Positions 1-64,000 of a stretch of DNA of 64,000 nt are shown here, in pieces. Within the stretch, counting starts at the first letter, position 1; every line of letters starts with the position of its first letter. Location of the stretch: IMG/VR virus record IMGVR_UViG_2851938318_000001, one strand, 5' to 3'. This stretch comes from a virus (Duplodnaviria > Heunggongvirae > Uroviricota > Caudoviricetes). Below the pieces are notes generated by a model. The model saw only the letters and a list, made by a program, of their open reading frames with translations, ran no database searches and had not been told where the DNA came from. A program made the position numbers and the translations under genes.

Positions 1-3000
1 ACGTTGAGTGTTTGGGTTGAGTGATCCGCCAGGGCGTTTCTCTTGCGCGATAGTCTCAAGCGCGATTGCTTTCATCCGTTGAGCGGCATTGTTCCATATG
101 CTTTCTGTATCGCCGGATTCAGTTGTGCTACCGTCACTATGGACGTTGATCTCAATTGATACCGGAGAAAGAACATTTCCTCCTCCACTCATACCATCGG
201 TACTGAGCGTTACAGGGATTGTTCGACCATCAGGCAATGGAACATACGCCTCATTCATAGAACCTTCCCCAAACAACGCTAATTGAGGCGAGTTAGCAAT
301 ACCGCCTTTCTGGTATGCCCGGAGCGGGATCACGCCGTCTTTTCCGAATATTCCTCCATTTGCAAACTTCGGGATTGCAGGAATGCCTTTAGTTCCGTCA
401 GCCACACTGCTGGTTGTGGTTTTAGCAGAGCTTGATGTCACACTATCGAAACCACCGCCAGCCCAAGCTGAAACAAGACCAGATGCAACCGTTGCTCCAA
501 AACTCAACCACTTATTACCAGAGCCGGAAGCATTAGCTCCAAGCATTGCAAACGCGGCAGACAGCGCGCCGGTAACAGAGCTGAGGTTCTGCATCGAGAA
601 GATGGAGTCCTTCACGGCTTTTGTCTCGGCATCTTTGGCTTCAGTACTATCAAATAGCCCTGATACCCAGCTACCAATCGCATTTGTTGCAGTGCCAATT
701 GCGCTGGTGGTCTGCTGTGTTGTTTGCCCCAATCCAGTTACCGAACTGGACGTCTCCTTCGTGGCTTCTCCTACCGACTTGTCACCGTTAACAGTGTTGC
801 CCATTCGTACCCCTTGATTGGCAACGGCGGAAGCAACCCCGGTCAGCAAATTACCACTCTGTGAACTACCAGCTGCGGTGGTTCCCATCCCCAACATGTT
901 CATTAGAGGCAGCGTGATCTGCGACTTCACGACCATATTGGTGATATCTTTCAAAATGGACTGAGACAGGCTGGAGAAGCTCATCTTCCCGTTAATAACG
1001 AAATCAGTCAGGACATCAGTTAAGCCACTAAACAAATCAGTCCAGGTGCTTTCGATCTGCTCTGCCAGGTTTTCGTATTCCAGTGCCAACTTCTGCGTCG
1101 CAGTCCCCGTCTCTTTAATAAGCGCGGTATTGCCAGCAGCAATAAGTTGATTGATTTTCTTTGTATAAAGCGCCACGACTTTAGGATCAGACGCCTTATC
1201 ACGAAGTTCTATCAACGCTTTGAGATTGCGGTTGTAGGTGTCTTCGAAATCAGCAACTTTCTCTTCACGAGACGGCGTATAGCCAGCACTAATAATGGAA
1301 TCTGATTCCGGTGCCCAAGTGGAGATCATCTGCTCAACATTGCGGCGATTAAACATCTCGCGATATTCAGGTGTCGCATTTTTGAGGTCTTCAAGACGTT
1401 TTTTCGCCTTGTCGATCATCTCTTGAGTGATGAACTCGTTAGGAACCGCATTAGCCAAATCTGTCAGCGATTTCGTTGTATCGCGAAGAGACTGATCAAA
1501 CGATACCGTAGCCTTAGAGCTTTCACCCATTTGCCCCATAAGCTGATCGGCCTTGTCCAGAGCCTTCTGGTATCCGGCTGCCAGTTTCTGTTGCGCTGCC
1601 TGTTCCTTCTTGGCCGCACGCTGCGAGGCGTTAGCTGATCGTTGGGCTGCTTTCTCGGCGGCTGCGGCATCCTGTTCACGAGCTTTAGTCAGTGCGGCAA
1701 TGGCTGCGGCACGCTCTTCATCGCTCATTTTCTCCAGAGAGCTGGCGCTGGATGCTTTCTGCAAATTAAGCTGCGTCTTGAGTTGTTTAGGCCCAATAAT
1801 CGGCTTACCTTCGAAGTCCATCATCGGAGTGCCGTCAGGCAGAGTACGCTGATAAGTCGCAGAATCCATCTGGTTTCGCATATATTGCGCCAGCGCCTTC
1901 TGAGCTGCTTTATCAGTTGTACCTAACCCCAGAACATCTCCATTGATTGACACTAAGCCATTACCACTTTTGGCCGCGTTATCCCTCTTAAACTCTGCCT
2001 GAGTCAGTTCCTGAGCAACGACTTCCAAATGCTCCTGATAGCCACGAATACTTCCTTGCAGTTTCTGAATCTGCTCGGTATTTCCTTCCTTTTTCGCTTT
2101 TTCAAGCTGATCATTAAGAGTCGCGATTTGCTTCTCGGTCGCATTCTTACGAGAAGAAAGTGAATCAACCAGTTTTTGCGCAGGCTCCAGATAGCTTTTG
2201 TTTACCGTTTCACGTAACGGTGCCAATAGCTTGTTCTTTTCGTCATCCGAAAGTGAACCGTCATCCTTGATTTTCTGGATTTTCTCCAGAGCCTCCTGAC
2301 GAGCTTTCACGAACGTTGCCGCAAAGTCTCTATTCTCTTCGAGTATTTTCTCTATCTGGGATTCTGCCGTCTCTTTTGCCAGACGTTTGGCTACAGCCAA
2401 ATCCCCTCTGGCAATAGTTTCATTGGTTTCATCGCGTTTCTTACGAAGTTCATTTAGCTCATTTTCTATTCGCTTACGTTCATCATGATTAATCTTTACT
2501 GTAGTTCCGGCCATACCCGGCCCATAAACCACCTTTTCGCCAGATTTTAACTCTTGTTCCTTTTGCGTGATTTGTTGCTCAAGACGCGCTTTATACTCGG
2601 CCATCTGTGCACGTTTAGCCGCCGTCATCGCTTCTGGTATTTTCCTAATCTCGTCAACGACCTTTGAAGTTTCGCTACGAAGCATGGTCATATACGTGAT
2701 TAAGCCAGCAACAGCGGTCATTGCAGCAGTGAAAACAAAACCTATCGGATTCGCCGCAATAAACGCAGTCAGGCCAGCAAAAGCGCCTTTAAGCCCCGTA
2801 ATCGCCCCACGGATGGCGAAAATAAGAGAGGGGATCGGAGCCAGCCCCATACGTGCCGCACGATTGAATCGAGTTACTGCTGTAGCGCCGAGGTTAAATG
2901 GAGTCTGTATGGCGGTCGCCATCGTGGCAAAGGTGCTAACCATCTGGCTGCCAGCACCAACTACCCCCATGATCCCTGCTCGCATCAGTTTGAACGCAAC

Positions 3001-4560
3001 CATCGCGGCCACGACCTTACCGAGATTAATTACCAGCTCTTGGTTCTTTGCTAACCATTGAGCAAGCTGACGCAACCCATCGATTGCCGTCGTTAACCCC
3101 GAACCTAAAGAATTGGCAAACGAAATCCCTTCGGCGCTATTCATGATTGAAGCCAGTTCTTTCATCCCCTTTGATAGAGAATCCAGATATCCGGCCTGAC
3201 CAACTCGATCAGCAAATAACGTGAATGACGTCTGAAGTTGCGCCAGCGCACCTGTGTAGGTTTGCATCATGTCTTTCGCTGCGTTCTCGTTCTCCGCACG
3301 CAGACCAACAAACATCAGAGACAACGCCTGTTTTGCCTCAACCGTACCGCTGGCAACAGCTTTAGTCAGTTCCCCCATAGTGATGCCTGCGGCATCTGCC
3401 ATTGCCTGCATCGCGTTAGGAACGGCTTCACCTAATTGCTGACGTAGCTCTTCCATTGACACAACGCCCTTACCGGACATCTGCTGAACGGCCACAGCCG
3501 CACGTTTCAACAGCTCACTATCACCACCAAAACGAGCAACGGAGTCCACCAGCGCCTTCAGAGAACCATCGGTTGGATCTAAGCCAGCAGAACGAAACTT
3601 CACGAAGGAATCTGTTAACGCCTGCATCGCGAACGGCGCATTTTGAGCCATGTCTACGATGTACTTCATATCATCAGCGGCAGCCTGGCCAGGGTTGGAC
3701 TTCTCCTTATTCAACCCTCGAAGCATCACCCGCATACGTTCCATTTCGGCCGCAGCTTCAACAATAGGCTTCTGCCACCCAAACATGATGTCAGTAACCG
3801 TTCTGGCTGCATCTCCGATCTCGCCAAGCAGGAAAATGTTGCCACGAAGGCCAGAGAACATACCTCCTTCGTTATTTTTACCGCTGTGACCAGAAGCGCC
3901 GCTACGCTGCCCGCTACCACCATCGCCACTTCCAGATGTACGAACGCGTACCGGCTTGCTAATCAGTTGCTGACGTCCGATAACTTCGTCCATCTGCTCA
4001 CGAACCTTTTTCAGTCCCTCGGCAGCCTGACTCGTTGTGACCCCCCAATTACTGAGTCGCTTCGTCGTGGTATTAAGGCGCGTATTCATGCCACTCACGG
4101 ACGCAGATGCTTCTTTGACCTCCGTTCCAAAGCGGCTTGCGCTTTTGCTTGCATAGGTCGCCCAATCAGAGAAATCATTTAGCTCTGATTGCACTTTACG
4201 TAATGACGCAGTGAGTTTATCTACTGAAGAAGTTGTCGTATCGACGCGCTCAATCAGGGCTTTAAGACCAGAATTGAGGCTGGTGATGTTGCCACGCATT
4301 TTACGCGTAGCATCTGAAGCAAGCTCAAAACCGGCAGCTACATCCTGTAGTTTATCTGCCGTAGAATCGAGCTTGCTTTCCAGAACGCCAATGATACGGG
4401 CGACCGAACCCAAAGAGCGTTCAAAGGTTTGGATTTTTTGAGCAGGCTTTGTTACCTGCTCACCAAATCGAGTAAGCAGTTTCCCCGCACGATCGATTGA
4501 CGCTGTAAACTGTTTGTCTTCCAGCGACAGGATAAACTCTACGTTTTGTGACATTCCCTT
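1..4560 (-). CDS. tail tape measure protein (partial, continues beyond window start)
   Basis: ATG at 4560 (MSQNVEFILSLEDKQF...); minus-strand frame open to position 1 (checked at window start); only short antisense ORFs on + strand; sits directly downstream of tail chaperone pair. Confidence 0.65.
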
Positions 4561-4561
4561 G

Positions 4562-4831
4562 TCATCCTCTGCCAAATATTTGCATCAGTTGCTCTTTGGC
4601 GTCAGGGTCTGCCTTATCCTGGCTTGGATCGTAGACTTTATCTGTTACGACTGGTCTTCCAATCCTGAGTTGCAAACCCTCCATGAACGCCTTCACAGCC
4701 TCGCCATCCGCCTGGGACGCACGAGCGACTTGTAAGTTGCGGACATCCTCTTCCGCACGCAGACGGTCTATATTGCGACTGAGCATCCAGAACATCGTGA
4801 GAGGGATGTTCAATAGCTCTAATGGCGACAC
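4562..4831 (-). CDS. tail assembly chaperone, frameshift-extension ORF (gpT-like)
   Basis: ORF in alternate frame between chaperone and tape measure; classic G/GT arrangement; slip site not defined. Confidence 0.4.
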   Translation of the reverse strand: MSPLELLNIPLTMFWMLSRNIDRLRAEEDVRNLQVARASQADGEAVKAFMEGLQLRIGRPVVTDKVYDPSQDKADPDAKEQLMQIFGRG

Positions 4832-4911
4832 AGCGTAGTGAGCAACTACACGACTGAAATAGAATCCGAGATCTATTGAAACGGTCCTTGTCCCGGATTC
4901 ATCGCGGGAAA

Positions 4912-5229
4912 TTACTTTGCCCCTTCGCCAGCCGCTTTTTCGTTTTCTTCATCAATCACTTCCATAGCGAAGGTGAAGATCTGCTGGAGTTGCGGAACAG
5001 TCAGTTTTTCAAGAACTTCGTCAGGTACTGAAGGGATAACCTTACGAACCAGATCTGCATAAGCTGTCACTTGCTCAACAGGAGACATGTTCATGAGATC
5101 TTTACCTTCCATCTGCTTGATGGAAACGAACAGACCTACCGTCATTTCAACGATGGGATATTCCTGACCGCCAAATTTGATGCTTTTCTTCGGAGGCAGA
5201 ATGGAATCGAGATCGAGTAATTTGGTCAT
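4912..5229 (-). CDS. tail assembly chaperone (gpG-like)
   Basis: 105 aa acidic protein between major tail protein and tape measure. Confidence 0.5.
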   Translation of the reverse strand: MTKLLDLDSILPPKKSIKFGGQEYPIVEMTVGLFVSIKQMEGKDLMNMSPVEQVTAYADLVRKVIPSVPDEVLEKLTVPQLQQIFTFAMEVIDEENEKAAGEGAK

Positions 5230-5284
5230 TGGTTAAAATCCTTTTAAAAGAGAGGCCCATCCTGAGCCTCTGCTTAATTACTGA

Positions 5285-6067
5285 TTAATCTGCGGGGTTA
5301 ATCGTTACTGACTTAGTAGCCTTCTTAGAACCGCTATTGCTGGTGAAGGAGATGTTTGCAGTACCCTGCGCCACACCACGTACCAGACCCGTTTGATCTA
5401 CCGTGGCCTTTTCCTGGTCTTCGGATTCCCAAACACCGGTTTTGTCTGCGGCATCAGCTGGAGTGATTTCGGCTGTCAGTTGCACAGTTTCTCCAGCTTT
5501 TACGGTTGGAGATTCCGGTGTGATCGACACAGTTTTTACCGGTTTGGGACCGCTCATTTTGCCCAGAACGCCTTCATCATCCGGGTATGCGCTGAACTGA
5601 ACAGAGAACACACGAACATCATCAGACTGGTAGGTCATAGTGAAGTTGCCCGCGGTTGCCGCTTTCGGAATGGTCAACACATAGTCGGTGGTGTCCTGCG
5701 GAGTCAGAACCAGCTCCTTCGCCACATCGATCAGGTTGACGCCCTGTGCAGATGTGATCGTGACAGAGTTGTCATCTTCGCTCAGAGTAGAACCGGGCAT
5801 CAGGTCAACCATGTTTTGGAGTACAGACTCAGCCAGAGGCGCGGTGATGGTAATGTTGCGCCCCTGAACTAATTCGGAAATTACGGTCTGCCCCAACTGA
5901 TCGACGGTGACTTTCAGCGTTTCAGTGGCTACTTCAACCTGAACACCACCTTTGGTGTAACCCAAATCCACACCACCAAACGACACCTTACAGGCACCAA
6001 GTTTGATGTTTTTTACATGGGTATTAGACATTGATGGAAAACTCCTTTTTCCGTTAATTCTACGCAT
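5285..6067 (-). CDS. major tail protein with C-terminal Ig-like (Big_2) domain
   Basis: C-terminal segment TVSITPESPTVKAGETVQLTAEITPADAADKTGVWESED...ATVDQTGLV matches Big_2 pattern; position upstream of chaperones. Confidence 0.7.
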   Translation of the reverse strand: MRRINGKRSFPSMSNTHVKNIKLGACKVSFGGVDLGYTKGGVQVEVATETLKVTVDQLGQTVISELVQGRNITITAPLAESVLQNMVDLMPGSTLSEDDNSVTITSAQGVNLIDVAKELVLTPQDTTDYVLTIPKAATAGNFTMTYQSDDVRVFSVQFSAYPDDEGVLGKMSGPKPVKTVSITPESPTVKAGETVQLTAEITPADAADKTGVWESEDQEKATVDQTGLVRGVAQGTANISFTSNSGSKKATKSVTINPAD

Positions 6068-6105
6068 TCATTGCGCTAATGGTAAGTATATACTTACCTA
6101 TTGAC

Positions 6106-6612
6106 TTAATTCAATAAATAGCCAGCAAATTCAACAGGAATGCCTGCTTCTATTAATGCCCCATCATTTTTGGGATAAATGATTGGCATCGCCATCGGTC
6201 GTACAAGTCGAAAATAAACACCACCAGATTCCGTTTCCTCTACTGGAAACATCTCAATGATTTTATTGGCTTTCTCAACCGTCGTAGTAATTGACGAACC
6301 ACGCACAATGATTGTGAATGATTCGTGATAAAAGCCCTGTAGCTCATGATCGATGCAGATGCCGGTATTTGGGTTAATAAGCAAGACGCCAGATTTCACA
6401 TTGGCAGGCAAGTAGTGACAGAAAATGTCAGTCCCGACCGTGCCAATCTTTGCCTTCTGCATCAAACTTGCAAACGCTTCGATAAACACATTAACCTCTC
6501 GTAAAACCGGCTTTTCTGGCAGCCTCAAGAATCGCTTCTGAGAACTGCTTCTCGCTAATTTCCACCGCTCTTTCCAGAAAGTGTGGCCCAACACGAGGTT
6601 TAACACCGGCAA
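6106..6612 (-). CDS. tail completion / tail terminator-like protein (start probably internal)
   Basis: position in head-tail joining block; overlaps upstream ORF so true start likely a downstream Met. Confidence 0.35.
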   Translation of the reverse strand: MPVLNLVLGHTFWKERWKLARSSSQKRFLRLPEKPVLREVNVFIEAFASLMQKAKIGTVGTDIFCHYLPANVKSGVLLINPNTGICIDHELQGFYHESFTIIVRGSSITTTVEKANKIIEMFPVEETESGGVYFRLVRPMAMPIIYPKNDGALIEAGIPVEFAGYLLN

Positions 6613-6964
6613 TTGGTGGATTTGTCACGTTCTTCATTCGAGAAAGATAACCGAGTCGATATTTACCCAGCTCCATGTACTTAGCATAGTCACCTACTTC
6701 TACGCCCGGATGCCCCTGACGTGGTTTTGCTCCAGACACAGAAAGCTCAATGCGCAGCCCTGAATAACCTTCTTTAATCACCCTGGCAAAGATAGCTGTC
6801 TCCAGAGATCCGGTTTCCAGCGGAGCCATTGCACGGCTGAGACGCTCAACCAAACGCGCCAGCTTTTCCATGTCCCGAATAAGATATCGCTTAAATGCTT
6901 TCTGGCTGTTGTTGAGTCTATTCCCCGCACGTTTGAACTGATGCGCATCGTATTTCAGACCCAT
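6491..6964 (-). CDS. head-tail joining / neck protein
   Basis: co-directional ORF in connector block. Confidence 0.4.
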   Translation of the reverse strand: MGLKYDAHQFKRAGNRLNNSQKAFKRYLIRDMEKLARLVERLSRAMAPLETGSLETAIFARVIKEGYSGLRIELSVSGAKPRQGHPGVEVGDYAKYMELGKYRLGYLSRMKNVTNPPIAGVKPRVGPHFLERAVEISEKQFSEAILEAARKAGFTRG

Positions 6965-7395
6965 ATATTCGCCCCCACTTCAAGATGCCCAGGTCTTCCT
7001 CGTAGCCCCCAGCGACGATGAACACTGGACACCTTTAATTTTTGACCTTCAAGGATCAGCACATCATCAAGTTGTACAGCCGCTTCTAAAGGGACAACTA
7101 ACACAGCATCAAACAACTCCAGACTCGCCTTACCACGGCTACCAGAGCTATCAGCACGAACTGACGATTTCTCATTACTCTGTTCGAACTTAACCACGCC
7201 GACATTCGTCTTCCTGACGAATTGCAATTGCGCCTCGCCGTAAACGTTCTTTGCGCCAAAGCGGTAGATCGCAATTTCTGTTTGCCATGAAATATTCATG
7301 CTCTCTCCCTGTTGTTGTCGGTCGCTCTCATTACTGGCCAAAAACCATTTCGACCAAAAGTAAATAATGCGACTAGCGTTACGCACGGCGAACAA
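6955..7395 (-). CDS. head-tail connector protein
   Basis: co-directional overlapping ORF in connector block. Confidence 0.4.
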   Translation of the reverse strand: MFAVRNASRIIYFWSKWFLASNESDRQQQGESMNISWQTEIAIYRFGAKNVYGEAQLQFVRKTNVGVVKFEQSNEKSSVRADSSGSRGKASLELFDAVLVVPLEAAVQLDDVLILEGQKLKVSSVHRRWGLRGRPGHLEVGANIWV

Positions 7396-8212
7396 TCATA
7401 CGGTTGTTAATGTAACTGACCAGCAAGCGCCAGGTACTGCGAGCCACATGCACGTTTGCAGCTTTACCGGTACGGTACATGTTGGTTGTTTCACCGATGG
7501 ACTCTGACAAAATGCCATCTTCTCGTGCTGCGGCAACATCATTGCCATTTGCGATCTCACACGCTTCGTTGACAACGGCAAGCATCAACGCTTCTTTGAA
7601 GTAGTCAGGGAACTCTTCAAACTTCTCCTGCGTCATCTTTTCCCAATCGACTAAATCATGCCGGTACGCTCCGTCTGCTCCCCACGGAATGTCATACACA
7701 TTCAGCATATTTTGAGGGCGATCGTATCGGTCAAAGTCGATACGTAGAATTTTGCGGATTGAGAACGGTAAAGTTTTAATTCGTCTGGTAGCCTCAATGA
7801 GACGCTTGCGCATTAAGCCTTCACCATCCGACAGCAAAGTGTCCCCATTCAGCATATCGATCGCCTGCATTTGAGCATCAGCGACAGTTGCAAACGACTG
7901 TTCTGGTATCGACAGTTCAAAACTATTCAGCAGAACATACATTTGCCGCTCTTCATGCGTCAGACCCGATGCAACAGCCTTCACAATGACGTACCGCAGA
8001 TCGCGTTCTTTCTCAGAGAGCAGGTTATATTCAGCCGACACGACAACCGGAATCGACATTTGCCCGCTGGTAATTTCTAGCGGCTCGCCATCAACGAGAA
8101 TAGCCCCGGTGCTGTCCTTTACTGTGTAGGTGGCAGATTCGATATCCAGCACGTTGAAGGCAAATGAAAGAGAAACAGCTTCACCGCTACGATACGAGTC
8201 GATCTGCGCCAT
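7379..8212 (-). CDS. virion structural protein (head-tail region)
   Basis: 277 aa ORF, overlapping neighbours by a few bp. Confidence 0.4.
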   Translation of the reverse strand: MAQIDSYRSGEAVSLSFAFNVLDIESATYTVKDSTGAILVDGEPLEITSGQMSIPVVVSAEYNLLSEKERDLRYVIVKAVASGLTHEERQMYVLLNSFELSIPEQSFATVADAQMQAIDMLNGDTLLSDGEGLMRKRLIEATRRIKTLPFSIRKILRIDFDRYDRPQNMLNVYDIPWGADGAYRHDLVDWEKMTQEKFEEFPDYFKEALMLAVVNEACEIANGNDVAAAREDGILSESIGETTNMYRTGKAANVHVARSTWRLLVSYINNRMIVRRA

Positions 8213-8646
8213 TACTCACCGCCTTGTGCTTTCAGGATGCCTTCAATCATCTCGACAATTCCTTTCGCTTTAACACCAACCTGATTACCAATAACTCGTA
8301 GACCGGCAATACCTTCGTTGTCTGCAATGGACTCCAGCTCTTCTCGTGTGAAAGTCTGGATCTGTTTGGCCGGTTCATCTGGTGTCCCACGTTTCATTGG
8401 CACAATGTCAGGCGCTACTGGCTCTGTAATCAGGTCTGCGGCCAATTCACCACGATCACTGTATGCGGCAGATGGGGAAACATTTTTTCCCTCTACTGTT
8501 GACGCTCGCATTGATGCACAAATTCTCTGCTGATCGATAAAAGGCAACTCCGCTACGGATACCCCGTTCTCGAACTGAACGCCGCACAGCATTCCCGAAT
8601 AACCGGAAAATTGCGGTTCTAATAAAACAATTTTTGCTGGTTTCAT
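8212..8646 (-). CDS. head completion / adaptor-like protein
   Basis: 144 aa ORF between Ig-like protein and connector genes. Confidence 0.4.
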   Translation of the reverse strand: MKPAKIVLLEPQFSGYSGMLCGVQFENGVSVAELPFIDQQRICASMRASTVEGKNVSPSAAYSDRGELAADLITEPVAPDIVPMKRGTPDEPAKQIQTFTREELESIADNEGIAGLRVIGNQVGVKAKGIVEMIEGILKAQGGE

Positions 8647-8690
8647 AACGCTTTCTCTCCACTTGGGCGGCTTTCGCCGCCCAATATCGG

Positions 8691-9611
8691 TTATTCCTGT
8701 GCGGCAGTGACCTCTACGGTCGCTGTCGCTTTGTGGCTACCATCTTGTGTAGTAACCTCGATTGTGGCAGTGCCAGCCGCAACACCAGTTACAACACCGG
8801 TTTCGCTGTCCACCGTTGCAAACTCGGTATTTTTGGATTCCCAAGTAACGGTTTTATTTGTGGCTCCTACCGGCTCGACATTTGCGGTCAGCTGAACAGT
8901 TTTGTTTGCCTCAACGGTTGTGCTATTTGGGTCGATTTCGACACCAGTAACAGCCACAACAGGCGCAGTTACTTCCACCGTTGCAGTTGCCTTTTTGCTG
9001 CCATCTTGGGAAACGATCTCAATCGTCGCAGTGCCAACTTCTACACCAGTTACGTTCCCGCTCTGGTCTACCGTTGCCTTATCTTCATTTTTGGAAGACC
9101 AGGTAACAGCCTTATTCGTCGCATTTGACGGCTGAACATTCGCTTTCAGACTGACTGATTTTCCTTTCTCAACAGAGGTTGAGTCTGGCGTTACCGTTAC
9201 GGATTGAACGGCTACCGGATTTACGGTGACTTCCACTGAAGCGGAAAGCTGGGTTTCCTGATCAGTTGCAGTAATTTTTACTTTGCCTGGGGCTACGCCA
9301 GTTACTAATCCAGTGCCGTTAACGGTTGCAATTTGATCATTGGCTGACTTCCAGGTGAATGAACTGGCACTCTTACCCATAGTAATACCTGCACTAAGTT
9401 GAACAGTTTTCCCAACCAAAACTGACGGTGAAGCCGGGGTTATGTTTACGGATTGGGAGAAGGGAACCGCCTGCAAACAAGCAGATAGCTGACTTTGTTG
9501 TCGCTCGGTTAAAGGTTCATCGGAGATAGAATTGGTAAATCCGGCACGGCACATATGCCCCGTAAAATCCGAAAATGCCTCTTCCGTAATCTTCATCTTT
9601 TGTTCTGGCAT
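8691..9611 (-). CDS. Ig-like (Big_2 x3) virion decoration protein
   Basis: three tandem Big_2-like repeats (e.g. VTVTPDSTSVEKGKSVSLKANVQPSNATNKAVTWSSKNEDKATVDQSGNVTGV). Confidence 0.6.
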   Translation of the reverse strand: MPEQKMKITEEAFSDFTGHMCRAGFTNSISDEPLTERQQSQLSACLQAVPFSQSVNITPASPSVLVGKTVQLSAGITMGKSASSFTWKSANDQIATVNGTGLVTGVAPGKVKITATDQETQLSASVEVTVNPVAVQSVTVTPDSTSVEKGKSVSLKANVQPSNATNKAVTWSSKNEDKATVDQSGNVTGVEVGTATIEIVSQDGSKKATATVEVTAPVVAVTGVEIDPNSTTVEANKTVQLTANVEPVGATNKTVTWESKNTEFATVDSETGVVTGVAAGTATIEVTTQDGSHKATATVEVTAAQE

Positions 9612-9614
9612 TTC

Positions 9615-9645
9615 TCGCTCCTACAAAAAGGGTGGGCGTATAGCC
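9615..9645 (-). terminator. strong rho-independent terminator downstream of capsid gene
   Basis: aaaaa-gggtgggcgtatagcccaccc. Confidence 0.65.
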
Positions 9646-9684
9646 CACCCTTTAACATAGATAATTACTTATCTACTGCACTGA

Positions 9685-10560
9685 TTAAATTTTTACATTG
9701 GTCAGTGCAGCGATAGCCTTATCGTGCTTATTCGCCAGAGAGCAGTACCACTTCACACGGGTACGTACTGCGTCTTTGTTCTGTACAGTACCAATGTTTT
9801 CAACAACGATACCTGCGTTGTCGCCGCCATACAGACCAGTAACGCCGTTCTCTTCTGACAGATGCAGGCAGTAGATGCTTGCTTTGCCAGAATCGGTCGG
9901 GATGAAGTCGTTGATGATGAACGGAACGCCGTTGTGACACAGCATCGGACGACCGAAGTTCTCCATCATGATTTCAGACGGACCTACGTTTACTGTACGC
10001 AGCAGCGCACGGTAAGCACGCAGGTGCTCTGAACGCATCATGATGCAGTCAGCACCAAGATCTTTCACCGCATCGACCAGTTCGTCGAACATGGAGAAAG
10101 TCATAGATGCACCTGCGATGTCGATCTTCTGATCTTCATGCATCAGGCGTGGAATACCGTCGAACGCTTTGTTGTTGGAGCTGGAGTCACCCAAAATCAG
10201 GTTGCGGCGGAACGCACGAGCCAGACCTTTAACTTTCTGACGAACCTGAATAGCCAACTGGTTATTGGTGTCGGCCATAGTGGTTGCCAGGAATTTATCA
10301 ACGTCTACGTCACCAGCCAGAATACGCAGTTTCGCAACGCATTCTTCGAAGGTTGCTGCACCTTCAGGGATGGTGTCGTTAACGTCGATGAAGGTAGCTT
10401 CACTCAGCGTTTTTTCACGGTTGTACAGATATGCCTTTGAATTAATTTTCATAAAAGGCAAGATGGCAAACAGGTCATCGCGATCGATGATAGTTTCGAT
10501 CACACCCTGTTCAAGTTCGTTGTTAGACAGCTTTTCAGCTTCTTCACGCAGTAATGGCAT
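9685..10560 (-). CDS. major capsid protein (putative)
   Basis: 291 aa ORF between scaffold-like gene and decoration protein; strong terminator downstream. Confidence 0.5.
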   Translation of the reverse strand: MPLLREEAEKLSNNELEQGVIETIIDRDDLFAILPFMKINSKAYLYNREKTLSEATFIDVNDTIPEGAATFEECVAKLRILAGDVDVDKFLATTMADTNNQLAIQVRQKVKGLARAFRRNLILGDSSSNNKAFDGIPRLMHEDQKIDIAGASMTFSMFDELVDAVKDLGADCIMMRSEHLRAYRALLRTVNVGPSEIMMENFGRPMLCHNGVPFIINDFIPTDSGKASIYCLHLSEENGVTGLYGGDNAGIVVENIGTVQNKDAVRTRVKWYCSLANKHDKAIAALTNVKI

Positions 10561-10585
10561 CTATCAATTCCCTTTGATTTAGATG

Positions 10586-11473
10586 TTACTTAAGTCCAAT
10601 TTTCCCCAGACCGGAGGCCAACTTATCCATAGTCGACTTGTTCTTCGGTTGGGATATTGTGTAGGTCGATTTGGAATGTGAGCCTACACCCTGCTTGGCT
10701 TCGCTACGCATCAATGCGTCAGCTTCCGGATCTGCCCGCACAATGCGTTCAATCGCGGATTCAAACGGCAACGGCTTACCTTCACCGTCAACCAGAACAG
10801 CTCGTTCTTTATGACCTGCCGGTTTGTCATAACCCACTACGCTACCGTCTTCACCCACTTCAAAATGAGAACCGTAGATCACGCGGGCTTTTGCCGGAGT
10901 CATCAGAACTTTGTCACGTAGGAAGAGAGAGTTACTGAAGGAAGCGCCCACGGTCATCTCGACTAATTGAGATTTCAGTGATGCGTTTTCACTTTCCAGT
11001 GCTGCATAACGTTCGTCACGCTGTGCCAGCTCTGCCTGGTGTGCTTCGATCATCTGTTTTTTAACAGCATCGAACTCACCACGACGCTCCAGTTCAGCTT
11101 GCTCCGCCTCACGACGTGCATTTTCTGCGGCCTGTTCAGCTTCTAAAAGCTGGCGAGCACGCGCCGGGTCGATATCACCGTACTGAGCAAGCTGATCGGC
11201 CAATGTGCGCTCTTTCTCTTTGCGCTTCATGTTCTCTTTCAGCAGTTCAGCACCAGCTTTCTTGGTTTTACGAAGTTCGGCCAGTAACTCTTCATGAGTC
11301 ATGCCAGCGTATTCGTCATCACCCTTCGGCTGCTCTTTTTGTTCACCCTGTTTGTCAGGATTTTGTGTACTCTGCTCATTATCAGCAGCTACACCGCCAG
11401 CGCCTCCACGCTCATGCGCTTCAGCAACATTCATCAGACCACGACGGGCCAAAAGCATTTGCCACAGTTTCAT
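10586..11473 (-). CDS. scaffolding protein (putative)
   Basis: charged, coiled-coil-rich (AELLKENMKRKEKERTLADQLAQ...) protein between portal and capsid. Confidence 0.45.
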   Translation of the reverse strand: MKLWQMLLARRGLMNVAEAHERGGAGGVAADNEQSTQNPDKQGEQKEQPKGDDEYAGMTHEELLAELRKTKKAGAELLKENMKRKEKERTLADQLAQYGDIDPARARQLLEAEQAAENARREAEQAELERRGEFDAVKKQMIEAHQAELAQRDERYAALESENASLKSQLVEMTVGASFSNSLFLRDKVLMTPAKARVIYGSHFEVGEDGSVVGYDKPAGHKERAVLVDGEGKPLPFESAIERIVRADPEADALMRSEAKQGVGSHSKSTYTISQPKNKSTMDKLASGLGKIGLK

Positions 11474-11494
11474 AAAAATTCCCTTTGTTACTTA

Positions 11495-13069
11495 TCACTC
11501 GTTCTCTTGAGTAGATGAGTCCCCATTCCCTCGGGGTTGATCTTGCCCGCTTTCTTGGGCCGCGCCTTGATCATAAGTAAGTACTGACTTATTTTCAAGG
11601 GTATTTAGATCATTTTTTGGCGGAAAATTCAAGAGATCTTTATCAAATTCCTTCTTCATCGCCTCAGTGATGTTCGGGAAAATCTTCTCAATAAGCATTT
11701 CCATCTGGTGACGACGTACAGAGTCCGGTGCCTGGAGTAATGACAGTTTCTCGGCAACAGAAAATTCATCAGTAAGGCCACGAATATCAAAACTTTCTGG
11801 ATACGCAATTAAAGAGTGGTCTTCGTCCAGATCTACCCCCATCCATTTCGCAACCAGTAGCATGATTTGGCGTTCAGCCCTTTCCAGACGCTCTGCTTTT
11901 GTGACAAGCAAGCTATTTACACGCTGGAAGTCATACATTTTTGCGGCACCAGATGAGTTATCGATTCCCTGTGCGTTGTCCTGCTTCGTTCGCTCACCAG
12001 CTACACCAACTGAATGGTAGATTTCGTTAATCACCGTCTTAATCGTAGTGATGATCATCTGAGCTTGTTTCGGGTCTGGTGACAGATAAAACGGCTGGTT
12101 TCCACCTTCAGAATCGTAGGTGAAGACTCGCTTTGTGCCCATTTCAAGCACTTTAGTGTGGTTTTCATCACCAGGTAAAAGCGACTGTACCGGTATAGCC
12201 AACTGGCTAAATGTCTGATCCTGAATAATGGCATCAAGGTTTGACAGATAGTTTGCAACCGCACGATCAAGATAAGCGATATCATCGATCAACGATGGGC
12301 TGAAATACGGTGATTCGCTTTCTCCAATACAATCAACAGGAAACACAGGAACTACGCCGAGATTATGCGCACCGCTATCCTCTAAAATAACTTTTGCCTG
12401 ACGGCGACCTGCTCCACCAGCGCCCTTCTTCACTTCCTCACGGAACAGATACCACTCGTTTTGTGTCCACAGACGATAACGTTGGTATTCCTGACCTGTA
12501 GAAGTAAAAGGATCTGCGTCATCACGAGCGACTTCCACAATTAACGCCCACAACATATTCCCGTCGTCGTCCCATGCCACATCCAGCATTTGCTGAGGTG
12601 AAATCCAGTAGGCGTAGGCGCGAGCATCTTTCTTTTTCTCGTCAGCTACTGACTCAACATCACCACTCATCGTGCTATCGACAACAACCCATATGCGACC
12701 GTAAATAGACGACTGCAAATCAATAGCGGCCATAAATGAGTCAATAGAGGCATTCTGGCGGGTCGCACGTTTCCAGAAATTGCGGATCTGCTCTGGTGCC
12801 TCTTCGATATTTCTATGAATGTCTTCTTTAAAGAGATATTTGTTGATGAGGTTTACCACCTCACGAGTGTGGTTGAAGCGATAAGCACGCTCAACTCGCT
12901 CCTTAAACTCCTGATCTCCCTCTTTAAAGTAACGAAAGATATTGTCTGTAAACCAACCACGCCCGCCAGCGTAAGTGCTGGCGAGGAAGTCCCAATGTTC
13001 TTTTTTCTTTTCGTATTCCGGGTGGCGTCGCGCCACCAGATCCTTAATTTGTTTGTCGTTCAATTCCAT
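11495..13069 (-). CDS. portal protein
   Basis: 524 aa ORF directly downstream of terminase large subunit, acidic C-terminus. Confidence 0.65.
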   Translation of the reverse strand: MELNDKQIKDLVARRHPEYEKKKEHWDFLASTYAGGRGWFTDNIFRYFKEGDQEFKERVERAYRFNHTREVVNLINKYLFKEDIHRNIEEAPEQIRNFWKRATRQNASIDSFMAAIDLQSSIYGRIWVVVDSTMSGDVESVADEKKKDARAYAYWISPQQMLDVAWDDDGNMLWALIVEVARDDADPFTSTGQEYQRYRLWTQNEWYLFREEVKKGAGGAGRRQAKVILEDSGAHNLGVVPVFPVDCIGESESPYFSPSLIDDIAYLDRAVANYLSNLDAIIQDQTFSQLAIPVQSLLPGDENHTKVLEMGTKRVFTYDSEGGNQPFYLSPDPKQAQMIITTIKTVINEIYHSVGVAGERTKQDNAQGIDNSSGAAKMYDFQRVNSLLVTKAERLERAERQIMLLVAKWMGVDLDEDHSLIAYPESFDIRGLTDEFSVAEKLSLLQAPDSVRRHQMEMLIEKIFPNITEAMKKEFDKDLLNFPPKNDLNTLENKSVLTYDQGAAQESGQDQPRGNGDSSTQENE

Positions 13070-13095
13070 TTGAATAACCTTAGATAATTACTTAC

Positions 13096-14352
13096 CTATC
13101 GAGAACCACCAAGAATAACACGGTTTTTGACTGGATACCTACGATGTACTGGATAGCCCAATGCGTCTGCACTATGCTCAATGCCACCTGTCTTATCCAT
13201 ATCTCGTGTTCCAGGCTTGTAGATGACCTTTTCCAGTGAATCAATCAAATGCTTGCACTTCGGATCGATATACAGCCGGATATCTCCAGATGCGGTCATC
13301 AGCATTCGGTTAACAGCATTAACACGATCCGCAATTGGCGGGTGCTTTTTCGAATAATCGACACGTAAGAATCCCTTCTCTTTGAATATGTCTACGTCAG
13401 ACTCCCCGCGAGCATGTTGGCGATAAGCACCTGCCGGATCTGGAAATACCGTTATCTGTGATTTCCAGCGCCAGAAGCGCCTCTCAAGCTCATCACAAAC
13501 CTCTGCCGTGTTAGAGGAAAAGAGCACCAATTCATCAATTGCCCATAGCTCACCATTTGGCTGAGGTTGCAAAATTACGGAAGACATCGGGTCAATGTTG
13601 AAGTCCTGTCCTACCCATATAGGCAACCGAGGGTTGAACTGAAGCGGTTTAACATGCACGTTTCGATCGAACGGGTAGTAAACGCGCCCGGACATATTTT
13701 CAAAGCTGGCCAGGTACTCCTGAGCGAACGATTTAGGGTCCATATCGTTCTTAGCAGCTTCAATTTCCGCCGTAGGCACAAACGGCGAATCAGCAGTTAC
13801 AAACTGCCAGCTCTTCCACTGTCCCTTTCTTTGCAGCTCTACGTTCTGGCCTATAGTCCACAGTTTGTGAAATTCCGAGAAGCCTTTTGGCGTACCAATA
13901 ATCAGTGCACCGCCGCGTGTCGATGAAAGAGTAGGTCGTAACACCTTGTACCAGGTGTCAGCCTTCATATCCTGAAATTCATCAAGCACTACAAAATGCA
14001 ACGCTACGCCGCGCAGAGTGTCAGGTTTATCAGCTCCTTTGAGGGCGATCTCCGAACCGTTCTTCAACACGATTGTCATCGTGGTGTCGTTCTTTTTCCT
14101 AACCCACTTACGGGGCAGAACTTCCTGTAGATCGTCCCACAAAATCTGGCGAGCCATCTGGTAAGTAGGAGCGACATACCAGACCCTTTGCTTTTTTTCC
14201 TTTGCCGCCGCACGAATAATAGTGGAGATCGACAACCGGGATTTTCCCCAGCGTCGACCAGCACAAACAACTTTAAATCGATGCGGAGACTGGAAGACTT
14301 TCATCTGTCCAGAATGCAGTTGCACAAGACTGAGCGAGGACGGGATTGCCAT
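13096..14352 (-). CDS. terminase large subunit
   Basis: Walker A CAGRRWGKS, Walker B VVLDEFQD; start overlaps TerS stop. Confidence 0.85.
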   Translation of the reverse strand: MAIPSSLSLVQLHSGQMKVFQSPHRFKVVCAGRRWGKSRLSISTIIRAAAKEKKQRVWYVAPTYQMARQILWDDLQEVLPRKWVRKKNDTTMTIVLKNGSEIALKGADKPDTLRGVALHFVVLDEFQDMKADTWYKVLRPTLSSTRGGALIIGTPKGFSEFHKLWTIGQNVELQRKGQWKSWQFVTADSPFVPTAEIEAAKNDMDPKSFAQEYLASFENMSGRVYYPFDRNVHVKPLQFNPRLPIWVGQDFNIDPMSSVILQPQPNGELWAIDELVLFSSNTAEVCDELERRFWRWKSQITVFPDPAGAYRQHARGESDVDIFKEKGFLRVDYSKKHPPIADRVNAVNRMLMTASGDIRLYIDPKCKHLIDSLEKVIYKPGTRDMDKTGGIEHSADALGYPVHRRYPVKNRVILGGSR

Positions 14353-14984
14353 TATTCGTCCTCCCCTTCACTTCCATCATCTGTCGCATCAAATTCGCTT
14401 AGAGCTTCTTCTTCCAACGTCTCAAGCAATTCGTCATCGATGATTTCAGGCTCGTCGTCTTCCTGACGTAATTTCGCCACCTGGGAAGGCGTAAGCTCAC
14501 CAAATACCAGGTTCGGAATTTCTTCCTCGTCATTTTCCGCATGATCCATGCCCAATGCTTTGGACGAAACTTCAAAGCATTTTGCAAGGGTATTACTGGC
14601 TCTCTGTAAGCTCTTGAGAGAACCCTCAATCGCCCCTAAAGGCTTACCCTCACGTTTGGCCGTAGTGACTTCGACCATCACCATCTGCCCCAACGCATAC
14701 GCCCAGCCGTCATAACGTGTACGACGTTCTTCTATCTTTTCCGCACGGGCTTTAGCGCGAAGCTCTGCGTCAGATTTAAGAGACTCACGAACCATCTTCC
14801 CAACAGAGTCCGCGCCTTTCTCTAATCCTCGCTTTTTGAAATGTCTGGAGAGTGTTTCACGACGAATGCCGTACTCTTCCTCCAGCTTTGAGAGTGTATA
14901 TTCGCCTGACGTCCATTTGGCTTCAGCTTCGGCCCACTCCGCTGGTGTCAGGCGAGTTTTTACCTCGTCTTTTTCGACAGTCAT
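14352..14984 (-). CDS. terminase small subunit (putative)
   Basis: 210 aa with N-terminal HTH-like region and acidic C-terminus, immediately upstream of TerL. Confidence 0.55.
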   Translation of the reverse strand: MTVEKDEVKTRLTPAEWAEAEAKWTSGEYTLSKLEEEYGIRRETLSRHFKKRGLEKGADSVGKMVRESLKSDAELRAKARAEKIEERRTRYDGWAYALGQMVMVEVTTAKREGKPLGAIEGSLKSLQRASNTLAKCFEVSSKALGMDHAENDEEEIPNLVFGELTPSQVAKLRQEDDEPEIIDDELLETLEEEALSEFDATDDGSEGEDE

Positions 14985-15182
14985 AGATCCCTCTAAAACA
15001 CACAGAGCGCGTCCATGCGCTCTAAAACAACTTGTTTACTGCATCTGCTAACCAACTTGTTTTCTGGTGTGTCTAATTAGGTCTGGGCATGTCTTACTAA
15101 GCCTGCTTCTGTATATATATTTAATAAGTTACTTATTATTTATATATACAGAAGCAGGTCTTTAAATAACGTCCCAGACCGA

Positions 15183-15449
15183 TTACATCACCAGTAACTT
15201 CGCTTTGGCTCGACCTAAAGTGGTTAACCCAAGAGTCCGGCGGTGATAGCGATTGTCACTGCGTTGGCGCGTATGCCCTTTCTCCACCAGCCCCTTTTTT
15301 ATCAGAGCGCGAATTGAGAACTGGATACTTTGCTTTGTTGTCTTGTACGGCAAAACTTCAAGCAATTCGTCCAGATCAAGTAGATGACCTCGCTCATAAC
15401 CGAGATTGAGCGTTTTGATGATGTCCTTTTGTTTGTCGGTTAACGTCAT
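15183..15449 (-). CDS. small winged-helix DNA-binding protein (putative)
   Basis: 88 aa basic protein; first gene after an overlapping four-gene operon. Confidence 0.35.
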   Translation of the reverse strand: MTLTDKQKDIIKTLNLGYERGHLLDLDELLEVLPYKTTKQSIQFSIRALIKKGLVEKGHTRQRSDNRYHRRTLGLTTLGRAKAKLLVM

Positions 15450-15458
15450 GGCAAATCC

Positions 15459-16349
15459 TTATGCCGGTAAAGCAATTTCTAACGGTTTATCCAAAGGTTG
15501 TTTGTCGAATGCCAGCAGTGGCAGCGTGTCAGGCAGTCGACGACCAAAGTCAGGGTTTCGATACACACCATACAACGGAGACGTAAAGCTCAGGTTGTGA
15601 ATGTCCTTGAGCAGCTTCACAATGCTGGCCTCGTCCACCAGACTGTCGGCAATGTCCTGAATCGTCGTGCCACGATTCCGCCCAGCTTTTGCCAGGGAAC
15701 TGTTCTTGTGGTAGTCCGCCACCAGATCACGCAGTGCACGGCGACGACGTGACTCGCTCATTGCGAACAACTCTTTGACGATCGCCTCGTTATCACCCGG
15801 GTCGGAGCGGAAATGGCGCTGGAACACACGCAGTGCACTTTCATAGCTCTTCGGTCGCTCAGGGCGGATGAACTTGAACCCTGCTTTCATGGCGAAGGGA
15901 TTGTATTTGCTCATCGAGGATTGGATCTCAATGATTGGCCGGTCATGCATCCTGCTAACCAGGTTAATCATTCGATAAGAGACGCCTACGCCACGGTACT
16001 GAGTATCCACAACTGAGCGGCTGATCACCGCAAAGTTGTTATTCACGTACCGGCCCCAGTACTGGTTAGCCACGGTGGTATTGGTGGTTGGTTTCAACTT
16101 AGGAAACATGCGATGGCGAGGTGCCAGCAGAAGTTTCGGGTAAGCCATAACCACGACGCCCACCAGACGGTCATCCAGTTCGCAGCGATAGTATGTTGGC
16201 GCGAAAGGTTTGCCGTCTGTTTTGTAGTGAAGCGACTTAAGAGCGTGCCAGTCCTCTACAGTTCCCTTTGTGACAGTCATTCGCTCCAGAAAGTCCAGAT
16301 GACGCGGAAACTCTTCAGGGCGGTAGCGTTTAATGATGATGTCCGTCAT
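15459..16349 (-). CDS. GNAT-like acyltransferase domain protein (putative)
   Basis: motif VVDTQYRGVGVSYRMINLV resembles GNAT motif A (R/Q-x-x-G-x-G/A). Confidence 0.35.
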   Translation of the reverse strand: MTDIIIKRYRPEEFPRHLDFLERMTVTKGTVEDWHALKSLHYKTDGKPFAPTYYRCELDDRLVGVVVMAYPKLLLAPRHRMFPKLKPTTNTTVANQYWGRYVNNNFAVISRSVVDTQYRGVGVSYRMINLVSRMHDRPIIEIQSSMSKYNPFAMKAGFKFIRPERPKSYESALRVFQRHFRSDPGDNEAIVKELFAMSESRRRRALRDLVADYHKNSSLAKAGRNRGTTIQDIADSLVDEASIVKLLKDIHNLSFTSPLYGVYRNPDFGRRLPDTLPLLAFDKQPLDKPLEIALPA

Positions 16350-17011
16350 GAATGGACCTCATCATAACTACCATTGTGATATTCCACCTTCACGCGTTCT
16401 TTGTAGTGCTTGGTGATCTGCATATCCGGGCGCAGCGCGTTCTTCAGGTCTTCGTGAGTCGTCGCCACCATTACCGTCGCACCAACCTTTCGAGCGGCAC
16501 GCTGGAGGTTAGATGCCACAACCTGAGCGGTTACACGGTCTAGAACAGCACCGAACTCGTCAGCAGCCCACACTTTAGCGCCTGACTCAATCAGTTTGGC
16601 AATCTTGAGACGATATTTCTGACCGTCTGACATTTCAGAAGGCTTGCGAACAAACAGATATGCATCGTTCAGACCAGCCATAGATAACAACCCAAGCGCA
16701 TCGCTGGTCGTTTTGCCCAACTGATCGATGACGTTAACCTCATTATCGAAGGTAAAATCATCGATGGAGGCTACAGACAGCCCTTCATCCTTCATCTGGC
16801 GTTGCAGCTCGCGCAACACAACGGATTTACCTGAACCGGATTGGCCGGTGATGTACACCACATCGCCCTGCTTCACTTCCAGCTCCAGATTGTCGTAAAG
16901 CGTCCACTCTTTTTCGTCCAGGCCAAGCCCGAACGACTCAGCGATTTCCAACGTGCGCGTGGTTTTATTTACGCGTGTCTGAAACGATACGTTGATGATG
17001 TATTTACTCAT
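16346..17011 (-). CDS. ABC-type ATPase (soluble)
   Basis: Walker A GQSGSGKS, signature-like SDGQKYRL, Walker B VWAADEFGA, H-loop TTHEDL. Confidence 0.55.
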   Translation of the reverse strand: MSKYIINVSFQTRVNKTTRTLEIAESFGLGLDEKEWTLYDNLELEVKQGDVVYITGQSGSGKSVVLRELQRQMKDEGLSVASIDDFTFDNEVNVIDQLGKTTSDALGLLSMAGLNDAYLFVRKPSEMSDGQKYRLKIAKLIESGAKVWAADEFGAVLDRVTAQVVASNLQRAARKVGATVMVATTHEDLKNALRPDMQITKHYKERVKVEYHNGSYDEVHS

Positions 17012-17709
17012 GCAGCCATCTCCCCGGAAGAGATCTTCTCCGCATATGCCACAAATGCGTCTACCCCGCTTTCTCCCGTCATTTCTTCCATATGGGCAAG
17101 CAAATCACCAACAACAATGGCAGAGCCAGCAGGGAGCGTTTTAAAGCCCAATACGTCGACAACACGTACTTCTTCCGCTGCAACTTCACGACTGATCTCG
17201 GTGTGTTCATCCTTCTGTCGTTTAGTTTCTTCGCCAAGATCGATAACTAGCGAGTCGGTGTCCATTTCTTCTGTCATACTGCCAACGAGAACATTCAACT
17301 CACGCTCTTCAAAGCCGAAAACCTCGATATCGTCCAGAACAAGCGACTCAAGCTCTTTCTGTAGCTTAATTGCATCGTAATCAATGCTGGCAAGTCGGTT
17401 ATCTTCAAGGCGCTTCGCACGAACCTCGTCATCACTGAGATCATCGCGAACAATAACCGGTACGCGCTCAAGTCCAGCAAAAATTGCAGCCTCACGGCGG
17501 CCGTGGCCAGTAATAATTACGTCGTTCTTATCGACCGTAATTGGCTGGTCAAATCCGCGCTTTTTAATGGCTGCGGCCAGATCTCGGATCTGCTGTTCAT
17601 CATGCTTTTTGGCATTCATCTCATAGGGAATAAGATCTGCCGGGTCGCGATATACGATTTCAAACTTTTTGGTCATTACATACGCTCCTTGTAGTAGTCG
17701 ACCAGCCAC
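17008..17709 (-). CDS. ParB-like nuclease domain protein
   Basis: ParB/Srx motif ITGHGRREAA; 4-bp overlap with downstream ATPase gene. Confidence 0.55.
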   Translation of the reverse strand: MAGRLLQGAYVMTKKFEIVYRDPADLIPYEMNAKKHDEQQIRDLAAAIKKRGFDQPITVDKNDVIITGHGRREAAIFAGLERVPVIVRDDLSDDEVRAKRLEDNRLASIDYDAIKLQKELESLVLDDIEVFGFEERELNVLVGSMTEEMDTDSLVIDLGEETKRQKDEHTEISREVAAEEVRVVDVLGFKTLPAGSAIVVGDLLAHMEEMTGESGVDAFVAYAEKISSGEMAA

Positions 17710-18374
17710 ACCAGAGCCTCACCAGCGTTCTCCATTTCATTACCGGTGTTAATAGCCTGCTCTTTGATGATGTTTTTTATGGTTTCTGCAACACGATCTG
17801 ACGCATCGAAAGTTACTTTGAAGCGCATGGTCTGATGTTCCGCCCCCACACGTTCGGTTTTCTCTCGTTTGTCGGTATCGACAGGCTCATCACTACCACG
17901 AGACAACGCCTCCAGTGCTTCAAGGTCGATTGCCGCCTCTTTTGCTAAAACCATCGAGATTTCGTCGTCATACGGGGCGATTTCAGACAGTTGATAGTCA
18001 AGTTCTGACTGAATTTCTTCAATGAAGCGTTGCAATGCGATTTGGTCGTCTTCACCGTATCGCTCGTTGTCCACCAGTGACATCTGTTTAGCTACGACAT
18101 CGCTAATTTTGCCCACAGAAAGCACCGGAACCGTTGAAATTCCTTGCTCAATAGCAGCACGCCAGCGATGTTCGCCGCCGAGGATTTCAAAAAATCCATC
18201 TTCAAGTTCACGAGCCAAAATTGGCTTAAAAAAGCCCAATTTTTCGATAGAACCTTTCAGTTTTTCAAAATTCTGCGCACCAACCGAATTGGTGTTCCAG
18301 GTATTCGGGCGAAGGTTGGCAACATCAACCTGCAAAATCGTGATTTTTACATCCATTTTATTGCTACAATCCAC
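17676..18374 (-). CDS. ParB-like nuclease domain protein
   Basis: ParB box ILGGEHRWRAA; ORF-track start is GTG at 18374, internal ATG at 18356. Confidence 0.55.
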   Translation of the reverse strand: MDCSNKMDVKITILQVDVANLRPNTWNTNSVGAQNFEKLKGSIEKLGFFKPILARELEDGFFEILGGEHRWRAAIEQGISTVPVLSVGKISDVVAKQMSLVDNERYGEDDQIALQRFIEEIQSELDYQLSEIAPYDDEISMVLAKEAAIDLEALEALSRGSDEPVDTDKREKTERVGAEHQTMRFKVTFDASDRVAETIKNIIKEQAINTGNEMENAGEALVWLVDYYKERM

Positions 18375-18438
18375 TAAGTAATTACTTACTTATTATAATA
18401 GCCAAATAACATACAAAAGGCACTAAGGAAAGAGGTTT

Positions 18439-19998
18439 ATGACTGTTCGGATTGTATCTAACGCAGTAAATGCGCTTATTTCTGGCGCAGATGACAAGGT
18501 AAAGCAACTGGTGCAGCAAATGTTGAGCTACGAAGTCGAGACTGGCGACTGGAAGGGCACAAGCACGATGTTCAACTGGAGTAAAAACTCGTTCCCTGCT
18601 GGCTTTGCCAAGCCTGTAGCAGCGAACTTGAACAAGGCGGGCATCAAATGTGTTCATATCCGCAAAGACAAAGCCCCGGCGCTTGGTAAACCAAATCCGG
18701 CGGTTAACCCATTCCCATACAATCCTGATTATGCGTATCAGGATCAGACTGTGGAAACACTGGTTCGAGAGGGAATGATGATTGCGCAGATCGCTACTGG
18801 TGGCGGGAAATCTAATGTTGCCTGCAAAGCAGCTGCACGTATCGGTCGAATGACATTATTTTTAACAACCCGCTCTGTTCTGATGTTTCAGATGGCCGAA
18901 AACTTCCAGAGATCCATCGACTACCGCGCCGAAAATGGCGAACCGTGGTTAAAAGACCAAAAGGTTGGAGTAATTGGCTCGGGTGAGTTCCAGGTATCAC
19001 GACATATCAACGTCGCTACAGTTCAAACTCTTGCAAGTTTCCTTGAAGAACCACCACGCGATGCAACTCCAGATAAGAAAAGCTACCACCTCAAACGTCG
19101 GGAGTTGGTGAAACGCTTCCTTTCAAGTGTCTCTCTTCTTATTCTGGAAGAGGCGCATGAGTCTTCAGGCTCTAATTTCTATGACATTGCCAGATTATGT
19201 GCGAACGCAGACTATCGCCTGGCGCTTACGGCAACGCCGTTCATGAAGGATTCTACGGAAGCCAACATGCGTCTGATGGCTGTAGCCGGGCGAATTGAAA
19301 TAAAAGTCACGGAAAAGTACCTGATTGATAGAGGAATTCTGGCAAAGCCATACTTCCTTTATCATAAAGTTGCCTACAAACCGGACGAGGTCAGAATCAA
19401 GGCAGAACTTGCTAACAAACACCTCAATTTTAGAGTAGGTATGAGCACTGCCTACCAAAAGGCTTATCAGTTGGGGATCGTGTATAATTTGGGACGTAAC
19501 GAGGCCATTGTGCGCGAAGCATTGCTCTATAAGCAACACTCTCTCAACTGCATGACTCTGGTTCGTCTTAAACGCCACGGGCAAATCCTGATGGAGATGA
19601 TGAAGGAGTCCGGTCTTAGAGTTGACTTCATCTATGGGGAATCGAACCAGGCGACAAGGCAAGCAAAGCTGAACAGTTTAGCGTCTGGTGAAATAGATGT
19701 TTTAATAGGCTCGACTATTCTGGATGTCGGTGTTGATGTGCCAAGCGTTGGTGCGGTCATTCTTGCTGGTGGCGGGAAAGCAGAAGTTGAAATGAGACAA
19801 CGTGTCGGTCGTGGCTTACGAGCCAAGAAGAATCAGGCAAACGTGTGTTTTATCACTGATTTCATTGACATTAGCAACAAATACCTGTTGTCTCACTCTT
19901 ATGAGCGAAAACACATCATCGACACTACACCTGGCTTTGCAGAAGGTGTATTGCCAATTGATGGCACATTCGATTTTGGAGTTCTGAAACGAGATTAG
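18439..19998 (+). CDS. superfamily-2 helicase (DEAD/SNF2-like)
   Basis: motif I IATGGGKS, motif II LILEEAH, motif VI QRVGRGLRA. Confidence 0.75.
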   Translation: MTVRIVSNAVNALISGADDKVKQLVQQMLSYEVETGDWKGTSTMFNWSKNSFPAGFAKPVAANLNKAGIKCVHIRKDKAPALGKPNPAVNPFPYNPDYAYQDQTVETLVREGMMIAQIATGGGKSNVACKAAARIGRMTLFLTTRSVLMFQMAENFQRSIDYRAENGEPWLKDQKVGVIGSGEFQVSRHINVATVQTLASFLEEPPRDATPDKKSYHLKRRELVKRFLSSVSLLILEEAHESSGSNFYDIARLCANADYRLALTATPFMKDSTEANMRLMAVAGRIEIKVTEKYLIDRGILAKPYFLYHKVAYKPDEVRIKAELANKHLNFRVGMSTAYQKAYQLGIVYNLGRNEAIVREALLYKQHSLNCMTLVRLKRHGQILMEMMKESGLRVDFIYGESNQATRQAKLNSLASGEIDVLIGSTILDVGVDVPSVGAVILAGGGKAEVEMRQRVGRGLRAKKNQANVCFITDFIDISNKYLLSHSYERKHIIDTTPGFAEGVLPIDGTFDFGVLKRD

Positions 19999-20000
19999 TT

Positions 20001-20279
20001 ATGAGCGAAAAGAAAACAACTTATTGCCAAGTGGCATTGTCTGATAAAGCCAATGAAAAACTTGGAAAATTTCAAATAAAACTCAAAGAGAAAAAAATCA
20101 AGATGTCTAAGGCTGAAGTTATCAATGCCATTCTGGAGACGATGACTATGGCTGAATTTGACAAAGTCACATCTGCCGTTGGGGTTTCCGCTAAGACGCG
20201 TGAGAAAATCATGCGCATCTATGAGAACTCCAATATGACAAAAAAAGATCTAGAGGAAATACTGAGCAGGTTGCCGTAA
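20001..20279 (+). CDS. hypothetical protein
   Basis: 92 aa ORF starting 3 bp after helicase stop. Confidence 0.4.
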   Translation: MSEKKTTYCQVALSDKANEKLGKFQIKLKEKKIKMSKAEVINAILETMTMAEFDKVTSAVGVSAKTREKIMRIYENSNMTKKDLEEILSRLP

Positions 20280-20311
20280 CATTTCATATTTACCCCCTAT
20301 CTACTAAATCT

Positions 20312-20911
20312 ATGATGTGCTCACTTGTTAGAAAGGAGCACATCATGAGTTGGTTAAAAGAATTATCATTTGTTGACACCACTGGCGCTAAGAAAAATCA
20401 TTCTTTCTGGAAAGTCAGCGATCCTTCTGATTTTCTTGTTGGTGCTAATGCTGCTTTTGAATTGCTTAACTTTTATCAACGTTATCCTGAAATGAAACAC
20501 AGTCCACTCCTGTACAGAATAACAAACGATATGAATAGGTCTGGTTTATTATCAAGTGAGTCAGCGAAAGGCTTTTTTAGCAAAATTACGCCTCACATAT
20601 CATTCGATGCAGCAAACGAAATTGATTATCTATCCACAAAATCTCAAGAACAATTATCTGTGCCACCTGAGAAAAAAGAAAGACGAATTGCCAGCATTGA
20701 AAATATATCGAAAGAGCTTCGCACAACAACGTTGAGGCTGCTGAACTTTCTTACGCTACTTAATTGGATAGATGATCAAACATTGATTCCATCAACCGAT
20801 GCGTTGGATAACAGAGTCCTTAGGCTGAACAAAAAATCGCAATTTGGTTTTGTGTTCACCAAAAAAGGTGAAGATTTAATCAAAAGAAAATATAGATTAT
20901 TGAATGATTAA
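20312..20911 (+). CDS. hypothetical protein (AT-rich gene; likely start near 20345)
   Basis: 199 aa ORF followed by perfect 10-bp-stem hairpin at 20919-20946. Confidence 0.4.
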   Translation: MMCSLVRKEHIMSWLKELSFVDTTGAKKNHSFWKVSDPSDFLVGANAAFELLNFYQRYPEMKHSPLLYRITNDMNRSGLLSSESAKGFFSKITPHISFDAANEIDYLSTKSQEQLSVPPEKKERRIASIENISKELRTTTLRLLNFLTLLNWIDDQTLIPSTDALDNRVLRLNKKSQFGFVFTKKGEDLIKRKYRLLND

Positions 20912-21296
20912 TAGTCTACATGCAGGTGTATGAGAGCACCTGCATGTGACATTCATCACATTTTTGAATGTATATACCTTCGGCTGAAAAAAGATCTTGA
21001 TAGGCTGAATGATATTTGTAGGCTTCGCCTCCGAAGAAATTCGGAGGATATATGCGACAATTTATAAAAACGTGTGACCTAAGAAATATAGTAGATGATA
21101 TTGCATGTGATGAAATTAGCAAAAAAGAGAAGAACAAAAACGCCAATTAACGCTATCTACCTATAAATCTGAAGAGTTCAATAGGATACATATCTGAAAC
21201 ACGCCCTCGACAATACCAAAAAGATTTGTCGAGGGCGTCGGGCTTTCCCTATGTCTGAACGATTAAATTTTACAGCAATTAAATATTTTGTATATG

Positions 21297-22097
21297 TTAT
21301 TCTTCTGGTGGTACGACAAAATCGTCGAGCTTATTCTTTTCGTCCCGAAGCAACCTGATTTCTTCTTCTGTTATGCATTTGTCATAATCTGTTTGTTCAG
21401 AATGGCACAGCGCAACTGCGAATGGATAGCCGGTGTAAGACAGCCCTCTAACAGGTTCTAATTCACCGTTGTCTTTTTTCCTAAATTTGTAAAAGTCAGG
21501 AGTGTCATAATTGGTGACGCTAACAAGAGCATATTTATCATTTTCTCTTGCATACACTTCACTAACACCTCTCGATTCTCCCAACTCTCTACTCACATAT
21601 GTCGAATCACTTGCAGCATCAAACACAGCCTGACCTAATGGAGTTTTTTTTAAATCATCTATTTTCTCTTTTTCTTTCCTGATTTTAGATTCGTTTTCCA
21701 GATAAAGTTTCACACCATTTTCTTTACATGCTAGATTTTGGCGTTCAAAACGTAATCGTTCACTTGCCGAGTTGGTACTTTTATCCATTGTAACGAATAC
21801 AATCGGGTTACGTTCACGAACATCAAAGATGTGTGCATTGAATGCGGTCGCACCTGTATAGGCGTTCAAGACGTTTTTGCCATTCACCTCTCCACATACC
21901 ATATATGAATAGCTATTTTCACCTAACTGAATAGCTCGCATATTCGTGAACCGACCAGCATCAGGATCTAGCAGTGTAGAGCGAATATCCTTTTCAACTA
22001 GATTTATGACTCGCTCTTCATCAGAATCACAACCTGTTAATAGTAAAGCCGCTATTAACAATGCTAATGAGTATTTTTTATTCACCCCATTCTTCAT
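21297..22097 (-). CDS. lipoprotein (moron-like)
   Basis: signal peptide plus lipobox (LALLIAALLLTGC); AT-rich; convergent with flanking + strand genes. Confidence 0.6.
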   Translation of the reverse strand: MKNGVNKKYSLALLIAALLLTGCDSDEERVINLVEKDIRSTLLDPDAGRFTNMRAIQLGENSYSYMVCGEVNGKNVLNAYTGATAFNAHIFDVRERNPIVFVTMDKSTNSASERLRFERQNLACKENGVKLYLENESKIRKEKEKIDDLKKTPLGQAVFDAASDSTYVSRELGESRGVSEVYARENDKYALVSVTNYDTPDFYKFRKKDNGELEPVRGLSYTGYPFAVALCHSEQTDYDKCITEEEIRLLRDEKNKLDDFVVPPEE

Positions 22098-22199
22098 GAA
22101 ACTTATTCCATAATCAATTTTTGGTGGAATGTACGGTTAGTCTGTCTACGCATCATAGAGATGTATATAATGACCAAAAAAGACTTAAAAAGGTAGACT

Positions 22200-22721
22200 A
22201 TGGTTAAAGACATCACCTACGGCATACCGGCTGAAGTCTGGCCGCGAGACTACGAACATGCTGAAAACATACTTATGTTCTGGCGGAAGAACAACATTCC
22301 TGTAAGAGTCACGCTTGAAGACGGTCAGGTGTTTTGCATGTACGTTCAGGGGACAATGCCTTCCCGCAATAAGCTAGATTTATGCCCGCTTCCATATGAT
22401 AAAGAAAATCGTATAAGACTCCCACTTGAGCGCATTAGCACAATTGAATCAGGTGTAATCGATGGCATTGCTCGCGAGTTCAAAGGTAGGCTAACAATAC
22501 ATCCAGACTATGTTGACAATCAGCCATCACGCCGTGACTTTTTTGCGATATGTCGCAAGGCTTATCAAAACGACCAATCTATAAGGGTCTACATGGCAGA
22601 CGGTCGTGAAATAGAAGGGGTGTCAAGAGGCGTTGATGCTTGCCAGGTCACTCTTAAGTTAGAAGACGGCAGAAAAATACTTGTTTTCTTCGATTGGGTT
22701 GAACGAATCCTTCCTTTTTAA
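22200..22721 (+). CDS. hypothetical protein
   Basis: 173 aa ORF followed by hairpin terminator at 22725-22760. Confidence 0.45.
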   Translation: MVKDITYGIPAEVWPRDYEHAENILMFWRKNNIPVRVTLEDGQVFCMYVQGTMPSRNKLDLCPLPYDKENRIRLPLERISTIESGVIDGIAREFKGRLTIHPDYVDNQPSRRDFFAICRKAYQNDQSIRVYMADGREIEGVSRGVDACQVTLKLEDGRKILVFFDWVERILPF

Positions 22722-22913
22722 ATCTATAAGGGTAATAACCGGCTAAGTCCGGTTATTATTTTACATGCCATTCATTTAAAACTCTTTCAATGCTACGCTG
22801 TATAAATATATAAGGTTAAAAGCCTGAATTGATTATTTATTTAGGGAACACCTTCGACGATCTCGCTTTTATTTCTAGGACTTTCATCCCTGCAAAAAAT
22901 TTAAAAAAAACAC

Positions 22914-22941
22914 TTGCAATCTTTTTTCACGTATCGATAAT
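22914..22941 (+). promoter_or_regulatory. sigma70-like promoter (TTGCAA-16-GATAAT)
   Basis: -35/-10 hexamers about 70 bp upstream of 23008 ORF, within AT-rich intergenic region. Confidence 0.4.
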
Positions 22942-23007
22942 TGAACTCGTCGAAAGCGAGCTAGCTAACGACAGTAAAAAATAAATTCATTTTAATTTTT
23001 CGTAAGG

Positions 23008-23667
23008 ATGTCCATCATGGCTAACATTATCATTTCTAAAAAATCCATCATTGAAGCTGCTTCCATTGTATCCGATGAACTGCGCGAAAAAGCAGATCTG
23101 GCAACTCAAACATATAACGAACATTATAAAAATGGTACGCACACTAAAGCAGACAAAGCAAATATGCAAGCTGCGACCACTAAACTTGCTTACTTCATCA
23201 ACAACGTTGTAAACGCTGTTGAAGACGAAAAATTATGCTCTGTTTTCTACTATGCAATTAAAGCAAGCAAACAAGCGCCAGAAGTATTTTTCCGTGATGC
23301 AATGACTAATAGTTATTCACTGGAAAAACTGGTTTATCTGGTTAAATCCATTAAAGCTGGTAAATGTGTTTATTCCGTCGCTGATATGTCAGGATCTCGT
23401 GTATTCGCTTTAATCGATATGATTAACGACGAGATCGACACGTTCACCAATGGCGCTGTTTTCGATTTAATGAATGAAGCTAAAAAAGCGTGTGAAATTA
23501 AATTGGACGCTGGATATACTCAAGCCAACCAGTTGATCAATCTTTGCGAACGTCTCGGACTTGTTGAAAAAGTCAAAGGAGCTGGGAGCGCCAAAGCTGG
23601 TACGCAGCAATATCGCTTCATTAAAAATGATTTCTACAATTATTTAGCTGATGCTTTCAAAGCGTAA
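23008..23667 (+). CDS. hypothetical protein
   Basis: 219 aa AT-rich ORF with RBS taaggatg; terminator hairpin 23678-23700. Confidence 0.45.
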   Translation: MSIMANIIISKKSIIEAASIVSDELREKADLATQTYNEHYKNGTHTKADKANMQAATTKLAYFINNVVNAVEDEKLCSVFYYAIKASKQAPEVFFRDAMTNSYSLEKLVYLVKSIKAGKCVYSVADMSGSRVFALIDMINDEIDTFTNGAVFDLMNEAKKACEIKLDAGYTQANQLINLCERLGLVEKVKGAGSAKAGTQQYRFIKNDFYNYLADAFKA

Positions 23668-23677
23668 TTAATGGAAT

Positions 23678-23700
23678 CAAGCGCCCACTTTGGGCGCTTT
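23678..23700 (+). terminator. rho-independent terminator
   Basis: gcgcccactttgggcgc followed by ttt. Confidence 0.55.
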
Positions 23701-23920
23701 AAAGGAGCTTTCAAAAATGGTCAGCTATGACAAGATCCGCGCGGAATATCGCGCAAAGTATCGCGCTTATAAACTGGAATTAATCGATGATTTGATCGCG
23801 CAACGCGACCAATTAAATTTTACGTTTTCTGATTTGCTTAACAGTAAACGAGATTGTAAGCGTAAACGTGAATATTTACGTTTAAGCGCATTAATCGGAA
23901 AACTGCAAAATTCTATTTAA
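23690..23920 (+). CDS. hypothetical small protein (likely start 23707)
   Basis: RBS aaaggag precedes ATG at 23707 (MVSYDKIRAEYRAKY...). Confidence 0.4.
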   Translation: MGALKELSKMVSYDKIRAEYRAKYRAYKLELIDDLIAQRDQLNFTFSDLLNSKRDCKRKREYLRLSALIGKLQNSI

Positions 23921-23940
23921 TTTTTTTAAGGAGCTTAATC

Positions 23941-24168
23941 ATGGTTATTTTCATCTCTGGCGTAAATATCAATAATCATACTCTTGTTTATGATATTGCT
24001 GGTTTAGCTGGATATGCTCTAAGTTCTGAAGTGGTTGATGAAACAACGTTTAAAATAAACATCAATGACGTAGAACATAGAGCGCGCGTAGGAATCAATG
24101 AAGCTGATGTTACTTTAATGCTTCAAGAATTTTTAAACGCTGGCTTTAATATTCACTTAGAAAAATAA
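23941..24168 (+). CDS. hypothetical small protein
   Basis: 75 aa ORF with RBS aaggag; followed by two hairpin terminators. Confidence 0.4.
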   Translation: MVIFISGVNINNHTLVYDIAGLAGYALSSEVVDETTFKININDVEHRARVGINEADVTLMLQEFLNAGFNIHLEK

Positions 24169-24176
24169 AAACAATA

Positions 24177-24201
24177 GCGCCCACTATGGGCGCTTTTTTT
24201 C
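24177..24201 (+). terminator. rho-independent terminator
   Basis: agcgcccactatgggcgct hairpin followed by T7 run. Confidence 0.7.
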
Positions 24202-24225
24202 GTTTCCAATACTCCCACCATAACG

Positions 24226-24250
24226 CGCCAATGATGGCGCGTTTTTTATT
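24226..24250 (+). terminator. rho-independent terminator
   Basis: cgcgccaatgatggcgcg hairpin followed by tttttt. Confidence 0.65.
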
Positions 24251-24619
24251 GTCTTTAACTCACTCCAACAACATAAAAATAAGCACCAAAATAACGCCAT
24301 AGACGCGCTTTTATATCCTTGCCAGTACATACCCATTACTTAACACATTAACGCGCTTAAAACGCGTTATAGCGCATAGTTAATCATTGGCTTTTAGTCT
24401 TGCTATGTAATCCGCGTTTAATTGTCGGCGCGGATCGGCATTTTGTGTTGTTCTGTATCCGCTCGCGTATTATGTGCGCGTGATTTTTCACATAATCACA
24501 CCACTTAATCACGTATGTGATTACGCTACGAAAGAAATCTGGATGTCTCAGGCGACGAAAGTCATCATAATTTTCCCCGCTCGCCTGTCCGACAACCGCT
24601 GGTTGGATTCCACCAGCTT

Positions 24620-24770
24620 CCCGATGTTTTTTCTACACAAAGGCGAATGCAGCCGTTTCCCGAAAAAATCCTGGCCGTTCCCCGTCGGCTCATGAATACG
24701 TTCCTCGCCGTTTCTGAAAATTTCCCTGCGGCAGCTGGTGGCTATAGAGAAAGGGCCGTTTCTGGCCCTC
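24620..24770. repeat. degenerate iteron-like array (CCGTTTCC / GCCGTTTCTG units)
   Basis: at least 4 units: cagccgtttcccgaaaa, ggccgttccccgtcgg, cgccgtttctgaaaa, ggccgtttctggcc. Confidence 0.55.
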
Positions 24771-24777
24771 TTCTCAG

Positions 24778-25260
24778 TTACACGCCATCAAGGATGTGGA
24801 TGCGGTTGCTTGCGTATACATTCAGCATAAAGTTAGCGCAAAACAGTTTCCATGTGTCAACGCCAGCGGTATACGTAATATTTTTGCATTTAATTGCATT
24901 GTTGGCGATCCGCATCCCCTGCGATACTGCTTCATCGTCGGAAAATTTGAACGACGATTGAGTTTTAATCCAGACAGAAATCTGCGTAGCGAACTCAATC
25001 AGCTTGGACTGGCAGAATCGCCCGGAGCGCACCGGAAAGACGAACGTTCCGAATCCAGAATTTACCACATACGCTTTCTCAAATACCCGCGAGTAACGAC
25101 GATTACCAATGATGTCACGTGCAATAATGCATTTTTCTTGTGCTGACAGTTCTACCGTCTCATTGTCGCGCCATGCACCAAGTACTCGTTTTTCAATGTC
25201 AGAGAACGTTACAGCGATATTGCCATGTGCGGGTGCGTTTACAGTAGCGATAAAATTCAT
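24778..25260 (-). CDS. hypothetical early protein
   Basis: 160 aa ORF preceded by conserved promoter/operator unit. Confidence 0.5.
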   Translation of the reverse strand: MNFIATVNAPAHGNIAVTFSDIEKRVLGAWRDNETVELSAQEKCIIARDIIGNRRYSRVFEKAYVVNSGFGTFVFPVRSGRFCQSKLIEFATQISVWIKTQSSFKFSDDEAVSQGMRIANNAIKCKNITYTAGVDTWKLFCANFMLNVYASNRIHILDGV

Positions 25261-25277
25261 GATTAATTCCTTATCGT

Positions 25278-25314
25278 AAATAACAAATTGTTTTCTTGTT
25301 GTTGTTAATTATCG
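25278..25314 (-). promoter_or_regulatory. conserved early promoter/operator unit
   Basis: plus-strand aaataacaaattgttttcttgttgttgttaattatcg (rc: CGATAAT...AAGAAAACAAtTTGTT). Confidence 0.55.
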
Positions 25315-25433
25315 CTGTACGAATAAGGCGTCAAAGTTGAAAACTACGGTAGCCGGACGGGAACAGGTGGGTTTGTCGGTTGCCTGGAGGTAAGAGGTTG
25401 GTGTTTTTAGCCTGCGGGAAACAAGATGGTCAT

Positions 25434-25460
25434 TTAAGGCCACCAGCATTGGTGGCCTTA
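25434..25460 (-). terminator. rho-independent terminator
   Basis: aaggccaccagcattggtggcctt. Confidence 0.55.
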
Positions 25461-25464
25461 TTCT

Positions 25465-25752
25465 TTAGTGGAGTAGAGCGATGTCGATGGTATCCCCTGA
25501 ATCATCCACACGGATCATCAGCATGGCGAAGGCGTTTAGTGGATAACTGGCGTGCCATTCAGGGAAGCGGTCATCTCGCATGAAGTCAGCAATGTCGTAA
25601 ACGCAGCCCTCAAAGTGGAAGAATCGCGTGCTTACCTGCTCGTCATAATCCACATGATCCATTTCTTGCTGTTCTGTTTCCGGCAAGTCCAGCCATGATT
25701 CGAGGAATACATTTTGTGCTTTGGTGGTAATGGTGAAATCAGTCATGAGCAT
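25465..25752 (-). CDS. hypothetical early protein
   Basis: 95 aa ORF with conserved promoter unit upstream and hairpin terminator downstream. Confidence 0.5.
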   Translation of the reverse strand: MLMTDFTITTKAQNVFLESWLDLPETEQQEMDHVDYDEQVSTRFFHFEGCVYDIADFMRDDRFPEWHASYPLNAFAMLMIRVDDSGDTIDIALLH

Positions 25753-25765
25753 ATCCTAACTGCGT

Positions 25766-25798
25766 AAACATGTTGTTTTCTTGTTGGTGTAATTATCG
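25766..25798 (-). promoter_or_regulatory. conserved early promoter/operator unit
   Basis: aaacatgttgttttcttgttggtgtaattatcg. Confidence 0.55.
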
Positions 25799-25905
25799 CA
25801 GTGTAGATAAGGCATAAAAGAAGTTAATACAGGCTGAATACGCAAGAAAGGTTCTGGAAGTTGATAGCTAGGTTTCAAACTAACCTTCGGTTATTAAAAG
25901 TCATT

Positions 25906-25935
25906 TAAGGCCACCAGCGTTAACTGGTGGCCTAT
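25906..25935 (-). terminator. rho-independent terminator
   Basis: aaggccaccagcgttaactggtggcct. Confidence 0.55.
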
Positions 25936-25938
25936 ATC

Positions 25939-26238
25939 TCATTGCTTTCGATGTGCTGCAACGAACTCTTTCAACGTTTCTAGCGCATGATAAAGACCGA
26001 CGATATTTGAGCCGTAGTCGATGCAAACAGGGGAAAGTGATGTCTTCCCGTCGTGCGATGAATATGCCGATGTGGTAGTTGCAGGGTAATCGTGGCGATA
26101 GCAAACCGCAGTTTTTGGGTGTCGCAGATACGCTATCCCTCTTTCAAGATCATAAATTGCGCGTCGCAGGTCATGCTCCTGCGCTCTGGTCAATTTTGCC
26201 ATCGTAATACTCTCACTTAATGCGGCAAAGCCAGCCAT
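25939..26238 (-). CDS. hypothetical early protein (true start probably near 26202)
   Basis: 99 aa ORF; its first codons lie inside a duplicated segment. Confidence 0.4.
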   Translation of the reverse strand: MAGFAALSESITMAKLTRAQEHDLRRAIYDLERGIAYLRHPKTAVCYRHDYPATTTSAYSSHDGKTSLSPVCIDYGSNIVGLYHALETLKEFVAAHRKQ

Positions 26239-26477
26239 GATTCGAGGAATACATTTTGTGCTTTTGGGGTAATGGTGAAATCAGTCATCGTGCCCCCCAT
26301 CTCCTGCAACTGTGCAACGGTGATATCTGGACACAGCCCGTCGATCCACACCCACACGTCAATGATGCTGTCACCGGCTTCAAAATGGTGAAATGCGCGC
26401 TCAAGCTGCTGATTGTTATCCACAGGCTCATTTGCTAGCTGCGCCCAGATTTGCTGGACTTGAGTAATAGTTTTCAT
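26217..26477 (-). CDS. hypothetical early protein with C-terminus derived from a duplicated segment
   Basis: C-terminal MTDFTITPKAQNVFLESWLALPH duplicates the N-terminus of the 25465..25752 product. Confidence 0.45.
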   Translation of the reverse strand: MKTITQVQQIWAQLANEPVDNNQQLERAFHHFEAGDSIIDVWVWIDGLCPDITVAQLQEMGGTMTDFTITPKAQNVFLESWLALPH

Positions 26478-26486
26478 CTGCTTTCC

Positions 26487-26513
26487 TCTTGTTTTCTTGT
26501 TGTTGTAATTATC
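26487..26513 (-). promoter_or_regulatory. conserved early promoter/operator unit (left palindrome arm degenerate)
   Basis: cttgttttcttgttgttgtaattatcg. Confidence 0.5.
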
Positions 26514-26556
26514 GAAGTTTAGATAAGGCAGAAAATAAATTGTTATCGGGCATAAG

Positions 26557-26583
26557 AAAATGGCGCGGTTTACGCGCCATTCA
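26557..26583 (-). terminator. rho-independent terminator
   Basis: aaaa-tggcgcggtttacgcgcca. Confidence 0.6.
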
Positions 26584-26590
26584 AAGAGGA

Positions 26591-26986
26591 TTAAGCGAAT
26601 ACGCTTTCAGGGATTAAGGTGTCGGCAGGAATGCCAGAGGTAATGCGCAGGCCGTACTGACCAATCCAGGTGGTGCTGGTGTTCAGGCTGGAGGTGAATA
26701 CGGAATTAACCATACTCATCATGGTTTCAAACACCTCTTCATCAACCTGGCGGAAGTAGTTCTCGATTTTCAGCAGCAGTGGGTCAGTTGCATCGAGAAT
26801 GGACTGGTATTGAGTCGCGTACTCGCCGCCGGAGGCATCACCTTTACGCACGATCGTACTGGCCTGGACTTCGGCACCAGTTTCGGTGTTGTACGTAACA
26901 ACGGTGATTTTTGCCACATTCTTACCTTCGGCAGTTTCAGAGGCATAGTAAACATCAACTGTCAGTTTTTCGCGTTTAACGGTCAT
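26591..26986 (-). CDS. hypothetical early protein
   Basis: 131 aa ORF; terminator hairpin 26557-26583 downstream. Confidence 0.5.
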   Translation of the reverse strand: MTVKREKLTVDVYYASETAEGKNVAKITVVTYNTETGAEVQASTIVRKGDASGGEYATQYQSILDATDPLLLKIENYFRQVDEEVFETMMSMVNSVFTSSLNTSTTWIGQYGLRITSGIPADTLIPESVFA

Positions 26987-27112
26987 TTCACTCTCCGTAG
27001 TGTATTGGTTATTTTTCTATTTTATAGTCGTAGGTATGTACTTACAATACAAAAAAGCCCCGTAAGGATGGCGGGGCTGTCGTACTGTCGACTAATTACC
27101 ACTTGCACATTA

Positions 27113-27454
27113 TCAGGCTATTGCCATCACTGATGCTCTCTGAATTTCTTGCTGGGCCACGCGGTTAACTTCCATCAAAGCCAGTTCGAGCTGATGTTCC
27201 GGCCACATTCTTTGAAATGCCACCCAGCCTTTTCCACGCTGGCGGCGAACATTCATTACATAACGAGTAAAGGTGTTTTTATCGAAAGACACCGCGGTTT
27301 CACGGAACAGACGAATAGAGGTTCCATTGGCAACGATGTCCAGCAAAGTTAATTGAGCAACCAGTGCAGGCTTCTCTTTTCTCTTCTGGTCTTTGTCCAG
27401 ACCAAGAACCAATGATTTTTTCATCACAACTCCGTAAACAACTTGTTTTCTCAA
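27113..27454 (-). CDS. hypothetical early protein (likely start 27424, MKKSLVLG...)
   Basis: ORF-track start lies inside the promoter unit; internal Met has RBS. Confidence 0.45.
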   Translation of the reverse strand: MRKQVVYGVVMKKSLVLGLDKDQKRKEKPALVAQLTLLDIVANGTSIRLFRETAVSFDKNTFTRYVMNVRRQRGKGWVAFQRMWPEHQLELALMEVNRVAQQEIQRASVMAIA

Positions 27455-27469
27455 TGGCGTAAATAATAC
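27435..27469 (-). promoter_or_regulatory. conserved early promoter/operator unit
   Basis: aaacaacttgttttctcaatggcgtaaataatacc. Confidence 0.5.
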
Positions 27470-27577
27470 CAGTAAGAAAACGGCTACAAAGCATATTGAT
27501 CAGGTGCATGAGCGATATGCAGGTTCTTCCCTGCGGCTACAGATTAAGTTAAGCCAGCAATGCTGGCTTAGATTGGT

Positions 27578-27928
27578 TTACGCGAATACCTCAAGAAACT
27601 CCTGAACGTCCCAATGCTGGACGAGGTGAAGATAGACCTTAGAAATCACGTCATTCTCGCTATCGCATGTGAAGTAGTACTTCTGGCTGCGGTTGTATGT
27701 GTCCACACAAAATTCGCTCATATCCATAAAGTCAGCATCTTCACCCAGGTCGCAAATCATCAAAGCAGGTGCGTCATCACGAGTCATCAGCTCAAGCACC
27801 CACCGCGAATTGATCAGAGTGGAAGACCAACCTTCTAACTCATAAAACTGATCAAACTCTTTTTGAGTTAATTTCTTGATTTGGTTGATGTCGATATGTG
27901 CAAACATAAAGCAATCCTTAAACAACAT
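27578..27928 (-). CDS. hypothetical early protein
   Basis: 116 aa acidic ORF directly downstream of promoter unit. Confidence 0.5.
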   Translation of the reverse strand: MLFKDCFMFAHIDINQIKKLTQKEFDQFYELEGWSSTLINSRWVLELMTRDDAPALMICDLGEDADFMDMSEFCVDTYNRSQKYYFTCDSENDVISKVYLHLVQHWDVQEFLEVFA

Positions 27929-27952
27929 GTTTTCTTGTTGGTGTTATTATCG
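27920..27952 (-). promoter_or_regulatory. conserved early promoter/operator unit
   Basis: aaacaacatgttttcttgttggtgttattatcg. Confidence 0.55.
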
Positions 27953-28279
27953 TAATAACGCACAGGCGAAAAAGGATTTTATTCCGGTGAATGTGGTTTT
28001 GGCAGTGAGTTTTCAGGTTCAGTACCGAGTACACTTTTTACATTATTCTGATTTAGTGGCCGAAGGTGGCTGGTGGACAGAATAATCCTCTCCCCGAAAA
28101 CCTACTGAAATCGATTGTGACCCGCTGACTGTCTGGCACAATTACGCTGTAGCTGGGCATTCAGAGGGAATCCAGCGGTAAGCAAGTCCGCCTGCACGTG
28201 AGCGCCTCTCTTCTTCCCGCACATTGCAGGTGGGTAGCCGCAACTCTCCCTCTCGCTATACCGGTACGCCGCCGTTCCT

Positions 28280-28410
28280 GAACCGGCATTGAGCCTTTTC
28301 CCGAAATCCACACAGGCAACTCGACCGTTTCCCTGAAAACCTCCAGCCGTTCCCAAAGGCAACCCAGCCGTTTCTGTAGCGGGATGCAGCCTTTCCCCTG
28401 TATGGACCGA
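28280..28410. repeat. degenerate iteron-like array (CCGTTTCC units), second copy
   Basis: about 6 units: cgccgttcctgaacc, agccttttcccgaaa, cgaccgtttccctgaaaa, cagccgttcccaaagg, cagccgtttctgtagc, cagcctttcccctgta. Confidence 0.55.
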
Positions 28411-28559
28411 AGGCTGACCGTAGGGGTGTTACGGGGGATAAAATCAGGAGTTGAATAAATACGAAAAAGGAGGCGACCCCCCTCCTTCCCTCCCCACTTA
28501 TACATACCTGGCTTCTTCGCTATACATGTTGTGTTTTCTTCGTGTTTTATCTGTCTCAA

Positions 28560-29280
28560 CCTCTCTATAGGCGTTAATGCTCACACCTTCCAGAACGTTC
28601 TATACGGCGACTAATTCTGTTGGTGAATTGGGTGTGTTGTTCTCTCTGTCGGTGTAAATGGTTTCGTTAGTTTTGCGGTGGTTCTTCTGTGGGATGTTCT
28701 CGTCGTTTTGGTGATTGTTCTTCTCCGTGTATGGAGTAAAGGCAGGTGGGCGATTCCTTTCGTTATTGTGTTTGAGTTGTTTGTCTGGAGTGTGTGAAGG
28801 GCTTTTGTAGTTATTCGTGTATTGGGTAATGGCGTTTCCCGTGATTGTTATGTTTCGTGTCTTTTGGGATTGAGAGAATCCTTGCGGTTACAGGCTTCGT
28901 TGGGGTTTCAGTGATTCTGGTGTTTCTTCGCTGTTTGGGTAATGGCGTGTCGTGGGTATCGCGCGTATGGAAGTTTCGAATTGCCTGTGAAAGTTAGGTT
29001 GGTTGTCCGGTAGCCTGCCATAAAGAGGTTGGTTGTTTTTGGAATGGCATATGTGTTATTTGGTTGTTTTGTTATACCTGAAAATAAGTTGTTTATATGG
29101 TTGTGTAACGCAACGGGAGCGATTTTGAGCGTGTGTTTTTGTTGGTAGTGTGTTTGGTCGTCTGTGGTGAAAATTGGACGCTGTGGCGCTGTCTGCTGCG
29201 TAGAATTACGGGTATAAGCAGTGATGTGTGAAAACGTCAATTTTTTAGACCAAATCGGGTGAAAGCGTTGATGTTTCGTT
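28560..29280. other. ORF-free region with extreme GT (plus) / CA (minus) strand skew
   Basis: about 0.7 kb almost devoid of C and A on the plus strand; only low-complexity ORFs; promoter unit at 29290-29326 points into it. Confidence 0.5.
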
Positions 29281-29289
29281 GATCTGTTA

Positions 29290-29326
29290 TTCAGTTGTTT
29301 TCTTATTGGTATAAACAACTATAACC
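29290..29326 (-). promoter_or_regulatory. conserved early promoter/operator unit (drives GT-skew region)
   Basis: ttcagttgttttcttattggtataaacaactataacc. Confidence 0.45.
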
Positions 29327-29437
29327 TATTGATATTTAAGGATGTGATTGCAGGTATAGAATGGGGGTAGTGGCGATCAACGGATTCTTATAGAAAAGAA
29401 TCAAATTGTGACCGCCATTATCAATGAGTTGCAACCG

Positions 29438-30007
29438 TTAGTTGTTCAGATAAACATTTGGAACACGGACGTAGAAGTTCCTGTCGCCGGTAAGTTCCAG
29501 AGTAATGTTAATGTCATTACCATTGTCTAGTGTAGCCGTTGCTCTATAGAACTTATCCGTCACCTTGTCCTCTATTGTCACCTTCATACATTTTGGTGCA
29601 GTCGAACCGTTATTCTCTTTCAGAATAGTTGTCACGAGAGGGCAGGCTGCTTCTTCAAGAGCAACCTCGTCCTTGTGTGGGATGCCGATGAAGATAACCC
29701 AAGCCAGCGACGCAACGATTATGATAAATGGCACTCTGCTGCCTTTTGTAATAGTCGCGCGCTTCCAGAGATAGACAGGCAGGAGGAATACCCCCCATAG
29801 AATTGAAGGTGGTTCACAGCCAGACTCCGATAGAGCCATTCTGTCAGCTACTAACAAACCGATGGTAGTTACACCCCCAATTATAATAGCGTAATTGGTA
29901 TACTCTTCCGGCGATACTCCAAAGAAGAAAGGCATGAACGCTAGAATCCACGCATAAATGTTATTCAGAGGTTTTGTTTGTTGGTTCTGGGTTTCCATCA
30001 CATCCAT
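29438..30007 (-). CDS. integral membrane protein
   Basis: 189 aa with about 4 hydrophobic helices (e.g. IYAWILAFMPFFFGV, IIIGGVTTIGLLVA). Confidence 0.5.
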   Translation of the reverse strand: MDVMETQNQQTKPLNNIYAWILAFMPFFFGVSPEEYTNYAIIIGGVTTIGLLVADRMALSESGCEPPSILWGVFLLPVYLWKRATITKGSRVPFIIIVASLAWVIFIGIPHKDEVALEEAACPLVTTILKENNGSTAPKCMKVTIEDKVTDKFYRATATLDNGNDINITLELTGDRNFYVRVPNVYLNN

Positions 30008-30160
30008 TCCATCACATAAAAATCGCGTTTATATATTATCAATTTTCTCACTTGTATAACCTAAATACGCATCCGTTTATCAATCCACCTTCCACAAACA
30101 TCAGCTTTAGCTATGAAAAATAACAATCTCAAAGTGAAAACCATTATCATAGGATAACGA

Positions 30161-30346
30161 TTAGATGAGATGGTCTAATTCATCATCTATCATTGCTTTA
30201 ACACTTGAGTCATTAACCCCGTATTGATTTATGAACCGTTTCAGCTCCGGTGAAAACTGAAGGTAGATATCGTGAGCGTTTTTCACTGTAGGTTCAACGC
30301 CACGCATTTCAAGCGCCTTTAGTAGATATGAGTCTTCTTTAAGCAT
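30161..30346 (-). CDS. hypothetical small protein
   Basis: 61 aa ORF co-directional with neighbours. Confidence 0.3.
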   Translation of the reverse strand: MLKEDSYLLKALEMRGVEPTVKNAHDIYLQFSPELKRFINQYGVNDSSVKAMIDDELDHLI

Positions 30347-30382
30347 AAATTCTCCGTTGTCTAGTATGAAGCGATTGCCGGA

Positions 30383-30691
30383 TTACCATTGCCAGCACTC
30401 TAGCCCTTCAACGACCGGTGCACCACAATCAAAATGTACAGAGTCAAAGCCTACATCAAGTACTTTCTGAATGTTCGCAATCGCGCCCTCGGATATACCA
30501 TATCGACGCAACTCATCTTTCCAGTCATCGTCCTGTAACCCAGCGTGGACAATGCAACCGTACTCAATTTGTGAAACCCAATCCAGCTCATTGCTTGCGA
30601 TCATGAATCGGCGAGCATCTTCCTCTGATGTATGAGATGAGCTGATCAATGCCACCTGGTAGGCTTGGGTAATGTTCAACATTTCAACCAC
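30383..30691 (-). CDS. hypothetical early protein
   Basis: 102 aa ORF directly downstream of promoter unit at 30695-30727. Confidence 0.45.
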   Translation of the reverse strand: MVEMLNITQAYQVALISSSHTSEEDARRFMIASNELDWVSQIEYGCIVHAGLQDDDWKDELRRYGISEGAIANIQKVLDVGFDSVHFDCGAPVVEGLECWQW

Positions 30692-30694
30692 TCC

Positions 30695-30765
30695 AAAACA
30701 AGTTGTTTTCTTATGTGGTTTATTATCTCCATCAACAAAAGGCAGAAAACAAATTGTTTTAGGTA
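30695..30765 (-). promoter_or_regulatory. conserved early promoter/operator unit with upstream element
   Basis: aaacaagttgttttcttatgtggtttattatc ... aaaaggcagaaaacaaattgtt. Confidence 0.55.
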
Positions 30766-30796
30766 CTGTGTAAATCAGAAGGGATTGTGTCTATAT

Positions 30797-30823
30797 GAAA
30801 ATGCCCGGCGTGTTGCCGGGCAT
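30797..30823 (-). terminator. metG rho-independent terminator
   Basis: aatgcccggcgtgttgccgggcatt hairpin with U-run in minus-strand transcript. Confidence 0.7.
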
Positions 30824-30843
30824 TGCGAAGAGAGGTTGTTTAA

Positions 30844-32877
30844 TTACTTAACCTGGTGGCCAGGTTTAGCACCAGCATCCGGGCTTAACAGGAAGATATC
30901 TTTCCCGCCGGGGCCAGCAGCCATCACCATGCCTTCAGAGATACCGAAGCGCATTTTACGTGGTGCCAGGTTAGCCACCATAATGGTGTGACGACCAATC
31001 AGTGCCTGTGGATCTGGATAAGCGGAACGGATGCCTGAGAAGACATTACGCTTTTCACCACCGAGATCCAGCGTCAGGCGAAGCAGTTTGTCAGAACCTT
31101 CTACAAACTCTGCGTTTTCAATCAGCGCCACGCGCAGGTCAACTTTGGCGAAGTCGTCAAAGGTGATAGTTTCCTGAATCGGGTCGTCAGCCAGTGGGCC
31201 AGTTACCGGTGCGGCTGTGGCTTTCACTTCTTCTTTGGATGCTTCCACCAGTGCTTCAACCTGCTTCATATCGATGCGGTTATACAGTGCCTTGAACGGA
31301 TTCACTTTATGGCCCAGCAGCGGTTGCTGGATACCATCCCAGGTCAGTTCTGTATTCAGGAATGCTTCTGCACGTTCAGTCAGTTTCGGCAGTACCGGCT
31401 TCAGGTACGTCATCAGCACGCGGAACAGGTTAATGCCCATAGAGCAAATCGCCTGCAGATCGGCATCGCGTCCTTCCTGCTTCGCCACCACCCACGGAGC
31501 CTGTTCATCGACATAGCGGTTAGCCAGGTCAGCCAATGCCATGATTTCACGGATAGCTTTACCAAATTCGCGGCTTTCCCACGCTTCACCAATCACTTCA
31601 GCGGCATCAGTGAAGGTTTTGTACAACTGCGGGTCAGCCAATTCGCTTGCCAGCACGCCGTCAAAACGCTTGTTGATAAAGCCCGCATTACGAGAGGCCA
31701 GGTTAACCACTTTGTTCACGATATCGGCATTCACGCGCTGAACGAAATCCTCCAGGTTGAGATCGATATCATCAATGCGCGAAGAGAGTTTCGCAGTGTA
31801 GTAGTAACGCAGGCTGTCGGCGTCAAAATGATTCAGCCAGGTGCTGGCTTTAATAAAGGTGCCGCGAGACTTGGACATCTTCGCGCCGTTCACCGTCACA
31901 TAGCCGTGAACAAACAGGTTGGTCGGCTTGCGGAAGTTGCTGCCTTCCAGCATGGCAGGCCAGAACAGGCTGTGGAAGTAAACAATATCTTTACCGATGA
32001 AGTGGTACAGCTCGGCGGTGGAGTCTTTCTTCCAGTATTCATCGAAGCTGGAGGTGTCGCCGCGTTTGTCGCACAGATTCTTGAAGGAACCCATGTAGCC
32101 AATCGGCGCGTCCAGCCAGACGTAGAAATATTTGCCCGGTGCGTTCGGAATTTCAAAACCGAAGTACGGCGCATCGCGGGAGATATCCCACTGTTGCAGA
32201 CCAGATTCAAACCACTCCTGCATTTTGTTTGCCACCTGCTCCTGCAACGCACCGCTGCGGGTCCATGCCTGCAACATTTCGCTGAAAGAAGGCAGATCAA
32301 AGAAGAAGTGTTCGGAATCACGCATTACCGGCGTAGCACCAGAAACTACCGATTTCGGCTCGATCAGTTCAGTAGGGCTGTATGTCGCGCCGCAGACTTC
32401 ACAGTTATCGCCGTATTGATCCGGCGCTTTACATTTCGGGCATGTGCCTTTCACAAAACGGTCCGGCAGGAACATGCCTTTTTCCGGGTCGTACAGCTGA
32501 GAGATGGTGCGGTTTTTAATAAAACCGTTCTCTTTCAGGCGAGTATAGATAAGCTCGGACAACTGACGGTTCTCTTCGCTGTGCGTCGAGTGATAGTTGT
32601 CATAGCTGATGTTAAAGCCTGCAAAATCAGTCTGGTGTTCCTGACTCATTTCGCCAATCATCTGTTCCGGTGTGATACCAAGCTGCTGTGCTTTCAGCAT
32701 GATCGGTGTGCCGTGGGCATCGTCGGCACAGATGAAATTAACCTCGTGGCCGCGCATTCGCTGGTAACGAACCCAGACATCAGCCTGGATGTGCTCCAGC
32801 ATATGGCCGAGGTGGATTGAGCCGTTAGCGTACGGCAGCGCGCACGTCACCAGAATTTTCTTCGCGACTTGGGTCAT
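30844..32877 (-). CDS. metG: methionyl-tRNA synthetase (E. coli chromosomal type)
   Basis: protein from [31 protein letters not shown]... with KMSKS motif, recognised as E. coli MetRS; ORF-track start 33006 is upstream extension. Confidence 0.95.
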
Positions 32878-33034
32878 AGTAGGCATTACTTCTTTGTAGT
32901 GAAAAGGGGCTTGATAGTAACAAAATGGCCTTATGTCTGCCATGTGATAACAGCATTTCTCATAAATGATTAAATGCCGTAGCTGGAGTACACTACAAGG
33001 CGACAATTGCGCAAATTAAAATAAAGGAGACGGG

Positions 33035-34135
33035 ATGAGCGAGTCCAAATCGCCGGATGCCCTGAGAGCAATGGTAGCCGGTACGCTGGCTAATTTTCAG
33101 CACCCAACCCTGAAACACAATCTGACTACGCTTAAAGCGTTACACCATGTTGCGTTGATGGATGACACACTGCATGTCGAACTAATCATGCCTTTCGTGT
33201 GGAATAAGCCTTTTGAAGACCTGAAAGAGCAATGTAGTGGTGATCTGCTCCGTATCACTGGCGCAAAGGCTATTGACTGGAAGCTGTCGTACAACATTGC
33301 CACGCTTAAGCGCGTCAAAAACCAACCAGGCATTAATGGCGTGAAGAACATTATCGCCGTCAGCTCAGGCAAGGGCGGCGTTGGTAAATCCTCCACGGCG
33401 GTAAACCTGGCACTGGCGTTGGCTGCTGAAGGTGCGAAAGTTGGTATTTTGGATGCCGATATCTACGGGCCATCAATTCCAACCATGCTTGGCGCGGAAA
33501 ACCAACGTCCAACCTCACCGGACGGTACTCACATGGCACCGATTATGTCTCATGGACTGGCAACCAATTCAATTGGTTATCTGGTAACTGACGACAATGC
33601 GATGGTGTGGCGTGGTCCGATGGCGAGCAAGGCGTTAATGCAGATGTTGCAGGAAACTCTATGGCCTGATCTGGACTATCTCGTTCTCGATATGCCGCCG
33701 GGTACTGGTGATATTCAGCTGACGCTGGCGCAGAACATTCCTGTAACTGGTGCTGTTGTGGTAACTACGCCGCAAGATATCGCGCTGATCGATGCGAAGA
33801 AAGGCATTGTGATGTTCGAAAAAGTCGAAGTGCCGGTACTGGGTATCGTCGAAAACATGAGTGTGCATATTTGCAGTAACTGCGGTCATCACGAGCCAAT
33901 TTTTGGCACCGGTGGCGCACAGAAGCTGGCCGAGAAATACAACACGCAGTTGTTAGGCCAAATGCCACTTCATATCTCTCTTCGTGAAGATCTGGATAAC
34001 GGAACACCAACCGTTATTAGTCGTCCAGATAGCGAATTTACGGCTATTTATCGTGACCTCGCAGATCGCGTTGCTGCCCAAATGTATTGGCAAGGTGAAG
34101 TAATACCTGGCGAAATCGCATTCCGCGCAGTGTGA
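33035..34135 (+). CDS. apbC: Fe-S cluster carrier ATPase ApbC/Mrp (E. coli chromosomal type)
   Basis: P-loop AVSSGKGGVGKSS and CxxC (CSNCGH); divergent from metG as in the E. coli chromosome. Confidence 0.93.
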   Translation: MSESKSPDALRAMVAGTLANFQHPTLKHNLTTLKALHHVALMDDTLHVELIMPFVWNKPFEDLKEQCSGDLLRITGAKAIDWKLSYNIATLKRVKNQPGINGVKNIIAVSSGKGGVGKSSTAVNLALALAAEGAKVGILDADIYGPSIPTMLGAENQRPTSPDGTHMAPIMSHGLATNSIGYLVTDDNAMVWRGPMASKALMQMLQETLWPDLDYLVLDMPPGTGDIQLTLAQNIPVTGAVVVTTPQDIALIDAKKGIVMFEKVEVPVLGIVENMSVHICSNCGHHEPIFGTGGAQKLAEKYNTQLLGQMPLHISLREDLDNGTPTVISRPDSEFTAIYRDLADRVAAQMYWQGEVIPGEIAFRAV

Positions 34136-34141
34136 TAAAAA

Positions 34142-34160
34142 GGTGGTGCAATGCACCACC
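34142..34160. terminator. hairpin between convergent apbC and humD-like gene
   Basis: ggtggtgcaatgcaccacc perfect stem. Confidence 0.5.
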
Positions 34161-34172
34161 TAAACAGTTCTC

Positions 34173-34562
34173 CTACATCACAGGACAATCATCAAACTCG
34201 CCACTTCTTGCGTCGTTGATAATGTGAGTGATCACACCAAACACGGCATTGCTGCCCGTGCATCCATCATCATCCTTTGGCAATGCTTCCTTCTTACCAG
34301 TTCTTAAATCCTCCAGATGCTGACGTGGATACTTCCGGTATCTTTTTACGCGATATTCCCCATCCAGAGCACATACAAGAAGAGATCCATCAACAGGAGT
34401 GAGTGAGGAATCGACCACCAGCAATGCACCCTGCAATATTCCCTCACGATGATGGCTGTCTGCCGCCCTCATGAAGTAGGTCGCTGAAGGATGTCTAATT
34501 ATCTGCTGATCAAGAGAAATACGGCTCTCAGCATAATCCGCCGCAGGAGAAGGGAAGCCCAT
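34173..34562 (-). CDS. UmuD'-like protein (HumD-like, no UmuC partner in window)
   Basis: starts GFPSPAADY...HPSATYF (UmuD' core); begins at the position of the UmuD cleavage product. Confidence 0.7.
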   Translation of the reverse strand: MGFPSPAADYAESRISLDQQIIRHPSATYFMRAADSHHREGILQGALLVVDSSLTPVDGSLLVCALDGEYRVKRYRKYPRQHLEDLRTGKKEALPKDDDGCTGSNAVFGVITHIINDARSGEFDDCPVM

Positions 34563-34578
34563 AATACTCGCCTCTTAA

Positions 34579-34598
34579 TACTGTATATACATACAGTA
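34579..34598 (-). promoter_or_regulatory. LexA (SOS) box
   Basis: TACTGTATATACATACAGTA, 1 mismatch from consensus CTGT-N8-ACAG box, 17 bp upstream of humD-like ATG. Confidence 0.7.
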
Positions 34599-34897
34599 TA
34601 TGTTGAAGCTATATATTTTTGAACTCTATCTCTTAAAAAAGATGTTAATAAGATGCTAACTATTGAAAGGCATAAATATATACAATTCCAACAAACGTTA
34701 TTTTTAACAAATTTTTTCTCTCTGTTGACTTTTGCGAAAGCCTTGTCTGGCCTAAATTGCGCGGAAGCTACTTTTTCCTTCCTGAGTTATCCACAGAGTT
34801 ATGCACTTGCATGCATAACCTATACACACTATCTTAATTCGCAAGACACTGATGTTGCGGTATTGAAGGTTCATTGGGTTAAAAATAGACATTAAAA

Positions 34898-34926
34898 AGC
34901 CCAGTTGACTAGGCTGGGCTTTTTAA
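34898..34926. terminator. bidirectional rho-independent terminator
   Basis: aaaaagcccagttgactaggctgggcttttt. Confidence 0.6.
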
Positions 34927-35224
34927 AAGGAAACAGAGTTTGCGGCTCTGTTCCTGAGCCATAAGTATCTGGCGACTGAATTAAGATTAACCGAATGTAC
35001 TGGATTCATCAAGAAACGTTGAGTGGTCATACCAGGTAATAATGACCATTTACTAAACATCGTTGTTCTCAAAGAAGATTTAAGTCCAGGTTTTTGGTGA
35101 CTCTAAAACCTTACCTTAACTCGAAATCGTGCCGTAAGTATCTGGCGACTACAGATATTGCAACTGCAAAGGCAAGCCCAAAGGTATTTGCAGCTAGGCG
35201 CGATAAAACTAAGTGAGGCCTGTT

Positions 35225-35308
35225 ATGGTTAACTTACTGTTCAAAATCGTGCCGCCGATGTTCGCGATTATCAAAGCGATCATTGAGTACGTAAACCAGC
35301 GTCCATAA
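35225..35308 (+). CDS. small hydrophobic peptide (27 aa) candidate
   Basis: SD gtgagg then ATG; MVNLLFKIVPPMFAIIKAIIEYVNQRP; hairpin terminator downstream; upstream 16-bp direct repeats. Confidence 0.25.
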   Translation: MVNLLFKIVPPMFAIIKAIIEYVNQRP

Positions 35309-35363
35309 CGCTAGTTGCTACAGGCCCCATCAAGAGCATGGGGCCTCTTTATCGTACTATTGC

Positions 35364-35990
35364 TTATTTTTTACGGACTGAGTTGTTCACTGCTCTGGCA
35401 ATCTTCTCCCGCAATTGCTGCGTTCCGTGGTACTGAACCGCAATATCTCTCAACTCGTTCACCAGTTCTCGAATCTGGTGATCTTTAAGCTCATTATTTG
35501 GGTGATGGGTAACAACTCTGGTTAATTCACCCTTGTCTTTTGCTCTTACGTATGCAGCTCTTGTGCATTCGACCCATGTATTACCGCCTACATTAACTTC
35601 GTAGATTAGGCTGGACTTATCTGTCAATTCGGAACAAATACGGGCCGTGGTCTGGCAACTAGAGCATTCGCAGTTATCGCGGAAACCGTGATCTACCGGT
35701 CGAGAAAGAGGTTTAACTTTTTCATCCAACTTCATCACAGCATCGTGATAAGCGTTCCAGCCGTCATCTTTACCAAGTTGATAAATCTCTGAAGGCTCCA
35801 TGTAGTCTATATCGCAACCTTCTTCATCCGATCTATCTGGTCGCTTCCCTGGTAATCGCTCATAAAAACGATTTCTGTCTCGACGTTCGGCTCTCAGTGC
35901 TAACGCAAGAAGTTGCTCAAGCGAGGTATTTGCACCAGCAATAATTTCATTGAGAATATCTTCTGTGAGATCTTTCGCTACCGTGCTCAT
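35364..35990 (-). CDS. hypothetical protein (Cys-rich)
   Basis: 208 aa ORF with several CxxC-like pairs. Confidence 0.4.
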   Translation of the reverse strand: MSTVAKDLTEDILNEIIAGANTSLEQLLALALRAERRDRNRFYERLPGKRPDRSDEEGCDIDYMEPSEIYQLGKDDGWNAYHDAVMKLDEKVKPLSRPVDHGFRDNCECSSCQTTARICSELTDKSSLIYEVNVGGNTWVECTRAAYVRAKDKGELTRVVTHHPNNELKDHQIRELVNELRDIAVQYHGTQQLREKIARAVNNSVRKK

Positions 35991-36370
35991 TTATCTCTCT
36001 CAGTATGTTGCGATGGCGTAAATTTGACGACATCAAATATTTTGGATGGCATCAACTTTATCCGCGAGCTTAGTTCGGCTCTTCTCTGTAATGCGGTTAA
36101 TAATGTTTTCGTTCTGACGCCTTCGTGTATCCTCATCCCTGGCACAAGAACTACATCGCAGGGGAGATGCTCAGGTGACAAATCATTTTGGGCATCGCTA
36201 ATCAGTCGTGTAATCTCTCTTTCAAGCCGACCGCCTAGCTCTGTTTTAGTGCAATGTTCTGACCAATCGCCAGCCTCAAGCAGCGCGAGAATGCTTAAAA
36301 TATCGTCCAATAGATCAGTGGTATTATCGACTTCCTTCTGAAACTCACCGGCTACTGATTTATGCATCAT
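35987..36370 (-). CDS. hypothetical protein
   Basis: 127 aa ORF, 4-bp overlaps with both neighbours. Confidence 0.4.
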   Translation of the reverse strand: MMHKSVAGEFQKEVDNTTDLLDDILSILALLEAGDWSEHCTKTELGGRLEREITRLISDAQNDLSPEHLPCDVVLVPGMRIHEGVRTKTLLTALQRRAELSSRIKLMPSKIFDVVKFTPSQHTERDK

Positions 36371-37284
36371 TCGTCATCCTCATCCGAGTCATCCTCATCA
36401 CAGGATGAGAGTAGTGGGTTAGTCATTCGCCCTACTTGAGTGGCGTAGCCACGCCGACAGAGATTGCGCAGCACACTGTATATTTCGAACATCTCGGTTC
36501 GTTCATCGCCAACATCAAGCTCAGATGCTATAGCGTGGCATTCAGTCGCGAGAGCCGATATTTTCTGAAATAACTCTGCATTATTCACTGTTCGACTCCT
36601 GCGGCGTTCTGGTAGTGGCATCCAGTGTGTGACATTGCTAATCAGACCATATTCATTAGTTTGAGGATGGTTGCCGTTATCGTCTCCGTATTTAAGACTC
36701 TCCATAAAGCCATAATGCCTATCACCATTAACGCTCACAAAGCCGTAATAAGCTGGTATAACGCCGATCTCACACGTAATCAGCAAAGGAAAACCAGTTC
36801 TCCAATTTAACTCGCCGATTACAGGCATTCGCTCACTACAGCTTATCCAACCATCCTTAATGCAATTATCTTGACTCTGAAGCATAGCGGCACGACAGGC
36901 GTTCCAGCCTCTCACCTCTGCAATAGCGGCAACAGCATCAACCGCGTACATGCTAAGAGGATTAGGCATTGGTTTTTCTTCCGGTACTACTGGCACTGGA
37001 GGGGCGGCGTATACTTCAATTGTCCCATTATCAATAGGCCATTCTCCATCCTTGAGGTAGTCACTTGTGCCGTCAACTTGCTGTTCTGCAATGTGGAATG
37101 CACCTATTGGTTTTGCCTCAAGCGAGGCCAGTGCAATTCGTGCCAGTTTTAGATCTCGTGCAACCATCTCAATAACAACTTTGCAGTCCGCACCTTCTTT
37201 ACTAACACGTCCTTTCAAGTCTTCCAGATAACTAACGCTTTCGCGTGCATGGGAGATTAACTGTTCTTTGGTTAAGGTGGTCAT
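36367..37284 (-). CDS. hypothetical protein with DUF551-like C-terminal region
   Basis: C-terminal segment ...THWMPLPE resembles DUF551 family of lambdoid early-region proteins (from memory). Confidence 0.4.
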   Translation of the reverse strand: MTTLTKEQLISHARESVSYLEDLKGRVSKEGADCKVVIEMVARDLKLARIALASLEAKPIGAFHIAEQQVDGTSDYLKDGEWPIDNGTIEVYAAPPVPVVPEEKPMPNPLSMYAVDAVAAIAEVRGWNACRAAMLQSQDNCIKDGWISCSERMPVIGELNWRTGFPLLITCEIGVIPAYYGFVSVNGDRHYGFMESLKYGDDNGNHPQTNEYGLISNVTHWMPLPERRRSRTVNNAELFQKISALATECHAIASELDVGDERTEMFEIYSVLRNLCRRGYATQVGRMTNPLLSSCDEDDSDEDDE

Positions 37285-37505
37285 TAGGCAGCTCTCTCAA
37301 CAACAAGCAATTCGTCGTAGTCATAATCCGTTTCGGAACCATCCGTACCGAACAGAGTCACTTTGTCACCTTCCATCCAGAAAGATTTAACCGCACATCG
37401 TTTGCCTTTAGATGTTATGACCACATCACCTGGGGTTACATCTTCAGCGCGAACTTCTACTGTTCTCATAATGCTGACCCTCTTTGGTGAAAACGCCTGA
37501 TGCAA
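37284..37505 (-). CDS. hypothetical small protein
   Basis: 73 aa ORF. Confidence 0.3.
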   Translation of the reverse strand: MHQAFSPKRVSIMRTVEVRAEDVTPGDVVITSKGKRCAVKSFWMEGDKVTLFGTDGSETDYDYDELLVVERAA

Positions 37506-38010
37506 TACTGTTTATGATGCTGTCAGTACAGGGAGTAGAAAGCTGGGCATCTCCAGCTATTTTCATGACTTCGACATTCGCATATCGAATACCGAGGTGT
37601 ATCAGACCTGCTATACCTGACTTAAGTCGAACATTTTCCATAAACAGATCCTTTTCCCGCTGTTTAACGGTCTCCAGCTCAACACGCAGTTTCTCAAGCG
37701 TTAGGGCCATCTCTACGTTCTCCTGCTCAAGACGTCGGATGTGTTGCTGTCTTTTATCCAGTTCGTCCAGCAGTGCAATCACATCGGGATCACTATCATC
37801 AACTACTGTTACGCGTGATTTTTCATAATGTTCGTCTGCAAAAGTACGCCCTATCTTAAAATATCCGTCATCACTCTCACCGGAACAGGCATAAACAACA
37901 TGTGCTCCAGATATGCGCTGTATTGACATTTCCTCGCCACAAACAGAGCATTTAGGCGCTGGTTTTGGTGAATAACGTTCACGTAACGTCAGGTAGTAAA
38001 TCTCATTCAC
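37444..38010 (-). CDS. coiled-coil protein (Ea22-like?)
   Basis: N-terminal Cys pairs plus central coiled coil (LDELDKRQQHIRRLEQENVEMALTLEKLRVELETVKQREKDL). Confidence 0.35.
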   Translation of the reverse strand: MNEIYYLTLRERYSPKPAPKCSVCGEEMSIQRISGAHVVYACSGESDDGYFKIGRTFADEHYEKSRVTVVDDSDPDVIALLDELDKRQQHIRRLEQENVEMALTLEKLRVELETVKQREKDLFMENVRLKSGIAGLIHLGIRYANVEVMKIAGDAQLSTPCTDSIINSIASGVFTKEGQHYENSRSSR

Positions 38011-38462
38011 TGTTTATTTCCTGTACGAAGCTCAGCGGCAAAAGCTACTGCGTGATCATGATGTTCAAGTGTGTATGCGCACTCAGCAAACATCTCCACG
38101 CCCTGCGCACGTACTTCAGCCAGAAAAGCATCGGTGGCTGGAGTCTCCGTTAATTCGCTAACCCAATTATCTCCGTGTTCCTCGGCACACATCGCATCGA
38201 ATGCTCGCTCAGATTCTTTCAGGGCTGCATTCTCCGCCGCTAATGCGTCTCTCTGCGCCCGCAACTTCTCAATTTCAGCAGCCATGTAGTAACCAACCAT
38301 AGCGAAGACGGCAAAAGAGTTGTCTGCCTCATCAGGCGACACTGAGGCCATTAGCAGGCCATCGTAAAAATCGTGACTCCCATTGGTGATCGCCACCGCA
38401 TAGGAGTCGTGGTTCTCGCGCTTGTGAATGAGAACTACGGGATTTTCGATTTTGTTACTCAT
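38007..38462 (-). CDS. hypothetical protein with coiled-coil segment
   Basis: 151 aa ORF; partial promoter-unit match upstream (38495-38540). Confidence 0.4.
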   Translation of the reverse strand: MSNKIENPVVLIHKRENHDSYAVAITNGSHDFYDGLLMASVSPDEADNSFAVFAMVGYYMAAEIEKLRAQRDALAAENAALKESERAFDAMCAEEHGDNWVSELTETPATDAFLAEVRAQGVEMFAECAYTLEHHDHAVAFAAELRTGNKQ

Positions 38463-38600
38463 GTGTTTTTCTCTTCTTTGCTGTTACATAAGCACTACCA
38501 AGTGCTGGTTTATTTTCACAAATAAGAAAAGGTAGAAAACAATTTATTTAAGGCCATAAGTTATGGCCTTTATTTATTCATGCAGAAGGATTTGTAGCGC

Positions 38601-38981
38601 CTAATTGCCGTATAAAATGGGTTGAGGTGCTTGCCAGTAAGCTCCACCGTCCCATGTGAACCCCATGCGAATAAGAGTGTTTATTGCGGCTTTGGTAGAC
38701 TCTGATTCGACGCTGACTTTTCGAAACTCTTGAACCTCTTTCGCCAACTTGTATGTAATTGTGCAGGGGACGATTGCAGCCCAGCCTTTCTCATGACTGT
38801 TAATGACCATCTGGATGTGACCATCCAGAATAGGTTGATCAGGCATGTTATTGAAAACGTCTGCCTGTTTTTGAATGTGAAGAAAAAGCCTTGCCAGCTC
38901 CATTTGCTCACTACGAGACAAGGGATTATCAAGAGGGCTTTTTGCAAAAGCTGCTATACGCTGTGCATCAATGCCAAACAT
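38601..38981 (-). CDS. hypothetical protein
   Basis: 126 aa ORF. Confidence 0.4.
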   Translation of the reverse strand: MFGIDAQRIAAFAKSPLDNPLSRSEQMELARLFLHIQKQADVFNNMPDQPILDGHIQMVINSHEKGWAAIVPCTITYKLAKEVQEFRKVSVESESTKAAINTLIRMGFTWDGGAYWQAPQPILYGN

Positions 38982-39685
38982 CAGCGCACCTCACCATCTT
39001 TATGGCTGGAGTTAACTTCCGTCATTAAATGTCTGACGTAATCGACAAGAGAGCCGCCTGGTGGAATCTGGCATTCCTCAACTAACTGGAAGTAGATATC
39101 CGCTGCATTACGTGTATTGCTACCCGCGCATATTCTTTCTTCCCGAAGTGCATGAAGCTCGTTGATCAAACGGTCACACTCTCCGTTACGCTGATCCACA
39201 ACAGCCTCAAGTTCTGCGACGCGTTCACCTGGCGTCTTACCTTCTTTGCGTTGGATGGTAACGACGAAATCGCCAATTGCAGGGACGTTGTAATCCAGCT
39301 CAAGGTAGTTTTTGGCACCGCTGCGGACGAACTCACCCGCGAACATGGTGGCGAACATCGCAGAGGCCACTTCGCCGTTGAAAAGTGACTCCAGATCTAA
39401 CGGAGTCCCGGCAGCAAGAGCCTCTTTTGCTGTATCCATTGCATCCATGAACCGATCAAACTCACTAGCGCGCTTTTCCAGGTCTTTCCATTGCTCGCTC
39501 CAACGTTTGGCAACGAAGTCTATGAATGTTTTCGCGGATTCATCAAAATTCCCCTCAAACTTAACGATGCCTTTATCAATAATGATCTGGCCTACCGCAT
39601 CCTCTGCATAACCTTTCAATGTAAACTTGAAAGGAAAATCAGAATGGCCTGTGACGTTAAAATGCTCTAACTGGAGGTTGTTCAT
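38981..39685 (-). CDS. hypothetical protein
   Basis: 234 aa ORF, start adjacent to AT-rich palindrome. Confidence 0.4.
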   Translation of the reverse strand: MNNLQLEHFNVTGHSDFPFKFTLKGYAEDAVGQIIIDKGIVKFEGNFDESAKTFIDFVAKRWSEQWKDLEKRASEFDRFMDAMDTAKEALAAGTPLDLESLFNGEVASAMFATMFAGEFVRSGAKNYLELDYNVPAIGDFVVTIQRKEGKTPGERVAELEAVVDQRNGECDRLINELHALREERICAGSNTRNAADIYFQLVEECQIPPGGSLVDYVRHLMTEVNSSHKDGEVR

Positions 39686-39746
39686 GTGTTTTTCTCTTAT
39701 CGTTTAGTTACTACATTCTTACACAAATTAAGTAAGTATTTACCTA

Positions 39747-41432
39747 TCATTTAACGCGTTTGAAAACGTATACGCTGACTGTGATCCCGGTATCTTCAAA
39801 CTCGTTGGTAAACGACTTCCCTCTGGCATAAACGTAATTATCCATCGTCATCCAGTCCAGTATTGGCGCAGTGCCCGGCAATACTGCTACAAGACGCCCT
39901 CCGACTTTCAGATGCCCCAGCGCAGCAAGCGTGTGTTCTCTATGACGACCAAGCGAGTACGGCGGGTTCATAACGATTTTGTCGAACTGATAACCTGCGT
40001 TGTCCTCAGACCACTTTATGAAGTCGCAGCAAATCGTGTTCGTATACCCTTTTCCACGCAGGATATCAGCGAAGAGAGGTGCGATTTCTATGCAAGTAAC
40101 ATCTTCCAGATCGGCGTTAATATAGGCCAGAAGATCCCCACGTCCGGCTTGAGGCTCCAACAGCTTCTCACCAGGCTTCAATTCAGTGGCTCTGGCAACG
40201 TACTCAGCAATCAAGCGTGGGGTAGGGTAGAACTGGTGTGATTTTGTATCCGGTATTAAACCGGTAGCCACAATCGTATTTAGCGTATGGCCGATGTCAT
40301 ACGGGAACTGCCAGTGCTTTTTCTCCTGCACGCCGCCAATGAAGCTCAGTGTGCGCTCAAGCTCTTCCACCTGCGACTTCTGGAGAGCTGAATCAGAGAA
40401 GTACCATACGCCTTTGTCTTTGCTTAATCGCCCGTCACGAAGCGCAGTGCGAACCGGCACGGAGATCGTCTTCTGGATTAACCCGAACTGCTTTGGTGCC
40501 CGTGTTTTTGGCGCGGTGCGACATGGCGCGGGGATTGCAGCAGGCATACTGTAAGCCAGCACCTCATTCAACTTCCAGGCCACGTCAGGATGTATTTCAA
40601 AGTGAACGTTGCCGTTCTTGAACATCTTCACGCGCATTAGATTTCCATCGACGTTCATCCAGTCACCGGTCTGGCAGTCGTTTGCCCGATACGCAGCTGA
40701 TAGCACCTCAGCAGTGCGGTTGATGGTAATAAATTCTTTGTGCGCGAAGAAATGAAGCAAGACACGCAGATCGTCGATATAGTCCTCTTTGCGATAGTTC
40801 ACACTAACGCTGTCCCGCCAGAAATCAGAAATGCAGTCAGCGATTATCAGACGTTCGCTGAAACCGTTTGTCTTATTTGTCTTGTGCGCAGGACTCAGCG
40901 CCTTAAACAAGCCATACACGCGCTCAGAGAGATATTTGTGCCTGTCATTCAGCAAATTAAGCATCGTGGGTATGACCGTTTCTGCTTTGAACTCCGGTAC
41001 ACCAACGAACTCTTTAACCTTCATCTGGTAGCCGGTTCTGTCAGTTTTGATGACTTCCTGTTTGCCCTCTATAAACTGCTCGCGCCACTCATCTCGACGG
41101 GAAGCAGGCATGATCAGCAAAACGTTAGTCATGTCCGTGACCTTCCTCCAGTACTCGGCCCAAATATTCTGTTTCACCCATTCCAGATCGACTTTATCCA
41201 ACCAACCTCGATTTAAACGCGAGCGATCTTCATCTGGTCGATGGTTTAGTCTCAGCAGGCGATTAATCATGTTGTGGCGTTCGTCGCCATAAACGAAGTC
41301 GTGTACCTGATACATGAAGGCGATCTCTTTCTCGCACTCGGCCACAATTTCGTGGATGACGTTCATTTCCTGCCGATAGTCGATAGCAGTGTTTGAGTTG
41401 GCATCGTCGATGATGGAAAGGGCTGTATTCAT
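39747..41432 (-). CDS. DNA N6-adenine methyltransferase with large N-terminal domain
   Basis: motif I LEPQAGRGDLL followed by motif IV NPPYS near C-terminus. Confidence 0.6.
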   Translation of the reverse strand: MNTALSIIDDANSNTAIDYRQEMNVIHEIVAECEKEIAFMYQVHDFVYGDERHNMINRLLRLNHRPDEDRSRLNRGWLDKVDLEWVKQNIWAEYWRKVTDMTNVLLIMPASRRDEWREQFIEGKQEVIKTDRTGYQMKVKEFVGVPEFKAETVIPTMLNLLNDRHKYLSERVYGLFKALSPAHKTNKTNGFSERLIIADCISDFWRDSVSVNYRKEDYIDDLRVLLHFFAHKEFITINRTAEVLSAAYRANDCQTGDWMNVDGNLMRVKMFKNGNVHFEIHPDVAWKLNEVLAYSMPAAIPAPCRTAPKTRAPKQFGLIQKTISVPVRTALRDGRLSKDKGVWYFSDSALQKSQVEELERTLSFIGGVQEKKHWQFPYDIGHTLNTIVATGLIPDTKSHQFYPTPRLIAEYVARATELKPGEKLLEPQAGRGDLLAYINADLEDVTCIEIAPLFADILRGKGYTNTICCDFIKWSEDNAGYQFDKIVMNPPYSLGRHREHTLAALGHLKVGGRLVAVLPGTAPILDWMTMDNYVYARGKSFTNEFEDTGITVSVYVFKRVK

Positions 41433-41535
41433 AATTGCACCATTAAGAAGTGATTTGTTTAATGGTGCAATTATTTCAAAAATGAAAAGGTACTAAATAG
41501 AAATAAACAGGCAATCCTTCAAATAAAGGCATTGG

Positions 41536-42434
41536 CTAATCATACTTGGAGGTATTTATCACCAGAATTTTGTTTGTATAAATCTTCTTAATATCCCATG
41601 TGACATTACCGGAATACCATTGACCGTTATATACTTGGTTTCCAGTTGCACCTGTCATTGTTACATAGACAGGTCTGTCGTAATCGGTTCGTCTATAGTT
41701 ATATACCCCAACCATAGCAGGCATTACCGCACATGGATACCCCATATCTATTGTAAATTGAGGGTCAGAAATAGTGATAAGTTTCGCATCAAGGGGCATC
41801 ATCTCACCGTGATACACCATTGCGCCTGCGCTGTTATACATGGCAATGCCATAGCCAGAATGTGGTAACACCATATCAGAAAAAGCATAAACTGTTATTG
41901 TTCCGGGGCTACCATTTACCTGATGCAATCTGAGAGCATTGTATCCGTTACTATGCTCATGAATAAACATCATGTTCGCCTTATTACTGCTTTTTATGAA
42001 GAAAAAGCATGATTTGTTTGATGGAATTGATGTTTGAAAAACAGAACCTTTAGATGTAGACATTGTCCCTTTATTAATCAGATTTTGCGGAGTAAATTCT
42101 GGACTCATCCACAAACTTCCATCTGATTGTGTAATTGACATCCCGAACATAATTATCCCCAGTATGTGTATATGTAAGAACCAAGCCCCGTATATAAATT
42201 TGACCAACTAACCGTATTTCCATTAATAGTAACTGTTGGAACAGGTAAATTAATGTAGTTGTCGTTGTTAAGAGGCATCAATGACCACACGGCATGTAGC
42301 GATTTACCCGGTGGCGGATTGGAGTACGTCTTAGAGCCTGATGACGCAGTAAATCGATCAAGAAAAAAAATAGGAGTAAGGAAGCCAGTAACGTTAATTC
42401 CTTTATTGTTGTAAATCCCTGTACCGTATGCCAT
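41536..42434 (-). pseudogene. low-GC Tyr/Asn/Gly-rich gene, apparently frameshifted or two overlapping ORFs
   Basis: ORFs 42153..42434 and 41536..42207 overlap in different frames; markedly AT-rich. Confidence 0.3.
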
Positions 42435-42489
42435 TTTTCATCCTTGTTTTTTATCAACACAATATGGCCGATCATGCGGCCATATCAGA

Positions 42490-43059
42490 TCAATTAGAGC
42501 TTTGAAAGGCTTTGTGTGGCTGTGTTGCGAGGTTATGTCGATGGCTTAACTCACGCATCATGTCTTCAAGCCGACTCTTTGTGTCGTCGAGTTGGTCGGC
42601 CATTGCTCCCAAAAGCTGACGAACGGCCATCGGATCATCGCTGTTTAGTGATGGCATTTTATAACCCGCCTGAGAAGACATAAGATTGAACGCAGACATC
42701 AACATCGTTAGAGAGGATTTAAGCCCAGCAATTTCACGATCTTTGCTGGCAATAATCGCCTCACTCTTGTTAGTGTCATCAGTTCGTTGAGTCTCGCTCA
42801 CCATATCCAAAGTCGCCTGCAACTTATCAGCGCGCTCTTTTTCAGCAAGATAATGAACACCGAAATGATGTGCTAAAGCTACAACCTGAGTTGGCTCTTC
42901 AAAGGTGGACTCAAAATTAAGTGCTGTAACCACTCTCTCAAATATGGAAACGTCTTCTATTCCTCGAAGAATGGCTAACATTTTGACCAGTTCATTAGCA
43001 TCCATTTCTTCGAATAAGGCGTTTTGTTCATCAGCTATCGCTTTGCATTTCTTGCACAT
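42490..43059 (-). CDS. hypothetical early protein
   Basis: 189 aa ORF directly downstream of promoter unit. Confidence 0.45.
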   Translation of the reverse strand: MCKKCKAIADEQNALFEEMDANELVKMLAILRGIEDVSIFERVVTALNFESTFEEPTQVVALAHHFGVHYLAEKERADKLQATLDMVSETQRTDDTNKSEAIIASKDREIAGLKSSLTMLMSAFNLMSSQAGYKMPSLNSDDPMAVRQLLGAMADQLDDTKSRLEDMMRELSHRHNLATQPHKAFQSSN

Positions 43060-43077
43060 GTGTTTTTCCTAATGCTT

Positions 43078-43112
43078 AAACAAGTTGTTTTCTTATTGGC
43101 TTTATTGTGATG
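43078..43112 (-). promoter_or_regulatory. conserved early promoter/operator unit
   Basis: aaacaagttgttttcttattggctttattgtgatg. Confidence 0.5.
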
Positions 43113-43356
43113 TGGCATAAAAGGGGAGCAAGCTAAACGTAAAGGTGCAAACTCTCTATTTCGGTCAACGAAACACAAGGGCCATTTGGCCCTTGTCATT
43201 AACACGTTGCTTTACGGACTAGCGGATAAGCGAAGTAGATCGCCAGACCAATGAGGACGCCATCAGAAATGACAGACATCATCTTTCCCGTAAAATCCAC
43301 CAACACCGCCATCACCAGAAGAGCAATGACGGTCACAAGCCGGAATCTCTCAAGCA

Positions 43357-43782
43357 TTAGAGATAAGCATCCAGTGACAACTGAAGCGCCTGTGCGATCT
43401 TTTTCAGTGCCAGCTCTTCTTGTTCGCCAATACCGTCTTGGTCGGCAATATCAAGGCACAGACACAGTACATCTACTGCATCATTAGTCCCGGCCACATC
43501 AGCCAGCTCACGTAAAGCCTGGGCATTAGCGCGGCGCGGTGAGGCTTCGTATTGAGCACGGATATTGGCGCTCATTTGGGCAATCTCACCAGCAAACGGA
43601 GAAAACGCAGGCAGAGCTGCAATTGTTTTCTCAAGAATGGAAATTTCCTTTGCGTCGCATGTGCCATCGGCATAGGAGATCATGTACGCGCCCCACACGG
43701 TGGCTTCAACCGCATCTCGGTTCTCCATTTTTTTGACCTCGATAACAGCTTTACGAGTTTTCTTTTTGAATAAACCTAACAT
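43357..43782 (-). CDS. TerB-like domain protein (putative)
   Basis: two ADG/QDG-x-D/E segments (YADGTCDAKEISILEK, DQDGIGEQEELALKKI) resembling TerB metal-binding motifs. Confidence 0.35.
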   Translation of the reverse strand: MLGLFKKKTRKAVIEVKKMENRDAVEATVWGAYMISYADGTCDAKEISILEKTIAALPAFSPFAGEIAQMSANIRAQYEASPRRANAQALRELADVAGTNDAVDVLCLCLDIADQDGIGEQEELALKKIAQALQLSLDAYL

Positions 43783-43805
43783 GTGCTTTCCTTTTGTTAT
43801 TTGTT

Positions 43806-43828
43806 AAAACAAGTTGTTTTCTAGTTAC
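43806..43828 (-). promoter_or_regulatory. conserved early promoter/operator unit (core palindrome)
   Basis: aaaacaagttgttttctagttac. Confidence 0.45.
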
Positions 43829-43875
43829 ATGAATTGCTTACGAAAAGACGGTCAATGCATATGCACTAACAACCG

Positions 43876-44073
43876 TCAGAAATAACCAAGTACCGAACCG
43901 ACTGGAAAAACAAAAATCCCAACAACACGAGCCAAGGTCATACCAGCCTGAAACTGGAGATCACCAGAGCAAACGAGTTTTACAATGTTCGATACCCAAC
44001 CGGCGGCCATGAGAGCTATGAAAGCCAGAATCGCCAGCCAAGTTTTTCCAAAGTGATTTGAAAACCAGTTCAT
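43876..44073 (-). CDS. small membrane protein (2 TM)
   Basis: 65 aa with two hydrophobic helices. Confidence 0.4.
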   Translation of the reverse strand: MNWFSNHFGKTWLAILAFIALMAAGWVSNIVKLVCSGDLQFQAGMTLARVVGIFVFPVGSVLGYF

Positions 44074-44321
44074 ACAACCGCCTTAGTCACAGCATGATCC
44101 TGAGTAACTGGATGAACTTGAGGTATCGCATCCACCGTCATCCCATCCAGAGTGACAGGACGCTCTACTGGAGTGGTGGTAATTGTCGTCGACGGAGGTG
44201 TGGTGATGGATGAACCCGGCATCAAAAGGCTCTGGCCGGCTGGAACGGCTACCGTCGCCAGTGAAACTATAATGAGAACGTAGGCCATTGGTTTCAGCCT
44301 CTTTCTTTGAAAATTTTCCAT
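44070..44321 (-). CDS. small membrane-anchored protein
   Basis: 83 aa, N-terminal TM helix then Thr/Pro-rich segment. Confidence 0.4.
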   Translation of the reverse strand: MENFQRKRLKPMAYVLIIVSLATVAVPAGQSLLMPGSSITTPPSTTITTTPVERPVTLDGMTVDAIPQVHPVTQDHAVTKAVV

Positions 44322-44722
44322 TCGAACTGTCCTTGTTGTTTTTCTCCTTCACTAAAGGCCGTGTACTTTTCGCTTCGCGTGAAGAACCAGAGGTAACAAT
44401 CGCCCCCACGTTCGCAACAACTGACGCTTGCTTATCTAAACGTTCATTCAGCAACCGAACGGCAGTCTCTAGTTCATCAAGACGTGACAGAACACGACCG
44501 CTAAATAATTCGGCCAAAATTTGACGTAGTGAACGAGGACGTTTAGTTGCAGAAGTGAAATAGGTTTGACGTGCCATGTGGACTCCATCCAGTGTCAGAA
44601 AGAGTTGCGGCTGGCGATTGCCAGCCGCCTTTCTCGTTCCATCCTGGAACTGTGTCTTACCGACACATTGTCATCCTGACGCCGATAAGATACATGATTT
44701 AAAATGATAGGTAAACACTTAC

Positions 44723-45370
44723 TTACTGCTTGTTGTAAACAAAACCAATATCTTTCTTGTGAGGCATATCTGCTGCGGAAAAAGCTGCGATCTTCGCGAG
44801 TCGATCACATATTTCATTTTCACGATGCCCGGCGTGACCTTTAACCCACTTCCAGCGAACATTATGTCGACTTGCAGCCTCATCCAGACGCTTCCACAGA
44901 TCAACATTCTTTACCGGTTTTTTGTCAGAAGTCACCCATCCATTGCGTTTCCACCATTTCATCCACTGTGTCATGCCGTTTTTCAGATACTGGCTATCAG
45001 AGTGCAAAATAACGTTGCATGGATATTTCAAACGCTCCAGCCCGATAAGTGCCCCCATCATCTCCATGCGGTTATTGGTGGTGCTATGAAAACCATCTGA
45101 GAACTCGCGTTCCTCACCACGATACTGGAGAACTATACCGTAACCGCCCGGGCCACCCGGATTTTTAAGGCAAGAGCCATCACTGAAGATTTTCACGGTT
45201 TTAAGCTGGGGATTGAACTCTACGACAGGCGTTGTGGAATTGGTGCGGGGAGAATTTTTGTTTTTGGCTTTTTTGCGAGTTTTTTCTTGCGATCGGGCTG
45301 GTGTCTTCGTCGTCATATAAACTCCTGAATCAAGCGCCGCGCCGATTTTTTTCCTCGCGCGTGCGCACAC
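44723..45370 (-). CDS. rnhA: ribonuclease HI with basic N-terminal extension
   Basis: near-colinear with E. coli RNase HI ([38 protein letters not shown]). Confidence 0.85.
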
Positions 45371-45900
45371 GCGTGCGTGTTAATAATTATTAAAATAAAC
45401 AAATTACTTCCCAGAACAGGTTTTTATAAACCTGAACTGAACGAACGAAGTGAGTGAAGTTCACCTCGAACGAAGTGAGAGGTTGTCTTTTCAGGTAATA
45501 TTCTCCCAGGGAGGTGAGTATAAAAATCCCTCACCAACCTGGTCGTTTCATAACCTGAAAAGTTATGGCCTAAGTCTACTGCCAGCTTAGACTTGGGAAG
45601 TTATGGATGACAGCACCCCAGAACCGAGATCTTCCCACACTTTATGAAGGGGAGTACTGGATTCAACCTCTCGAAACACCCCAGACTCGACAATCATAAA
45701 GTGACCCTTGTCTCCGCTCACTTTGGTTCCCCCTTACCCGACACCTAAACGGCACCGGTTCTACGCTGGTAGTGAGCTTTTTTAAACCTGACGCCAGTGA
45801 CGCTTACCCCCACCCATCAGGTCGAGTCTCCAGTCTACGACTGGAAACTATCAGATCTTAGCACTTACAATTCATTTTATGAATAGTTTGTACTTATCTA

Positions 45901-46155
45901 TCATTTCGATTGATTATTTTCTCGACCATGTAGTTGAACATTCAAGGCAAACACCTCGTTGATCAACTCACCTAAAAGCTGTTCAACAAGTTCGCGATGC
46001 TCCCCAAGATGCAAGCACTTAATTGCCCATTCGTACAAGTTGAAAGCCTGCTCGCGGTCTTTCATCATTTCACGGGCCTGGGCCAGAAAATCGCTCTCTA
46101 CGAGCGCAACGACATTAGTCGGGTATGACATGTTAGTTTCCTTAAAGTGATTCAT
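45901..46155 (-). CDS. hypothetical small protein
   Basis: 84 aa ORF. Confidence 0.35.
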   Translation of the reverse strand: MNHFKETNMSYPTNVVALVESDFLAQAREMMKDREQAFNLYEWAIKCLHLGEHRELVEQLLGELINEVFALNVQLHGRENNQSK

Positions 46156-46316
46156 AAAATCGATTTTAAAGCGTCTGGGAAGGGGTTCTAGTGGATTCTG
46201 TAGTGATGTTCAGGTCTGGAGTCTCTGATACAAAACAGCCTGCTTCCGTATATTAATAATTAATATGTAGTTATTTATATATACAGAAGCAGGCTAATTA
46301 CAGACGCCAGAACAAA

Positions 46317-46910
46317 CTAAGCAGCCTTCTTTGATGGTCTTTTTTTCCTGATCACATTCGCAGGATCATACCCTCCCAGACTTTTCATGACGTCCAAAGG
46401 GATCTTGCTTATAGAGTGCCCAGCGTCCTGACAGAATCCTCGAAAAACAACGAGCATACTGCCACCTGGGTTGATGTTTACTTCTACCTGACCCAGATTG
46501 ACGTCAGGCTCGACAAACGCTACGCGGCCACCAGACAGAATAATCGTCTCATTCGCACACTCTGTTGCACGCTCATACCACTTTGTATCTAGGGATTGAG
46601 GAATTAGCATCACTGTTGTAACTCCGCGAGCCTGCTCACGTATAGCCGCATCAATCCAGGGGGAGATTTTGGAGTAGGGTGGATTGAGGAAGGCAATTGT
46701 ACCTGGCTGTCCCCATTCAGATTTCAAAGCATCACGCTCAACGCCTATGAAATTAGGCAGCTTTGCATTGTCCTTGTTGCAGGCAACGTCAACATCAAAT
46801 GTCACTCCAAGATAACGTTGAATGGCAGAAAACAGCCAGTCAGGTGTTCTCCAGAGGTCACGAAGAGAGTTGTCGCGCTTTCGCTGTTTGATTTTTTCGG
46901 CTGCAATCAT
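46317..46910 (-). CDS. phage Dam-type DNA N6-adenine methyltransferase
   Basis: FLNPPYS motif, about 200 aa. Confidence 0.7.
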   Translation of the reverse strand: MIAAEKIKQRKRDNSLRDLWRTPDWLFSAIQRYLGVTFDVDVACNKDNAKLPNFIGVERDALKSEWGQPGTIAFLNPPYSKISPWIDAAIREQARGVTTVMLIPQSLDTKWYERATECANETIILSGGRVAFVEPDVNLGQVEVNINPGGSMLVVFRGFCQDAGHSISKIPLDVMKSLGGYDPANVIRKKRPSKKAA

Positions 46911-47093
46911 CTTCTTTCTCGATAGGTAAGTAAATACCTATTTTTGCATTTGATTTTATGTCTGGCAATCAAATAAAACGCGCCAGAAATGCAAACGAGA
47001 AGCTCTCTGGCGCGTTTTTGTGGTGCTGGGTATGTGATTGGCTTACCCAGCACTATAAAGCTCTCTATGGGCTTTATTTTCAGTAGGGGAACG

Positions 47094-47903
47094 TCATCCA
47101 ATAGTGTACTCCGCGACAAACTTCTTAACGATCGGTGATTCTTCGTTCAATGTTAGATTTCCACCGCCTCTAACGGCAATTCCTGTCGCTGGAAATACAG
47201 CCATCATTTGCCCAGCCTGAGTTGACGCAGTGTTAAGCGGATACGGTTTTTCTGGATTGCTCATTAAAGCAATCTTAATACTATTACTTGTAGCCTTCTT
47301 TTCTGTGAGAAGGTGTCTCATGGAAATTACCGTGTAAACACTAATATCTGGACCTCCGCTAAACCAATTAAGAAGGTTTAATATCTTATCCTTTGCTTTG
47401 ACAGGCGCGTTATCGTAAGCGTCTAAGAAAATATCTTTTTCTAAGCCCGCTTTATTGAAAAACGAATCATCTTTATCACTTAAAGTAAAACGAGGACCTC
47501 TTGCAGTACGAGCTTTTTTATTTGTATTGCTATCATTTGACTGTTGAACTTTTAATTCATCATTAACCTCAACACACTCTTCAACCTCAATAAATCCCAA
47601 TTGTTCTGGCTCGTTTTCGGCAGCTTCAACACTTTCAGCGTTAATTACGTTTATAGGCTCATGCGCTAACTCCAACTCATTTAAAGCAGAGCTGAAATCA
47701 CCTGCTTTTTCTTCATTGAACAGTTCTTCGGCAACATCATCAGAACTCATGGCTACGCCAGCATCTAGGCCGAGCAGCAGATCGTCAATATCATCAGTAT
47801 TTTCAACCTGTGCAGCTTTTTTTACTGGTTCATCAAGTGATTGCAACATGGCTGTCAGCTCGTCCAGATCATCATTTGTCATTACATTTTCAACCGAACT
47901 CAT
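47094..47903 (-). CDS. hypothetical protein with highly acidic N-terminal half
   Basis: 269 aa; N-terminal 120 aa rich in D/E. Confidence 0.4.
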   Translation of the reverse strand: MSSVENVMTNDDLDELTAMLQSLDEPVKKAAQVENTDDIDDLLLGLDAGVAMSSDDVAEELFNEEKAGDFSSALNELELAHEPINVINAESVEAAENEPEQLGFIEVEECVEVNDELKVQQSNDSNTNKKARTARGPRFTLSDKDDSFFNKAGLEKDIFLDAYDNAPVKAKDKILNLLNWFSGGPDISVYTVISMRHLLTEKKATSNSIKIALMSNPEKPYPLNTASTQAGQMMAVFPATGIAVRGGGNLTLNEESPIVKKFVAEYTIG

Positions 47904-48023
47904 GTAAGTCTCCTTCTGTTTGGTTACATTTGCGTTTCGATGGCTACATTTTGACTAAACCTATCAGGCGGAAAAGTATTAAATACAGGCAGGAAATGAT
48001 TGAAAGGCGACTGTTCTTTAAAA

Positions 48024-48060
48024 GAAAGCCTACTTTAAACTTTTTAAAGTAGGCTTTTGT
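48024..48060. terminator. bidirectional hairpin terminator
   Basis: aaagcctactttaaa-c-tttaaagtaggcttt with flanking A/T runs. Confidence 0.6.
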
Positions 48061-48625
48061 TTTACACAATTTCAGAGGGTAATTTAAAAAATCCGTACTT
48101 ATTACGTGCCTTAAAGAAGCATTGCATCATTAAGTTTGTGTCATATAAGGCACTATGTGCTTTGGCATGATCGTATATAAAGCCAAGAGAGAAGGCCAAC
48201 TCTTCAAGGCGGGGACGTTTACCGTCTTCTGTGGCCCACAATCCCGATAACATAGTATCTATAACAGGAACTTCTGGCAGTCTTACTCCATACCCTGAAA
48301 ACTCGTGTCGAATAAATGGTATATCAAATGCTTCGCCGTTATGAGCAACCCACACACTACATGCCCCCATATAAGCGCCAATTTCGCTGGCATGATTTGA
48401 CAACAAAGGTTCAGCTGCGAGCTGTTCCAATGAAATGCCATGAACGGCTTGAGCTTTCGGATCTATGTTTCTGCGAGGGTTAAAACGCATCTCCAGACTA
48501 TCAATATGTCTCTGTGTCTCCAGTTCATAGCGGGTAATTGCGATTTCAATAATTTTATGACCAGCAAGGAAATCCAGTCCCGTTGAACCGCCCCGGGTTT
48601 CCTGGAGAGTGTTTTATCTGTGAAC

Positions 48626-49516
48626 TCAGGCTGCCAGATCATCGTTTCCGATGGAAGCATAATAAGCTTTTTCTGCTTCTGCCGGAGGAGTATGGCCCAG
48701 CCTTCCCAGCAATCGTCGATTGTTATACCAGTCCACCCACGTTAGTGTGGCCAGTTCCACTTCTGCACGGTTTTTCCAGCTCTTACGGTGTATTACCTCC
48801 GCTTTGTAAAGACCATTGATGCTCTCAGCCATCGCGTTGTCATACGAGTCGCCTGTACTCCCTGTTGATGCCAGTAATCCGGCTTCTTTTAGTCGCTCCG
48901 TATAGGCCAGTGACACATACTGAGAGCCTTTATCGCTGTGATGGATGGTGCCAGACGGACGACGGGCCCACAACGCCTGCTCCAGCGCATCCAGCACGAA
49001 TGTCGTTTCCATAGACGATGAGACCCGCCACCCCACGATGTATCCGGCAAACACATCAATGATAAACGCCACATAGACGAAGCCCTGCCATGTGCTGACG
49101 TAAGTAAAATCAGCCACCCACAGCTGGTCAGGTCGTTCTGCCACGAACTGACGGTTTACGCGGTCGCCTGCGGCAACGGCTTTCCGGCTGATGGTCGTAC
49201 GGACCTTTTTACCCCGGAGAACACCGGCAAGTCCCATAACCGCCATGAGACGTGCCACTGTACATCTGGCCACCCTGATTCCTTCCCGTAACAACTGACG
49301 CCAGACTTTACGCACACCGTACACCTGATGATTTTCATCGTATACGCGCTGTATCTCTCTCTTCAGCCAGTCGTCGTGCTGCGCACGGGCACTGCGTTTA
49401 TCCGGATGATGTCGCTGTTGCTGACAATGGTAATACGTTGACGGGGCAATATGCAGTTCGCTGCATACCGGTCCGACCCCGTACTGCTCACGCAGCTTAT
49501 CCAGCAGTGGCATCAT
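48626..49516 (-). CDS. IS629-type transposase OrfB (DDE)
   Basis: overlaps orfA in -1 frame; DDE integrase-like sequence. Confidence 0.85.
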
Positions 49517-49839
49517 TTTTTCCAGAGGCGGTCGAACTCCGCCTTCGCAAAATAAGCGGAAGCCTGGCGAAGGATATCGTTACTGCGGCGCAGTTCACGA
49601 TTTTCACGTTCCAGCTCTTTCAGACGCTGACGTTCAGCGCTGGTGAGCCCACCATCACCGCCCCCGGTATCCCGCTCATGCTGGCGAACCCAGACACGCA
49701 GAGTCTCCGGCGTACAGCCAATCTTTGGGGCAATGGAACAAATTGCCGCCCACTGTGAGTCATATTCATCCTGACTTTCCAGAACCATACGAATCGCCCG
49801 CTGACGGACTTCGGGGGAAAAACGAGTATTTTTAGTCAT
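49513..49839 (-). CDS. IS629-type transposase OrfA
   Basis: [31 protein letters not shown]... recognised as IS629/IS3411 OrfA. Confidence 0.9.
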
Positions 49840-49941
49840 CCTGTTTACCTCTTTCTCAGGGAGTTTAGTCTCCAGGATTTCCGGGGCGGTTCACGTAGAC
49901 TCGATATCGATGCCTGCAACAATCGTTGTCATCAGAACTCC

Positions 49942-50361
49942 TTACAACTTCTTAGCGCCCTTAAGTAGTGCGCTACGTACAAATTGAGCCGCTTTTTTCA
50001 AAGTTTCTTCACTGGTTTCACAGACAATCGGATCTTTCCACTTACCTGACACAGTGTTGAGAATATTGATTTGGTTGCTATCCAGACAAACAGAGATATA
50101 AAGCACCGTGCCACCAGCCAGCATCAAATGCATAGGAAACAGAGGCTTTTTACTGCCTTCACTGAACTGAGACATGGCGATGTTAATGGCTTCACCCACT
50201 TGTGTACCAACAAGCCCCTGCGCAGTTTCGAATATGGCACGAATAGCCAGACGAGCCTCTCGATCGCTCATAAGCGACCGGGAATGTTCGTCCGCTACAC
50301 GAATCAAAGCCTCTGTTGTTTTCCGATCCAGTTCATCTTCAAGCAACATTTCACTAAACAT
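49942..50361 (-). CDS. hypothetical protein
   Basis: 139 aa ORF ending 10 bp before exonuclease start. Confidence 0.4.
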   Translation of the reverse strand: MFSEMLLEDELDRKTTEALIRVADEHSRSLMSDREARLAIRAIFETAQGLVGTQVGEAINIAMSQFSEGSKKPLFPMHLMLAGGTVLYISVCLDSNQINILNTVSGKWKDPIVCETSEETLKKAAQFVRSALLKGAKKL

Positions 50362-50422
50362 TTTTTATCCTTAACCAATTTTGAGAGTTTTATTGTCGCA
50401 ATGTCGAAGAGGCGAACAATTT

Positions 50423-51067
50423 CTAATGAACGGTCACTCGGCCACAGAACCGGTTTTCTATCTTTTCTACAGCGTTATCTAGCATTCTCATCACTGATCT
50501 GGCTCTTGCTTCAACTGTGCGATACCGGTTGGAAACGACGAAGGTTTGCAGATCTCCCCTTTGCGGATGCAGGTGAATTTTTGTCAGTTCCCCGCACATC
50601 AACGCATCAATACGAGCGACATACAGACGGTCTAATGATGCTCGTTGTGACCGCAAGTAATCTCGCTCTGAGAGAGCGACCCCCGGGCGTAGGCCAGCAA
50701 TGGCGTTAAAGTTTGAAATAGCAGTTTTGTGGCAAAACTTTTCGATATCGAGGGCTAACTCAATACACCGATCTTCATTTGTATGGCCGACCAAATCCAA
50801 CGTGTAGGCCATAACATCAGCAGGTGTGCGATCGATAACAAAGCCTTCAACACCACGCGTAAGTAGCTCTATATGCTTTGCTATTTCCATTTGAATCTGA
50901 AGCCGCTCATATAGAGGCATAGAATCACCTACTCGAACACCGAGGCGGCTCATCAAACTTCCGACACCAGCATCCACGTAAGGGATTCCGTAATGTTTGT
51001 CGATATATTTAGCCAGGGTTGTTTTCCCACTGCCCTGAGCACCAGTGATCCCAATCCGGTAATCCAT
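50423..51067 (-). CDS. P-loop NTPase, possible (d)NMP kinase
   Basis: Walker A GITGAQGSGKTTLA near N-terminus; adjacent to DHFR. Confidence 0.45.
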   Translation of the reverse strand: MDYRIGITGAQGSGKTTLAKYIDKHYGIPYVDAGVGSLMSRLGVRVGDSMPLYERLQIQMEIAKHIELLTRGVEGFVIDRTPADVMAYTLDLVGHTNEDRCIELALDIEKFCHKTAISNFNAIAGLRPGVALSERDYLRSQRASLDRLYVARIDALMCGELTKIHLHPQRGDLQTFVVSNRYRTVEARARSVMRMLDNAVEKIENRFCGRVTVH

Positions 51068-51543
51068 TACGACCTTCTGTATACGATCTGCGAAAAGCCA
51101 GGCTCTTCCTCGCTGGCTCGTTGGGTATAAGCTGTTTCAACAGGCACAAAGCCTAAATTACGCATCATGCTTGCCGGGAAGAATGCATCGGCGTTTGGCA
51201 CATCAACGCCGATGTGGGAGAGCCAAATCTCTTCAACATGCGGCATGAATAGCGAGTAAATTTGTTCCCCGCCAATCACCCACACAGGCTCTGGTAATCG
51301 CAACACATCATCCACACCAGCAGGGTAGAATCCATTTGGTACAAAGCCATGAGAGCGCGTCAAAACGAGGTTATGACGCTCTGGAAGAGGGCGTTTGAGA
51401 CTTTCCATCGTTTTACGCCCCATAACGACAGTGGCGTTTTTGGTGAGTCTCTTAAATAGCTTCAGATCGGTAGAACAACGCCAGGGCAGTTCGTTCGCTA
51501 TGCCGATCTCATAGTTACGGCCAACAGCAGCTATCATCTTCAT
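51067..51543 (-). CDS. folA: dihydrofolate reductase
   Basis: MKMIAAVGRNYEIGIANELPWR...VMGRKTMESL...VWVIGGEQIY matches DHFR motifs. Confidence 0.8.
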   Translation of the reverse strand: MKMIAAVGRNYEIGIANELPWRCSTDLKLFKRLTKNATVVMGRKTMESLKRPLPERHNLVLTRSHGFVPNGFYPAGVDDVLRLPEPVWVIGGEQIYSLFMPHVEEIWLSHIGVDVPNADAFFPASMMRNLGFVPVETAYTQRASEEEPGFSQIVYRRS

Positions 51544-51953
51544 TTGCTCACCTCATAGATGACCGGTCTATGATGAGAGTCAGCTAAAGCGGCACGGAGT
51601 CGAGGATCGTGCACCAGCGCAGCGATAAGCAGATCGCCTTTATGCTCCGCTAATGTGCGCTTAATATGCTTCTCATAACTAGTGCTATTCGGTACGAGAT
51701 GAAGCCAGTCGTAATCAACACCAAAATCTTTCAGCCATCGTTTAGTGGGCGCTTCAAGAGTTTCAGAGCGGCTACTGATAAGCACCACTTCAGCCCCTGA
51801 GCGAGCAAAACCACGCAACATACGGCTGGTGGGGAAAATGAGTTCATCACCGGCAATGAATTGGCCTGCATCCGAGTCAGATACAGATTTACGATGGCTG
51901 GTATTTGCCAGCACACCTTCAATTTCGCATAAGACATACATACCTCTTGCCAT
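51540..51953 (-). CDS. hypothetical protein (nucleotide-metabolism neighbourhood)
   Basis: likely start MARGMYVLCEIEGV overlapping thyA stop. Confidence 0.3.
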   Translation of the reverse strand: MARGMYVLCEIEGVLANTSHRKSVSDSDAGQFIAGDELIFPTSRMLRGFARSGAEVVLISSRSETLEAPTKRWLKDFGVDYDWLHLVPNSTSYEKHIKRTLAEHKGDLLIAALVHDPRLRAALADSHHRPVIYEVSK

Positions 51954-51954
51954 A

Positions 51955-53085
51955 TCACACCGCCACTGGAACCTTGATCCACGGTAGAGGGGCATAGCCA
52001 AGAATAAGAATCTCGTCCCATTTGAAATCATCCAGCTCAGACCATTCATTAGGGAAAATAACGACCGGATCTGAATGCTCTGGAGCCTGTCGTTGCATTA
52101 GCTCACGCACACTTTCCATGTGGTTATTGTACAAATGCACGTCAAAGCCAAAATGCACAAATGCACCGGCCATGTGACCCGTAATCTTCGCGAGAAAATG
52201 AGTGAGAATGCCATAGCCAGCAATATTGAATGGCATACCAACAAAAGTGTCTACGCTACGCTGTACGAGGCAGGAGTTGAGGATGCGTTTGGGGATTCCA
52301 AGTTCATCCAGTTCAGCTTCAGTAACACTGCCGTCCATCTCCAGATCGTATAGCATCTTGGTGTAGATAGACTCGTAACCGAGGCGACTGTGTTGAAGAC
52401 CAATGTCAGTTGCCATCGTTAAACGGGTTTCAAAATCCAGCTCACGACTCCACAAAGAGAAGACAAAGTGGCAAGGTGGCAGTTTCATATCCTCAAGCTC
52501 GCCTACGTTCCATGCGTTAAGCATGATGCGACGATCGGTAGGGTTCGTGCGCAGTGTATCGACAATACGCTGTAGCTGATCGATTTCACGGGACAGCACT
52601 ACGCGATCTTCACTGATACCCAGGTATCCCTCGACTTTGTACCCGCGTTCACGGAAAGTATCGATCTTGCTCAGATATTCACTATGGCTCACGATGCGGG
52701 TATCTTCCCATCGACGCCACTGCTTACCGTAAACCGGCCCCAAATCGCCATTCTCATCGGCCCATGCATCCCAAATCTTAACGCCGTTATCCTTGAGAAA
52801 TTGGATGTTGCCCGTGCCTTTCAGATACCACTCAAGTTCGACAAGCAGTGGCTTAAGATTTACTGCCTTTCCAGAAATAAGCGGCACAGTCCCACCAGTA
52901 AGCATGTAGTAAGAGGGAACGTAGCAGGTGCTTAAAGTACCAGTGCCTGTGCGATCATCAGCCTGCACGCCGCTTTTAAGCACCGTCTCAATAACTTTTG
53001 CATACGATGCGTTTGTTACCTGACCGTTCGTATGCTCACGATTCAAAAGGAGTGACACAAAAACCTCACAAAGATAAGTAATCAC
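51955..53085 (-). CDS. thyA: thymidylate synthase (with two insertions relative to E. coli ThyA)
   Basis: IWDAWADENGDLGPVYGKQWR, RRIMLNAWNVGELEDMKLPPCH (catalytic Cys), GMPFNIAGYGILTH, HLYNNH; colinear with ThyA. Confidence 0.8.
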   Translation of the reverse strand: MITYLCEVFVSLLLNREHTNGQVTNASYAKVIETVLKSGVQADDRTGTGTLSTCYVPSYYMLTGGTVPLISGKAVNLKPLLVELEWYLKGTGNIQFLKDNGVKIWDAWADENGDLGPVYGKQWRRWEDTRIVSHSEYLSKIDTFRERGYKVEGYLGISEDRVVLSREIDQLQRIVDTLRTNPTDRRIMLNAWNVGELEDMKLPPCHFVFSLWSRELDFETRLTMATDIGLQHSRLGYESIYTKMLYDLEMDGSVTEAELDELGIPKRILNSCLVQRSVDTFVGMPFNIAGYGILTHFLAKITGHMAGAFVHFGFDVHLYNNHMESVRELMQRQAPEHSDPVVIFPNEWSELDDFKWDEILILGYAPLPWIKVPVAV

Positions 53086-53134
53086 TTATTCATTAAGTGA
53101 GTTTACATTTATTGAGGGAACAAGGCCAGATAGA

Positions 53135-53168
53135 TAAAAAAATGGTGGCCTATGGCCACCAAAAACGA
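53135..53168 (-). terminator. rho-independent terminator
   Basis: aaaaaaa-tggtggcctatggccacca-aaaa. Confidence 0.6.
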
Positions 53169-53229
53169 ATAGTTGTTTCAGGAATTTAACGCGCTAACAC
53201 AATATACATAGATAGATAACTACCTACAA

Positions 53230-54099
53230 TTATTTTTTGATCATTCCGTACATTGCTGAGGCTTTAGCTTGCTCAACAAAGGAGGATAAATCGACATCAC
53301 TATAGGTTGGAGACTTCAGAATCTTTCCATCGGAAATTCGAAAACCGATCATCTTATCGGTACCATCAGCATGGCGAAATCCCAGGTCTGAAGAGTCGTA
53401 TTTGCAGTTGGCCACAGCCTGGCGACGTTCCTCGACATCAGCAGGCCATAATTTTGTCATGTTAGACCGGTGAATTTCGCCAACCAGCTCGACTACATTG
53501 ATACCGAGGAAATCAGCCAGTCGATAGGTCATCATGCACGCCACATAGATTTTGTTCATGACACGGCGCAGTTCCTGAATCAGCTCAGAATCCTTAACAG
53601 TCTTGTTCTCAAGTTTATCTGCCAGCTCTTCGAGCATACATGACGCCTCACGAGCTTCCTGAAATGGCATTGCCATATCATCGAAAACAGTGTTACCGGG
53701 CACAAAAATTGTCTGCATAAAGCGATCAATGCTCTGTTCCTGCGTGTAATAGGTCATGCCGGTAGAAATACCACCTTTGATGGCGACCATCGTACCAACA
53801 CCAACGTATAAAAAGTCGGCCATTGCATCCAGCAGTTGCTCAATATCCCCATTCATTGCAGCTGGAATACCTTCCACTACAGCTTCTTCATGAATCAGGC
53901 TTGCACGGAGACGAAGCAGCTCTGGTGTCGGCATAACGCGTCTCGGATGCTGGAAGAGTTCATGAAACTGATCGACCATCTTGTAAATACTTTCAGTGGC
54001 TACACCATGGCCTTCATGCAACTCATATGGTTCTGGCTTAAATCCAATGAGTCGATCGGTGGCAAGTTTCAGGTGGTCAGTCAGTTTGGTAAAGTTCAT
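53230..54099 (-). CDS. hypothetical protein, possibly all-alpha NTP pyrophosphohydrolase (MazG-like)
   Basis: two EExxE/D-containing helical segments; location in nucleotide-metabolism operon. Confidence 0.25.
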   Translation of the reverse strand: MNFTKLTDHLKLATDRLIGFKPEPYELHEGHGVATESIYKMVDQFHELFQHPRRVMPTPELLRLRASLIHEEAVVEGIPAAMNGDIEQLLDAMADFLYVGVGTMVAIKGGISTGMTYYTQEQSIDRFMQTIFVPGNTVFDDMAMPFQEAREASCMLEELADKLENKTVKDSELIQELRRVMNKIYVACMMTYRLADFLGINVVELVGEIHRSNMTKLWPADVEERRQAVANCKYDSSDLGFRHADGTDKMIGFRISDGKILKSPTYSDVDLSSFVEQAKASAMYGMIKK

Positions 54100-54176
54100 G
54101 CTAGTTTTGTTCCTTCTTAATTCTTGTGATCCATTGTGGCCCAGCGTTGCCAGGCCACATAATGCTTTGTATCGGT

Positions 54177-55319
54177 TTACAGGTCTGCAAACTGGCTTAG
54201 AGAAGCCTTATCCACGGTAGAATCGATCTGACCTACCAGATATGTGCTTTGCTCTGCCTCTTGTGGTGCAATTTGCAGTGTGTCGGTTAACAACCACTTG
54301 TTCATCCAGACCAGCGGATCAGTGGTAACTTCTGGAAATAAAGCCTTCAGGCCAAGACGATTCATAGCCAGATTGGTTCGGTATTTTACATAGGTCTTCA
54401 GAATATCCGCGTTTAAACCAATCATCGAACCGTCTTTGAAGAGATAGTCTGCCCAGTTCATTTCTTGTTCGGCGACTGATTTCATGGTGTCGTAAATGAC
54501 GTTTTCTTCATCAGCAGCAATCTCTTTCCACAATAAACCTTCGCGACCGGTACGCATGAAGCGGATCATGCGTTCAGTTCCTTCGCAATGCAGAGCTTCA
54601 TCACGGGCAATAAAGCGCATAATTTTGGTGTTACCCTCAAGCAACTTCCGTTCGCCAAAGGCAAACGTACATGCAAAACTTACATAGAAACGGATCGCCT
54701 CAAGCGCATTAATGGACACCAACGTGCGGAAAAGCTGACGATGCAAAGGGTATGGCTCCCAGCCATATTCATTTACGTACAGACGTTCAAACTCTTTCTC
54801 ACCTAACGACTGGCGCTCGCAGGTCATCCCATAAAGCCTGTCATATTCAGCAGAGATACTGATCGCTCGGTTGATGATTTCTTCATCCGTAACAATACCG
54901 TCAAAAACAATGCTCGGATCGTCCACCATGCCACGAATAATGTGGGTGTAGCTGCGGCTATGGATAGTCTCAGAGAAAGACCATGTTTCAACCCACGTTT
55001 CCAGTTCAGGAATAGAGATAAGCGGCAGCAGCGTTGCATTTGGGCTACGTCCCTGAACTGAATCGAGTAACGTTTGATAACGGAGATTGCTCAGAAAAAT
55101 GTGACGTTCGTGGTCCCGCAGCTTCGTGTTGAAGTCGATACGATCGCTCGAAATATCAACTTCTTCCGGCCGCCAGAAGAAAGACAATTGACGTTCAATC
55201 AACTTTTCAAAATCACGGTATTTTTGCTGATCGTAACGTGCCACGTTGACAGATTGTCCGAGGAACATAGGCTCTTTGGTTGCATCATTAGCACCCAAAC
55301 GGAACGTTGAATATGACAT
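54177..55319 (-). CDS. nrdB: ribonucleotide reductase class Ia beta subunit
   Basis: near-colinear with E. coli NrdB ([28 protein letters not shown]-like, [16 protein letters not shown]). Confidence 0.9.
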
Positions 55320-55349
55320 GTGTTTTTCCTTTTTCTTTTTTGGTGCGTT

Positions 55350-55382
55350 TAAACAAGTTGTTATCTTATGTGTTTAAACAAG
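55350..55382 (-). promoter_or_regulatory. conserved early promoter/operator unit upstream of nrdB
   Basis: aaacaagttgttatcttatgtgtttaaacaagg. Confidence 0.5.
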
Positions 55383-55425
55383 GCTTACAAATCAAAGAGA
55401 AGGTGGGGATATCCCCCACCATATG

Positions 55426-57741
55426 TCAGATTTTGCAGGCTCCGTCGCACTCATCTTCTGGCTCGACGGCTACAGCTTGCGTCAGTGGATTCTGCGGTTC
55501 GTCGTCATCACGCTTTCCTGCCCCATCTCTGGTGTTGTGGTAGTAAAGCGTTTTAACTCCCATCTTGTAGGCGAGAAGCAAATCTGACAGTAGCGTCATC
55601 ATTGGGACTTTATCGCCTTCAAAGCGAGAAGGGTCATAGTTGGTATTGGCTGAAATAGCCTGGTCAAAGAACTTCTGGATGATCGCCACCTTTGTCAGAT
55701 AGCCGCGGTTGTCCGGCATATCCCACAGGTATTCATACTGTTCCTTCAGTTTTTCAAACTCAGGCACGACCATCTTAACGATGCCGTCCTTAGAAGATTT
55801 CACCGACACCGGGCCACGAGGCGGTTCGATGCCGTTGGTGGAATTAGTGATCTGGCTGGAAGTCTCGCATGGCATTTGTGCCGTCAGTGTGGAGTTGCGA
55901 AGGCCGTATTTTGCAATACGTTCACGCAGTTCTTCCCACGGCATCTTTAACTCAAAGTTGGTTTCGCCACTTTCGTCTAATGAAGAACGGTAATGGTCGA
56001 TCGGCAACTGACCAATTGCGTACTTGGTCTGCTCAAACCAGTCACACTCACCTTTTGCTTCAGCAAGTCGGCAGCTGGCATCAAGAAGGTAATACTGGAT
56101 AGCTTCGAACGTTTCATGCACCAGTTTATTGCCAGCGGTATCAGAATAACGAACGCCATTCTTTGCCAGGTAATAAGCAAAGTTGGTTACACCAATTCCC
56201 AAGCTACGACGAGCTTTGGCAGGCACTTCGGCTGCCTCCATCGGATAGTCTTGATAATCCAGTAACGAATCCAGTGCAGCAACGGCATAGAACGCCACCT
56301 CTTTAAGAGACTCCAGTGAACGGATGGCTCCGAGGTTAAAAGCGGATAAAGTGCATAGCGCGATCTCACCGTTCGGGTCGTCGGTAAATGCCAGTGGACG
56401 AGTGGGTAGAGTGATCTCCATGCACAGGTTTGACTGGCGAACAGGTGCAAGAGCAGGAATGAAAGCGCCATGCTCGTTAATATGATCGACGTTCGCAATA
56501 TAAATTCGGCCCGTGGACGCTCGTTCCTGCATCAGAGATGAGAACAGCTCAATGGCAGGTACTGACTTCTTGCGAATTGAATCATCGGCTTCGTATTTAT
56601 GGTACAGCTTTTCAAACAGCTCCTGGTCTGTGAAGAAGGCTTCGTACATATCAGGCACATCATGCGGGCTGAACAGAGTGATGTTCTCGCTTCTGACGAG
56701 TCGACGGTACATTAGACGGTTACTCATGACGCCGTAATCAAGATGGCGAACGCGGTTTTCATCAATACCACGGTTATTTTTCACCACCAGCAGACTTTCA
56801 ACTTCAAGATGCCAGATCGGGTAAAACGCTGTTGCTGCGCCACCACGAACACCACCTTGCGAACAAGATTTAACAGCCGTCTGGAAATGCTTCAGGAATG
56901 GAATAACTCCAGTATGGGTGGCTTCACCATTGCGGATCTCGCTGCCCAGCGCACGGATACGGCCAAAACCAATACCAATTCCAGCACGACGTGAAACGTA
57001 GTCGATAATTGCGGCTGAAGCTGCACTAATCCCTTTCAGACTATCGCCAGACTCAATCAGCACACAACTGGAGAACTGACGGGTTGGAGTACGGACGCCG
57101 GCCATGATTGGTGTGGGCAGAGACAGTTTGAACGTACTTGTAACGTCATAGAAACCTTTGACCATCTCCATACGTGTTTTGCCAGCGCAGTCGTCTTCCC
57201 AATTCTGGAACAGACACATGCCTACCAGCATATAGATATGTTGCGGCCCCTCATGAATCTCACCAGTAACACGGTTTTGAACGAGGTATTTGCTTTGCAA
57301 CTGCACCGTAGCTGCATAGCCAAAAAGATCGTCACGTTTCGGCTTAATGTAATTGCCGAGTTCTTCGATCTCTTCAAACGAATAATGTGTCAGCAAATCC
57401 TTGTCATAAACGCCCTTGTTAACGTTCTTGACAATGTGTTGGTAGAAGTTCGGATAGTCGTAACGACCGAAGGCATCTTTGCGGATTTTAAAAATGTTCA
57501 GGCGGGCAGCCACCTGTGAGTAATTTGGTGCTTCTGGTGAGATCAAATCAGCGGCAGATTTAACCAAAGCCTCATGCAACTGGCTGGTGGTAATCCCATC
57601 AAAAATGCTGGCCGCAGCTCCCATTGCTACAGCGGATGCGCTTACACCACGAATGCCTTCTACGCCATACATTACGACGCGGTTGTATTTTTCTTCGGAT
57701 AACGGCTCTGTTTGGCCGTTACGTTTTACGATGCTTATCAT
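55426..57741 (-). CDS. nrdA: ribonucleotide reductase class Ia alpha subunit
   Basis: near-colinear with E. coli NrdA (VTGEI, PTPIM.GVRTPTRQFSSCVLIE, SCSQGGVRGGAAT, NLC.EI, C-terminal CxxxC). Confidence 0.92.
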   Translation of the reverse strand: MISIVKRNGQTEPLSEEKYNRVVMYGVEGIRGVSASAVAMGAAASIFDGITTSQLHEALVKSAADLISPEAPNYSQVAARLNIFKIRKDAFGRYDYPNFYQHIVKNVNKGVYDKDLLTHYSFEEIEELGNYIKPKRDDLFGYAATVQLQSKYLVQNRVTGEIHEGPQHIYMLVGMCLFQNWEDDCAGKTRMEMVKGFYDVTSTFKLSLPTPIMAGVRTPTRQFSSCVLIESGDSLKGISAASAAIIDYVSRRAGIGIGFGRIRALGSEIRNGEATHTGVIPFLKHFQTAVKSCSQGGVRGGAATAFYPIWHLEVESLLVVKNNRGIDENRVRHLDYGVMSNRLMYRRLVRSENITLFSPHDVPDMYEAFFTDQELFEKLYHKYEADDSIRKKSVPAIELFSSLMQERASTGRIYIANVDHINEHGAFIPALAPVRQSNLCMEITLPTRPLAFTDDPNGEIALCTLSAFNLGAIRSLESLKEVAFYAVAALDSLLDYQDYPMEAAEVPAKARRSLGIGVTNFAYYLAKNGVRYSDTAGNKLVHETFEAIQYYLLDASCRLAEAKGECDWFEQTKYAIGQLPIDHYRSSLDESGETNFELKMPWEELRERIAKYGLRNSTLTAQMPCETSSQITNSTNGIEPPRGPVSVKSSKDGIVKMVVPEFEKLKEQYEYLWDMPDNRGYLTKVAIIQKFFDQAISANTNYDPSRFEGDKVPMMTLLSDLLLAYKMGVKTLYYHNTRDGAGKRDDDEPQNPLTQAVAVEPEDECDGACKI

Positions 57742-57758
57742 GTATCACCAAATAAAGA

Positions 57759-57780
57759 GGGCCACTAAATATAGTGGCCC
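57759..57780 (-). terminator. hairpin terminator between RuvC-like gene and nrdA
   Basis: gggccactaaatatagtggccc. Confidence 0.55.
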
Positions 57781-57814
57781 ATGTTAATAGATAAGCACTT
57801 ACCTATCAATGAAA

Positions 57815-58384
57815 TCAAATGAGAGACTTAAGAACATCGCGCACCTGGCGGAACTGATCTGTTTGCATACCGGTATGGATGGCAGCCACCGCATCAGCCA
57901 AATGTTCGTTTTTGTTCACGAGAACATCCTGTCCAGATTGCTTACGACGCAGCCACGGTGCTTTAGGGTGTTTTTTCGTAGCCCACTGGATAATCTCTTC
58001 TTTCGATGTAGTAAGTTTATTGCCGACAAAATGCTTGATTTCGTTTGGAGTAACCTGGATCAATGGCTTATCCACACACGCAAGTACACCGATACAAATA
58101 CCGTAAGACGTCTGCGAACGAGAGTTTTGGCTCCCAACCGGTAGCTCACAAAAAACCATATTTGCCTTATCAATGATTGGCTTCGCAACACGCCATATTT
58201 CACTGGCGCGGCGCAGATCGTCACTGTTCACACGAACGGTCTTTTTGTTACTCCCCGCTTTAGTCTCAACAAGAGTAAGGCCGTGAATCTCAAGTTCGTC
58301 CGTCTCAAGGTCTAAAGTGCCCACAGCAAGCCCAAAGTTGCTCATTGAGGGATCAACACCAACTACGCTGATTTTTTTACTCAT
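57815..58384 (-). CDS. RuvC-like Holliday junction resolvase
   Basis: N-terminal ISVVGVDPSMSNFGLAVG resembles RuvC catalytic start; about 190 aa. Confidence 0.55.
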   Translation of the reverse strand: MSKKISVVGVDPSMSNFGLAVGTLDLETDELEIHGLTLVETKAGSNKKTVRVNSDDLRRASEIWRVAKPIIDKANMVFCELPVGSQNSRSQTSYGICIGVLACVDKPLIQVTPNEIKHFVGNKLTTSKEEIIQWATKKHPKAPWLRRKQSGQDVLVNKNEHLADAVAAIHTGMQTDQFRQVRDVLKSLI

Positions 58385-58393
58385 ATAGTCTCC

Positions 58394-59137
58394 TTACCAT
58401 GTTCCCCATATAGGGTTTTCCAATAATCTCGCCTCCAACGAATTGGCTACTATTGCCGTTTGCAACGTTGGTTGGGGATAGTTTGCAAAGTCTGAATACT
58501 CATTTTCCTGCGTGACACGTTTATCTGCGGCATGTTTAACACCACTTGCTATGAAATGACGCATGATGCCCAATAGCCTCCGACTGTCTGCACTATCGTT
58601 TGCTAAAACATGAGGGAGCTGAAGTTCGATTTCTACCATTTCTCCATACTTACCAACAAACTGTAGTTTGTCCGCACTGTACTTTTTATCCCTCCTTTGG
58701 ATAAGGAAACCAGTAAAAGCATCACCTGGCGATGCCAAACTATCCACCCGCTTATTGGCAAGTCGAATAAGGTTCGTGAAAGCCATACAGTGATGCGCAC
58801 CCATTCCCCCAAAGAACCCTTCGCTATTAATGTTAAGATCTTCAGTTTCATGGGATGCAATAAACCCAGGCCCGACGTTGGGAAGATATCCCCCCTCAAC
58901 AAAAGGATTAATCAGGATCGGCGCAACACATCCAGGTGGTAGTGATTTCAAACTTTGCATCAATGGCGTCTCGGATATTAGACCAAGCAACGCGGCGAAT
59001 TGTACTCCGTCAATATTGTTGCTGCCCCACAGAATACGTGGAGCCGCACCATTGGAAGTATGCCCATTGATCAGTTTTATCGACTGCATCACTGCAAATA
59101 CCTGCAAAAACTGCGAGCGGCTTAATTTAAACGACAT
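58394..59137 (-). CDS. hypothetical protein
   Basis: 247 aa ORF overlapping SbcC-like start. Confidence 0.4.
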   Translation of the reverse strand: MSFKLSRSQFLQVFAVMQSIKLINGHTSNGAAPRILWGSNNIDGVQFAALLGLISETPLMQSLKSLPPGCVAPILINPFVEGGYLPNVGPGFIASHETEDLNINSEGFFGGMGAHHCMAFTNLIRLANKRVDSLASPGDAFTGFLIQRRDKKYSADKLQFVGKYGEMVEIELQLPHVLANDSADSRRLLGIMRHFIASGVKHAADKRVTQENEYSDFANYPQPTLQTAIVANSLEARLLENPIWGTW

Positions 59138-61043
59138 AGCTGCGCCCCTCTTTAACTTCCAGCGTAATAGTTTCCCGGAACCATGACTTCATCTCTTTAT
59201 GGGAGATAATCAGCACAGTACCTCGCTCGCGAGCTTTGGACTCCAGAATACCCATGAGGCGTTCAAGACCGGCTGTATCGAGTGCATCGTCAATTTCGTC
59301 GCCGATAAACAAATCGATGTTTTTACTCGCCCGGTTACTAACCAGATCCTGCAATGCCAAAGAACACGCAATGCGAACCTTCCGCTTCTCACCACCAGAG
59401 AGGGTCTGGAACGACTTACTTGAACCTTTCTTCTGCACACTAATGTTGAATTTGTCGCGATACTCACCTTTTTTAGTGACATCCATCGTCGACCACTCAG
59501 CAGTAATATTCCCGTCAGACAACGTATTGAGATACTCGGCAGTGCGTGTATTCAGGAAAGGCGTAACAGACGTCAAAATATGAGAACGCACCCCGGCAGG
59601 AGAGTAGACCTGACGAGCTTTTTCCAATAGCAACGTTTGTTCCTGAATAGCCTTCAACTCATCTTTTAAGGACTTGAAGGTAGACTTACTGGATACCAAG
59701 TTATCTTCGTGTCTGGCGATAAGAGCAATAAACGGATTAATCTCTTTTGATATACGATCGACCTCAGTACGAGCACGAGTCACAAGAGACTCAATAGCAA
59801 CAACCTCCTTCTCACGATGACGCAAAGATGAGAGTTGTTTCGTAAGCTCTTCAATCCGGGCAATGATAGCCGTTACATCAGGTGTCGTTTTAACAAGGGC
59901 AGACTCAATGCTTAACGCTTTCTCAAGATTCGTTTTGTGTTTAGCCATTGCCTCTGCAAGTGTCTTCGCCTGACCAATTTCCTGACGTGCTTGTTCAATG
60001 AAACTCTCCTTCACCGTTGATAGATCTTCTTCGCAGTAGGCTTTGCCACAAGTAGGGCATGGTGATCCCACTTTAGTACCAACCTCTTCTGCTTTGGTCT
60101 TAAAATTACGCGCGCGGTTCATTGCATCAGCCTGACTATTTTCTGTAGCTTTGATGCTTGCCCGAATATCAGTTATCGCACCACGAACTTTGAGCAACTT
60201 GGCGTCATGTTCTTCTTTTGAGGCTAACTTTTTGCGCTCACTTTCGATTGCCTTCTCGGTATCACGTATCTGTTCGGGAAGAGTGCGGATCTCAAGTTCA
60301 ACTTCCGTTAACTCAACTTCGGCACTGGCCAGCCCAGCCAGGGCATCGTCATAACGTTTAGAACGCTCTTGCTCCCATGATTCAGAGGAGGCTTTCGCTG
60401 ACTCAATTTCTGACTGTGTTGCCTCAATGGTCGAGATTGTCGACTCCAATTTGGTTTTAACCACATCCATACGTGCGGCAGCTGCATTAGCTCGCTCACG
60501 AGCAATAGCGTAGGCGCGTGTCAGTCTGTCAACGCCAGCGGCTTCTTCTACGATGGTTTTGAGGTTTTTGTCGGACATTCCAGGTAAATCTGGCATAGCT
60601 TCTTGGCTCGCATAGATGGAAGCCATGAAAACCTCTTTAGATGCACCGATCAGACGCTCGACGAACTCCTGCGTCAGCGCATCTTTGCCTTTCGTCATAT
60701 CGCCATCTTCACCACGAACGATAAGACGATTTTTGAACTCTTTGTGTTTACGGTGACGAATGATTGCGTATCTCTTGCCTTCATCCTCGATGGTTACTGC
60801 AACACGACAGTTCTTTTCATGGTCGGTAGACAACACATCGTCACCCTTCACACCATGAGCTGTTTCGCCATAAAGACACCACATCAGGCTATTCATTAGA
60901 GTTGACTTTCCAGAGCCATTACTTGATGCGGAACTATCATCACTATTAACACCCTGAATAAGCACTAAACCACGCTGATCTAACTCGACCTCCGCGCTGG
61001 CGATAGCCATAAAATTCTCAACCTGGAGCTTTAAAAACTTCAT
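59127..61043 (-). CDS. SbcC/Rad50-like recombination ATPase
   Basis: Walker A GSGKSTL, long coiled coil with central CxxC hook (CPTCGK), signature LSGGEKRK, Walker B LFIGDEID. Confidence 0.8.
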   Translation of the reverse strand: MKFLKLQVENFMAIASAEVELDQRGLVLIQGVNSDDSSASSNGSGKSTLMNSLMWCLYGETAHGVKGDDVLSTDHEKNCRVAVTIEDEGKRYAIIRHRKHKEFKNRLIVRGEDGDMTKGKDALTQEFVERLIGASKEVFMASIYASQEAMPDLPGMSDKNLKTIVEEAAGVDRLTRAYAIARERANAAAARMDVVKTKLESTISTIEATQSEIESAKASSESWEQERSKRYDDALAGLASAEVELTEVELEIRTLPEQIRDTEKAIESERKKLASKEEHDAKLLKVRGAITDIRASIKATENSQADAMNRARNFKTKAEEVGTKVGSPCPTCGKAYCEEDLSTVKESFIEQARQEIGQAKTLAEAMAKHKTNLEKALSIESALVKTTPDVTAIIARIEELTKQLSSLRHREKEVVAIESLVTRARTEVDRISKEINPFIALIARHEDNLVSSKSTFKSLKDELKAIQEQTLLLEKARQVYSPAGVRSHILTSVTPFLNTRTAEYLNTLSDGNITAEWSTMDVTKKGEYRDKFNISVQKKGSSKSFQTLSGGEKRKVRIACSLALQDLVSNRASKNIDLFIGDEIDDALDTAGLERLMGILESKARERGTVLIISHKEMKSWFRETITLEVKEGRSYVV

Positions 61044-61318
61044 ATAACACCTCTGATACCGTGTGTTAGCTTTTGGCCTTCTTTCAATCTGAACTCCGTA
61101 TGCGCCGGGAAGGATCTGCGCCTCAATACGCCTTTTCTTGTTAACCTTCCAAGATAAAACGCTACGGGATTTCCTTGTGGCGGGTAGGGCTTGTGAAACA
61201 TCACCGTCTGGCCTCGTTCAAGTCTTTTCATCGTGATGGCAAAGTCTCGAAAGCTCCCATAACGACTTTGCTTCACACAGCCTCCGAACTCTCCGCTTCG
61301 GTGAGGATTTCCTGACAC
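61040..61318 (-). CDS. hypothetical basic protein
   Basis: 92 aa ORF between SbcD- and SbcC-like genes. Confidence 0.3.
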   Translation of the reverse strand: MSGNPHRSGEFGGCVKQSRYGSFRDFAITMKRLERGQTVMFHKPYPPQGNPVAFYLGRLTRKGVLRRRSFPAHTEFRLKEGQKLTHGIRGVI

Positions 61319-62358
61319 AAAATATCCAATTTGCTCAGATCAAATCCGCCGTCAGTATCGTGGACAATCTTGCAATAAGCAGATACCGACTCTCCCAGGC
61401 TATCGATTTTGCTGGTTTCAGTTGTGCTGGCTGTCCCTTCCATCATTGATGACTTACGGATGAAGTTGCACACGACACCTTTTGCACCCATTGTTTTGAG
61501 GATGTTCTGGTACTTAATGCCTTCTTCATCGTTCTCAATTACGGCGCGGAAACGCACGTAGTTGCCGCGAATTTGGTCATCAGCAACATCATCTTCCAGG
61601 TTAATGAATTTAGGCGCACTGGTTTCGTAGTGACTGAAACTGCCGTCCGGGTTTACGATCATGTAGCCAGCCAGAGATCCAACATCTCCCCAATTTTGAT
61701 GAGTCAGTGCACCGACACTGATAACTCCAGGAATGACCTCTTTGTGGTTGTGGTAATGCCCACTAAGCACGAGACGAAAGCCGATATCCTTTAACTCCTG
61801 CGCATCGATACCGACGTCAGGCATTGTTGGAATGGCTTTGTTAATGGATGTATGGATAACAACGTCATGATTATCACCTTCTACGCTCTTACGTAATGCT
61901 TTCAGATCGCTGATAAGCTCCGCATGATTGTTACGCCAGCTAATCAGGTGGACAGTCACATCACCAATTTTTATTGAGTGTGGGCGCTTGCCACATACGA
62001 TTACCACGCCGATAGAACTCAGCGATGCTGCTGCGTTGGCGCTATATACTGAATCGTTGGTTTCAAGATCGTGATTACCGGCCAGCATTACTACTGTCAG
62101 ATCAAGCTCGTTGATAATCCACTTGTACGTTTCAGTTACGTAATGCAAAACAGAAGGGGACACAGTTCCTCGGACGTGAAATGTATCACCGGCAACCAAC
62201 ATGTACTTACAACCGGCCTTCTTCATGGCGATGGCTGCTTCTTTCGTTGCTTCCAACTGTATTTCAAGTCTGGAGTTAAGCCCCTCAGCGTTCGTCGTGG
62301 AGAACGCATCCCATTTGTGGTAGTGGCAGTCAGAAATGACGCCGTATGGCAAAGTCAT
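61273..62358 (-). CDS. SbcD/Mre11-like nuclease (calcineurin-like phosphoesterase)
   Basis: metallophosphatase motifs DCHYH, GDTFH, GNHD; paired with SbcC-like gene. Confidence 0.8.
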   Translation of the reverse strand: MTLPYGVISDCHYHKWDAFSTTNAEGLNSRLEIQLEATKEAAIAMKKAGCKYMLVAGDTFHVRGTVSPSVLHYVTETYKWIINELDLTVVMLAGNHDLETNDSVYSANAAASLSSIGVVIVCGKRPHSIKIGDVTVHLISWRNNHAELISDLKALRKSVEGDNHDVVIHTSINKAIPTMPDVGIDAQELKDIGFRLVLSGHYHNHKEVIPGVISVGALTHQNWGDVGSLAGYMIVNPDGSFSHYETSAPKFINLEDDVADDQIRGNYVRFRAVIENDEEGIKYQNILKTMGAKGVVCNFIRKSSMMEGTASTTETSKIDSLGESVSAYCKIVHDTDGGFDLSKLDILCQEILTEAESSEAV

Positions 62359-62612
62359 GTGTTTTTCCTTTGTGGTTATTTTGATACAAATTCTAAGAGC
62401 AATGAGGAGGTAAACAACTATGCATAACGGTATGTTAGGAATGAAACGAGCGCCTTAATATACAAAATTTATAAGTAAGTATATACCTATTTATCGTGGC
62501 GCAACTTTGCTTGTCTGTATGACTAAAAATAAGACTGGATCACTGTAGAACGCTATGAGAGCTATTTTGAGGGGGCGTAGATTCTATCTACGCCAATATA
62601 CGATCTGGAGGG

Positions 62613-63257
62613 TTACAGCGCGTCAGTGGGCTTTTTACGCGCTGCATTTATGCTTATGACGCCAGCTTTAGGACGTGGATCGACAAGGTTCAGTTCTTCT
62701 TCGCTATGGTATTCAAGGTCGAACTCACGTTTTACATGTCTGATGTAGATTGCAGTGAGCAGGCTATCTTTGGTCAGGAAGTGTCCGTAGGATTTGCGGA
62801 TCACTTCTTCAACCTTCTCGATTTTCTCACCACCCATGCAGAGGTGATTAAACCGGCTGTGTTTCCGCAACATCTCGTCAACTGGGCCTGAGTAAACCTT
62901 GTCTACTTTCCCAAAACGAATGATTTTTCCTGTATCTGCGGATACAAGGCAAATCAGTTTGTCTGGTGATAAACGATCTCGCCACGTTACTCCTGAACGG
63001 AGTGTGTTGAAGTAGGGCGCATCCAATCCGATGATCGGTTTACGAAATGCGAGCAATGGAACGTACCTGATACAACTATTCAAATGAAAGTTCACACCAG
63101 CCTTATCAAGTTTAATTCTGGTTTCGTAGATCGGGCACTTCGCCGCTATACCGCAGATATCACAAAGTAACTTCTGCTTATTCAGGTTGGAATTTGATTC
63201 GATAGTGTAGGAGCCGTCCTCAAGACGACGAACCCAGCGCGTGCGTTTTAGATCCAT
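62613..63257 (-). CDS. hypothetical protein with CxxC...C cluster, adjacent to origin-like repeats
   Basis: 214 aa; CDICGIAAKC motif; start faces the iteron region. Confidence 0.4.
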   Translation of the reverse strand: MDLKRTRWVRRLEDGSYTIESNSNLNKQKLLCDICGIAAKCPIYETRIKLDKAGVNFHLNSCIRYVPLLAFRKPIIGLDAPYFNTLRSGVTWRDRLSPDKLICLVSADTGKIIRFGKVDKVYSGPVDEMLRKHSRFNHLCMGGEKIEKVEEVIRKSYGHFLTKDSLLTAIYIRHVKREFDLEYHSEEELNLVDPRPKAGVISINAARKKPTDAL

Positions 63258-63344
63258 AATCGTTTTTTCAGTAGTTATTGGCCGATGCTACGATAACTCA
63301 TTAGGCATACCTTAATCTGCATTTGCCTGTTTTACTTATCCCAG

Positions 63345-63420
63345 TTATCCACTGGATAGATCCAAATAAGAGATCCCAAGTAAGATCAAATAGAAGATCC
63401 AAAGAGATCCCCGATCGCCT
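63345..63420. repeat. DnaA-box-like site plus phased AAGAGATCC-type repeats (about 11 bp period)
   Basis: ttatccact at 63345; taagagatccc / aagtaagatc / aatagaagatcc / aaagagatcccc. Confidence 0.5.
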
Positions 63421-63454
63421 CTAGCCGTTGCGGTTACTGGTCTGAAAGGGTGTT

Positions 63455-63565
63455 GCCATCCACTATGGAGAGCAAAGAAACCTCTGTAGAGAGCTGAATA
63501 ACCGCTATGAAGAGTAAAACAACCACTCTGGAGAGCTGTATATATCCACTGTAGAGAGTAGAGCA
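63455..63565. repeat. iteron array 1 (5 x about 21 bp, core AWCCRCTRTRGAGAG)
   Basis: atccactatggagagc, aacctctgtagagagc, aaccgctatgaagagt, aaccactctggagagc, atccactgtagagagt. Confidence 0.75.
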
Positions 63566-63730
63566 CATTGTCTTTTATGGATAACTTAATGACTTAATTC
63601 TTCATTAACATACTGATATACATAGATATATTTTAAACTCTACTCTTAGTCATGATTCTTATGTCCTTAAATATCCACAGAAGAGTAGAGTTACCTGTTC
63701 TTGAAATCCTCTGATTTTTATCCACAGGCC
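63566..63730. promoter_or_regulatory. AT-rich spacer with DnaA boxes (origin-like)
   Basis: TTATCCACA at 63718-63726, ATATCCACA at 63673-63681, tatggataa at 63576; inverted agagtagag repeats. Confidence 0.55.
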
Positions 63731-63734
63731 CGAT

Positions 63735-63800
63735 CCAGTAATTCAGATCACAAAGAGAACCAAAGAGACCCATAAAGACCCAATAAGATCCCCGCCCACC
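63735..63800. repeat. second set of phased AAAGAGAMC repeats
   Basis: caaagagaacc / aaagagaccc / ataaagaccc / aataagatcccc. Confidence 0.5.
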
Positions 63801-63838
63801 TCAAACCGTTGTGCCATCTGCCTTCAGACATGATCGAT

Positions 63839-63962
63839 ATCCACTATAGAGAGCGAATAATCCACTATAGGGAGCAAAGCAACCACTATAGAGAGGAGAA
63901 AAACCACTATAGACGGTAGGATAACCGCTGTGATGAGTGCTACTATCCACTGTAATCAGCAA
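63839..63962. repeat. iteron array 2 (6 x about 21 bp)
   Basis: atccactatagagagc, atccactatagggagc, aaccactatagagagg, aaccactatagacggt, aaccgctgtgatgagt, atccactgtaatcagc. Confidence 0.75.
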
Positions 63963-64000
63963 AGGCCACCAAAGCCGTCGAATAACAAGAGACATTTGGA

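Follow-up and report, generated by a model that had tools for sequence, protein, structure and literature searches.

Probable origin of a 66-nt repeat as a gene-deletion stub in a variable island of an SSU5-type Escherichia coli phage-plasmid

A 66-nt direct repeat in a cluster of small phage genes was traced, very probably, to a stub (deltaC) left by a deletion in gene C, which would have spread by exchange, come to lie in tandem with an intact C through a crossover, and been fused to the upstream gene A' by a change in a G-run. The window (the whole 64-kb stretch of DNA that was analysed) is, by comparison at this locus, an SSU5-type E. coli phage-plasmid. The hallmarks of the SSU5 supergroup are gene content and synteny with SSU5, pHCM2 and pKpn-type elements and an extrachromosomal replicon of ~100-120 kb (Pfeifer et al. 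2021, PMC7969092), and the window agrees with them as judged at this locus. The records matching the locus are 106-117-kb plasmids or phages, of which pRM9131-1 is 100% identical to the window across 24700-27100. All genes of the locus are carried on the minus strand. Its small cassettes, each combining a GC-rich stem-loop with a conserved promoter-like/leader unit, form a variable island flanked by two conserved genes, one of 131 aa and one of 160 aa. Homologs of the 160-aa gene were found solely in SSU5-type elements (70% identity in SSU5 itself), and the gene order 131-aa gene, C, 160-aa gene (g131-C-g160) is also kept in SSU5. A limited literature search gave nothing specific on an earlier account of such cassettes in SSU5-type elements. 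The features of the locus are listed below.

25435..25460, minus strand: SL1, stem-loop 3' of gene C (-19.2 kcal/mol, z=-4.65)
25465..25746, minus strand: gene C, 93 aa, phrog_1845; ATG at 25746, with the further upstream ATG of the ORF at 25752
25681..25746, minus strand: copy 1 of the 66-nt repeat, codons 1-22 of intact gene C; the phrog_1845 profile starts at this ATG
25747..25835, minus strand: P_C, promoter-like/5'-leader unit of C (TGCGATAAT, GATAAT at 25792-25797, leader CAACAAGAAAACA, Shine-Dalgarno AGGA)
25747..26288, minus strand: 542-bp unit (P_C, spacer, SL2, B, deltaC) bracketed by both repeat copies
25908..25933, minus strand: SL2, stem-loop 3' of gene B, near-identical twin of SL1 (11-bp GC-rich stem, -20.9 kcal/mol, z=-4.95)
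25939..26202, minus strand: gene B, 87 aa; ATG at 26202, Shine-Dalgarno GAGAG
26217..26288, minus strand: deltaC, 23-codon stub (MTDFTITPKAQNVFLESWLALPH and stop), with C codons 1-22, C's last codon (H) and stop
26223..26288, minus strand: copy 2 of the 66-nt repeat, within deltaC
26289..26477, minus strand: gene A', phrog_24588; runs on into deltaC to give the 86-aa ORF 26217..26477 (WP_249942482)
26293..26298, minus strand: G6 homopolymer (C6 on the plus strand), 4 nt upstream of the deltaC ATG
26478..26545, minus strand: P_A, promoter-like/leader unit of A' (GATAAT at 26508-26513)

The repeat search and BLAST within the window aligned 25681-25746 with 26223-26288 over 66 nt without gaps (62/66 identical, E=5e-25), and the second-best match across the 64 kb had E=0.03. 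The repeat that had been noticed between 25681-25752 and 26221-26290 is real, but its length is 66 nt and not about 70. The 30-nt flanks of the copies are unrelated (7/30 identical, the random level), so the repeat has sharp edges; read on the coding (minus) strand, it begins at the ATG of MTDFTIT... and stops at ...TTGCCG. As had also been noticed, the product of 26217..26477 (86 aa) terminates in MTDFTITPKAQNVFLESWLALPH, matching the N-terminus of the 25465..25752 product. The extra T reported between the copies is not an indel: TTTGGTGG and TTTTGGGG differ by two adjacent-region substitutions, and the alignment is ungapped. A functional RNA in the 66 nt was rejected, as no Rfam match was obtained in 24000-29000 and fold energies were no better than those of shuffled sequence (z=+0.9 and +1.3). 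NZ_CP027369.1 (L004) equals the window minus exactly the 542 bp at 25747..26288, with matches to window positions 24700-25746 and 26223-27100 and a single 66-nt copy common to both; it could be either the forerunner of the window type or its descendant. The two copies in the window are now direct repeats and, from their arrangement, should be able to delete the intervening 542 bp.

Gene C was assigned by profile search: its residues 3-95 match phrog_1845 over the full length of the family (positions 1-93/93, E=5e-57), in which residues 1-21 are highly conserved and form the best-conserved part. MTDF is, on this evidence, the native start of C. Neither Pfam nor NCBIfam gave a match to C, and no ABC ATPase or permease domain was found; the RefSeq label "ABC transporter" (WP_086118731) was set aside as unsupported by any Pfam or NCBIfam domain. 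The stub covers only codons 1-22 and the last codon and so is a remnant, no member of phrog_1845. Its stop lies 14 nt ahead of the ATG of B and adjoins the Shine-Dalgarno of B; an alternative 99-aa call for B begins at 26238, inside the repeat.

The origin of the stub was read from comparison with Klebsiella, where plasmids L008-L010 carry an intact operon (P-C of 93 aa-10 nt-B of 88 aa-stem-loop). Homologs of B, 62-77% identical, occur in Klebsiella and other SSU5-type plasmids, in every case as a downstream cistron. C, deltaC-B and the Klebsiella C-B were compared by pairwise global alignment; a three-way MAFFT alignment misplaced the stub. The 3' end of deltaC (GCTTTGCCGCATTAAG) and that of Klebsiella C (GGTCTGCTGCACTAAG) are identical at 12/16 positions and are followed by a homologous spacer and B start. 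Judged from these alignments, deltaC is the C gene after an in-frame internal deletion of 70 codons, because C's last codon, stop and C-B spacer are kept as in the Klebsiella operon. On the same alignments the deletion endpoint can be placed only to within about 9 nt, since the two ends of C, N- and C-terminal, have similar sequences at that point. E. coli itself yielded no intact A'-C-B or C-B operon, and the ancestor is therefore reconstructed from Klebsiella, whose B shows 77% aa identity, and from Enterobacter. An illegitimate insertion of B replacing the body of C was also considered and was dropped, since C-B is intact in Klebsiella and deltaC-B has kept both stop and spacer.

Relatives carry the stub in the same form. 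The junction TTGCCG/CATTAA is common to all 30+ deltaC copies examined, and the deltaC ORF is unbroken in 30/31 copies, the remaining copy having a nonsense codon. The stub stands upstream of B with no separate C cassette in L005, L007, L017, L019, L027, L030 and L032. Residue 20 is an invariant Asp in intact C and varies (D/A/N) in the stub alone; the L017 allele keeps Asp20 (GAT), and a single step leads from GAT to either the GCT or the AAT allele. A second deletion of the same style is found in many relatives, with 173 nt of B lost between 9-nt TTGAAAGAG repeats; it is frameshifting and destroys B, and the stub is unchanged in these most common relatives.

At least five promoter-like units, each directly 5' of a small function-unassigned gene, lie between 25.26 and 27.98 kb, and three strict copies were found where 0 are expected by chance. 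The unit has GATAAT and merely weak -35 candidates and was not called by a consensus promoter scan, and SL1 and SL2 have no U-tract on the coding strand. Of the shared promoter and terminator architecture proposed in the original prediction, the part that stood is that a promoter-like unit and a stem-loop bound the cassettes; A', B and C belong to unrelated families, and the units are thus no paralogs. The predicted recombination scar with cassette shuffling was borne out, since the stem-loops and the ends of the 66 nt are exactly where homology to relatives breaks off. In Cyrano (L001) homology stops at 25933, and in pM-64-197 (L007) it begins at 25900, which is the stem-loop; among Cyrano, PhiR41_1, pM-64-197 and pU_B2_3, the homology blocks end at stem-loops, promoter units and the 66-nt patch. 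All four combinations of P_C or A' with the C body or B around the 66 nt are present in relatives, as follows.

A'-66-C body: L004
A'-66-B: L007, L019, window
P_C-66-C body: L001, L018, window
P_C-66-B: L005

The four combinations imply at least one crossover within the 66 nt, and from them and one or two SNPs we infer crossovers inside it. The L005 copy is chimeric, with CCT at nt 22-24 as in P_C-linked C alleles and then the deltaC 3' end. Among 5,426 complete E. coli genomes, the deltaC/B junction (n=5), the A'/66 junction (n=5) and the P_C/66 junction (n=104) were all plasmid-borne.

Residues 9-57 of A' match positions 6-54/55 of phrog_24588 (E=2e-10), which places A' in this 55-position family. 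Across relatives A' is normally a stand-alone ORF of 61-65 aa with its stop overlapping the start of C. By exact-sequence cluster look-up, the 65-aa form was found on 304 contigs, the 64-aa form on 87, the 63-aa form on 85, the 86-aa fusion on 9 and a 156-aa A'::C fusion on 1; a homolog search with the 86-aa query gave just 8 matches because the fusions merge A' and C into one 90% cluster. The fusion had been put down to the extra T, but its cause is the homopolymer: G6 sets A' in frame with deltaC, and in relatives with G4, G5 or GGGGAGG, the other alleles seen, A' is a separate ORF of 63-65 aa. G6 is also present in NZ_CP027369.1. In Enterobacter pCP102, A' (61 aa) and C are separate ORFs with a TGATG overlap; by comparison across these elements, the adjacency of A' and C as separate overlapping ORFs is old, and the 86-aa protein WP_249942482 is a chimera and a derived fusion. 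Stop-start overlaps such as ATGA and TGATG typify translationally coupled genes. A' and C or deltaC overlap in the same way, as ATGA with G5, as TGATG in pCP102 and over 8 nt in the G4 and GGGGAGG alleles, and their coupling is putative; unlike in coupled genes, G6 in the window removes the overlap of A' and deltaC and gives a fusion ORF.

The history that very probably accounts for the locus would begin with a C-B bicistron, which by comparison lost C codons 23-92 (210 nt, in frame) and kept the start, last codon and stop of C, the spacer and B. The loss would have run between two short sequences of imperfect similarity, TTGCCG towards the 5' end and CTGCTG towards the 3' end. The deltaC-B pair would then have spread by homologous exchange, with the 66 nt as the patch on one side and promoter/stem-loop units on the other. 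Relatives have the layouts P_C-C, P_C-deltaC-B, A'-C and A'-deltaC-B, and the window has A'-deltaC-B-SL followed by P_C-C-SL. The tandem would have arisen when a plasmid with A'-deltaC-B and another with a P_C-C cassette underwent one unequal crossover in the 34-nt stem-loop region, with SL2 as the crossover site joining both cassettes, and a +1 change in the G-run (G6 vs G5/G4) would then have fused A' to deltaC as the 86-aa ORF. We infer the crossover step, while the joining of A' to deltaC by G6 is seen directly. In itself the stub is most likely functionless; speculatively, the most it might do is carry ribosomes to within 14 nt of the start of B.

It is improbable that the 23-codon ORF is a selected module, either a leader coupling the translation of B or a micropeptide. 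The deletion is exactly in frame with start and stop retained, the stop stands beside the Shine-Dalgarno of B, the retained N-terminal 21 residues are the best-conserved portion of family C, and B homologs elsewhere always lie downstream of another cistron with a 10-nt gap or 1-nt overlap. The near-complete integrity of the ORF leaves some room for selection, but the deltaC copies are very recent (>90% nt identity), so an unbroken ORF is expected by default. The stub also persists where the 173-nt deletion ruins B, so its retention needs no selection for B expression, and the variation at residue 20, the nonsense copy and the RNA results given above speak against selection on the peptide or its transcript.

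We regard as similarly doubtful a PeSL-like exchange in which the 66-nt copies actively recombine to give a 542-bp circle and an A'::C plasmid, with G4/G5/G6 as a slippage switch. The circle would then be P_C-(C/deltaC hybrid)-B-stem-loop, exactly the cassette of pU_B2_3, the A'::C fusion plasmid would have exactly the layout of NZ_CP027369.1, and the G tract would toggle A', which would be a separate coupled ORF in one state and part of a fusion protein in the other. For the PeSL cassettes of T4-type phages, experiments have demonstrated promoter, terminator and mini-circle activities (2010, PMC2839356; Comeau et al. 2014, PMC4122927), and the stem-loop sits in or overlaps the promoter motif (PMC2839356). 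Their repeated motif contains a strong sigma-70 consensus promoter, and the unit seen here has GATAAT and weak -35 candidates. The present locus is like them in having small function-unassigned genes within a hyperplastic region, every one of them set between a repeated promoter-like motif and a stable stem-loop (at least five units beside ORFans, two near-identical stem-loops), in close relatives that differ through recombination between repeated motifs, with indel or replacement endpoints at stem-loops, promoter units and the 66-nt patch, and in nearby direct repeats that could in principle excise a small circle. It differs in that SL1 and SL2 lie ~110 nt upstream of the next GATAAT and not within a promoter, that the host is an SSU5-type siphovirus-like phage-plasmid and not a T4-type myovirus, that the motif sequences are unrelated, and that one crossover site is an intragenic stub and not a regulatory motif. 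Whereas the PeSL activities are experimental, the promoter and terminator roles of the units and stem-loops here are putative.

A local partial duplication, in which this plasmid would have copied the start of C to a site between A' and B, had been the original prediction and is now very unlikely. Two direct copies do lie 542 bp apart on one molecule, and window copies 1 and 2 share CCTC where other tandem-type plasmids have CCTT, a possible hint of local duplication or gene conversion. Against it, a duplication in situ predicts no second copy in relatives that lack the first, whereas deltaC-B occurs without a C cassette in the relatives listed above; one junction is found in all deltaC copies, the stub still has the last codon and stop of C followed by the C-B spacer, as in Klebsiella, and every window junction occurs singly in other plasmids. 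Homopolymer length errors are frequent in long-read assemblies and the G-run is one base off most relatives, but an artefact, be it a repeat that was collapsed or chimeric or a fusion made by a wrong homopolymer length, is scarcely credible, as the identical 86-aa protein and tandem order recur on 9-12 contigs from independent samples, among them short-read assemblies from Logan and NCBI with differences from the window elsewhere (L020 SRR6212928, L022 GCA_019567675.1, L024 SRR27904687).

Deletion followed by exchange, the preferred reading, has counterparts elsewhere. Short-homology (slippage-type) deletions leave in-frame gene remnants in bacterial and phage genetics, and short direct similarity is likewise found at the ends of deltaC (TTGCCG/CTGCTG) and of the 173-nt deletion in B; unlike ordinary remnants of this kind, deltaC went on to serve as a substrate for recombination and was joined to the gene upstream. 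Clark et al. in 2001 (J Mol Biol, HK620) and Juhala et al. in 2000 reportedly described conserved boundary or linker sequences at lambdoid phage module junctions, and Hendrix et al. in 1999 are said to have explained phage mosaicism by illegitimate and homologous recombination. As at the lambdoid junctions, short shared boundary sequences appear here as homologous exchange points between unrelated modules, and as in the Hendrix model a rare illegitimate event (here a deletion) would make a junction that later spreads. In contrast to lambdoid linkers, the patch has an explicit origin, being what a deleted gene left behind of its 5' end, and the scale is one to two tiny genes and not functional modules.

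The locus is, on these comparisons, a case of ordinary, cleanly documented mosaic genome evolution, which reveals no new mechanism and no function for A', B or C. For annotation, WP_249942482 is chimeric, the 99-aa call for B starts in the scar, and "ABC transporter" for phrog_1845 is baseless. For phage-plasmids, the locus offers a compact, fully traceable case of accessory gene turnover, in which a short-homology deletion would yield a stub, the stub and the promoter/stem-loop units would act as homology patches that recombine unrelated small genes, and a homopolymer slip joins two ORFs.

The 66-nt direct repeat, present as copy 1 in gene C (25681-25746) and copy 2 in the stub deltaC (26223-26288), was recovered by a repeat search at 94% identity with a start-to-start distance of 542 nt. 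When copy 1 was compared with the entire 64-kb window using BLAST, 62/66 identities were obtained without gaps (E=5e-25), the second-best match was at E=0.03, and the 30 nt flanking the repeat on each side were 7/30 identical, which is the random level. The repeat reported in the original prediction is genuine and far above chance; the extra T described there corresponds to two substitutions (TTTGGTGG vs TTTTGGGG) and no indel. On the coding strand, the ATG of MTDFTIT... is the precise start of the repeat and ...TTGCCG its end, and the 86-aa ORF 26217..26477 does end with MTDFTITPKAQNVFLESWLALPH, the same peptide as the N-terminus of the 25465..25752 product. A sequencing artefact was rejected, as the exact 86-aa protein and gene order were found in independent short-read assemblies (L020, L022, and L024), which differ from the window elsewhere yet encode this protein.

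Layout of the locus in transcription order (window positions)
26478-26545, minus strand: P_A, promoter-like/leader unit before A'
26289-26477, minus strand: gene A'
26293-26298, minus strand: G6 run
26217-26288, minus strand: deltaC, 23 codons, holding copy 2
Between deltaC and B, minus strand: 14-nt spacer with Shine-Dalgarno (SD) GAGAG
25939-26202, minus strand: gene B, 87 aa
25908-25933, minus strand: stem-loop SL2
25747-25835, minus strand: P_C, promoter-like unit before C
25465-25746, minus strand: gene C, 93 aa, codons 1-22 being copy 1
25435-25460, minus strand: stem-loop SL1
Beyond SL1, minus strand: promoter unit, then the 160-aa gene (g160)

Promoter-like units of about 55-70 nt (…TGCGATAATTACACCAACAAGAAAACA…SD…ATG) precede at least five small minus-strand genes and were located on the minus strand at 25261-25340, 25747-25835, 26478-26545, 27425-27510, and 27908-27990 (…GCCTTATCTAnACTGCGATAATTACAnCAACAAGAAAACAA…SD…ATG). 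Their A-rich leader AACAAGAAAACAA resembles an (ARN)n tract, a type to which Hfq binds, and could serve all of them as a site of regulation or of enhanced translation. SL1 and SL2 are near-identical 11-bp GC-rich hairpins (AAGGCCACCAG…CTGGTGGCCTT; -19 to -21 kcal/mol, z about -4.7 to -5). No U-tract follows them on the coding strand, where AAATGAC is present instead, and they are therefore named stem-loops; instead of classic intrinsic terminators, they could be bidirectional elements or serve to stabilise RNA. Elsewhere in the window, 28100-29400 holds no convincing ORF and has short degenerate direct repeats (a 28-nt unit at 28721, 28811, and 28924, and a 24-nt unit at 28983 and 29013) that may serve as protein-binding sites, as iterons, or in regulation. 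Weak sub-threshold Rfam sRNA matches at 24162-24250 (MicX, Hrs1, and STnc350; E=1e-4 to 0.9) fall at hairpins that lie between converging genes and most probably reflect bidirectional terminators, not sRNA genes.

C matches phrog_1845 across all 93 profile positions, the profile beginning at MTDF, and A' matches phrog_24588, a 55-position profile of small stand-alone proteins; no PHROG was found for B. A', B, and C belong to unrelated families and are not, as had been proposed, paralogous units. None of them had a match in Pfam, NCBIfam, PADLOC, or PDB; the name "ABC transporter," given to the 93-aa phrog_1845 family in RefSeq/GenBank (E. coli, Salmonella, Klebsiella, Enterobacter, and Cronobacter), is therefore unsupported for C and is probably an inherited misannotation. 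In the gene calls of PGAP (WP_128111727) and Logan, B starts at ATG 26238 (B region 25939-26238, 99 aa), with the first 12 residues coming from the +1 frame of the 66-nt repeat and no Shine-Dalgarno before that ATG. ATG 26202, with GAGAG upstream, agrees with the start of all B homologs (MAKLT…). Distant homologs of A' (35-41% identity) are on Legionella and Halomonas conjugative plasmids, and A' is therefore not specific to phage-plasmids.

B homologs with 62-77% identity were found in Klebsiella and other SSU5-type plasmids. Klebsiella loci L008-L010 carry, in order, a promoter unit, an intact 93-aa C, 10 nt of spacer with GGAG, an 88-aa B, a stem-loop, and the 160-aa gene. The E. coli stub ends in ...TGG CTG GCT TTG CCG CAT TAA, then GTGAGAGTATTACG and ATGGCAAAA, and the Klebsiella C ends in ...GGT CTG CTG CAC TAA, then GGAGAAGTAA and ATGGCAAAG; pairwise comparison of the final 16 nt gave 12/16 identities, with clear homology in the spacer and at the B start. 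The junction TTGCCG/CATTAA is identical in all 30+ stub copies collected, and the stub of CP025888.1 (L017) keeps Asp20 as GAT, with the GCT (Ala) and AAT (Asn) alleles one step away. The Klebsiella C-B match, the single shared junction, and the GAT allele show that deltaC is C codons 1-22 plus codon 93 and the stop, left when a C-B operon lost 70 codons in frame in a single event, and not the partial duplication first proposed. The deletion endpoints fall within the imperfectly similar hexamers TTGCCG and CTGCTG. A deletion in the same style is found in the commonest relatives (L016, L025, L026, L028, L029, L031, L033, and L034), where 173 nt of B (equivalent to window 25939-26202) are deleted between 9-nt TTGAAAGAG direct repeats and the frame is shifted. 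L031 has, in addition, a nonsense codon in deltaC. The operon is decaying in much of the population.

A selected leader function of the stub would suit an in-frame deletion, a stop 14 nt from the B ATG, B homologs that are downstream cistrons in every case, and an ORF intact in 30/31 copies. We nevertheless consider it improbable, because the stub is kept unchanged where B is already a pseudogene, one copy has the nonsense codon, and residue 20, invariant in genuine C proteins, varies in the stub only. The stub RNA is unstructured with no Rfam match, and the copies are all very recent, so that an intact ORF is the default expectation.

As the original prediction had suggested, relatives were compared, and module content was mapped across 30+ related loci. 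The neighbours of the 66 nt (left, the P_C leader or A'; right, B or the C body, meaning the rest of C) are complex, unique sequences and occur in four combinations.

Neighbours of the 66 nt (left, right) and where they were found
A', C body: NZ_CP027369.1 (L004)
A', B: pM-64-197 (L007), pEP91B-1 (L019), CP025888.1 (L017), L027, L030, window
P_C, C body: Cyrano (L001), E. albertii plasmid (L018), window
P_C, B: pU_B2_3 (L005)

Following the logic of the four-gamete test, unique neighbours in all four haplotypes imply that at least one exchange took place within the 66 nt or at its borders. The chimeric copy of pU_B2_3 agrees with this: at nt 22-24 it has CCT, the usual variant of C alleles linked to P_C, and its 3' end is that of deltaC; the A'-linked stubs all have CCA at nt 22-24. 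A scar with cassette shuffling, as first proposed, was right in spirit. Relative to the window, NZ_CP027369.1 lacks exactly 542 bp, the interval together with one copy of the repeat. It also has the G6 run, and its SNPs do not directly match RM9131; it could be a deletion product of a window-type plasmid or ancestor-like. The window is homologous to Cyrano (…g47, stem-loop, P_C, C, stem-loop, g160) over 24700-25933 and to pM-64-197 (the 131-aa gene g131, P_A, A', deltaC, B, stem-loop, g160) over 25900-27100, the blocks overlapping solely in 34 nt around SL2. We infer that a single unequal crossover between a Cyrano-type and a pM-64-197-type plasmid, placed in the stem-loop that both carry, would give the exact window layout; other event orders may also account for it.

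In Enterobacter pCP102 (L037, 1801-2815), A' (61 aa) and intact C are separate with a TGATG stop-start overlap, in the operon A'-C-X(78 aa)-Y(100 aa). A' and C have therefore long been neighbours, with separate ORFs as the ancestral condition, and the genes downstream of C differ among hosts (B, X-Y, or none). The E. coli sequence directly before the deltaC/C ATG is GAGATG(G)nCACG.

Alleles of the G-run and their A' products
n=4: 64 aa, ends ...MGHDD*, 87 contigs
n=5: 63 aa, ends ...MGAR*, ATGA overlap, 85 contigs
GGGGAGG variant: 65 aa, 304 contigs
n=6, A'::deltaC, window allele: 86-aa in-frame fusion, 9 contigs
n=6, A'::C: 156-aa in-frame fusion, 1 contig (NZ_CP027369.1)

From these counts and run lengths, the chimeric ORF of the window is a rare derived allele with one extra G. 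The G-run is a mutational hot spot and could act like a slippage switch; alleles G4, G5, G6, and GGGGAGG (among L007, L017, L016, and L004) place the A' C-terminus in all three frames, with products of 63, 64, 65, 86, and 156 aa. A separate 98-aa chimera in L015 (Logan SRR13776336; equivalent to window 25465-26477) joins A' residues 1-61 in frame to the last 37 of C (…LQQVGR/DDRFPEWH…), apparently by deletion between GATGAC repeats.

Positions 24700-27100 match plasmid pRM9131-1 of E. coli RM9131 (NZ_CP028430.1, 117 kb) at 100% identity, and the nearest phages on record are Cyrano, PhiR41_1, and CMS-2020a of Escherichia, each about 108 kb. Homologs of the 160-aa gene are limited to the SSU5-type group (70% aa identity in Salmonella phage SSU5), and the order g131, C, g160 is the same in SSU5. 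These relatives, the limited distribution, and the gene order identify the element as a phage-plasmid of the SSU5 supergroup as defined by Pfeifer et al. 2021 (PMC7969092). Among 5,426 complete E. coli genomes, the deltaC/B junction was found in 5, A'/66 in 5, and P_C/66 in 104, plasmid-borne in every case; both 66-nt copies together were found in RM9131 only. In a wider protein collection, the window arrangement was on about 9-12 further contigs. The g131 gene (26591-26986, phrog_2473) has two allele classes in close relatives, one about 96-100% and the other about 85% identical to the window in nt (58 mismatches for L002, L003, L027, and L030), and mosaic exchange therefore reaches beyond the cassette region.

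The locus was formed by one internal deletion of C, then homologous exchanges, and last the homopolymer slip. Lambdoid "boundary sequences," and phage mosaicism built from rare illegitimate plus homologous events, offer a general picture that the locus fits. The nearest analogue is the PeSL of T4-type phages, in which promoter-plus-stem-loop motifs recur beside the ORFans of hyperplastic regions; by recombination between the motifs, cassettes are shuffled and mini-circles can be released (PMC2839356, PMC4122927). The likeness is in motifs repeated beside ORFans, breakpoints falling in motifs, and direct repeats that may be able to excise a unit. The locus is not a PeSL family member, as its stem-loop lies apart from the promoter unit, its sequences and host element are different, promoter, terminator, and circle activity in the window is putative, and one exchange site is an intragenic remnant. 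Deletion, exchange, and slip are ordinary for the accessory regions of mobile elements and are unusually well resolved here.

Follow-up and report, generated by a model that had tools for sequence, protein, structure and literature searches.

What function, if any, resides in a gene-free stretch of phage DNA whose two strands differ sharply in base composition? The locus considered here lies in an SSU5-family phage-plasmid of E. coli, of which a stretch of 64,000 nucleotides (hereafter the window) was analyzed. Over positions 28615–29314 the G+T content of the plus strand is 0.72, which is 7.6 SD above the mean of the 64-kb window (0.497, SD 0.029); the second-largest G+T deviation in these 64 kb is 0.559, and the region leads by a wide margin. 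In 200-nt windows across 28600–29300, GC skew ranges from +0.41 to +0.48 and AT skew from −0.29 to −0.55, and the edges of the element are sharp. No second island of comparable skew is found in a further 43 kb of the plasmid (approximately 107 kb scanned in all). These compositional windows bear out the position and extent of the extreme GT/CA strand skew reported in the initial annotation of this DNA. Its description of the plus strand as “almost exclusively G and T” was overstated, with minus-strand base contents of A 0.40, C 0.30, G 0.14, and T 0.15. There is no exact Chi octamer (GCTGGTGG) within 28560–29330 and one site with a single mismatch, and a Chi cluster (RecBCD-related GT-rich DNA) was rejected on this ground.

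Protein coding does not explain the skew. In the lineage alignment no start codon is conserved in any frame, and the positions and strands of open reading frames vary between lineages. The best minus-strand frame is open for 83–96 codons and is ended in most lineages by the same TAG (near 28603). A C/A-rich strand has few stop codons by composition alone. No ATG, GTG, or TTG opens this frame in the window or in SSU5, a Shine-Dalgarno sequence is lacking, and frameshifts break the frame in Enterobacter ludwigii and Kp151. By codon phase, the element has substitution values of 0.67/0.48/0.66 compared to 0.57/0.44/1.31 in the neighboring real gene, and the period-3 z-score is 1.3 compared to 3.9–13 for genes. 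No matches to Pfam or PHROG were obtained for the region, and a search of 5.8 billion proteins returned 7 tiny clusters, each of them an ORF call on the same DNA element. In all lineages the PGAP annotation is blank over this region. The element is non-coding, and the earlier statement that it holds “no credible ORF” is borne out by four independent tests; likewise, the claim that normal coding does not account for the skew agrees with the start-codon, codon-phase, period-3, and protein-family results. A frameshift-corrected ORF with database homologues, which the same annotation had named as evidence against its view, did not emerge: there are no family homologues, and the 7 clusters derive from the element itself.

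It is exceedingly unlikely, then, that the minus strand of the locus codes for an unusual hydrophilic protein of low complexity, or its plus strand for small hydrophobic peptides. Such a protein would be consistent with the TAG shared by most lineages, with a local period-3 patch at 28800–28550 (z 2.6–3.8) in which indels are mostly multiples of 3, and with the ORFs called by the annotators of Cyrano, PhiR41_1, and SSU5. However, these annotated ORFs disagree in strand, a start codon and a third-position substitution excess are both lacking, frameshifts occur, and there are only 7 sporadic clusters, without family matches, although more than 800 plasmids have the DNA.

A search for homologous regions in other phages, which the initial annotation had proposed, places a related element at the same syntenic position in over 800 plasmids and phages of enterobacteria (825 plasmid records), with the skew retained at 66–75% sequence identity. 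Among viral contigs that share the inverted repeat upstream of the element (see below), approximately 60 of 66 have an A+C content of 0.65–0.72, and the exceptions are mostly truncated fragments. In 64 of 69 syntenic loci, the neighbor gene is preceded by an island whose A+C reaches 0.66 or more; the other five are IS-mediated or half-size deletion derivatives. These five contigs were considered as natural knock-outs and set aside, being IS/deletion remnants and no intact phages. All full-size family members examined have the element. An apparently independent occurrence in large Klebsiella IncFIB/IncHI1B plasmids is really an IS-flanked phage-plasmid fragment, and a seemingly divergent Klebsiella lineage (10%-coverage matches) is the same Klebsiella type, its low coverage having come from the joining of BLAST pieces. 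A scan of a genome collection added Buttiauxella and a few contigs of non-enterobacterial assemblies, which are either chance pattern matches or probable contamination. Full-text literature searches found no description of the element, and as far as these searches show it is undescribed.

Identity between lineages is 0.58–0.71 in the body of the element and only 0.37–0.44 at third codon positions of the same lineages. This means that the body evolves much more slowly than synonymous sites, in six or more genera, and that it is under purifying selection at the sequence level, beyond what composition explains. The substitution spectrum, taken as a sign of selection on composition, was not decisive. 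The element is therefore constrained as well as non-coding, as had been proposed, with sequence and skew both kept across lineages. That it should be a functionless relic, whether decayed from duplicated promoter/leader units or a dead gene or left by mutational bias, is highly unlikely. Parts of the body do resemble degenerate early promoter/leader units, themselves C/A-rich, the window version has fewer repeat copies than SSU5, and deletion derivatives exist; but decay is difficult to reconcile with conservation far above that of synonymous sites, with sharp boundaries, with lineage-specific insertions that keep the skew, and with the presence of the element in every full-size member examined. 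Transcription-coupled deamination on a leftward unit also gives the opposite skew.

The body and its repeated motifs are as follows.

28560–29204, minus strand: C/A-rich, G/U-poor body, non-coding and constrained, whose minus-strand RNA is predicted to be nearly structure-free
29080–29096, minus strand: copy of the operator palindrome of the early units, AAACAAgTTGTTTT in most lineages and AAACAACTTATTTT in the window
29041–29048, 28939–28946, 28826–28833, and 28736–28743, minus strand: GCCATTAC-type repeats, all in the same orientation
29023–29031, minus strand: repeat CAACCTCTT
29008–29017, minus strand: repeat CAGGCTACCG
28717–28726, 28681–28690, and 28636–28645, minus strand: GGAGAAGAAC-type repeats

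The minus-strand RNA of the body has a predicted folding energy of −0.141 kcal/mol per nt, compared to −0.286 ± 0.032 in 178 background segments, whose range does not include it (z +4.6); folding of the plus strand is ordinary. The same minus-strand-only lack of structure is repeated in four other lineages. Being rich in C and A and poor in G and U, such an RNA would be unable to fold. Consensus folding of the alignment revealed no conserved RNA structure within the body, and a conserved structure was ruled out; when the full length is folded, the pairing partners of the G-rich 3′ tract are inconsistent. The region contains no tRNA, and the Rfam 15 covariance models gave nothing at gathering score and, up to E = 5, one chance-level match outside the body.

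The repeat ttgggtaatggcgt, which had been noted as occurring twice, is indeed present in two copies, with the minus-strand core GCCATTAC at 28826–28833 and 28939–28946, and two degenerate copies accompany them. Repeat copies are more numerous in SSU5 (6, 3, 5, and 2) than in the window. Lineages differ by whole-unit indels of the repeats, for example of a 31-nt unit, and the repeats are better conserved than the sequence between them. Their spacing is irregular (41–193 nt), and the regular helix-phased spacing of iteron- or centromere-type arrays is not seen among the body motifs. The operator palindrome copy is followed by AgAAAACAA at 29064–29072.

On either side of the body lie elements that may set the limits of a transcription unit.

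29371–29417, minus strand: invariant inverted repeat with 9-bp arms (29409–29417 and 29371–29379) and an inner 7-bp hairpin (29383–29402)
29420–29426, 29376–29382, 29277–29283, 29266–29272, and 29235–29241: five CGTTGAY boxes in mixed orientation (three against two)
29295–29319, minus strand: degenerate early promoter/leader unit, with AAGAAAACAA kept and the GATAAT −10 and TTGTTT palindrome half lost
29211–29240, minus strand: candidate sigma-70 promoter, with an A-tract, −35 TTGACG (29240–29235), an 18-nt spacer, and −10 TATACC (29216–29211)
28463–28488, minus strand: terminator-like 3′ hairpin, listed in the terminator scan of the window
28250–28400, no strand assigned: iteron-like array of approximately 6 copies of cAGGGAAAcGGCTg (minus strand) at 19–32 bp spacing, mostly approximately 22 bp
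27927–27951, minus strand: next intact early promoter/leader unit, which drives the gene at 27578–27928 and forms the 3′ boundary of the gene-free module

The inverted repeat lies just past the stop codon of the variable cargo gene upstream and forms the 5′ boundary of the conserved module. All 9 of its pairs are invariant or nearly so (consensus energy −11), and expression in LF82 drops from 587 to 2 fpkm across it. It is likely the terminator of the upstream cargo gene. Early promoter/leader units of the form GATAAT-N9-AAGAAAACAAC-TTGTTT, with operators of the form AAAACAAC-TTGTTTT, precede six genes in the window; those that are intact, at 30727, 27951, 26513, 25797, 25312, and 43109, each lie 20–35 nt before a start codon. 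The “promoter unit at 29290-29326” of the initial annotation is a copy of this repeated early unit, but it is without the GATAAT −10 and the second palindrome half, and, unlike the intact units, it is not placed before a start codon.

A different candidate for the start of transcription is the sigma-70 promoter at 29240–29211, with a predicted start near 29204. Its −35 hexamer and flank (AAgTTGACGTTTt) are invariant in 13 non-redundant lineages, CTTATAc is conserved, and the spacing is fixed. By the usual sigma-70 criteria (−35 and −10 at 16–18 nt spacing; −10 with A at position 2 and T at position 6), the −10 TATACC is without the near-universal final T, and the site is absent from the list produced by a consensus promoter scan. 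The CGTTGAY blocks are the most conserved parts of the module in the alignments, and they are putative operator sites around the promoter.

At the other end, 10 pairs of the 3′ hairpin (28488–28463) are kept across 9 lineages, mainly via G-C to G.U exchanges. Such exchanges work only in the minus-strand RNA, and the conservation of the hairpin thus points to RNA. An intrinsic terminator consists of a G+C-rich hairpin followed by a U-run; the U-run is present in the E. coli lineage and poor in the Salmonella and Klebsiella lineages. The iteron-like array is found in all lineages, with GGGAAAaGGCT invariant and with regular helix-phase spacing. As judged from sequence, it may be functionally coupled to the element.

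Published RNA-seq of LF82/Cyrano lysogens in five conditions gives 0–14 fpkm for the region, in data that are shallow. For CYRAN_103 the LB value is 0 fpkm, and it is 2 fpkm against 587 for the upstream gene and approximately 50 for the downstream one. The element is silent between active flanks in Cyrano lysogens, and any RNA made from it must therefore be specific to lytic growth. The earlier suggestion of a long non-coding RNA, to be sought by RNA-seq as a CA-rich transcript, is thus answered in part: a minus-strand CA transcript is plausible from the promoter pair, the hairpin, and the strand-specific unfoldedness, but none is seen in these lysogen data.

On this evidence, the 0.7-kb region is probably a lytic-phase regulatory RNA region and possibly a Rho loading zone. 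It would be a transcription unit that is conserved but non-coding, and that runs along the minus strand, co-directional with all flanking genes. Its heavily guarded promoter would be shut in the lysogen and would fire presumably on induction or infection, to give an RNA of approximately 750 nt, of which approximately 650 nt would be C/A-rich and unfoldable, and which would end at the 28488–28463 hairpin. Function would rest on a long, naked, untranslated single strand with dispersed conserved repeats. The most likely partner, although a speculative one, would be the host termination factor Rho; the body resembles a Rut site repeated eight to ten times.

Rut sites feature a C>G bias and low structure, with A/C preferred at the Rho primary site and an optimum of 60–90 nt (PMC12360218), and in E. 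coli the inhibitory RNA-polymerase-binding aptamers (iRAPs), which provoke termination by Rho, are marked by CA-rich motifs (PMC6847712). The body combines a C>G bias and A/C richness with limited structure and a lack of translation, as a candidate Rut region should. Per 78 nt, its median C/G ratio is 2.5, and for C minus G, 83% of body windows exceed the 95th percentile of the 64-kb window. YC dinucleotides are not enriched over composition. We tentatively favor a repressed lytic-phase non-coding unit whose single-stranded transcript would act via Rho as a poly-Rut attenuator or sink, a reading that is plausible though short of probable. In cis, it would attenuate, through Rho, the transcription that enters the iteron array and the downstream early genes; in trans, the transcript would be a Rho sink. 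It is quite unlikely that a poly-Rut RNA of approximately 750 nt soaks up Rho, or another ssRNA-binding host protein, from the start of lytic growth and so relieves the many short early units of the phage from Rho-dependent silencing. To our knowledge, Rho disarmed in trans by the RNA of a mobile element would be a first, the known agents being proteins such as Psu and Rof.

Several points weigh against a role for Rho. The (shallow) lysogen RNA-seq is without a transcript, the promoter has the imperfect −10 and scan result described above, and a proper U-tract follows the 3′ hairpin in the E. coli lineage only. Rut function needs only composition and 60–90 nt, and so leaves 650 nt of specific sequence and repeats unexplained. 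An untranslated poly-Rut RNA should be shortened by Rho, which makes a full-length product and an intrinsic terminator look redundant. Finally, the upstream inverted repeat seems to stop read-through already, so the need for an insulator is not obvious.

Other functions of the same unit have to be weighed against the Rho reading. The conserved motifs GCCAUUAC, CCACCUCUU, GGAGAAGAAC, and CAGGCUACCG could bind an ssRNA-binding protein other than Rho or pair with G/U-rich RNA, so that a trans-acting sponge or scaffold RNA would sequester a factor in lytic growth. Dispersed repeats in the same orientation and an unstructured context are the layout of known sponges, the repeats are more conserved than the spacers and vary in copy number by whole units, and the purifying selection on sequence would be accounted for, as would a candidate promoter and 3′ hairpin of the unit's own. 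This is possible, though on the unlikely side, since the familiar partners do not fit. Motifs for Hfq ((ARN)n and AAYAAYAA) and CsrA (GGA) occur at composition level in four lineages (z −1.4 to +1.9), the MazF motif (ACA) is likewise not enriched over composition, and arrays of CsrA, Hfq, or MazF motifs were dropped for this reason. These counts also bear on the protein-binding decoy suggested in the initial annotation, for which none of these known motifs exceeds composition. A GcvB sponge or target was dropped as well: pairing with GcvB R1 is no better than in shuffles and worse in three lineages, and the best sites are not conserved. The neighboring proteins are all without assigned function, and again the lysogen RNA-seq holds no transcript.

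Another reading is that the element belongs to a lytic replication origin and is the part activated by transcription. An unfoldable transcript would run from the repressed promoter toward the iteron-like array at 28250–28400; the RNA would form an R-loop on the G/T-rich template, be processed by the RNase HI that the plasmid itself encodes, and serve in priming DNA synthesis, and the displaced C/A-rich strand would be a structure-free helicase loading zone. Untranslated, unstructured RNA is prone to R-loops, and P1 oriL and T4 oriF/oriG are precedents for phage origins activated by a regulated promoter. In every lineage approximately 6 repeats at approximately 22-bp spacing directly follow the 3′ hairpin, and the element stays silent while the phage-plasmid is maintained as a plasmid. 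The genes of the matching plasmid include rnhA and those for a Pol III alpha subunit, a DnaB-like helicase, a primase, and a ligase. Even so, an origin is unlikely. The skew is of the amino/keto type rather than the purine skew that stabilizes hybrids, a hairpin stands between body and iterons, and no identified initiator gene could be tied to the iteron motif. Cumulative GC skew has no turning point at the element, and a replication switch there was dropped. A function in double-stranded DNA, either as an array of protein sites (a decoy or titration device for the regulator of the early units) or as a recombination anchor beside the variable cargo slot, is decidedly improbable. It would fit the degenerate early promoter/leader units and the one operator-type palindrome in the body, repeats that all point in the same direction, silence in lysogens, and the mosaic pTB212, whose crossover lies inside the body near 29030. 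Yet binding to duplex DNA needs neither strand-asymmetric spacers nor an unfoldable strand, spacing is irregular with only one full palindrome and no Chi, and the G.U exchanges in the hairpin point to RNA.

Several known systems resemble the element in part. Rut regions of Rho-dependent terminators and attenuators (lambda tR1 rutA/rutB; long leaders sensitive to Rho, as in rho, corA, and mgtA) are likewise untranslated, A/C-rich with C>G, low in structure, and directional, and they lie between a promoter and downstream genes in the early phage region. The element, for which a Rut role is a candidate function, differs in being approximately 10 times the optimal Rut length and in having a conserved specific sequence with repeats, a guarded promoter, and an end hairpin. 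The iRAPs of E. coli also act in CA-rich nascent RNA, approximately 28.5% of them share a CA-rich motif, and iRAPs cause Rho-dependent termination in cis (PMC6847712); they are, however, short aptamers selected for RNA polymerase binding, and the likeness is one of CA-richness as described. The sponges CsrB/CsrC, RsmY/Z, and CrcZ are non-coding, carry many copies of a short motif, and have their own promoter and terminator, as the element would with its candidate promoter; CrcZ has A-rich “CA motifs” in single-stranded stretches. These sponges are 100–400 nt, partly structured, and abundant, whereas the element is approximately 750 nt, unstructured, and silent in lysogens, and their GGA and ARN/AAYAAYAA motifs are not enriched in it. 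C/A-richness is also shared with GcvB targets and SroC, and any such RNA pairs with GcvB R1 at −22 to −29 kcal/mol; pairing of the element is at the level of composition-matched shuffles, without conservation of the best sites. As in P1 oriL, T4 oriF/oriG, and ColE1 RNA II, a regulated promoter (here a candidate) points toward an origin-like array and an RNase H gene is aboard, but the RNA of the element has no purine or G skew, and the likeness to an origin is one of sequence features.

SSU5-type phage-plasmids occur commonly in clinical E. coli, Klebsiella, Enterobacter, and Salmonella, bring resistance genes with them, and have a lysis-lysogeny control that is almost unstudied. The element described here is among the best-conserved non-coding features of these phage-plasmids, with one strand directionally unfoldable. 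In practical terms, spurious “hypothetical proteins” are currently annotated on both of its strands. Should the element prove to be a sponge or to belong to a lytic origin, it would be a new regulatory RNA or the so-far unmapped origin of the family. If the Rho role is true, it would show a plasmid-prophage using or evading the chief factor by which the host silences foreign DNA, and would supply a long natural Rut array for studies of mechanism.

The strong GT/CA strand skew reported in the initial annotation is borne out. On the plus strand between 28600 and 29300, GC skew is +0.41 to +0.48 and AT skew is -0.29 to -0.55. G+T reaches 0.72 over 28615-29314 compared to 0.497 ± 0.029 for all 700-nt windows, the second-largest deviation in the window being 0.559, and a further 43 kb of plasmid contains no second island (G+T stays at 0.41-0.56). 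The skewed island is therefore real, sharp-edged, and unique. The wording "almost exclusively G and T" was overstated, as the remaining two bases make up 28%, while the internal repeat quoted with it does occur in two copies, together with two degenerate ones.

No credible ORF had been seen here, and ORF, substitution, period-3, and family tests agree. PGAP leaves a gene-free gap of 1.4-1.9 kb at the syntenic position in every lineage fetched, and GenBank ORF calls lie on opposite strands in two related phages (minus in Cyrano, plus in SSU5). A C/A-rich strand poor in T and G offers few stop codons, so long open stretches are expected on it; where they lie varies between lineages. One frame stays open for 83-96 codons up to a shared TAG, but neither the window nor SSU5 offers it an ATG, GTG, or TTG start, and it carries a frameshift in two lineages. 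Across six lineages, substitutions per site by codon phase are 0.67/0.48/0.66 in the C/A-rich body of the element, compared to 0.57/0.44/1.31 in a neighbouring 312-nt control gene. Period-3 power does not rise above background (z 1.3 versus 3.9-13 for four genes), except in a weak local patch at 28800-28550. The element has no match in Pfam or PHROGs, and its best frame, searched against 5.8 billion proteins, finds seven clusters of 1-10 members, all ORF calls on the element's own DNA, although more than 800 plasmids carry that DNA. A coding reading is thus contradicted by the start-codon, codon-phase, period-3, family, and protein-search tests.

E. coli plasmid pRM9131-1 (NZ_CP028430.1, 117 kb) matches the 901 bases around the element at 100% identity, and phages Cyrano, PhiR41_1, and CMS-2020a match them at 92-96%; all four are SSU5-type phage-plasmids. 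Homologous stretches of 66-76% identity are found in Salmonella phage SSU5 and in Klebsiella, Enterobacter, Citrobacter, Cronobacter, Salmonella, and Shigella plasmids, and a scan of species-representative genomes adds Buttiauxella as a carrier. The element is present in 825 plasmid records, of which 799 are non-mobilizable, mostly of about 105-115 kb.

Sequence comparison indicates that the element is under selection. Among the window, SSU5, and Klebsiella lineages, 0.58-0.71 of body positions are identical, compared to 0.37-0.44 of third codon positions in flanking genes. Of 66 viral contigs with the same inverted repeat upstream, about 60 have an A+C of 0.65-0.72; the rest are chiefly truncated pieces, along with a probable chance match (L075) and a divergent contig (L033, 0.62). 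Segments found in some lineages only are C/A-rich too. An island with A+C >= 0.66 lies upstream of the conserved neighbour gene at 64 of 69 loci, and the five loci that lack it are derivatives (a deletion mediated by ISSen4, a half-size Cronobacter remnant of 51 kb, and similar cases). This conservation contradicts the reading of the element as a relic.

Some copies occur in other settings. A fragment of the Klebsiella-type element lies at 3620-4361 of a 261-kb K. pneumoniae IncFIB/IncHI1B plasmid (L004, NZ_CP055163.1), truncated on one side beside an IS3-family transposase end and adjoining IS5 on the other. Such a fragment is common to several 214-262-kb Klebsiella plasmids, large non-phage plasmids that have captured it. 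The promoter block and C/A-rich body also appear on contigs assigned to non-enterobacterial genomes (L019 and L020, labelled as a Bacillota MAG and Catenulispora), most likely because an enterobacterial phage-plasmid contaminated these assemblies or was mis-binned. E. coli plasmid pTB212 (L006, NZ_CP033252.1) is a mosaic that switches at window-equivalent positions ~29030 and ~28150: it follows the E. coli type as far as the CCACCTCTT motif (88-97% to the window), is SSU5-type (90-100%) for the next ~900 nt, and returns to the E. coli type after that, so that one crossover falls within the C/A-rich body.

The element is laid out on the minus strand, the direction of every flanking gene, as follows (5′ to 3′).

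29417-29371, minus: invariant inverted repeat, directly after the stop codon of a lineage-variable gene
29319-29295, minus: degenerate copy of the early promoter/leader unit, without -10 hexamer
Around the invariant AAAAAgTTGACGTTTT: five CGTTGAY boxes, a conserved block near the candidate promoter
29240-29235 (-35) and 29216-29211 (-10, TATACC), minus: candidate promoter, with an 18-nt spacer and the -10 coming after AAAAAgTTGACGTTTT
~650 nt, minus: C/A-rich body with same-orientation repeats GCCATTAC, CCACCTCTT, CAGGCTACCG, and GGAGAAGAAC
29096-29080: one copy of the early-unit palindrome (putative operator), inside the body
28488-28463, minus: G-rich tract and hairpin, ten pairs kept in nine lineages
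28400-28250: iteron-like array of about six cAGGGAAAcGGCTg copies (minus strand; GGGAAAcGGCT), spaced 19-32 bp, mostly ~22 bp
27951-27927, minus: next intact early unit

The promoter unit initially annotated at 29290-29326 is indeed a copy of the early unit, albeit a degenerate one whose -10 hexamer is gone. Intact units, (TTTTCTGCCTTAT)-N-GATAAT-N9-AAGAAAACAAC-TTGTTT, lie on the minus strand at 30727-30703, 27951-27927, 26513-26489, 25797-25773, 25312-25288, and 43109-43085, each 20-35 nt upstream of a small gene's start codon. The AAAACAAC/TTGTTTT palindrome looks like an operator common to these units, and AAGAAAACAA (<=1 mismatch) occurs 24 times versus 9.4 ± 2.9 expected. The gene upstream of the inverted repeat (29438-30007 in the window) differs in every lineage and encodes 61-408 aa, with no Pfam or PADLOC matches except DUF5983 in two. 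Its transcription invariably runs toward the repeat, and the arrangement resembles a cargo slot closed by a fixed terminator. In the body, GCCATTAC, CCACCTCTT, CAGGCTACCG, and GGAGAAGAAC number 4, 1, 1, and 3 in the window and 6, 3, 2, and 5 in SSU5, and whole-unit indels distinguish the lineages. The iteron-like array, directly downstream of the 3′ hairpin, is conserved in all lineages and could be a lytic origin, copy-control locus, or centromere. GC skew changes sign at the array, where the minus strand is G-rich; the Cyrano annotation places a "hypothetical protein", CYRAN_104, over it.

As minus-strand RNA, the body folds at -0.141 kcal/mol per nt, compared to -0.286 ± 0.032 (range -0.381 to -0.219) for 178 background segments of the window, while as plus-strand RNA it is ordinary (-0.247). 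The asymmetry is repeated in SSU5, Citrobacter, Salmonella AnCo3, and Klebsiella, and no part of the body shows conserved structure by sliding RNAalifold. Because A and C cannot pair mutually, the skew keeps one strand single-stranded. Pairs of the 3′ hairpin are maintained mainly via G-C to G.U exchanges, which would leave A.C mismatches on the opposite strand. Because only one strand is unfoldable, the hairpin is of the G.U type, and the -35 is conserved, our working model assigns the function to a transcript of the minus strand and not to duplex DNA.

The sole relevant expression data set found is RNA-seq of LF82, an E. coli lysogen of Cyrano, re-analysed on the Cyrano genome (PMC9928086, S1 Table; values as log2(5+fpkm)), with shallow coverage and counting that is possibly not strand-specific. 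CYRAN_103, equivalent to ~29318-28996 (the candidate promoter plus the initial 210 nt of the body), shows 0 fpkm in the two LB replicates and no more than ~14 fpkm in the others. For comparison, these samples give up to 587 fpkm for the upstream cargo gene CYRAN_102 and about 50-220 fpkm for CYRAN_105, the first gene downstream (PMC9928086). Signal falls ~270-fold across the inverted repeat, and no transcript of the element is seen in these shallow lysogen data. From this pattern, the unit is silent in the plasmid state, transcription from upstream ends at or before the inverted repeat, and RNA from the unit, if any, must come from lytic growth. The LF82 upstream gene is a lysogeny-expressed moron.

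We tentatively favour, at less than even confidence, a poly-Rut transcript, serving either as a cis attenuator or as a trans Rho sink. The Rho primary site favours A and C at most positions of bound RNA, and Rut sites are C>G, low-structure regions, optimally of 60-90 nt (PMC12360218, a 2025 review); CA-rich motifs also mark RNA-polymerase aptamers that trigger Rho termination (PMC6847712). All sequence-level Rut properties are found in the body, which is C>G biased, little structured, untranslated, and A/C-rich. Its median C/G ratio per 78 nt is 2.5, and its C>G bias exceeds the 95th percentile of the whole window in 83% of windows. It is these properties and the aptamer parallel that favour the reading. 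In cis, the attenuator would gate entry into the iteron array and early genes; in trans, the transcript would act as a sink for Rho. However, Rut function leaves the sequence-level conservation and repeats unexplained, the -10 hexamer is imperfect, Rho would be expected to truncate its own substrate, and LF82 lysogen RNA-seq does not show the transcript.

The repeat architecture would fit a sponge for a factor other than Rho, although no known motif is enriched, and this is unlikely. Somewhat less probable is a part in a promoter-activated lytic origin: iterons adjoin the element and the plasmid carries an RNase HI gene, but cumulative GC skew has no turning point here. The pTB212 crossover is what a duplex DNA array or recombination anchor would have in its favour; such a role leaves the one-strand property unexplained and is improbable.

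Several other features were observed. Chi or Chi-like octamers (GCTGGTGG, <=1 mismatch) number 84 in the whole window versus 39 ± 6 in shuffles; the 15 exact sites, a density resembling the E. coli chromosome, include none in the skewed region. A 61-aa protein (30161-30346, minus; phrog_11467) matches the Pfam family of the T7 gp5.9 RecBCD inhibitor, though below threshold (E 0.006, 16.9 bits; cut-off 24.5), a hint of an early host-takeover or anti-defence cluster in this neighbourhood. Close to the element are a full methionyl-tRNA synthetase gene (about 30844-32877, minus) and a MinD/Mrp(ApbC)-like ATPase gene (about 33000-34100, plus), the latter lysogeny-expressed in LF82. Elsewhere, NZ_CP028430.1 carries rnhA, nrdB, thyA, and genes for the Pol III alpha subunit and DHFR. 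A full-length Rfam match at 49442-49558 (minus) to the ALIL pseudoknot (RF01497, 121.5 bits), an IS3-family transposase frameshift signal, means that an IS element has inserted in that part of the phage-plasmid.

No Rfam family matches the element, even at E = 5, and full-text literature searches found no description of it. In working mode, its nearest counterparts are the Rut region, whose testable properties it shares, and sponge RNA, although it lacks the motifs expected of CsrB-, CrcZ-, and SroC-type sponges. It is a very long, sequence-conserved, unstructured C/A-rich element equipped with a candidate promoter. The element is real, physically extreme, and widespread in clinically important plasmids, where it would have the function that we infer from its sequence.

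Follow-up and report, generated by a model that had tools for sequence, protein, structure and literature searches.

An auxiliary metG gene has been described on the pWPMR2-like phage-plasmids of the SSU5 group found in Shigella sonnei and Escherichia coli (Tam et al. 2024, medRxiv 10.1101/2024.10.27.24316207, as related in PMC12452169 and bioRxiv 10.1101/2025.09.12.675607). The account that PMC12452169 gives of Tam et al. 2024 describes an association between this metG and multidrug-resistant S. sonnei, in which expression of the gene gives rise to a subpopulation with a predisposition to resist third-generation cephalosporins. According to the same literature, such phage-plasmids occur in a large share of multidrug-resistant S. 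sonnei, and an extra essential translation gene carried on them is reported to raise antibiotic survival and to favour later resistance. Perturbation of metG increases persistence (PMC11004401).

Escherichia phage Cyrano (pLF82 of the AIEC strain LF82; OV696614) is a demonstrated phage-plasmid that is present at 5.5 copies per chromosome, is SOS-inducible and forms virions, with a 39-fold induction by ciprofloxacin (PMC9928086). It encodes a methionine-tRNA ligase (MetRS, CYRAN_100) and an ApbC homologue annotated as 'MinD' (CYRAN_99), in the same order as in the DNA studied here and beside an S24 peptidase. CYRAN_99 is transcribed 9-fold over local background in LF82/Cyrano and the MetRS gene ∼1.6-fold over background in LB (PMC9928086, Table 1 and S1 Table); the authors list CYRAN_99 as a moron, not as ApbC, and leave the MetRS undiscussed (PMC9928086). 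Salmonella phage SSU5 and pHCM2 serve as type members of the SSU5 supergroup and share gene order and backbone homology with the present element on both sides of its cargo. Plasmid-borne extra aminoacyl-tRNA synthetase genes that confer inhibitor resistance are also known. The MupA/MupB IleRS are likewise products of a second synthetase gene on a mobile element that alters the response to an antibiotic; they act through target insensitivity, unlike phage-plasmid metG, for which PMC12452169 relates an effect on survival and persistence.

The carrier element

The DNA analyzed here, a stretch of 64,000 nucleotides that we call the window, matches E. coli plasmid pRM9131-1 (NZ_CP028430.1) at 100% identity. 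This plasmid is a circular record of 117 kb with an IncFIB-type replicon, and it resembles the pWPMR2-like phage-plasmids in backbone type and cargo, although its host is a bovine E. coli and not Shigella. On a single circular extrachromosomal replicon it combines a siphovirus structural module (terminase, portal, major capsid, tape-measure and tail genes) with genes for maintenance and replication (ParB, a DnaB-like helicase and a primase); it is an SSU5-type siphovirus phage-plasmid, as are pLF82/Cyrano and the S. sonnei pWPMR2-like elements. Backbone homology and synteny agree with this assignment: SSU5 aligns at positions 28238-30763, and positions 38981-41432 correspond to SSU5_095/096, the methyltransferase SSU5_095 itself corresponding to 39747-41432. 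Cyrano is 97.5% identical over 30383-35000 and departs from the window leftward of 30383 and beyond ∼36860 on the right. By its relation to Cyrano, pRM9131-1 is predicted to form infectious virions. The element further encodes RNase HI, glutaredoxin and DNA ligase, all host-like enzymes, and four tRNAs (Asn, Tyr, Thr and Ser); no tRNA-Met was found on it.

An earlier note on the window had argued that its housekeeping genes do not belong to a prophage sitting in a chromosome, and in this it was right. The SSU5-syntenic flanks dispose of the possibility, which the note had kept in view, that the region is simply chromosome: in K-12 the neighbours of the locus are a DUF4132 gene and yehE, both absent here, where the surroundings are SSU5 backbone unrelated to the chromosomal locus.

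Anatomy and limits of the metG-apbC cassette

The cargo is a cassette of 3413 bp (30760-34172). Its edges follow from comparison with the relative pTB212, whose homology to the window stops at 30759 and restarts at 34173; pTB212 carries other cargo, a DUF4145 gene, in the same slot. The GC content of the cassette is 0.50-0.52, compared with 0.43 in the flanks. Profile matches and intact motifs bear out the claim that full-length metG and apbC lie here between phage-plasmid genes. On the minus strand, metG (30844-32877) encodes a MetRS of 677 amino acids plus stop, which scores 1019.6 bits against NF001100 (cut-off 587, residues 4-677) and 163.2 bits against TIGR00399 (cut-off 116.65, residues 543-677); it is a full-length enzyme of the bacterial dimeric MetG type (NF001100 / TIGR00398 plus TIGR00399), including the C-terminal tRNA-binding/dimerisation domain. 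The HLGH (residue 22) and KMSKS (residue 333) motifs, the CxxC...CxxC zinc knuckle (CPKC...CEVC, residues 145-161) and the ETIT sequence (residues 569-572) are all intact. On the plus strand, apbC (mrp; 33035-34135) encodes an iron-sulfur cluster carrier ATPase of 366 amino acids plus stop, which matches the ApbC/Mrp carrier model NF008669 over its full length (759.3 bits, cut-off 348); its deviant Walker A motif (GKGGVGKS, residue 112) and its cluster-binding CxxC motif (CSNC, residue 280) are both present.

The divergent order and full-length products are those of the chromosomal Escherichia metG-apbC (mrp) locus. The intergenic region (32878-33034), in which both promoters presumably sit, is 157 bp long compared with 131 bp in K-12, and most of it cannot be aligned: only ∼47-60 bp beside metG match Escherichia chromosomes. 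This region has the lowest SNP density among the plasmid alleles, and a scan of it for sigma-70 consensus sites found none.

To the left, the last conserved gene of the phage-plasmid backbone encodes a DUF5983 C-terminal domain (30383-30691, minus strand; Pfam PF19419, 48.9 bits) and is the homologue of SSU5_104. Its promoter/operator unit (30695-30760) consists of two 17-nt arms that form an inverted repeat, 94% complementary, each arm containing the palindrome AAACAANTTGTTT (30696-30708 and 30747-30759). This unit, kept in both SSU5 and pTB212, is the left limit of the conserved backbone; SSU5 homology reaches 30763, and the SSU5 operator/promoter unit is 82% identical to 30696-30763. The palindrome occurs 13 times in the window, compared with 0.45 expected, on both sides of the cassette, and a motif search of the window found no copy inside it. 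A phage gene with its promoter unit does lie to the left of metG, and phage regulatory motifs do occur on both sides, as the earlier note had described.

On the right, humD (34173-34562, minus strand; NF051876, 219.8 bits) encodes a UmuD'-like subunit of a translesion polymerase, and its stop codon begins 37 bp past that of apbC, exactly the spacing first reported. A LexA (SOS) box, CTGTATATACATACAG, read directly from the sequence at 34581-34596 upstream of humD, fits the consensus CTG-N10-CAG. The gene is 83-85% identical in nucleotides to humD of P1, P7 and D6 and is a module that the element has in common with P1-type phage-plasmids. Judged by gene content, humD beside the cassette is not ancestral SSU5 backbone, since SSU5 holds in this interval the unrelated small genes SSU5_097-103 and has neither metG, apbC nor humD.

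Each end of the cassette carries a hairpin. That 3' of metG (30793-30824, minus strand) is terminator-like, with a 10-bp stem and a 5-nt loop followed by UUUUCAUAU, and folds with −19.1 kcal/mol (z-score −5.8). The hairpin between the convergent apbC and humD (34141-34161) has a perfect 9-bp stem, preceded by an A-run and followed by a U-run on the humD strand, and a folding energy of −15.8 kcal/mol (plus strand) or −15.3 kcal/mol (minus strand); it has the shape of a bidirectional terminator and is missing beside humD in pTB212. These had been called native terminators, a description that did not hold up: chromosomal homology ends at the stop codons, the hairpin beyond metG is not homologous to the K-12 sequence downstream of that gene, and the hairpins are not demonstrably native because they match no sampled chromosome.

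A search for direct or inverted repeats bracketing 30760 and 34172 found no pair, and the neighbouring genes encode the DUF5983 protein and HumD. The cassette is not a transposon, an IS-bounded unit or an integrase island, in keeping with the claim that the junctions lack IS ends, att-like repeats and integrase. An Rfam scan of 28000-38000 gave no match to a structured RNA or riboswitch at E-value ≤0.1. The neighbourhood is rich in imported fragments, among them the P1-type humD and pieces of lambdoid Ea22/eaa.

Distribution, ancestry and selection

The cassette, over at least 80% of its length, is carried by ∼200 complete PLSDB plasmids from many hosts and countries at 94.8-98.0% identity; no other plasmid exceeds 98.0%, and among the alleles compared that of the window diverges most. 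It is also found in four phage records. Cyrano (pLF82) is one of its carriers and a Shigella sonnei plasmid is another; in the S. sonnei plasmid p38 (NZ_CP099775.1) the metG-apbC-humD block is 97.7% identical to the window, the two ApbC proteins being identical and the two MetRS differing at a single residue. Within complete E. coli genomes, 213 plasmid records match the cassette at no less than 95% identity, and ∼4% of these genomes carry it. Most of the chromosomal metG-apbC locus is present in 5425 of the 5426 complete genomes, beside any plasmid copy, and the chromosomes contain 5531 metG-apbC matches in all. We rejected three candidates for independent capture: 'Acinetobacter phage MD-2021a' is a chromosomal contig with dcd, pfs and emrB, and the Klebsiella 232 kb and Salmonella 301 kb 'plasmids' have the native chromosomal synteny of the locus. 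The phage record PhiR41_1 gives K-12 MG1655 as its deposited host. The MetRS of Pseudomonas phage Y5 is 65.6% identical.

The observation of metG-apbC in phage DNA is therefore confirmed as real and biologically meaningful, and it is also already known, since the cargo is widespread, public records annotate it, and the literature already treats phage-plasmid metG (PMC12452169; bioRxiv 10.1101/2025.09.12.675607). What we add is modest: apbC is selected together with metG, and the histories of the two genes differ.

The earlier note had proposed comparison with chromosomes to locate the breakpoints. This comparison showed that homology to the sampled chromosomes, K-12, E. albertii and Citrobacter among them, runs essentially from stop codon to stop codon, ending at 30843/30844 and at 34131-34136. 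The genes were not, as had been supposed, E. coli alleles. Relative to K-12, metG is 94.6% identical in nucleotides (dN/dS 0.024), evenly so along the gene (∼94-95%, with no patches), and apbC ∼82-82.6% (dN/dS 0.025). The MetRS protein shares 98.8% of its residues with K-12 and 99.3% with E. albertii, and its eight differences from K-12 are conservative and mostly E. albertii states; at residue 276 the window has Ser, while the other plasmid alleles that depart from K-12 there have Thr. ApbC is 94.5% identical to K-12, and a protein search found nothing nearer than ∼95% besides one Logan entry, a 396-aa protein with 100% identity over 98% of the query. The best match of the cassette on E. coli chromosomes is 90.8%, and a scan for the donor among E. 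albertii and many other genera found none above 88.8% across the segment among the 80 loci listed, from which E. fergusonii, E. marmotae and E. ruysiae are missing. The phylogenies of the two genes are discordant: metG groups with E. coli, and apbC branches outside the pair formed by E. coli and E. albertii. We rejected the view that recent gene conversion explains this discordance in full; the window metG is even in its divergence, and a conversion tract is seen just in pEc2-51408, where metG nucleotides 800-1500 are almost identical to K-12.

To evaluate selection, we compared 11 plasmid alleles, in all of which both open reading frames are intact. Pairwise dS among them reaches 0.29 for metG and 0.33 for apbC, with mean dN/dS of 0.013 and 0.015, respectively. 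Five plasmids separated by 24-32 synonymous changes encode one and the same ApbC protein, which is nearly invariant overall, whereas the MetRS sequence varies among plasmids. These comparisons indicate that strong purifying selection acts on both metG and apbC. SNPs among the alleles are clustered in blocks, indicating that the plasmid alleles recombine. All this points to a cargo module that is old, diversified, recombining and under selection. The earlier note had left a choice between capture of an essential host locus, an assembly chimera and an engineered construct: of these, capture is right, in line with the SSU5-syntenic flanks and the phage structural genes, though it was no recent capture of the E. 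coli locus.

Explanations for the cargo

Taken as a whole, the explanation that we consider probable is that the cassette is an old capture that has become moron cargo of an SSU5-type phage-plasmid and benefits the survival of the host. It is built on the anatomy, boundaries, distribution, purifying selection on both genes and recombination found here. The cassette would occupy a variable accessory region, with metG and apbC divergent as on the chromosome, under their own intergenic control and with a hairpin terminator at each end. It would have come from an Escherichia-like chromosomal donor by illegitimate recombination, long ago in terms of substitutions, and would since have moved from one related phage-plasmid to another through homologous recombination within their conserved flanks, while the host chromosomal gene would at times have overwritten part of its metG. 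As a moron it would be unneeded for the phage cycle, stand outside the phage operator network and be expressed in the plasmid state; the cassette is indeed missing from SSU5 and replaced by the DUF4145 gene in pTB212. What this explanation says about expression, copy number, the formation of virions and antibiotic survival as a phenotype comes from the literature. Because the plasmid copy would be expressed while the chromosomal copies persist, a cell would gain several doses of MetRS and ApbC on top of its own. The benefit would most likely fall to the host and hence to the element: extra or variant MetRS may disturb Met-tRNA charging and translation in some cells, leading to higher antibiotic survival. 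The capture route, the moron logic and this cellular mechanism are our inference.

Several observations weigh against this explanation. The window MetRS looks wild-type, judged from its sequence: we found none of the known persister lesions (G263S/S264F, deletion of ETIT, C-terminal frameshift), and a mechanism based on a defective allele is disfavoured because plasmid metG is under strong purifying selection. The plasmid MetRS is predicted to aminoacylate tRNA-Met and tRNA-fMet, with indirect support from the low dN/dS among plasmid alleles. An effect of metG alone leaves the equally strong selection on apbC unexplained; the transcription of Cyrano metG in LB is weak (PMC9928086), the intergenic scan revealed no consensus promoter, and the donor lineage was not found among the 80 chromosomal loci, where several Escherichia species are absent. 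A tentative extension, which we put forward with reserve, is that apbC is a payload selected as strongly as metG and, in Cyrano, the better expressed of the two. The capture might then predate the split of E. coli and E. albertii, or derive from an unsampled Escherichia-like lineage, metG having been drawn towards E. coli by repeated host gene conversion; the phenotype ascribed to metG could partly need ApbC, through the effect of Fe-S delivery on redox or metabolic state, and the phage-plasmid could be a long-lived reservoir that swaps alleles of essential genes with its hosts. For work on mechanism, the exact boundaries, the purifying selection on both genes, their discordant ancestry and host gene conversion are useful additions that leave the overall picture unchanged. 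Since such phage-plasmids occur in ∼4% of complete E. coli genomes and, by published accounts, in much of multidrug-resistant S. sonnei, and antibiotic survival has been reported, recognition of the cassette matters for surveillance.

The cassette might instead serve the phage, with MetRS and the element's tRNAs sustaining initiation and elongation of translation in the lytic cycle, a role that has been suggested for large-phage aminoacyl-tRNA synthetases, and ApbC providing Fe-S clusters to replication enzymes of phage or host. The four tRNAs, the other host-like enzymes and the strong selection on both genes would fit such an auxiliary set. We nevertheless consider it unlikely: SSU5 and relatives such as pTB212 are otherwise complete without the cassette, the cassette has no phage operator motif, the element has no tRNA-Met, apbC of Cyrano is transcribed in the uninduced plasmid state, and host MetRS is already abundant.

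Considerably less probable is a bypass or decoy target, in which a plasmid MetRS insensitive to a natural inhibitor or toxin would protect host or phage-plasmid in the manner of the plasmid mupA/mupB IleRS. Besides that precedent, the variation of MetRS among plasmids, with ApbC hardly varying, could be read in its favour. However, MupA/MupB are divergent inhibitor-insensitive paralogues, whereas the cassette MetRS is an ordinary housekeeping equivalog: the MupA/MupB models score it at just 33 bits, the equivalog model fits, and its near-identity to K-12 MetRS is not that of a resistant paralogue. Most of the few differences from K-12 are chromosomal E. albertii states, dN/dS gives no sign of positive selection, and apbC would have no role.

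Neutral carriage, in which chromosomal DNA was acquired by accident and is simply tolerated, is already very unlikely. The absence of a mobility signature and the other imported fragments nearby would suit an accident, but not the intact reading frames in 11 of 11 alleles despite dS of up to 0.3 (dN/dS ∼0.014), nor retention in so many plasmids across hosts and countries. We assign as little probability to addiction by complementation, in which the plasmid copy would let chromosomal metG decay until the element became indispensable; an essential gene could in principle stabilise a plasmid in this way, but most of the chromosomal locus is present in all but one of the complete genomes surveyed. 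For those who scan genomes, housekeeping genes in phage DNA can be genuine, ancient, selected cargo and not assembly error. The proposal that the junctions arose through chimeric assembly or engineering, for which only the oddity of housekeeping genes in phage DNA speaks, is refuted by sequence comparison, because independently assembled plasmids (∼200, complete) and the four phage records, from independent laboratories, share the same junctions, and the alleles are unlike those of every E. coli chromosome.

The metG-apbC cassette and its carrier

The window is 100% identical to pRM9131-1 (NZ_CP028430.1), a circular, IncFIB-typed, non-mobilizable plasmid of 117 kb from E. coli RM9131, with cattle faeces as its source. 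Because the pRM9131-1 record encodes phage structural proteins (terminase, portal, major capsid, tape-measure and tail) together with ParB, a DnaB-like helicase, primase and ligase, and because synteny with Salmonella phage SSU5 is found on either side of the metG-apbC cargo segment (the cassette), the element is an SSU5-supergroup phage-plasmid; that it is not a prophage in a chromosome agrees with the earlier note. The nearest phage records are Cyrano (the phage-plasmid pLF82 of AIEC strain LF82), two CMS-2020a records and PhiR41_1. Other host-like genes on the element, located at 44723-45370 (minus strand) in the window and at 46284-46841 and 48102-48347 of the element record L095 beyond it, encode RNase HI (rnhA), a GrxA glutaredoxin and a DNA ligase.

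The ORF listing and translation place metG (MetRS, 677 aa) at 30844-32877 on the minus strand and apbC (ApbC, 366 aa) at 33035-34135 on the plus strand, with 157 bp between them. Both proteins score far above the cut-offs of curated NCBIfam equivalog models (1019.6 against 587 for MetRS, 759.3 against 348 for ApbC) and keep their catalytic motifs: HLGH at residue 22, KMSKS at residue 333 and the zinc knuckle in MetRS, Walker A GKGGVGKS and CxxC in ApbC. The left neighbour is a DUF5983-domain gene (30383-30691, minus); the right neighbour is humD (34173-34562, minus; 129 aa, 219.8 bits), which is preceded by a perfect LexA box (34581-34596) and ends 37 bp past the apbC stop. ORFs, model scores and neighbours thus agree with the earlier description of two full-length genes between phage-type genes, humD spacing included. 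The GC content of the segment is 0.50-0.52, against ~0.43 in the flanks. A search for direct or inverted repeats bracketing it found none, in line with the reported lack of a mobility signature.

The window has 13 copies of the palindrome AAACAANTTGTTT, where 0.45 would be expected; they span 15025-55363 (for example 15025, 27436, 30696, 30747, 43078 and 43807) and often precede minus-strand genes. Copies flank metG and apbC on either side, which bears out the claim of a shared phage regulatory motif, and none lies within the two genes. Two copies stand in front of the DUF5983-domain gene, and this 30696/30747 pair is conserved in SSU5 and in pTB212, a relative with other cargo in the same slot. 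The palindrome looks like the operator of some phage-plasmid regulator.

Comparison with the chromosomes of K-12, E. albertii, Citrobacter, Enterobacter and other sampled bacteria, of the kind the earlier note had proposed for finding breakpoints, placed the limits of homology at 30843/30844 and 34131-34136, so that it spans the two genes between their stop codons. In pTB212 the slot is occupied by a DUF4145 gene, and since homology with the window stops at 30759 and restarts at 34173, the alignment puts the cassette at 30760-34172. A strong terminator-like hairpin (-19.1 kcal/mol) lies in its left 84 bp, and a hairpin with a 9-bp stem and a U-run on the humD strand lies in its right 37 bp. 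Neither stretch matches any sampled chromosome; the terminators described earlier are therefore present as hairpins, and their native origin is not supported.

Distribution and ancestry

The metG-apbC-humD block was found in 164 PLSDB plasmids with the full 5 kb query, and the cassette alone in ~200 (94.8-98.0% identity), from E. coli, E. albertii and Shigella of many sources and countries. This recurrence rules out the assembly chimera that the earlier note had allowed for; capture by the phage is the correct reading, and the alternatives are refuted. Of the plasmid records in 5,426 complete E. coli genomes, 213 match at 95% or above. Because a match over the greater part of the metG-apbC query is found in 5,425 of these genomes, with 5,531 matches on chromosomes, carriers are, as judged from these alignments, merodiploid for metG-apbC.

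Plasmid metG is close to its chromosomal counterparts, with 94.6% nucleotide and 98.8% amino acid identity to K-12 (dS 0.26, dN/dS 0.024) and 92.9% and 99.3%, respectively, to E. albertii (dS 0.39, dN/dS 0.010). Plasmid apbC stands about equally far from K-12, E. albertii and Citrobacter (~82% nucleotide and ~94-94.5% amino acid identity, dS ~1.45-1.9, dN/dS 0.020-0.025). Neighbour-joining trees with bootstraps disagree: for metG, the plasmid alleles and K-12 fall together with E. albertii outside (98%), whereas for apbC, K-12 and E. albertii fall together with the plasmid alleles outside (99%), the latter forming a single clade (100%) that is sister to Escherichia (90%). The history of metG in the cassette thus differs from that of apbC.

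Both ORFs are intact in all 11 plasmid alleles compared. For metG the largest pairwise dS is 0.29 and the mean dN/dS 0.013; for apbC these values are 0.33 and 0.015. The same ApbC protein is found in several plasmids despite 24-32 synonymous changes between them. SNPs among the alleles are arranged in blocks, indicating that plasmid alleles recombine among themselves, and a ~700-nt metG tract in another cassette-bearing plasmid, pEc2-51408, is nearly identical to K-12, direct evidence that it was converted from a host chromosome. We infer a single old capture followed by purifying selection on metG and apbC alike, with plasmid metG now and then homogenised by the host copy and plasmid apbC by now too diverged for recombination with the chromosome.

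What the cassette may do

The best-supported reading is that the cassette is a host-benefit moron (dispensable, autonomously expressed prophage cargo) that alters translation physiology, a cellular mechanism that we infer. Cyrano is maintained at 5.5 copies per chromosome, produces virions and is induced 39-fold by ciprofloxacin; without induction, transcription of its apbC homologue CYRAN_99 exceeds the element's background 9-fold, and that of the MetRS gene CYRAN_100 stands at ~1.6-fold (PMC9928086). CYRAN_99 (OV696614, 4153-5253), which that study lists among the morons under the name 'septum site-determining protein MinD', is the ApbC homologue, and by this homology the published annotation is misleading.

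According to a 2025 paper summarising Tam et al. 2024, a multi-copy variable phage-plasmid metG is associated with multidrug-resistant S. sonnei, and its expression yields a subpopulation predisposed to acquire third-generation cephalosporin resistance (PMC12452169). The S. sonnei plasmid p38 (NZ_CP099775.1) encodes an ApbC identical to that of the window and a MetRS one residue apart. A 2025 preprint confirms the frequent presence of pWPMR2-like SSU5 phage-plasmids in S. sonnei as well as E. coli CC131, CC23 and CC73 (bioRxiv 10.1101/2025.09.12.675607). The earlier observation is real and well described; since the cassette is annotated in public records and already tied to a phenotype, it is not novel. 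Our additions are modest: exact limits, age and recombination pattern, discordant ancestry, and strong selection on apbC, of which we found no discussion in the metG-centred literature, the primary S. sonnei study being represented there by a citing paper.

A benefit to the phage itself, with the cassette supporting translation for the phage, is weakened by complete relatives that lack the cassette, by the absence of phage operators within it, and by the element's four tRNA genes (Asn, Tyr, Thr and Ser), none of them tRNA-Met. A bypass in which the plasmid MetRS serves as a resistant target is unlikely, this enzyme being nearly identical to the housekeeping one: it differs from K-12 by eight conservative changes (S112T, S151A, S275T, V276S, S319T, V442I, R538K and A554T), five of which are the E. 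albertii residue, while position 276 differs there too (Thr) and A554T is the exception. Lesions known to raise persistence are G263S/S264F, deletion of ETIT 569-572 and a C-terminal frameshift (PMC11004401); none of these is present in the window MetRS. A neutral passenger is very unlikely given the low dN/dS of both genes, and addiction through replacement of the chromosomal gene is contradicted by the retained chromosomal locus.

Imported DNA nearby and other metG records

The interval around the cassette is, by sequence comparison, a hotspot for imported DNA. SSU5 has other genes here and no humD. The humD gene, with its perfect LexA box, has 83-85% nucleotide identity to its counterparts in P1, P7 and D6; P1-type and SSU5-type phage-plasmids thus have an SOS-regulated module in common. 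A 260-bp stretch (36596-36855) shares 97% identity with lambdoid phage HK140; near it lies an Ead/Ea22-family gene (37447-38010), further imported lambdoid material in the variable region. Right-hand neighbours vary among relatives, examples being a der GTPase gene and genes for a polysaccharide deacetylase and a GNAT acetyltransferase; in two others, type I restriction-modification genes are located past humD. In pZ1323HEC0016-2 (NZ_CP148383.1, 5628-7100) the position after apbC is taken not by humD but by full-length der, for the ribosome-biogenesis GTPase EngA, so that elements of this kind can carry a third gene of housekeeping type.

Two genes left of the cassette, a 61-aa ORF (30164-30346, minus) gives a weak Pfam match to the T7 gp5.9 RecBCD inhibitor that, at 16.9 bits (E-value 0.006), stays below the cut-off of 24.5 and may well be chance. 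The stretch 20001-24000 is low in GC (0.37-0.39, against ~0.47 elsewhere) and holds hypothetical genes and one annotated 'repressor of phase-1 flagellin'.

Three other records proved to be chromosomal DNA with metG-apbC in native synteny: 'Acinetobacter phage MD-2021a' (CAKLQF020000011.1), a 232 kb Klebsiella 'plasmid' (OW969824.1) and a 301 kb Salmonella 'plasmid' (CP075030.1). Such labels would inflate counts of mobile metG. Pseudomonas phage Y5 (OQ572407.1; 92.6 kb, unannotated) encodes at 21130-23148 a full-length MetRS 65.6% identical to that of the window, which could be an independent phage-borne gene or another mislabelled record.

Follow-up and report, generated by a model that had tools for sequence, protein, structure and literature searches.

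The window, by which we mean the whole stretch of 64,000 nucleotides analysed here, is part of an SSU5-like Escherichia coli phage-plasmid and carries a gene that is very probably an orthologue of bacteriophage P1 humD, controlled by LexA and encoding a pre-activated UmuD′ partner for host UmuC. The gene is of an already known kind and is effectively a known member of its family. We describe below the protein, its control region, the missing polymerase partner, the wider family and the surrounding phage-plasmid DNA, and we weigh the alternative readings where the evidence bears on them. Coordinates of the features are collected in Table 1.

Table 1. Features at and around humD in the window.
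Feature	Position	Strand	Description
Chromosome-derived metG-apbC block	30843..34131	.	nucleotide homology to E. coli chromosome
metG	stop 30844, start 32877	minus	mapped from the pRM9131-1 annotation
apbC	33035-34135	plus	convergent with humD; pRM9131-1 annotation
Intrinsic terminator of humD (predicted)	34131..34161	minus	9-bp GC-rich stem, 3-nt loop (34161-34141), then UUUUAUCACA
humD	34173..34562 (stop codon included)	minus	ATG start, 129 aa; pre-truncated UmuD′-type S24-fold protein
Shine-Dalgarno-like AAGAGG	34571..34576	minus	8 nt 5′ of the humD ATG; read from the sequence
LexA (SOS) box TACTGTATATACATACAGTA	34579-34598	.	19/20 to TACTG(TA)5CAGTA; predicted operator
σ70-like promoter (predicted)	34595..34623	minus	−35 TTCAAA 34623-34618, 17-nt spacer, −10 TATACT 34600-34595

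Results

The window encodes a HumD-family protein that begins at the UmuD cleavage point

The NCBIfam equivalog model for HumD (NF051876, “HumD family translesion DNA polymerase”) recognizes the window protein at 219.8 bits against a cutoff of 120, with protein residues 1-129 lying on profile positions 1-129 of 129. The same protein stays below the cutoffs of the UmuD model (NF007621/PRK10276; 87 vs. 110 bits) and the LexA model (27.2 vs. 110.95 bits), and it belongs to HumD and not to UmuD by these models. It matches Pfam Peptidase_S24 (PF00717; 37.9 bits vs. a gathering score of 23.3), which identifies the S24 fold, and PHROG 811 (“UmuD-like”). The S24 domain is the only domain in the 129 residues; an N-terminal DNA-binding domain is absent, and the protein is not a self-cleaving repressor of the LexA/CI type. 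Amino-acid identity is 100% to a 129-aa protein of phage Cyrano, 91.5% to P1 HumD (AAQ14073.1), 90.7-93% to the proteins of P7, D6, SJ46 and RCS47, and 68-73% to N15 gp26 and phiKO2 gp23 (64-73% when HK140 and HK639 are included); from Gly25 on, identity to E. coli UmuD is 44%. The original prediction of a UmuD′ homologue of the HumD type, resembling P1 humD, is thus borne out by profile search and by alignment with UmuD and HumD, and the fold described next agrees with it.

A search of solved structures returned UmuD′ (1UMU, E=6.7e-23) and UmuD (8GMT chain B) as the best matches. An AlphaFold (AF2) model built from a 34-sequence alignment (mean pLDDT 81.6) retrieved, by Foldseek, UmuD′ (1UMU and 1AY9) and UmuD (8GMT) at the top, with TM scores to UmuD′ of 0.76-0.78 normalised to the target, followed by the C-terminal domains of LexA and lambda CI. 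In the alignments, residue G2 of the window protein pairs with the residue that opens 1UMU and, in 8GMT chain B, with Gly25 of full-length UmuD; the open reading frame therefore starts, as had been proposed, at the equivalent of the UmuD cleavage site, with Met followed by the Gly25 equivalent in the manner of the HumD family, and the UmuD-type N-terminal arm with its Cys/Ala-Gly cleavage site is absent. The same M-G-F/M-P start is found in 9 of 9 solo homologues aligned. A longer N-terminus is impossible, because reading the sequence upstream reveals an in-frame stop five codons 5′ of the humD ATG and no start codon in between.

The coding DNA is 84% identical between the window and P1, with dS of ~1.0, dN of 0.042 and dN/dS of 0.04, which indicates strong purifying selection on humD. 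These values bear on the reading that humD now does nothing, being a decaying remnant or a passenger, or else that its product regulates the lytic switch as a self-cleaving S24 protein. Its location in a variable accessory region (the whole 30-39 kb region of the window is missing from SSU5 itself) would suit a remnant, as would the BTP1-type phages, in which the tblastn match falls in two pieces where gene annotation is absent and looks like a disrupted copy. Against this stand the low dN/dS, the intact reading frame, the ~640 PLSDB plasmids that match HumD at ≥90% identity over essentially its full length (~180 of them at ≥95%) and the lack of both a DNA-binding domain and a cleavage-site arm in the protein. 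We regard this reading as extremely improbable.

A near-consensus LexA box lies in front of humD and recurs at related loci

The box upstream of humD is the sole match with at most three mismatches to the LexA 20-mer consensus in 64 kb on both strands, and 100 shuffles gave 0 matches; the strength of the site was judged through these mismatch counts and shuffles. The core CTGT-N8-ACAG also occurs once in the window, but as 0.82 occurrences are expected by chance the core alone is not significant, and the weight of the box therefore lies on the full 20-mer and on its conservation. The original prediction of a near-consensus LexA box upstream of the UmuD′ homologue holds, except that the spacing between 20-mer and ATG is 16 nt rather than 17.

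The predicted promoter has 9 of 12 consensus matches in a consensus scan and is weak when taken alone, the region having 2 such sites vs. 3.2 expected. Its −10 element overlaps the LexA box, an arrangement that has the sequence features of an operator of the E. coli-type LexA regulon. P1, PhiR41_1 and HK639 share the GAGG of the Shine-Dalgarno-like element at the aligned position. At the other end of the gene, the minimum-free-energy structure of the minus strand across 34125-34185 (61 nt) contains the humD hairpin (−20.1 kcal/mol, z=−2.5); the terminator has a short U-tract of 4 U, and its tail runs over the stop codon of apbC, which lies on the opposite strand.

We compared 11 solo humD-type loci: those of the window, P1, PhiR41_1, phiKO2, N15, HK639, BTP1, Aeromonas phage pAEv1818, Hafnia phage yong1 and Pantoea phage G19, and the HK140 operon. 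An upstream LexA box is present at all 11; at 10 of them a TACTGT-N8-ACAGT box lies just 5′ of the start codon at the equivalent position (with one core mismatch in pAEv1818), and phiKO2 has a perfect box ~25 nt farther upstream than at the other loci. The DNA around the boxes does not align, and the proteins are down to ~41% identical. A P1-like 5′ region had been expected for the window gene, and this was ruled out: upstream of the box, the humD 5′ region gave no alignment to P1, P7 or PhiR41_1. The comparison with PhiR41_1 is of particular use, as its humD coding sequence is 98% identical to that of the window and its 5′ region is P1-type with its own, different LexA box. The breakpoint of recombination between the two lies in the first few codons (MGYP vs. 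MGFP; L002:7150-7260 vs. window 34557-34640), and both promoter cassettes contain a LexA box.

It could be argued that the match is not a working operator and that humD is constitutive or controlled by the phage-plasmid. The chance expectation of 0.82 cores per window and the weak promoter prediction would allow this, yet no 19/20 match to the full 20-mer is expected by chance, the box recurs at 11 of 11 related loci with unrelated flanks and proteins down to ~41% identity, and PhiR41_1 has a box of its own in front of a 98%-identical coding sequence despite its different 5′ region. A non-operator is, on this evidence, highly unlikely. Control of humD by LexA is most likely, judging from the sequence, the conservation of the box at related loci and the LexA binding sites annotated upstream in the P1, P7 and phiKO2 records; LexA-controlled, damage-inducible expression has been stated for P1 humD (PMC9603915).

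The phage-plasmid encodes no detectable UmuC partner

A Pfam search found no Y-family polymerase domain among the 10 largest open reading frames of the window. The tblastn query, 423 aa long, was the Y-family polymerase of an IncI plasmid operon in which it accompanies a DinI-like gene and umuD; we take it to be of the ImpB type, and its record states only “Y-family DNA polymerase”. The best match in the window had E=1.4, and nothing at E≤1 was found in bases 1-99,999 of the near-identical plasmid pRM9131-1. The annotation of pRM9131-1 contains no UmuC or Y-family polymerase gene across its full 117 kb, the last 17 kb being judged by annotation only. The proposed lack of a UmuC partner is therefore supported by the domain search, by tblastn on window and plasmid and by the plasmid annotation, and humD is found on an element without a cognate umuC, as is characteristic of the HumD family.

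Solo and N-extended relatives differ in the catalytic dyad and the C-terminal tail

Searching 1.84 billion cluster representatives yielded 3,416 relatives at E≤0.001, of which the best 150 were classified; P0004 and P0034 were left out as apparently corrupted (systematic F/L/V/Y/C replacements). Among the best 150, 30 sequences of at least 110 aa start with M-[G/A/S]-F-P-S-P-A at or near residue 1, which marks them as born truncated, and 43 have an N-terminal arm before a Cys/Ala-Gly site. In the aligned N-extended sequences, G-x-S-M is present in 9/11 and the Lys in 10/11; the aligned solo sequences retain the Lys in 5/23 and S-M in 0/23. Loss of the dyad in the solo class and its retention in the N-extended class fit relaxed selection on self-cleavage, and, with no cleavage required, the Ser-Lys dyad is apparently free of constraint in these sequences. 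The window protein has both S36 and K73, the equivalents of the UmuD dyad Ser and Lys, in a motif that reads ADSH where UmuD has GDSM.

A C-terminal tail of the form E-F/W-D-D/E-x-P-x-x-COOH occurs in 9 of the 30 solo sequences by pattern (~12-13 by eye) and in none of the 43 N-extended ones. The two residues after the Pro are hydrophobic in the conserved version of the tail. In the window protein the tail is GEFDDCPVM (residues 121-129; mean pLDDT ~52, i.e. low confidence), and it loosely resembles the C-terminal tip of SSB, DFDDDIPF; we found no mention of GEFDDCPV in the literature searched. That the acidic tail is a docking motif for SSB-interacting proteins or RecA is a long shot. If true, it would give phage HumD a role in recruitment or competition that UmuD′ lacks, and this role might explain why phages keep a solo HumD copy.

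The tail and the dyad also bear on a second reading of the protein, that of a modulator or decoy that titrates UmuC, heterodimerises with UmuD or binds RecA filaments through the acidic tail, such that SOS mutagenesis or recombination of the host would be damped or re-timed to the benefit of the induced phage-plasmid. DinI and PsiB are models for this kind of action, and the solo humD-type genes of phiKO2 and HK140 lie beside a divergent dinI that shares the LexA box region; part of the family has the conserved acidic extension GEFDDCPVM, which is absent from UmuD and ImpA; and most solo sequences have lost the catalytic dyad, which shows that the family has drifted from UmuD. However, the core fold of HumD is that of UmuD′, and P1 HumD, 91.5% identical, is described in PMC7092418 as a functional activated UmuD′ analogue. 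We consider the modulator reading, both as to how the protein would act and as to whom it would benefit, improbable and favour the P1-humD orthologue acting with host UmuC.

The spacer upstream of humD

The 801-bp spacer upstream of humD (34563-35363) is unannotated. It contains a 140-bp stretch (34697-34835, plus strand) that is 82% identical to the region upstream of E. coli nrdA (ypaB), whose counterpart is found in nearly all E. coli chromosomes. The stretch keeps a perfect DnaA box, TTATCCACA (34787-34795), with TTATGCACT adjacent, and the apparent nrdA −35/−10 elements (TTGCAT, 17 nt, TATCTT, ending at ~34834); what we presume to be the NrdR-box stretch of the nrdA region is missing from the copy. 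TTATCCACA occurs 4 times in the window vs. 0.55 expected. The transcript predicted from the nrdA-like promoter is ~85 nt long, lies on the plus strand at ~34841-34925, and runs to a terminator-like hairpin at 34898-34925.

Rfam gave two sub-threshold matches in the 800-bp spacer, to AgrB (27.6 bits vs. 40; E=0.015-0.036) and to RNAI (23.1 bits vs. 47), both rejected and both largely driven by a terminator hairpin. The AgrB-like match corresponds to a two-hairpin element at 34891-34972 (minus strand) that ends in a bidirectional-looking terminator; AgrB is the antisense RNA of the LexA-regulated dinQ toxin locus, and the match is probably a chance one driven by the terminator. The element at 34891-34972 would stop transcription arriving from the upstream 208-aa gene and so would isolate humD as a unit of its own.

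For a homologue of P1 lxr divergent from the LexA box, the sole candidate was an 80-aa open reading frame (34653-34895, plus strand), which was rejected as it bears no similarity to Lxr. It matches phrog_28987 (unknown function) over its full length; its similarity to P1-like plasmids ends inside the frame at 34811, RefSeq annotates nothing there, and it is probably not a real gene.

The phage-plasmid and its metG-apbC block

Bases 1-46,000 of the window are 100% identical to E. coli plasmid pRM9131-1 (NZ_CP028430.1, IncFIB, non-mobilizable), and the rest differs from it mainly by IS insertions. An IS3-family element (IS1203-like) occupies window positions 48582-49893, where pRM9131-1 has no insertion, and contains an ALIL frameshift pseudoknot (Rfam RF01497, 121.5 bits) at 49442-49558; an IS91 segment of pRM9131-1 is missing from the window. 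Because of these IS1203-like and IS91 differences, the window is a close relative of pRM9131-1 and not that exact record. Its other relatives include the Escherichia phages Cyrano (pLF82), CMS-2020a and PhiR41_1, and it is an SSU5-like E. coli phage-plasmid. Cyrano makes virions, and genotoxic stress, with ciprofloxacin as the agent used, induces the phage-plasmid (PMC9928086).

Two further observations concern the same element. A second LexA-like box, TACTGTTTACTTATACAGTG, lies outside the window (L011:6893-6912, i.e. ~105892-105911 of the pRM9131-1 record), ~29 bp 5′ of the site-specific integrase gene of the phage-plasmid. A 305-aa DUF551-domain open reading frame is uninterrupted at window positions 36367-37284 (minus strand). 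For the same sequence in pRM9131-1, RefSeq instead records two features, a short hypothetical protein and a DUF551 pseudogene marked “partial”, a split that may be an annotation artefact.

The original prediction placed humD directly against a host apbC segment, at the right junction of a block of host DNA. The adjacency stands: 37 nt, containing the humD terminator hairpin (34141-34161), separate the apbC stop from the humD stop codon. The block itself is not freshly captured host DNA. Among the E. coli genomes listed, its nucleotide identity to the chromosomal metG-apbC pair is 88.3-89.1% (92.9% in one), a divergence of ~11%, and it differs by 16% from a Salmonella-derived record. Chromosomal homology ends at both ends of the reading frames, on the right at the apbC stop codon (34133-34135), and the copy is trimmed exactly to the two reading frames and their shared intergenic region. 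A 4-kb metG-apbC query is matched over at least 80% of its length in 5,424 of 5,426 complete E. coli genomes, and the phage-plasmid version, at ≥95% identity, turns up in a further 211 records of the searched set of complete E. coli genomes. By sequence divergence and distribution, metG-apbC is an old capture fixed in the phage-plasmid lineage and not recent host DNA; with a block that is so diverged and fixed in the lineage, the humD/apbC junction says little on any recent event.

[quoted passage not shown] In a preprint that surveys phage-plasmid genomes on a large scale, metG, apbC, umuD and humD all go unmentioned.

Discussion

Comparison with known systems places the window gene closest to humD of P1-type elements. 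The humD genes of P1, P7, D6, SJ46 and RCS47, like that of the window, encode 129 aa with an MGFPSPAADY start and a GEFDDCPV C-terminus, and this group shares with it a LexA box ~16-20 nt upstream and the absence of umuC. The settings differ: the host element is SSU5-like for the window and P1-like for P1 humD; in the window, humD and apbC are convergent and humD ends at a terminator of its own, whereas humD of P1 and P7 is followed by phd-doc; and a divergent gene precedes humD in P1 (lxr) and in P7 (upf94.2). N15 gp26, phiKO2 gp23 and the UmuD-like proteins of HK140 and HK639 are, as in the window, solo and pre-truncated, with an upstream LexA box and the same tail, but they have Thr in place of the catalytic Ser that the window protein retains, and their genes follow those for tail fibres, lie close to genes for partition or integrase and in some cases have a divergent dinI as neighbour.

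The differences from UmuD systems are larger. E. coli UmuD/UmuD′, the accessory subunit of Pol V (1UMU, 1AY9, 8GMT), has the same fold, but the window protein lacks its 24-residue N-terminal arm and cleavage site and has an extra 11-residue acidic C-terminal tail (residues 119-129), and the window gene, unlike E. coli umuD, is not in an operon with umuC. As arm and cleavage site are absent, HumD would dispense with a RecA-dependent activation step. The umuD-type operon of IncI plasmids (impCAB type) shares with the window locus an S24-fold accessory subunit, a mobile element and an upstream CTGT-N8-ACAG box; its subunit, unlike window HumD, is full length (146 aa) and keeps GESM (the SM motif) and the Lys, and its gene is followed by a Y-family polymerase gene of its own, which window humD lacks.

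Our results suggest the following sequence of events. In an undamaged cell, host LexA would sit on the SOS box over the −10 element and the likely transcription start and keep humD off; DNA damage would activate RecA, LexA would cleave itself, and humD would be derepressed as a single-gene transcript ending at the hairpin beside apbC. HumD would be synthesised as Met plus the UmuD Gly25 equivalent, the form into which UmuD has first to be cleaved with the aid of RecA, and, being made already in the UmuD′ form, would need no processing. It would then dimerise and join chromosomally encoded host UmuC with RecA-ATP to form a Pol V-type translesion polymerase, which would allow damaged phage-plasmid or host DNA to be replicated sooner or more easily but with mutations as the price. 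The steps of LexA repression, HumD dimerisation and partnership with UmuC and RecA, which we draw by analogy from work on P1 and from general knowledge of the SOS response, are most likely. P1 HumD is reportedly poorly expressed, with good complementation only from a high-copy plasmid. The literature presents it as a working UmuD′ analogue that is made in its activated form (PMC7092418; also the McLenigan 1999 title given in PMC4713147), and only for P1 HumD are substitution for UmuD′ in vivo, binding to UmuC and RecA filaments, and dimerisation known from published work (PMC7092418).

A weaker speculation concerns the short-U terminator of humD: an SOS transcript reading through it would cover apbC in antisense and, farther on, enter metG in the sense direction. 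If true, such read-through would link DNA damage to a phage-plasmid gene associated with antimicrobial survival.

The finding carries little weight as a discovery: a curated NCBI model exists, the P1 orthologue is in the literature, and LexA sites are annotated in P1, P7 and phiKO2. Its value lies in annotation. The PLSDB copies listed bear the labels “S24 family peptidase” or “DNA repair protein”, and the RefSeq label “S24 family peptidase” in ~180 near-identical plasmids can be replaced by the name humD; we suggest the annotation “humD, SOS-inducible UmuD′ analogue dependent on host UmuC” as the one that the sequence most plausibly supports. SSU5-like phage-plasmids, including relatives of pLF82/Cyrano, would in this way be credited with a P1-type helper of SOS mutagenesis adjoining plasmid-borne metG-apbC, which bears on how fluoroquinolone exposure might affect these phage-plasmids.
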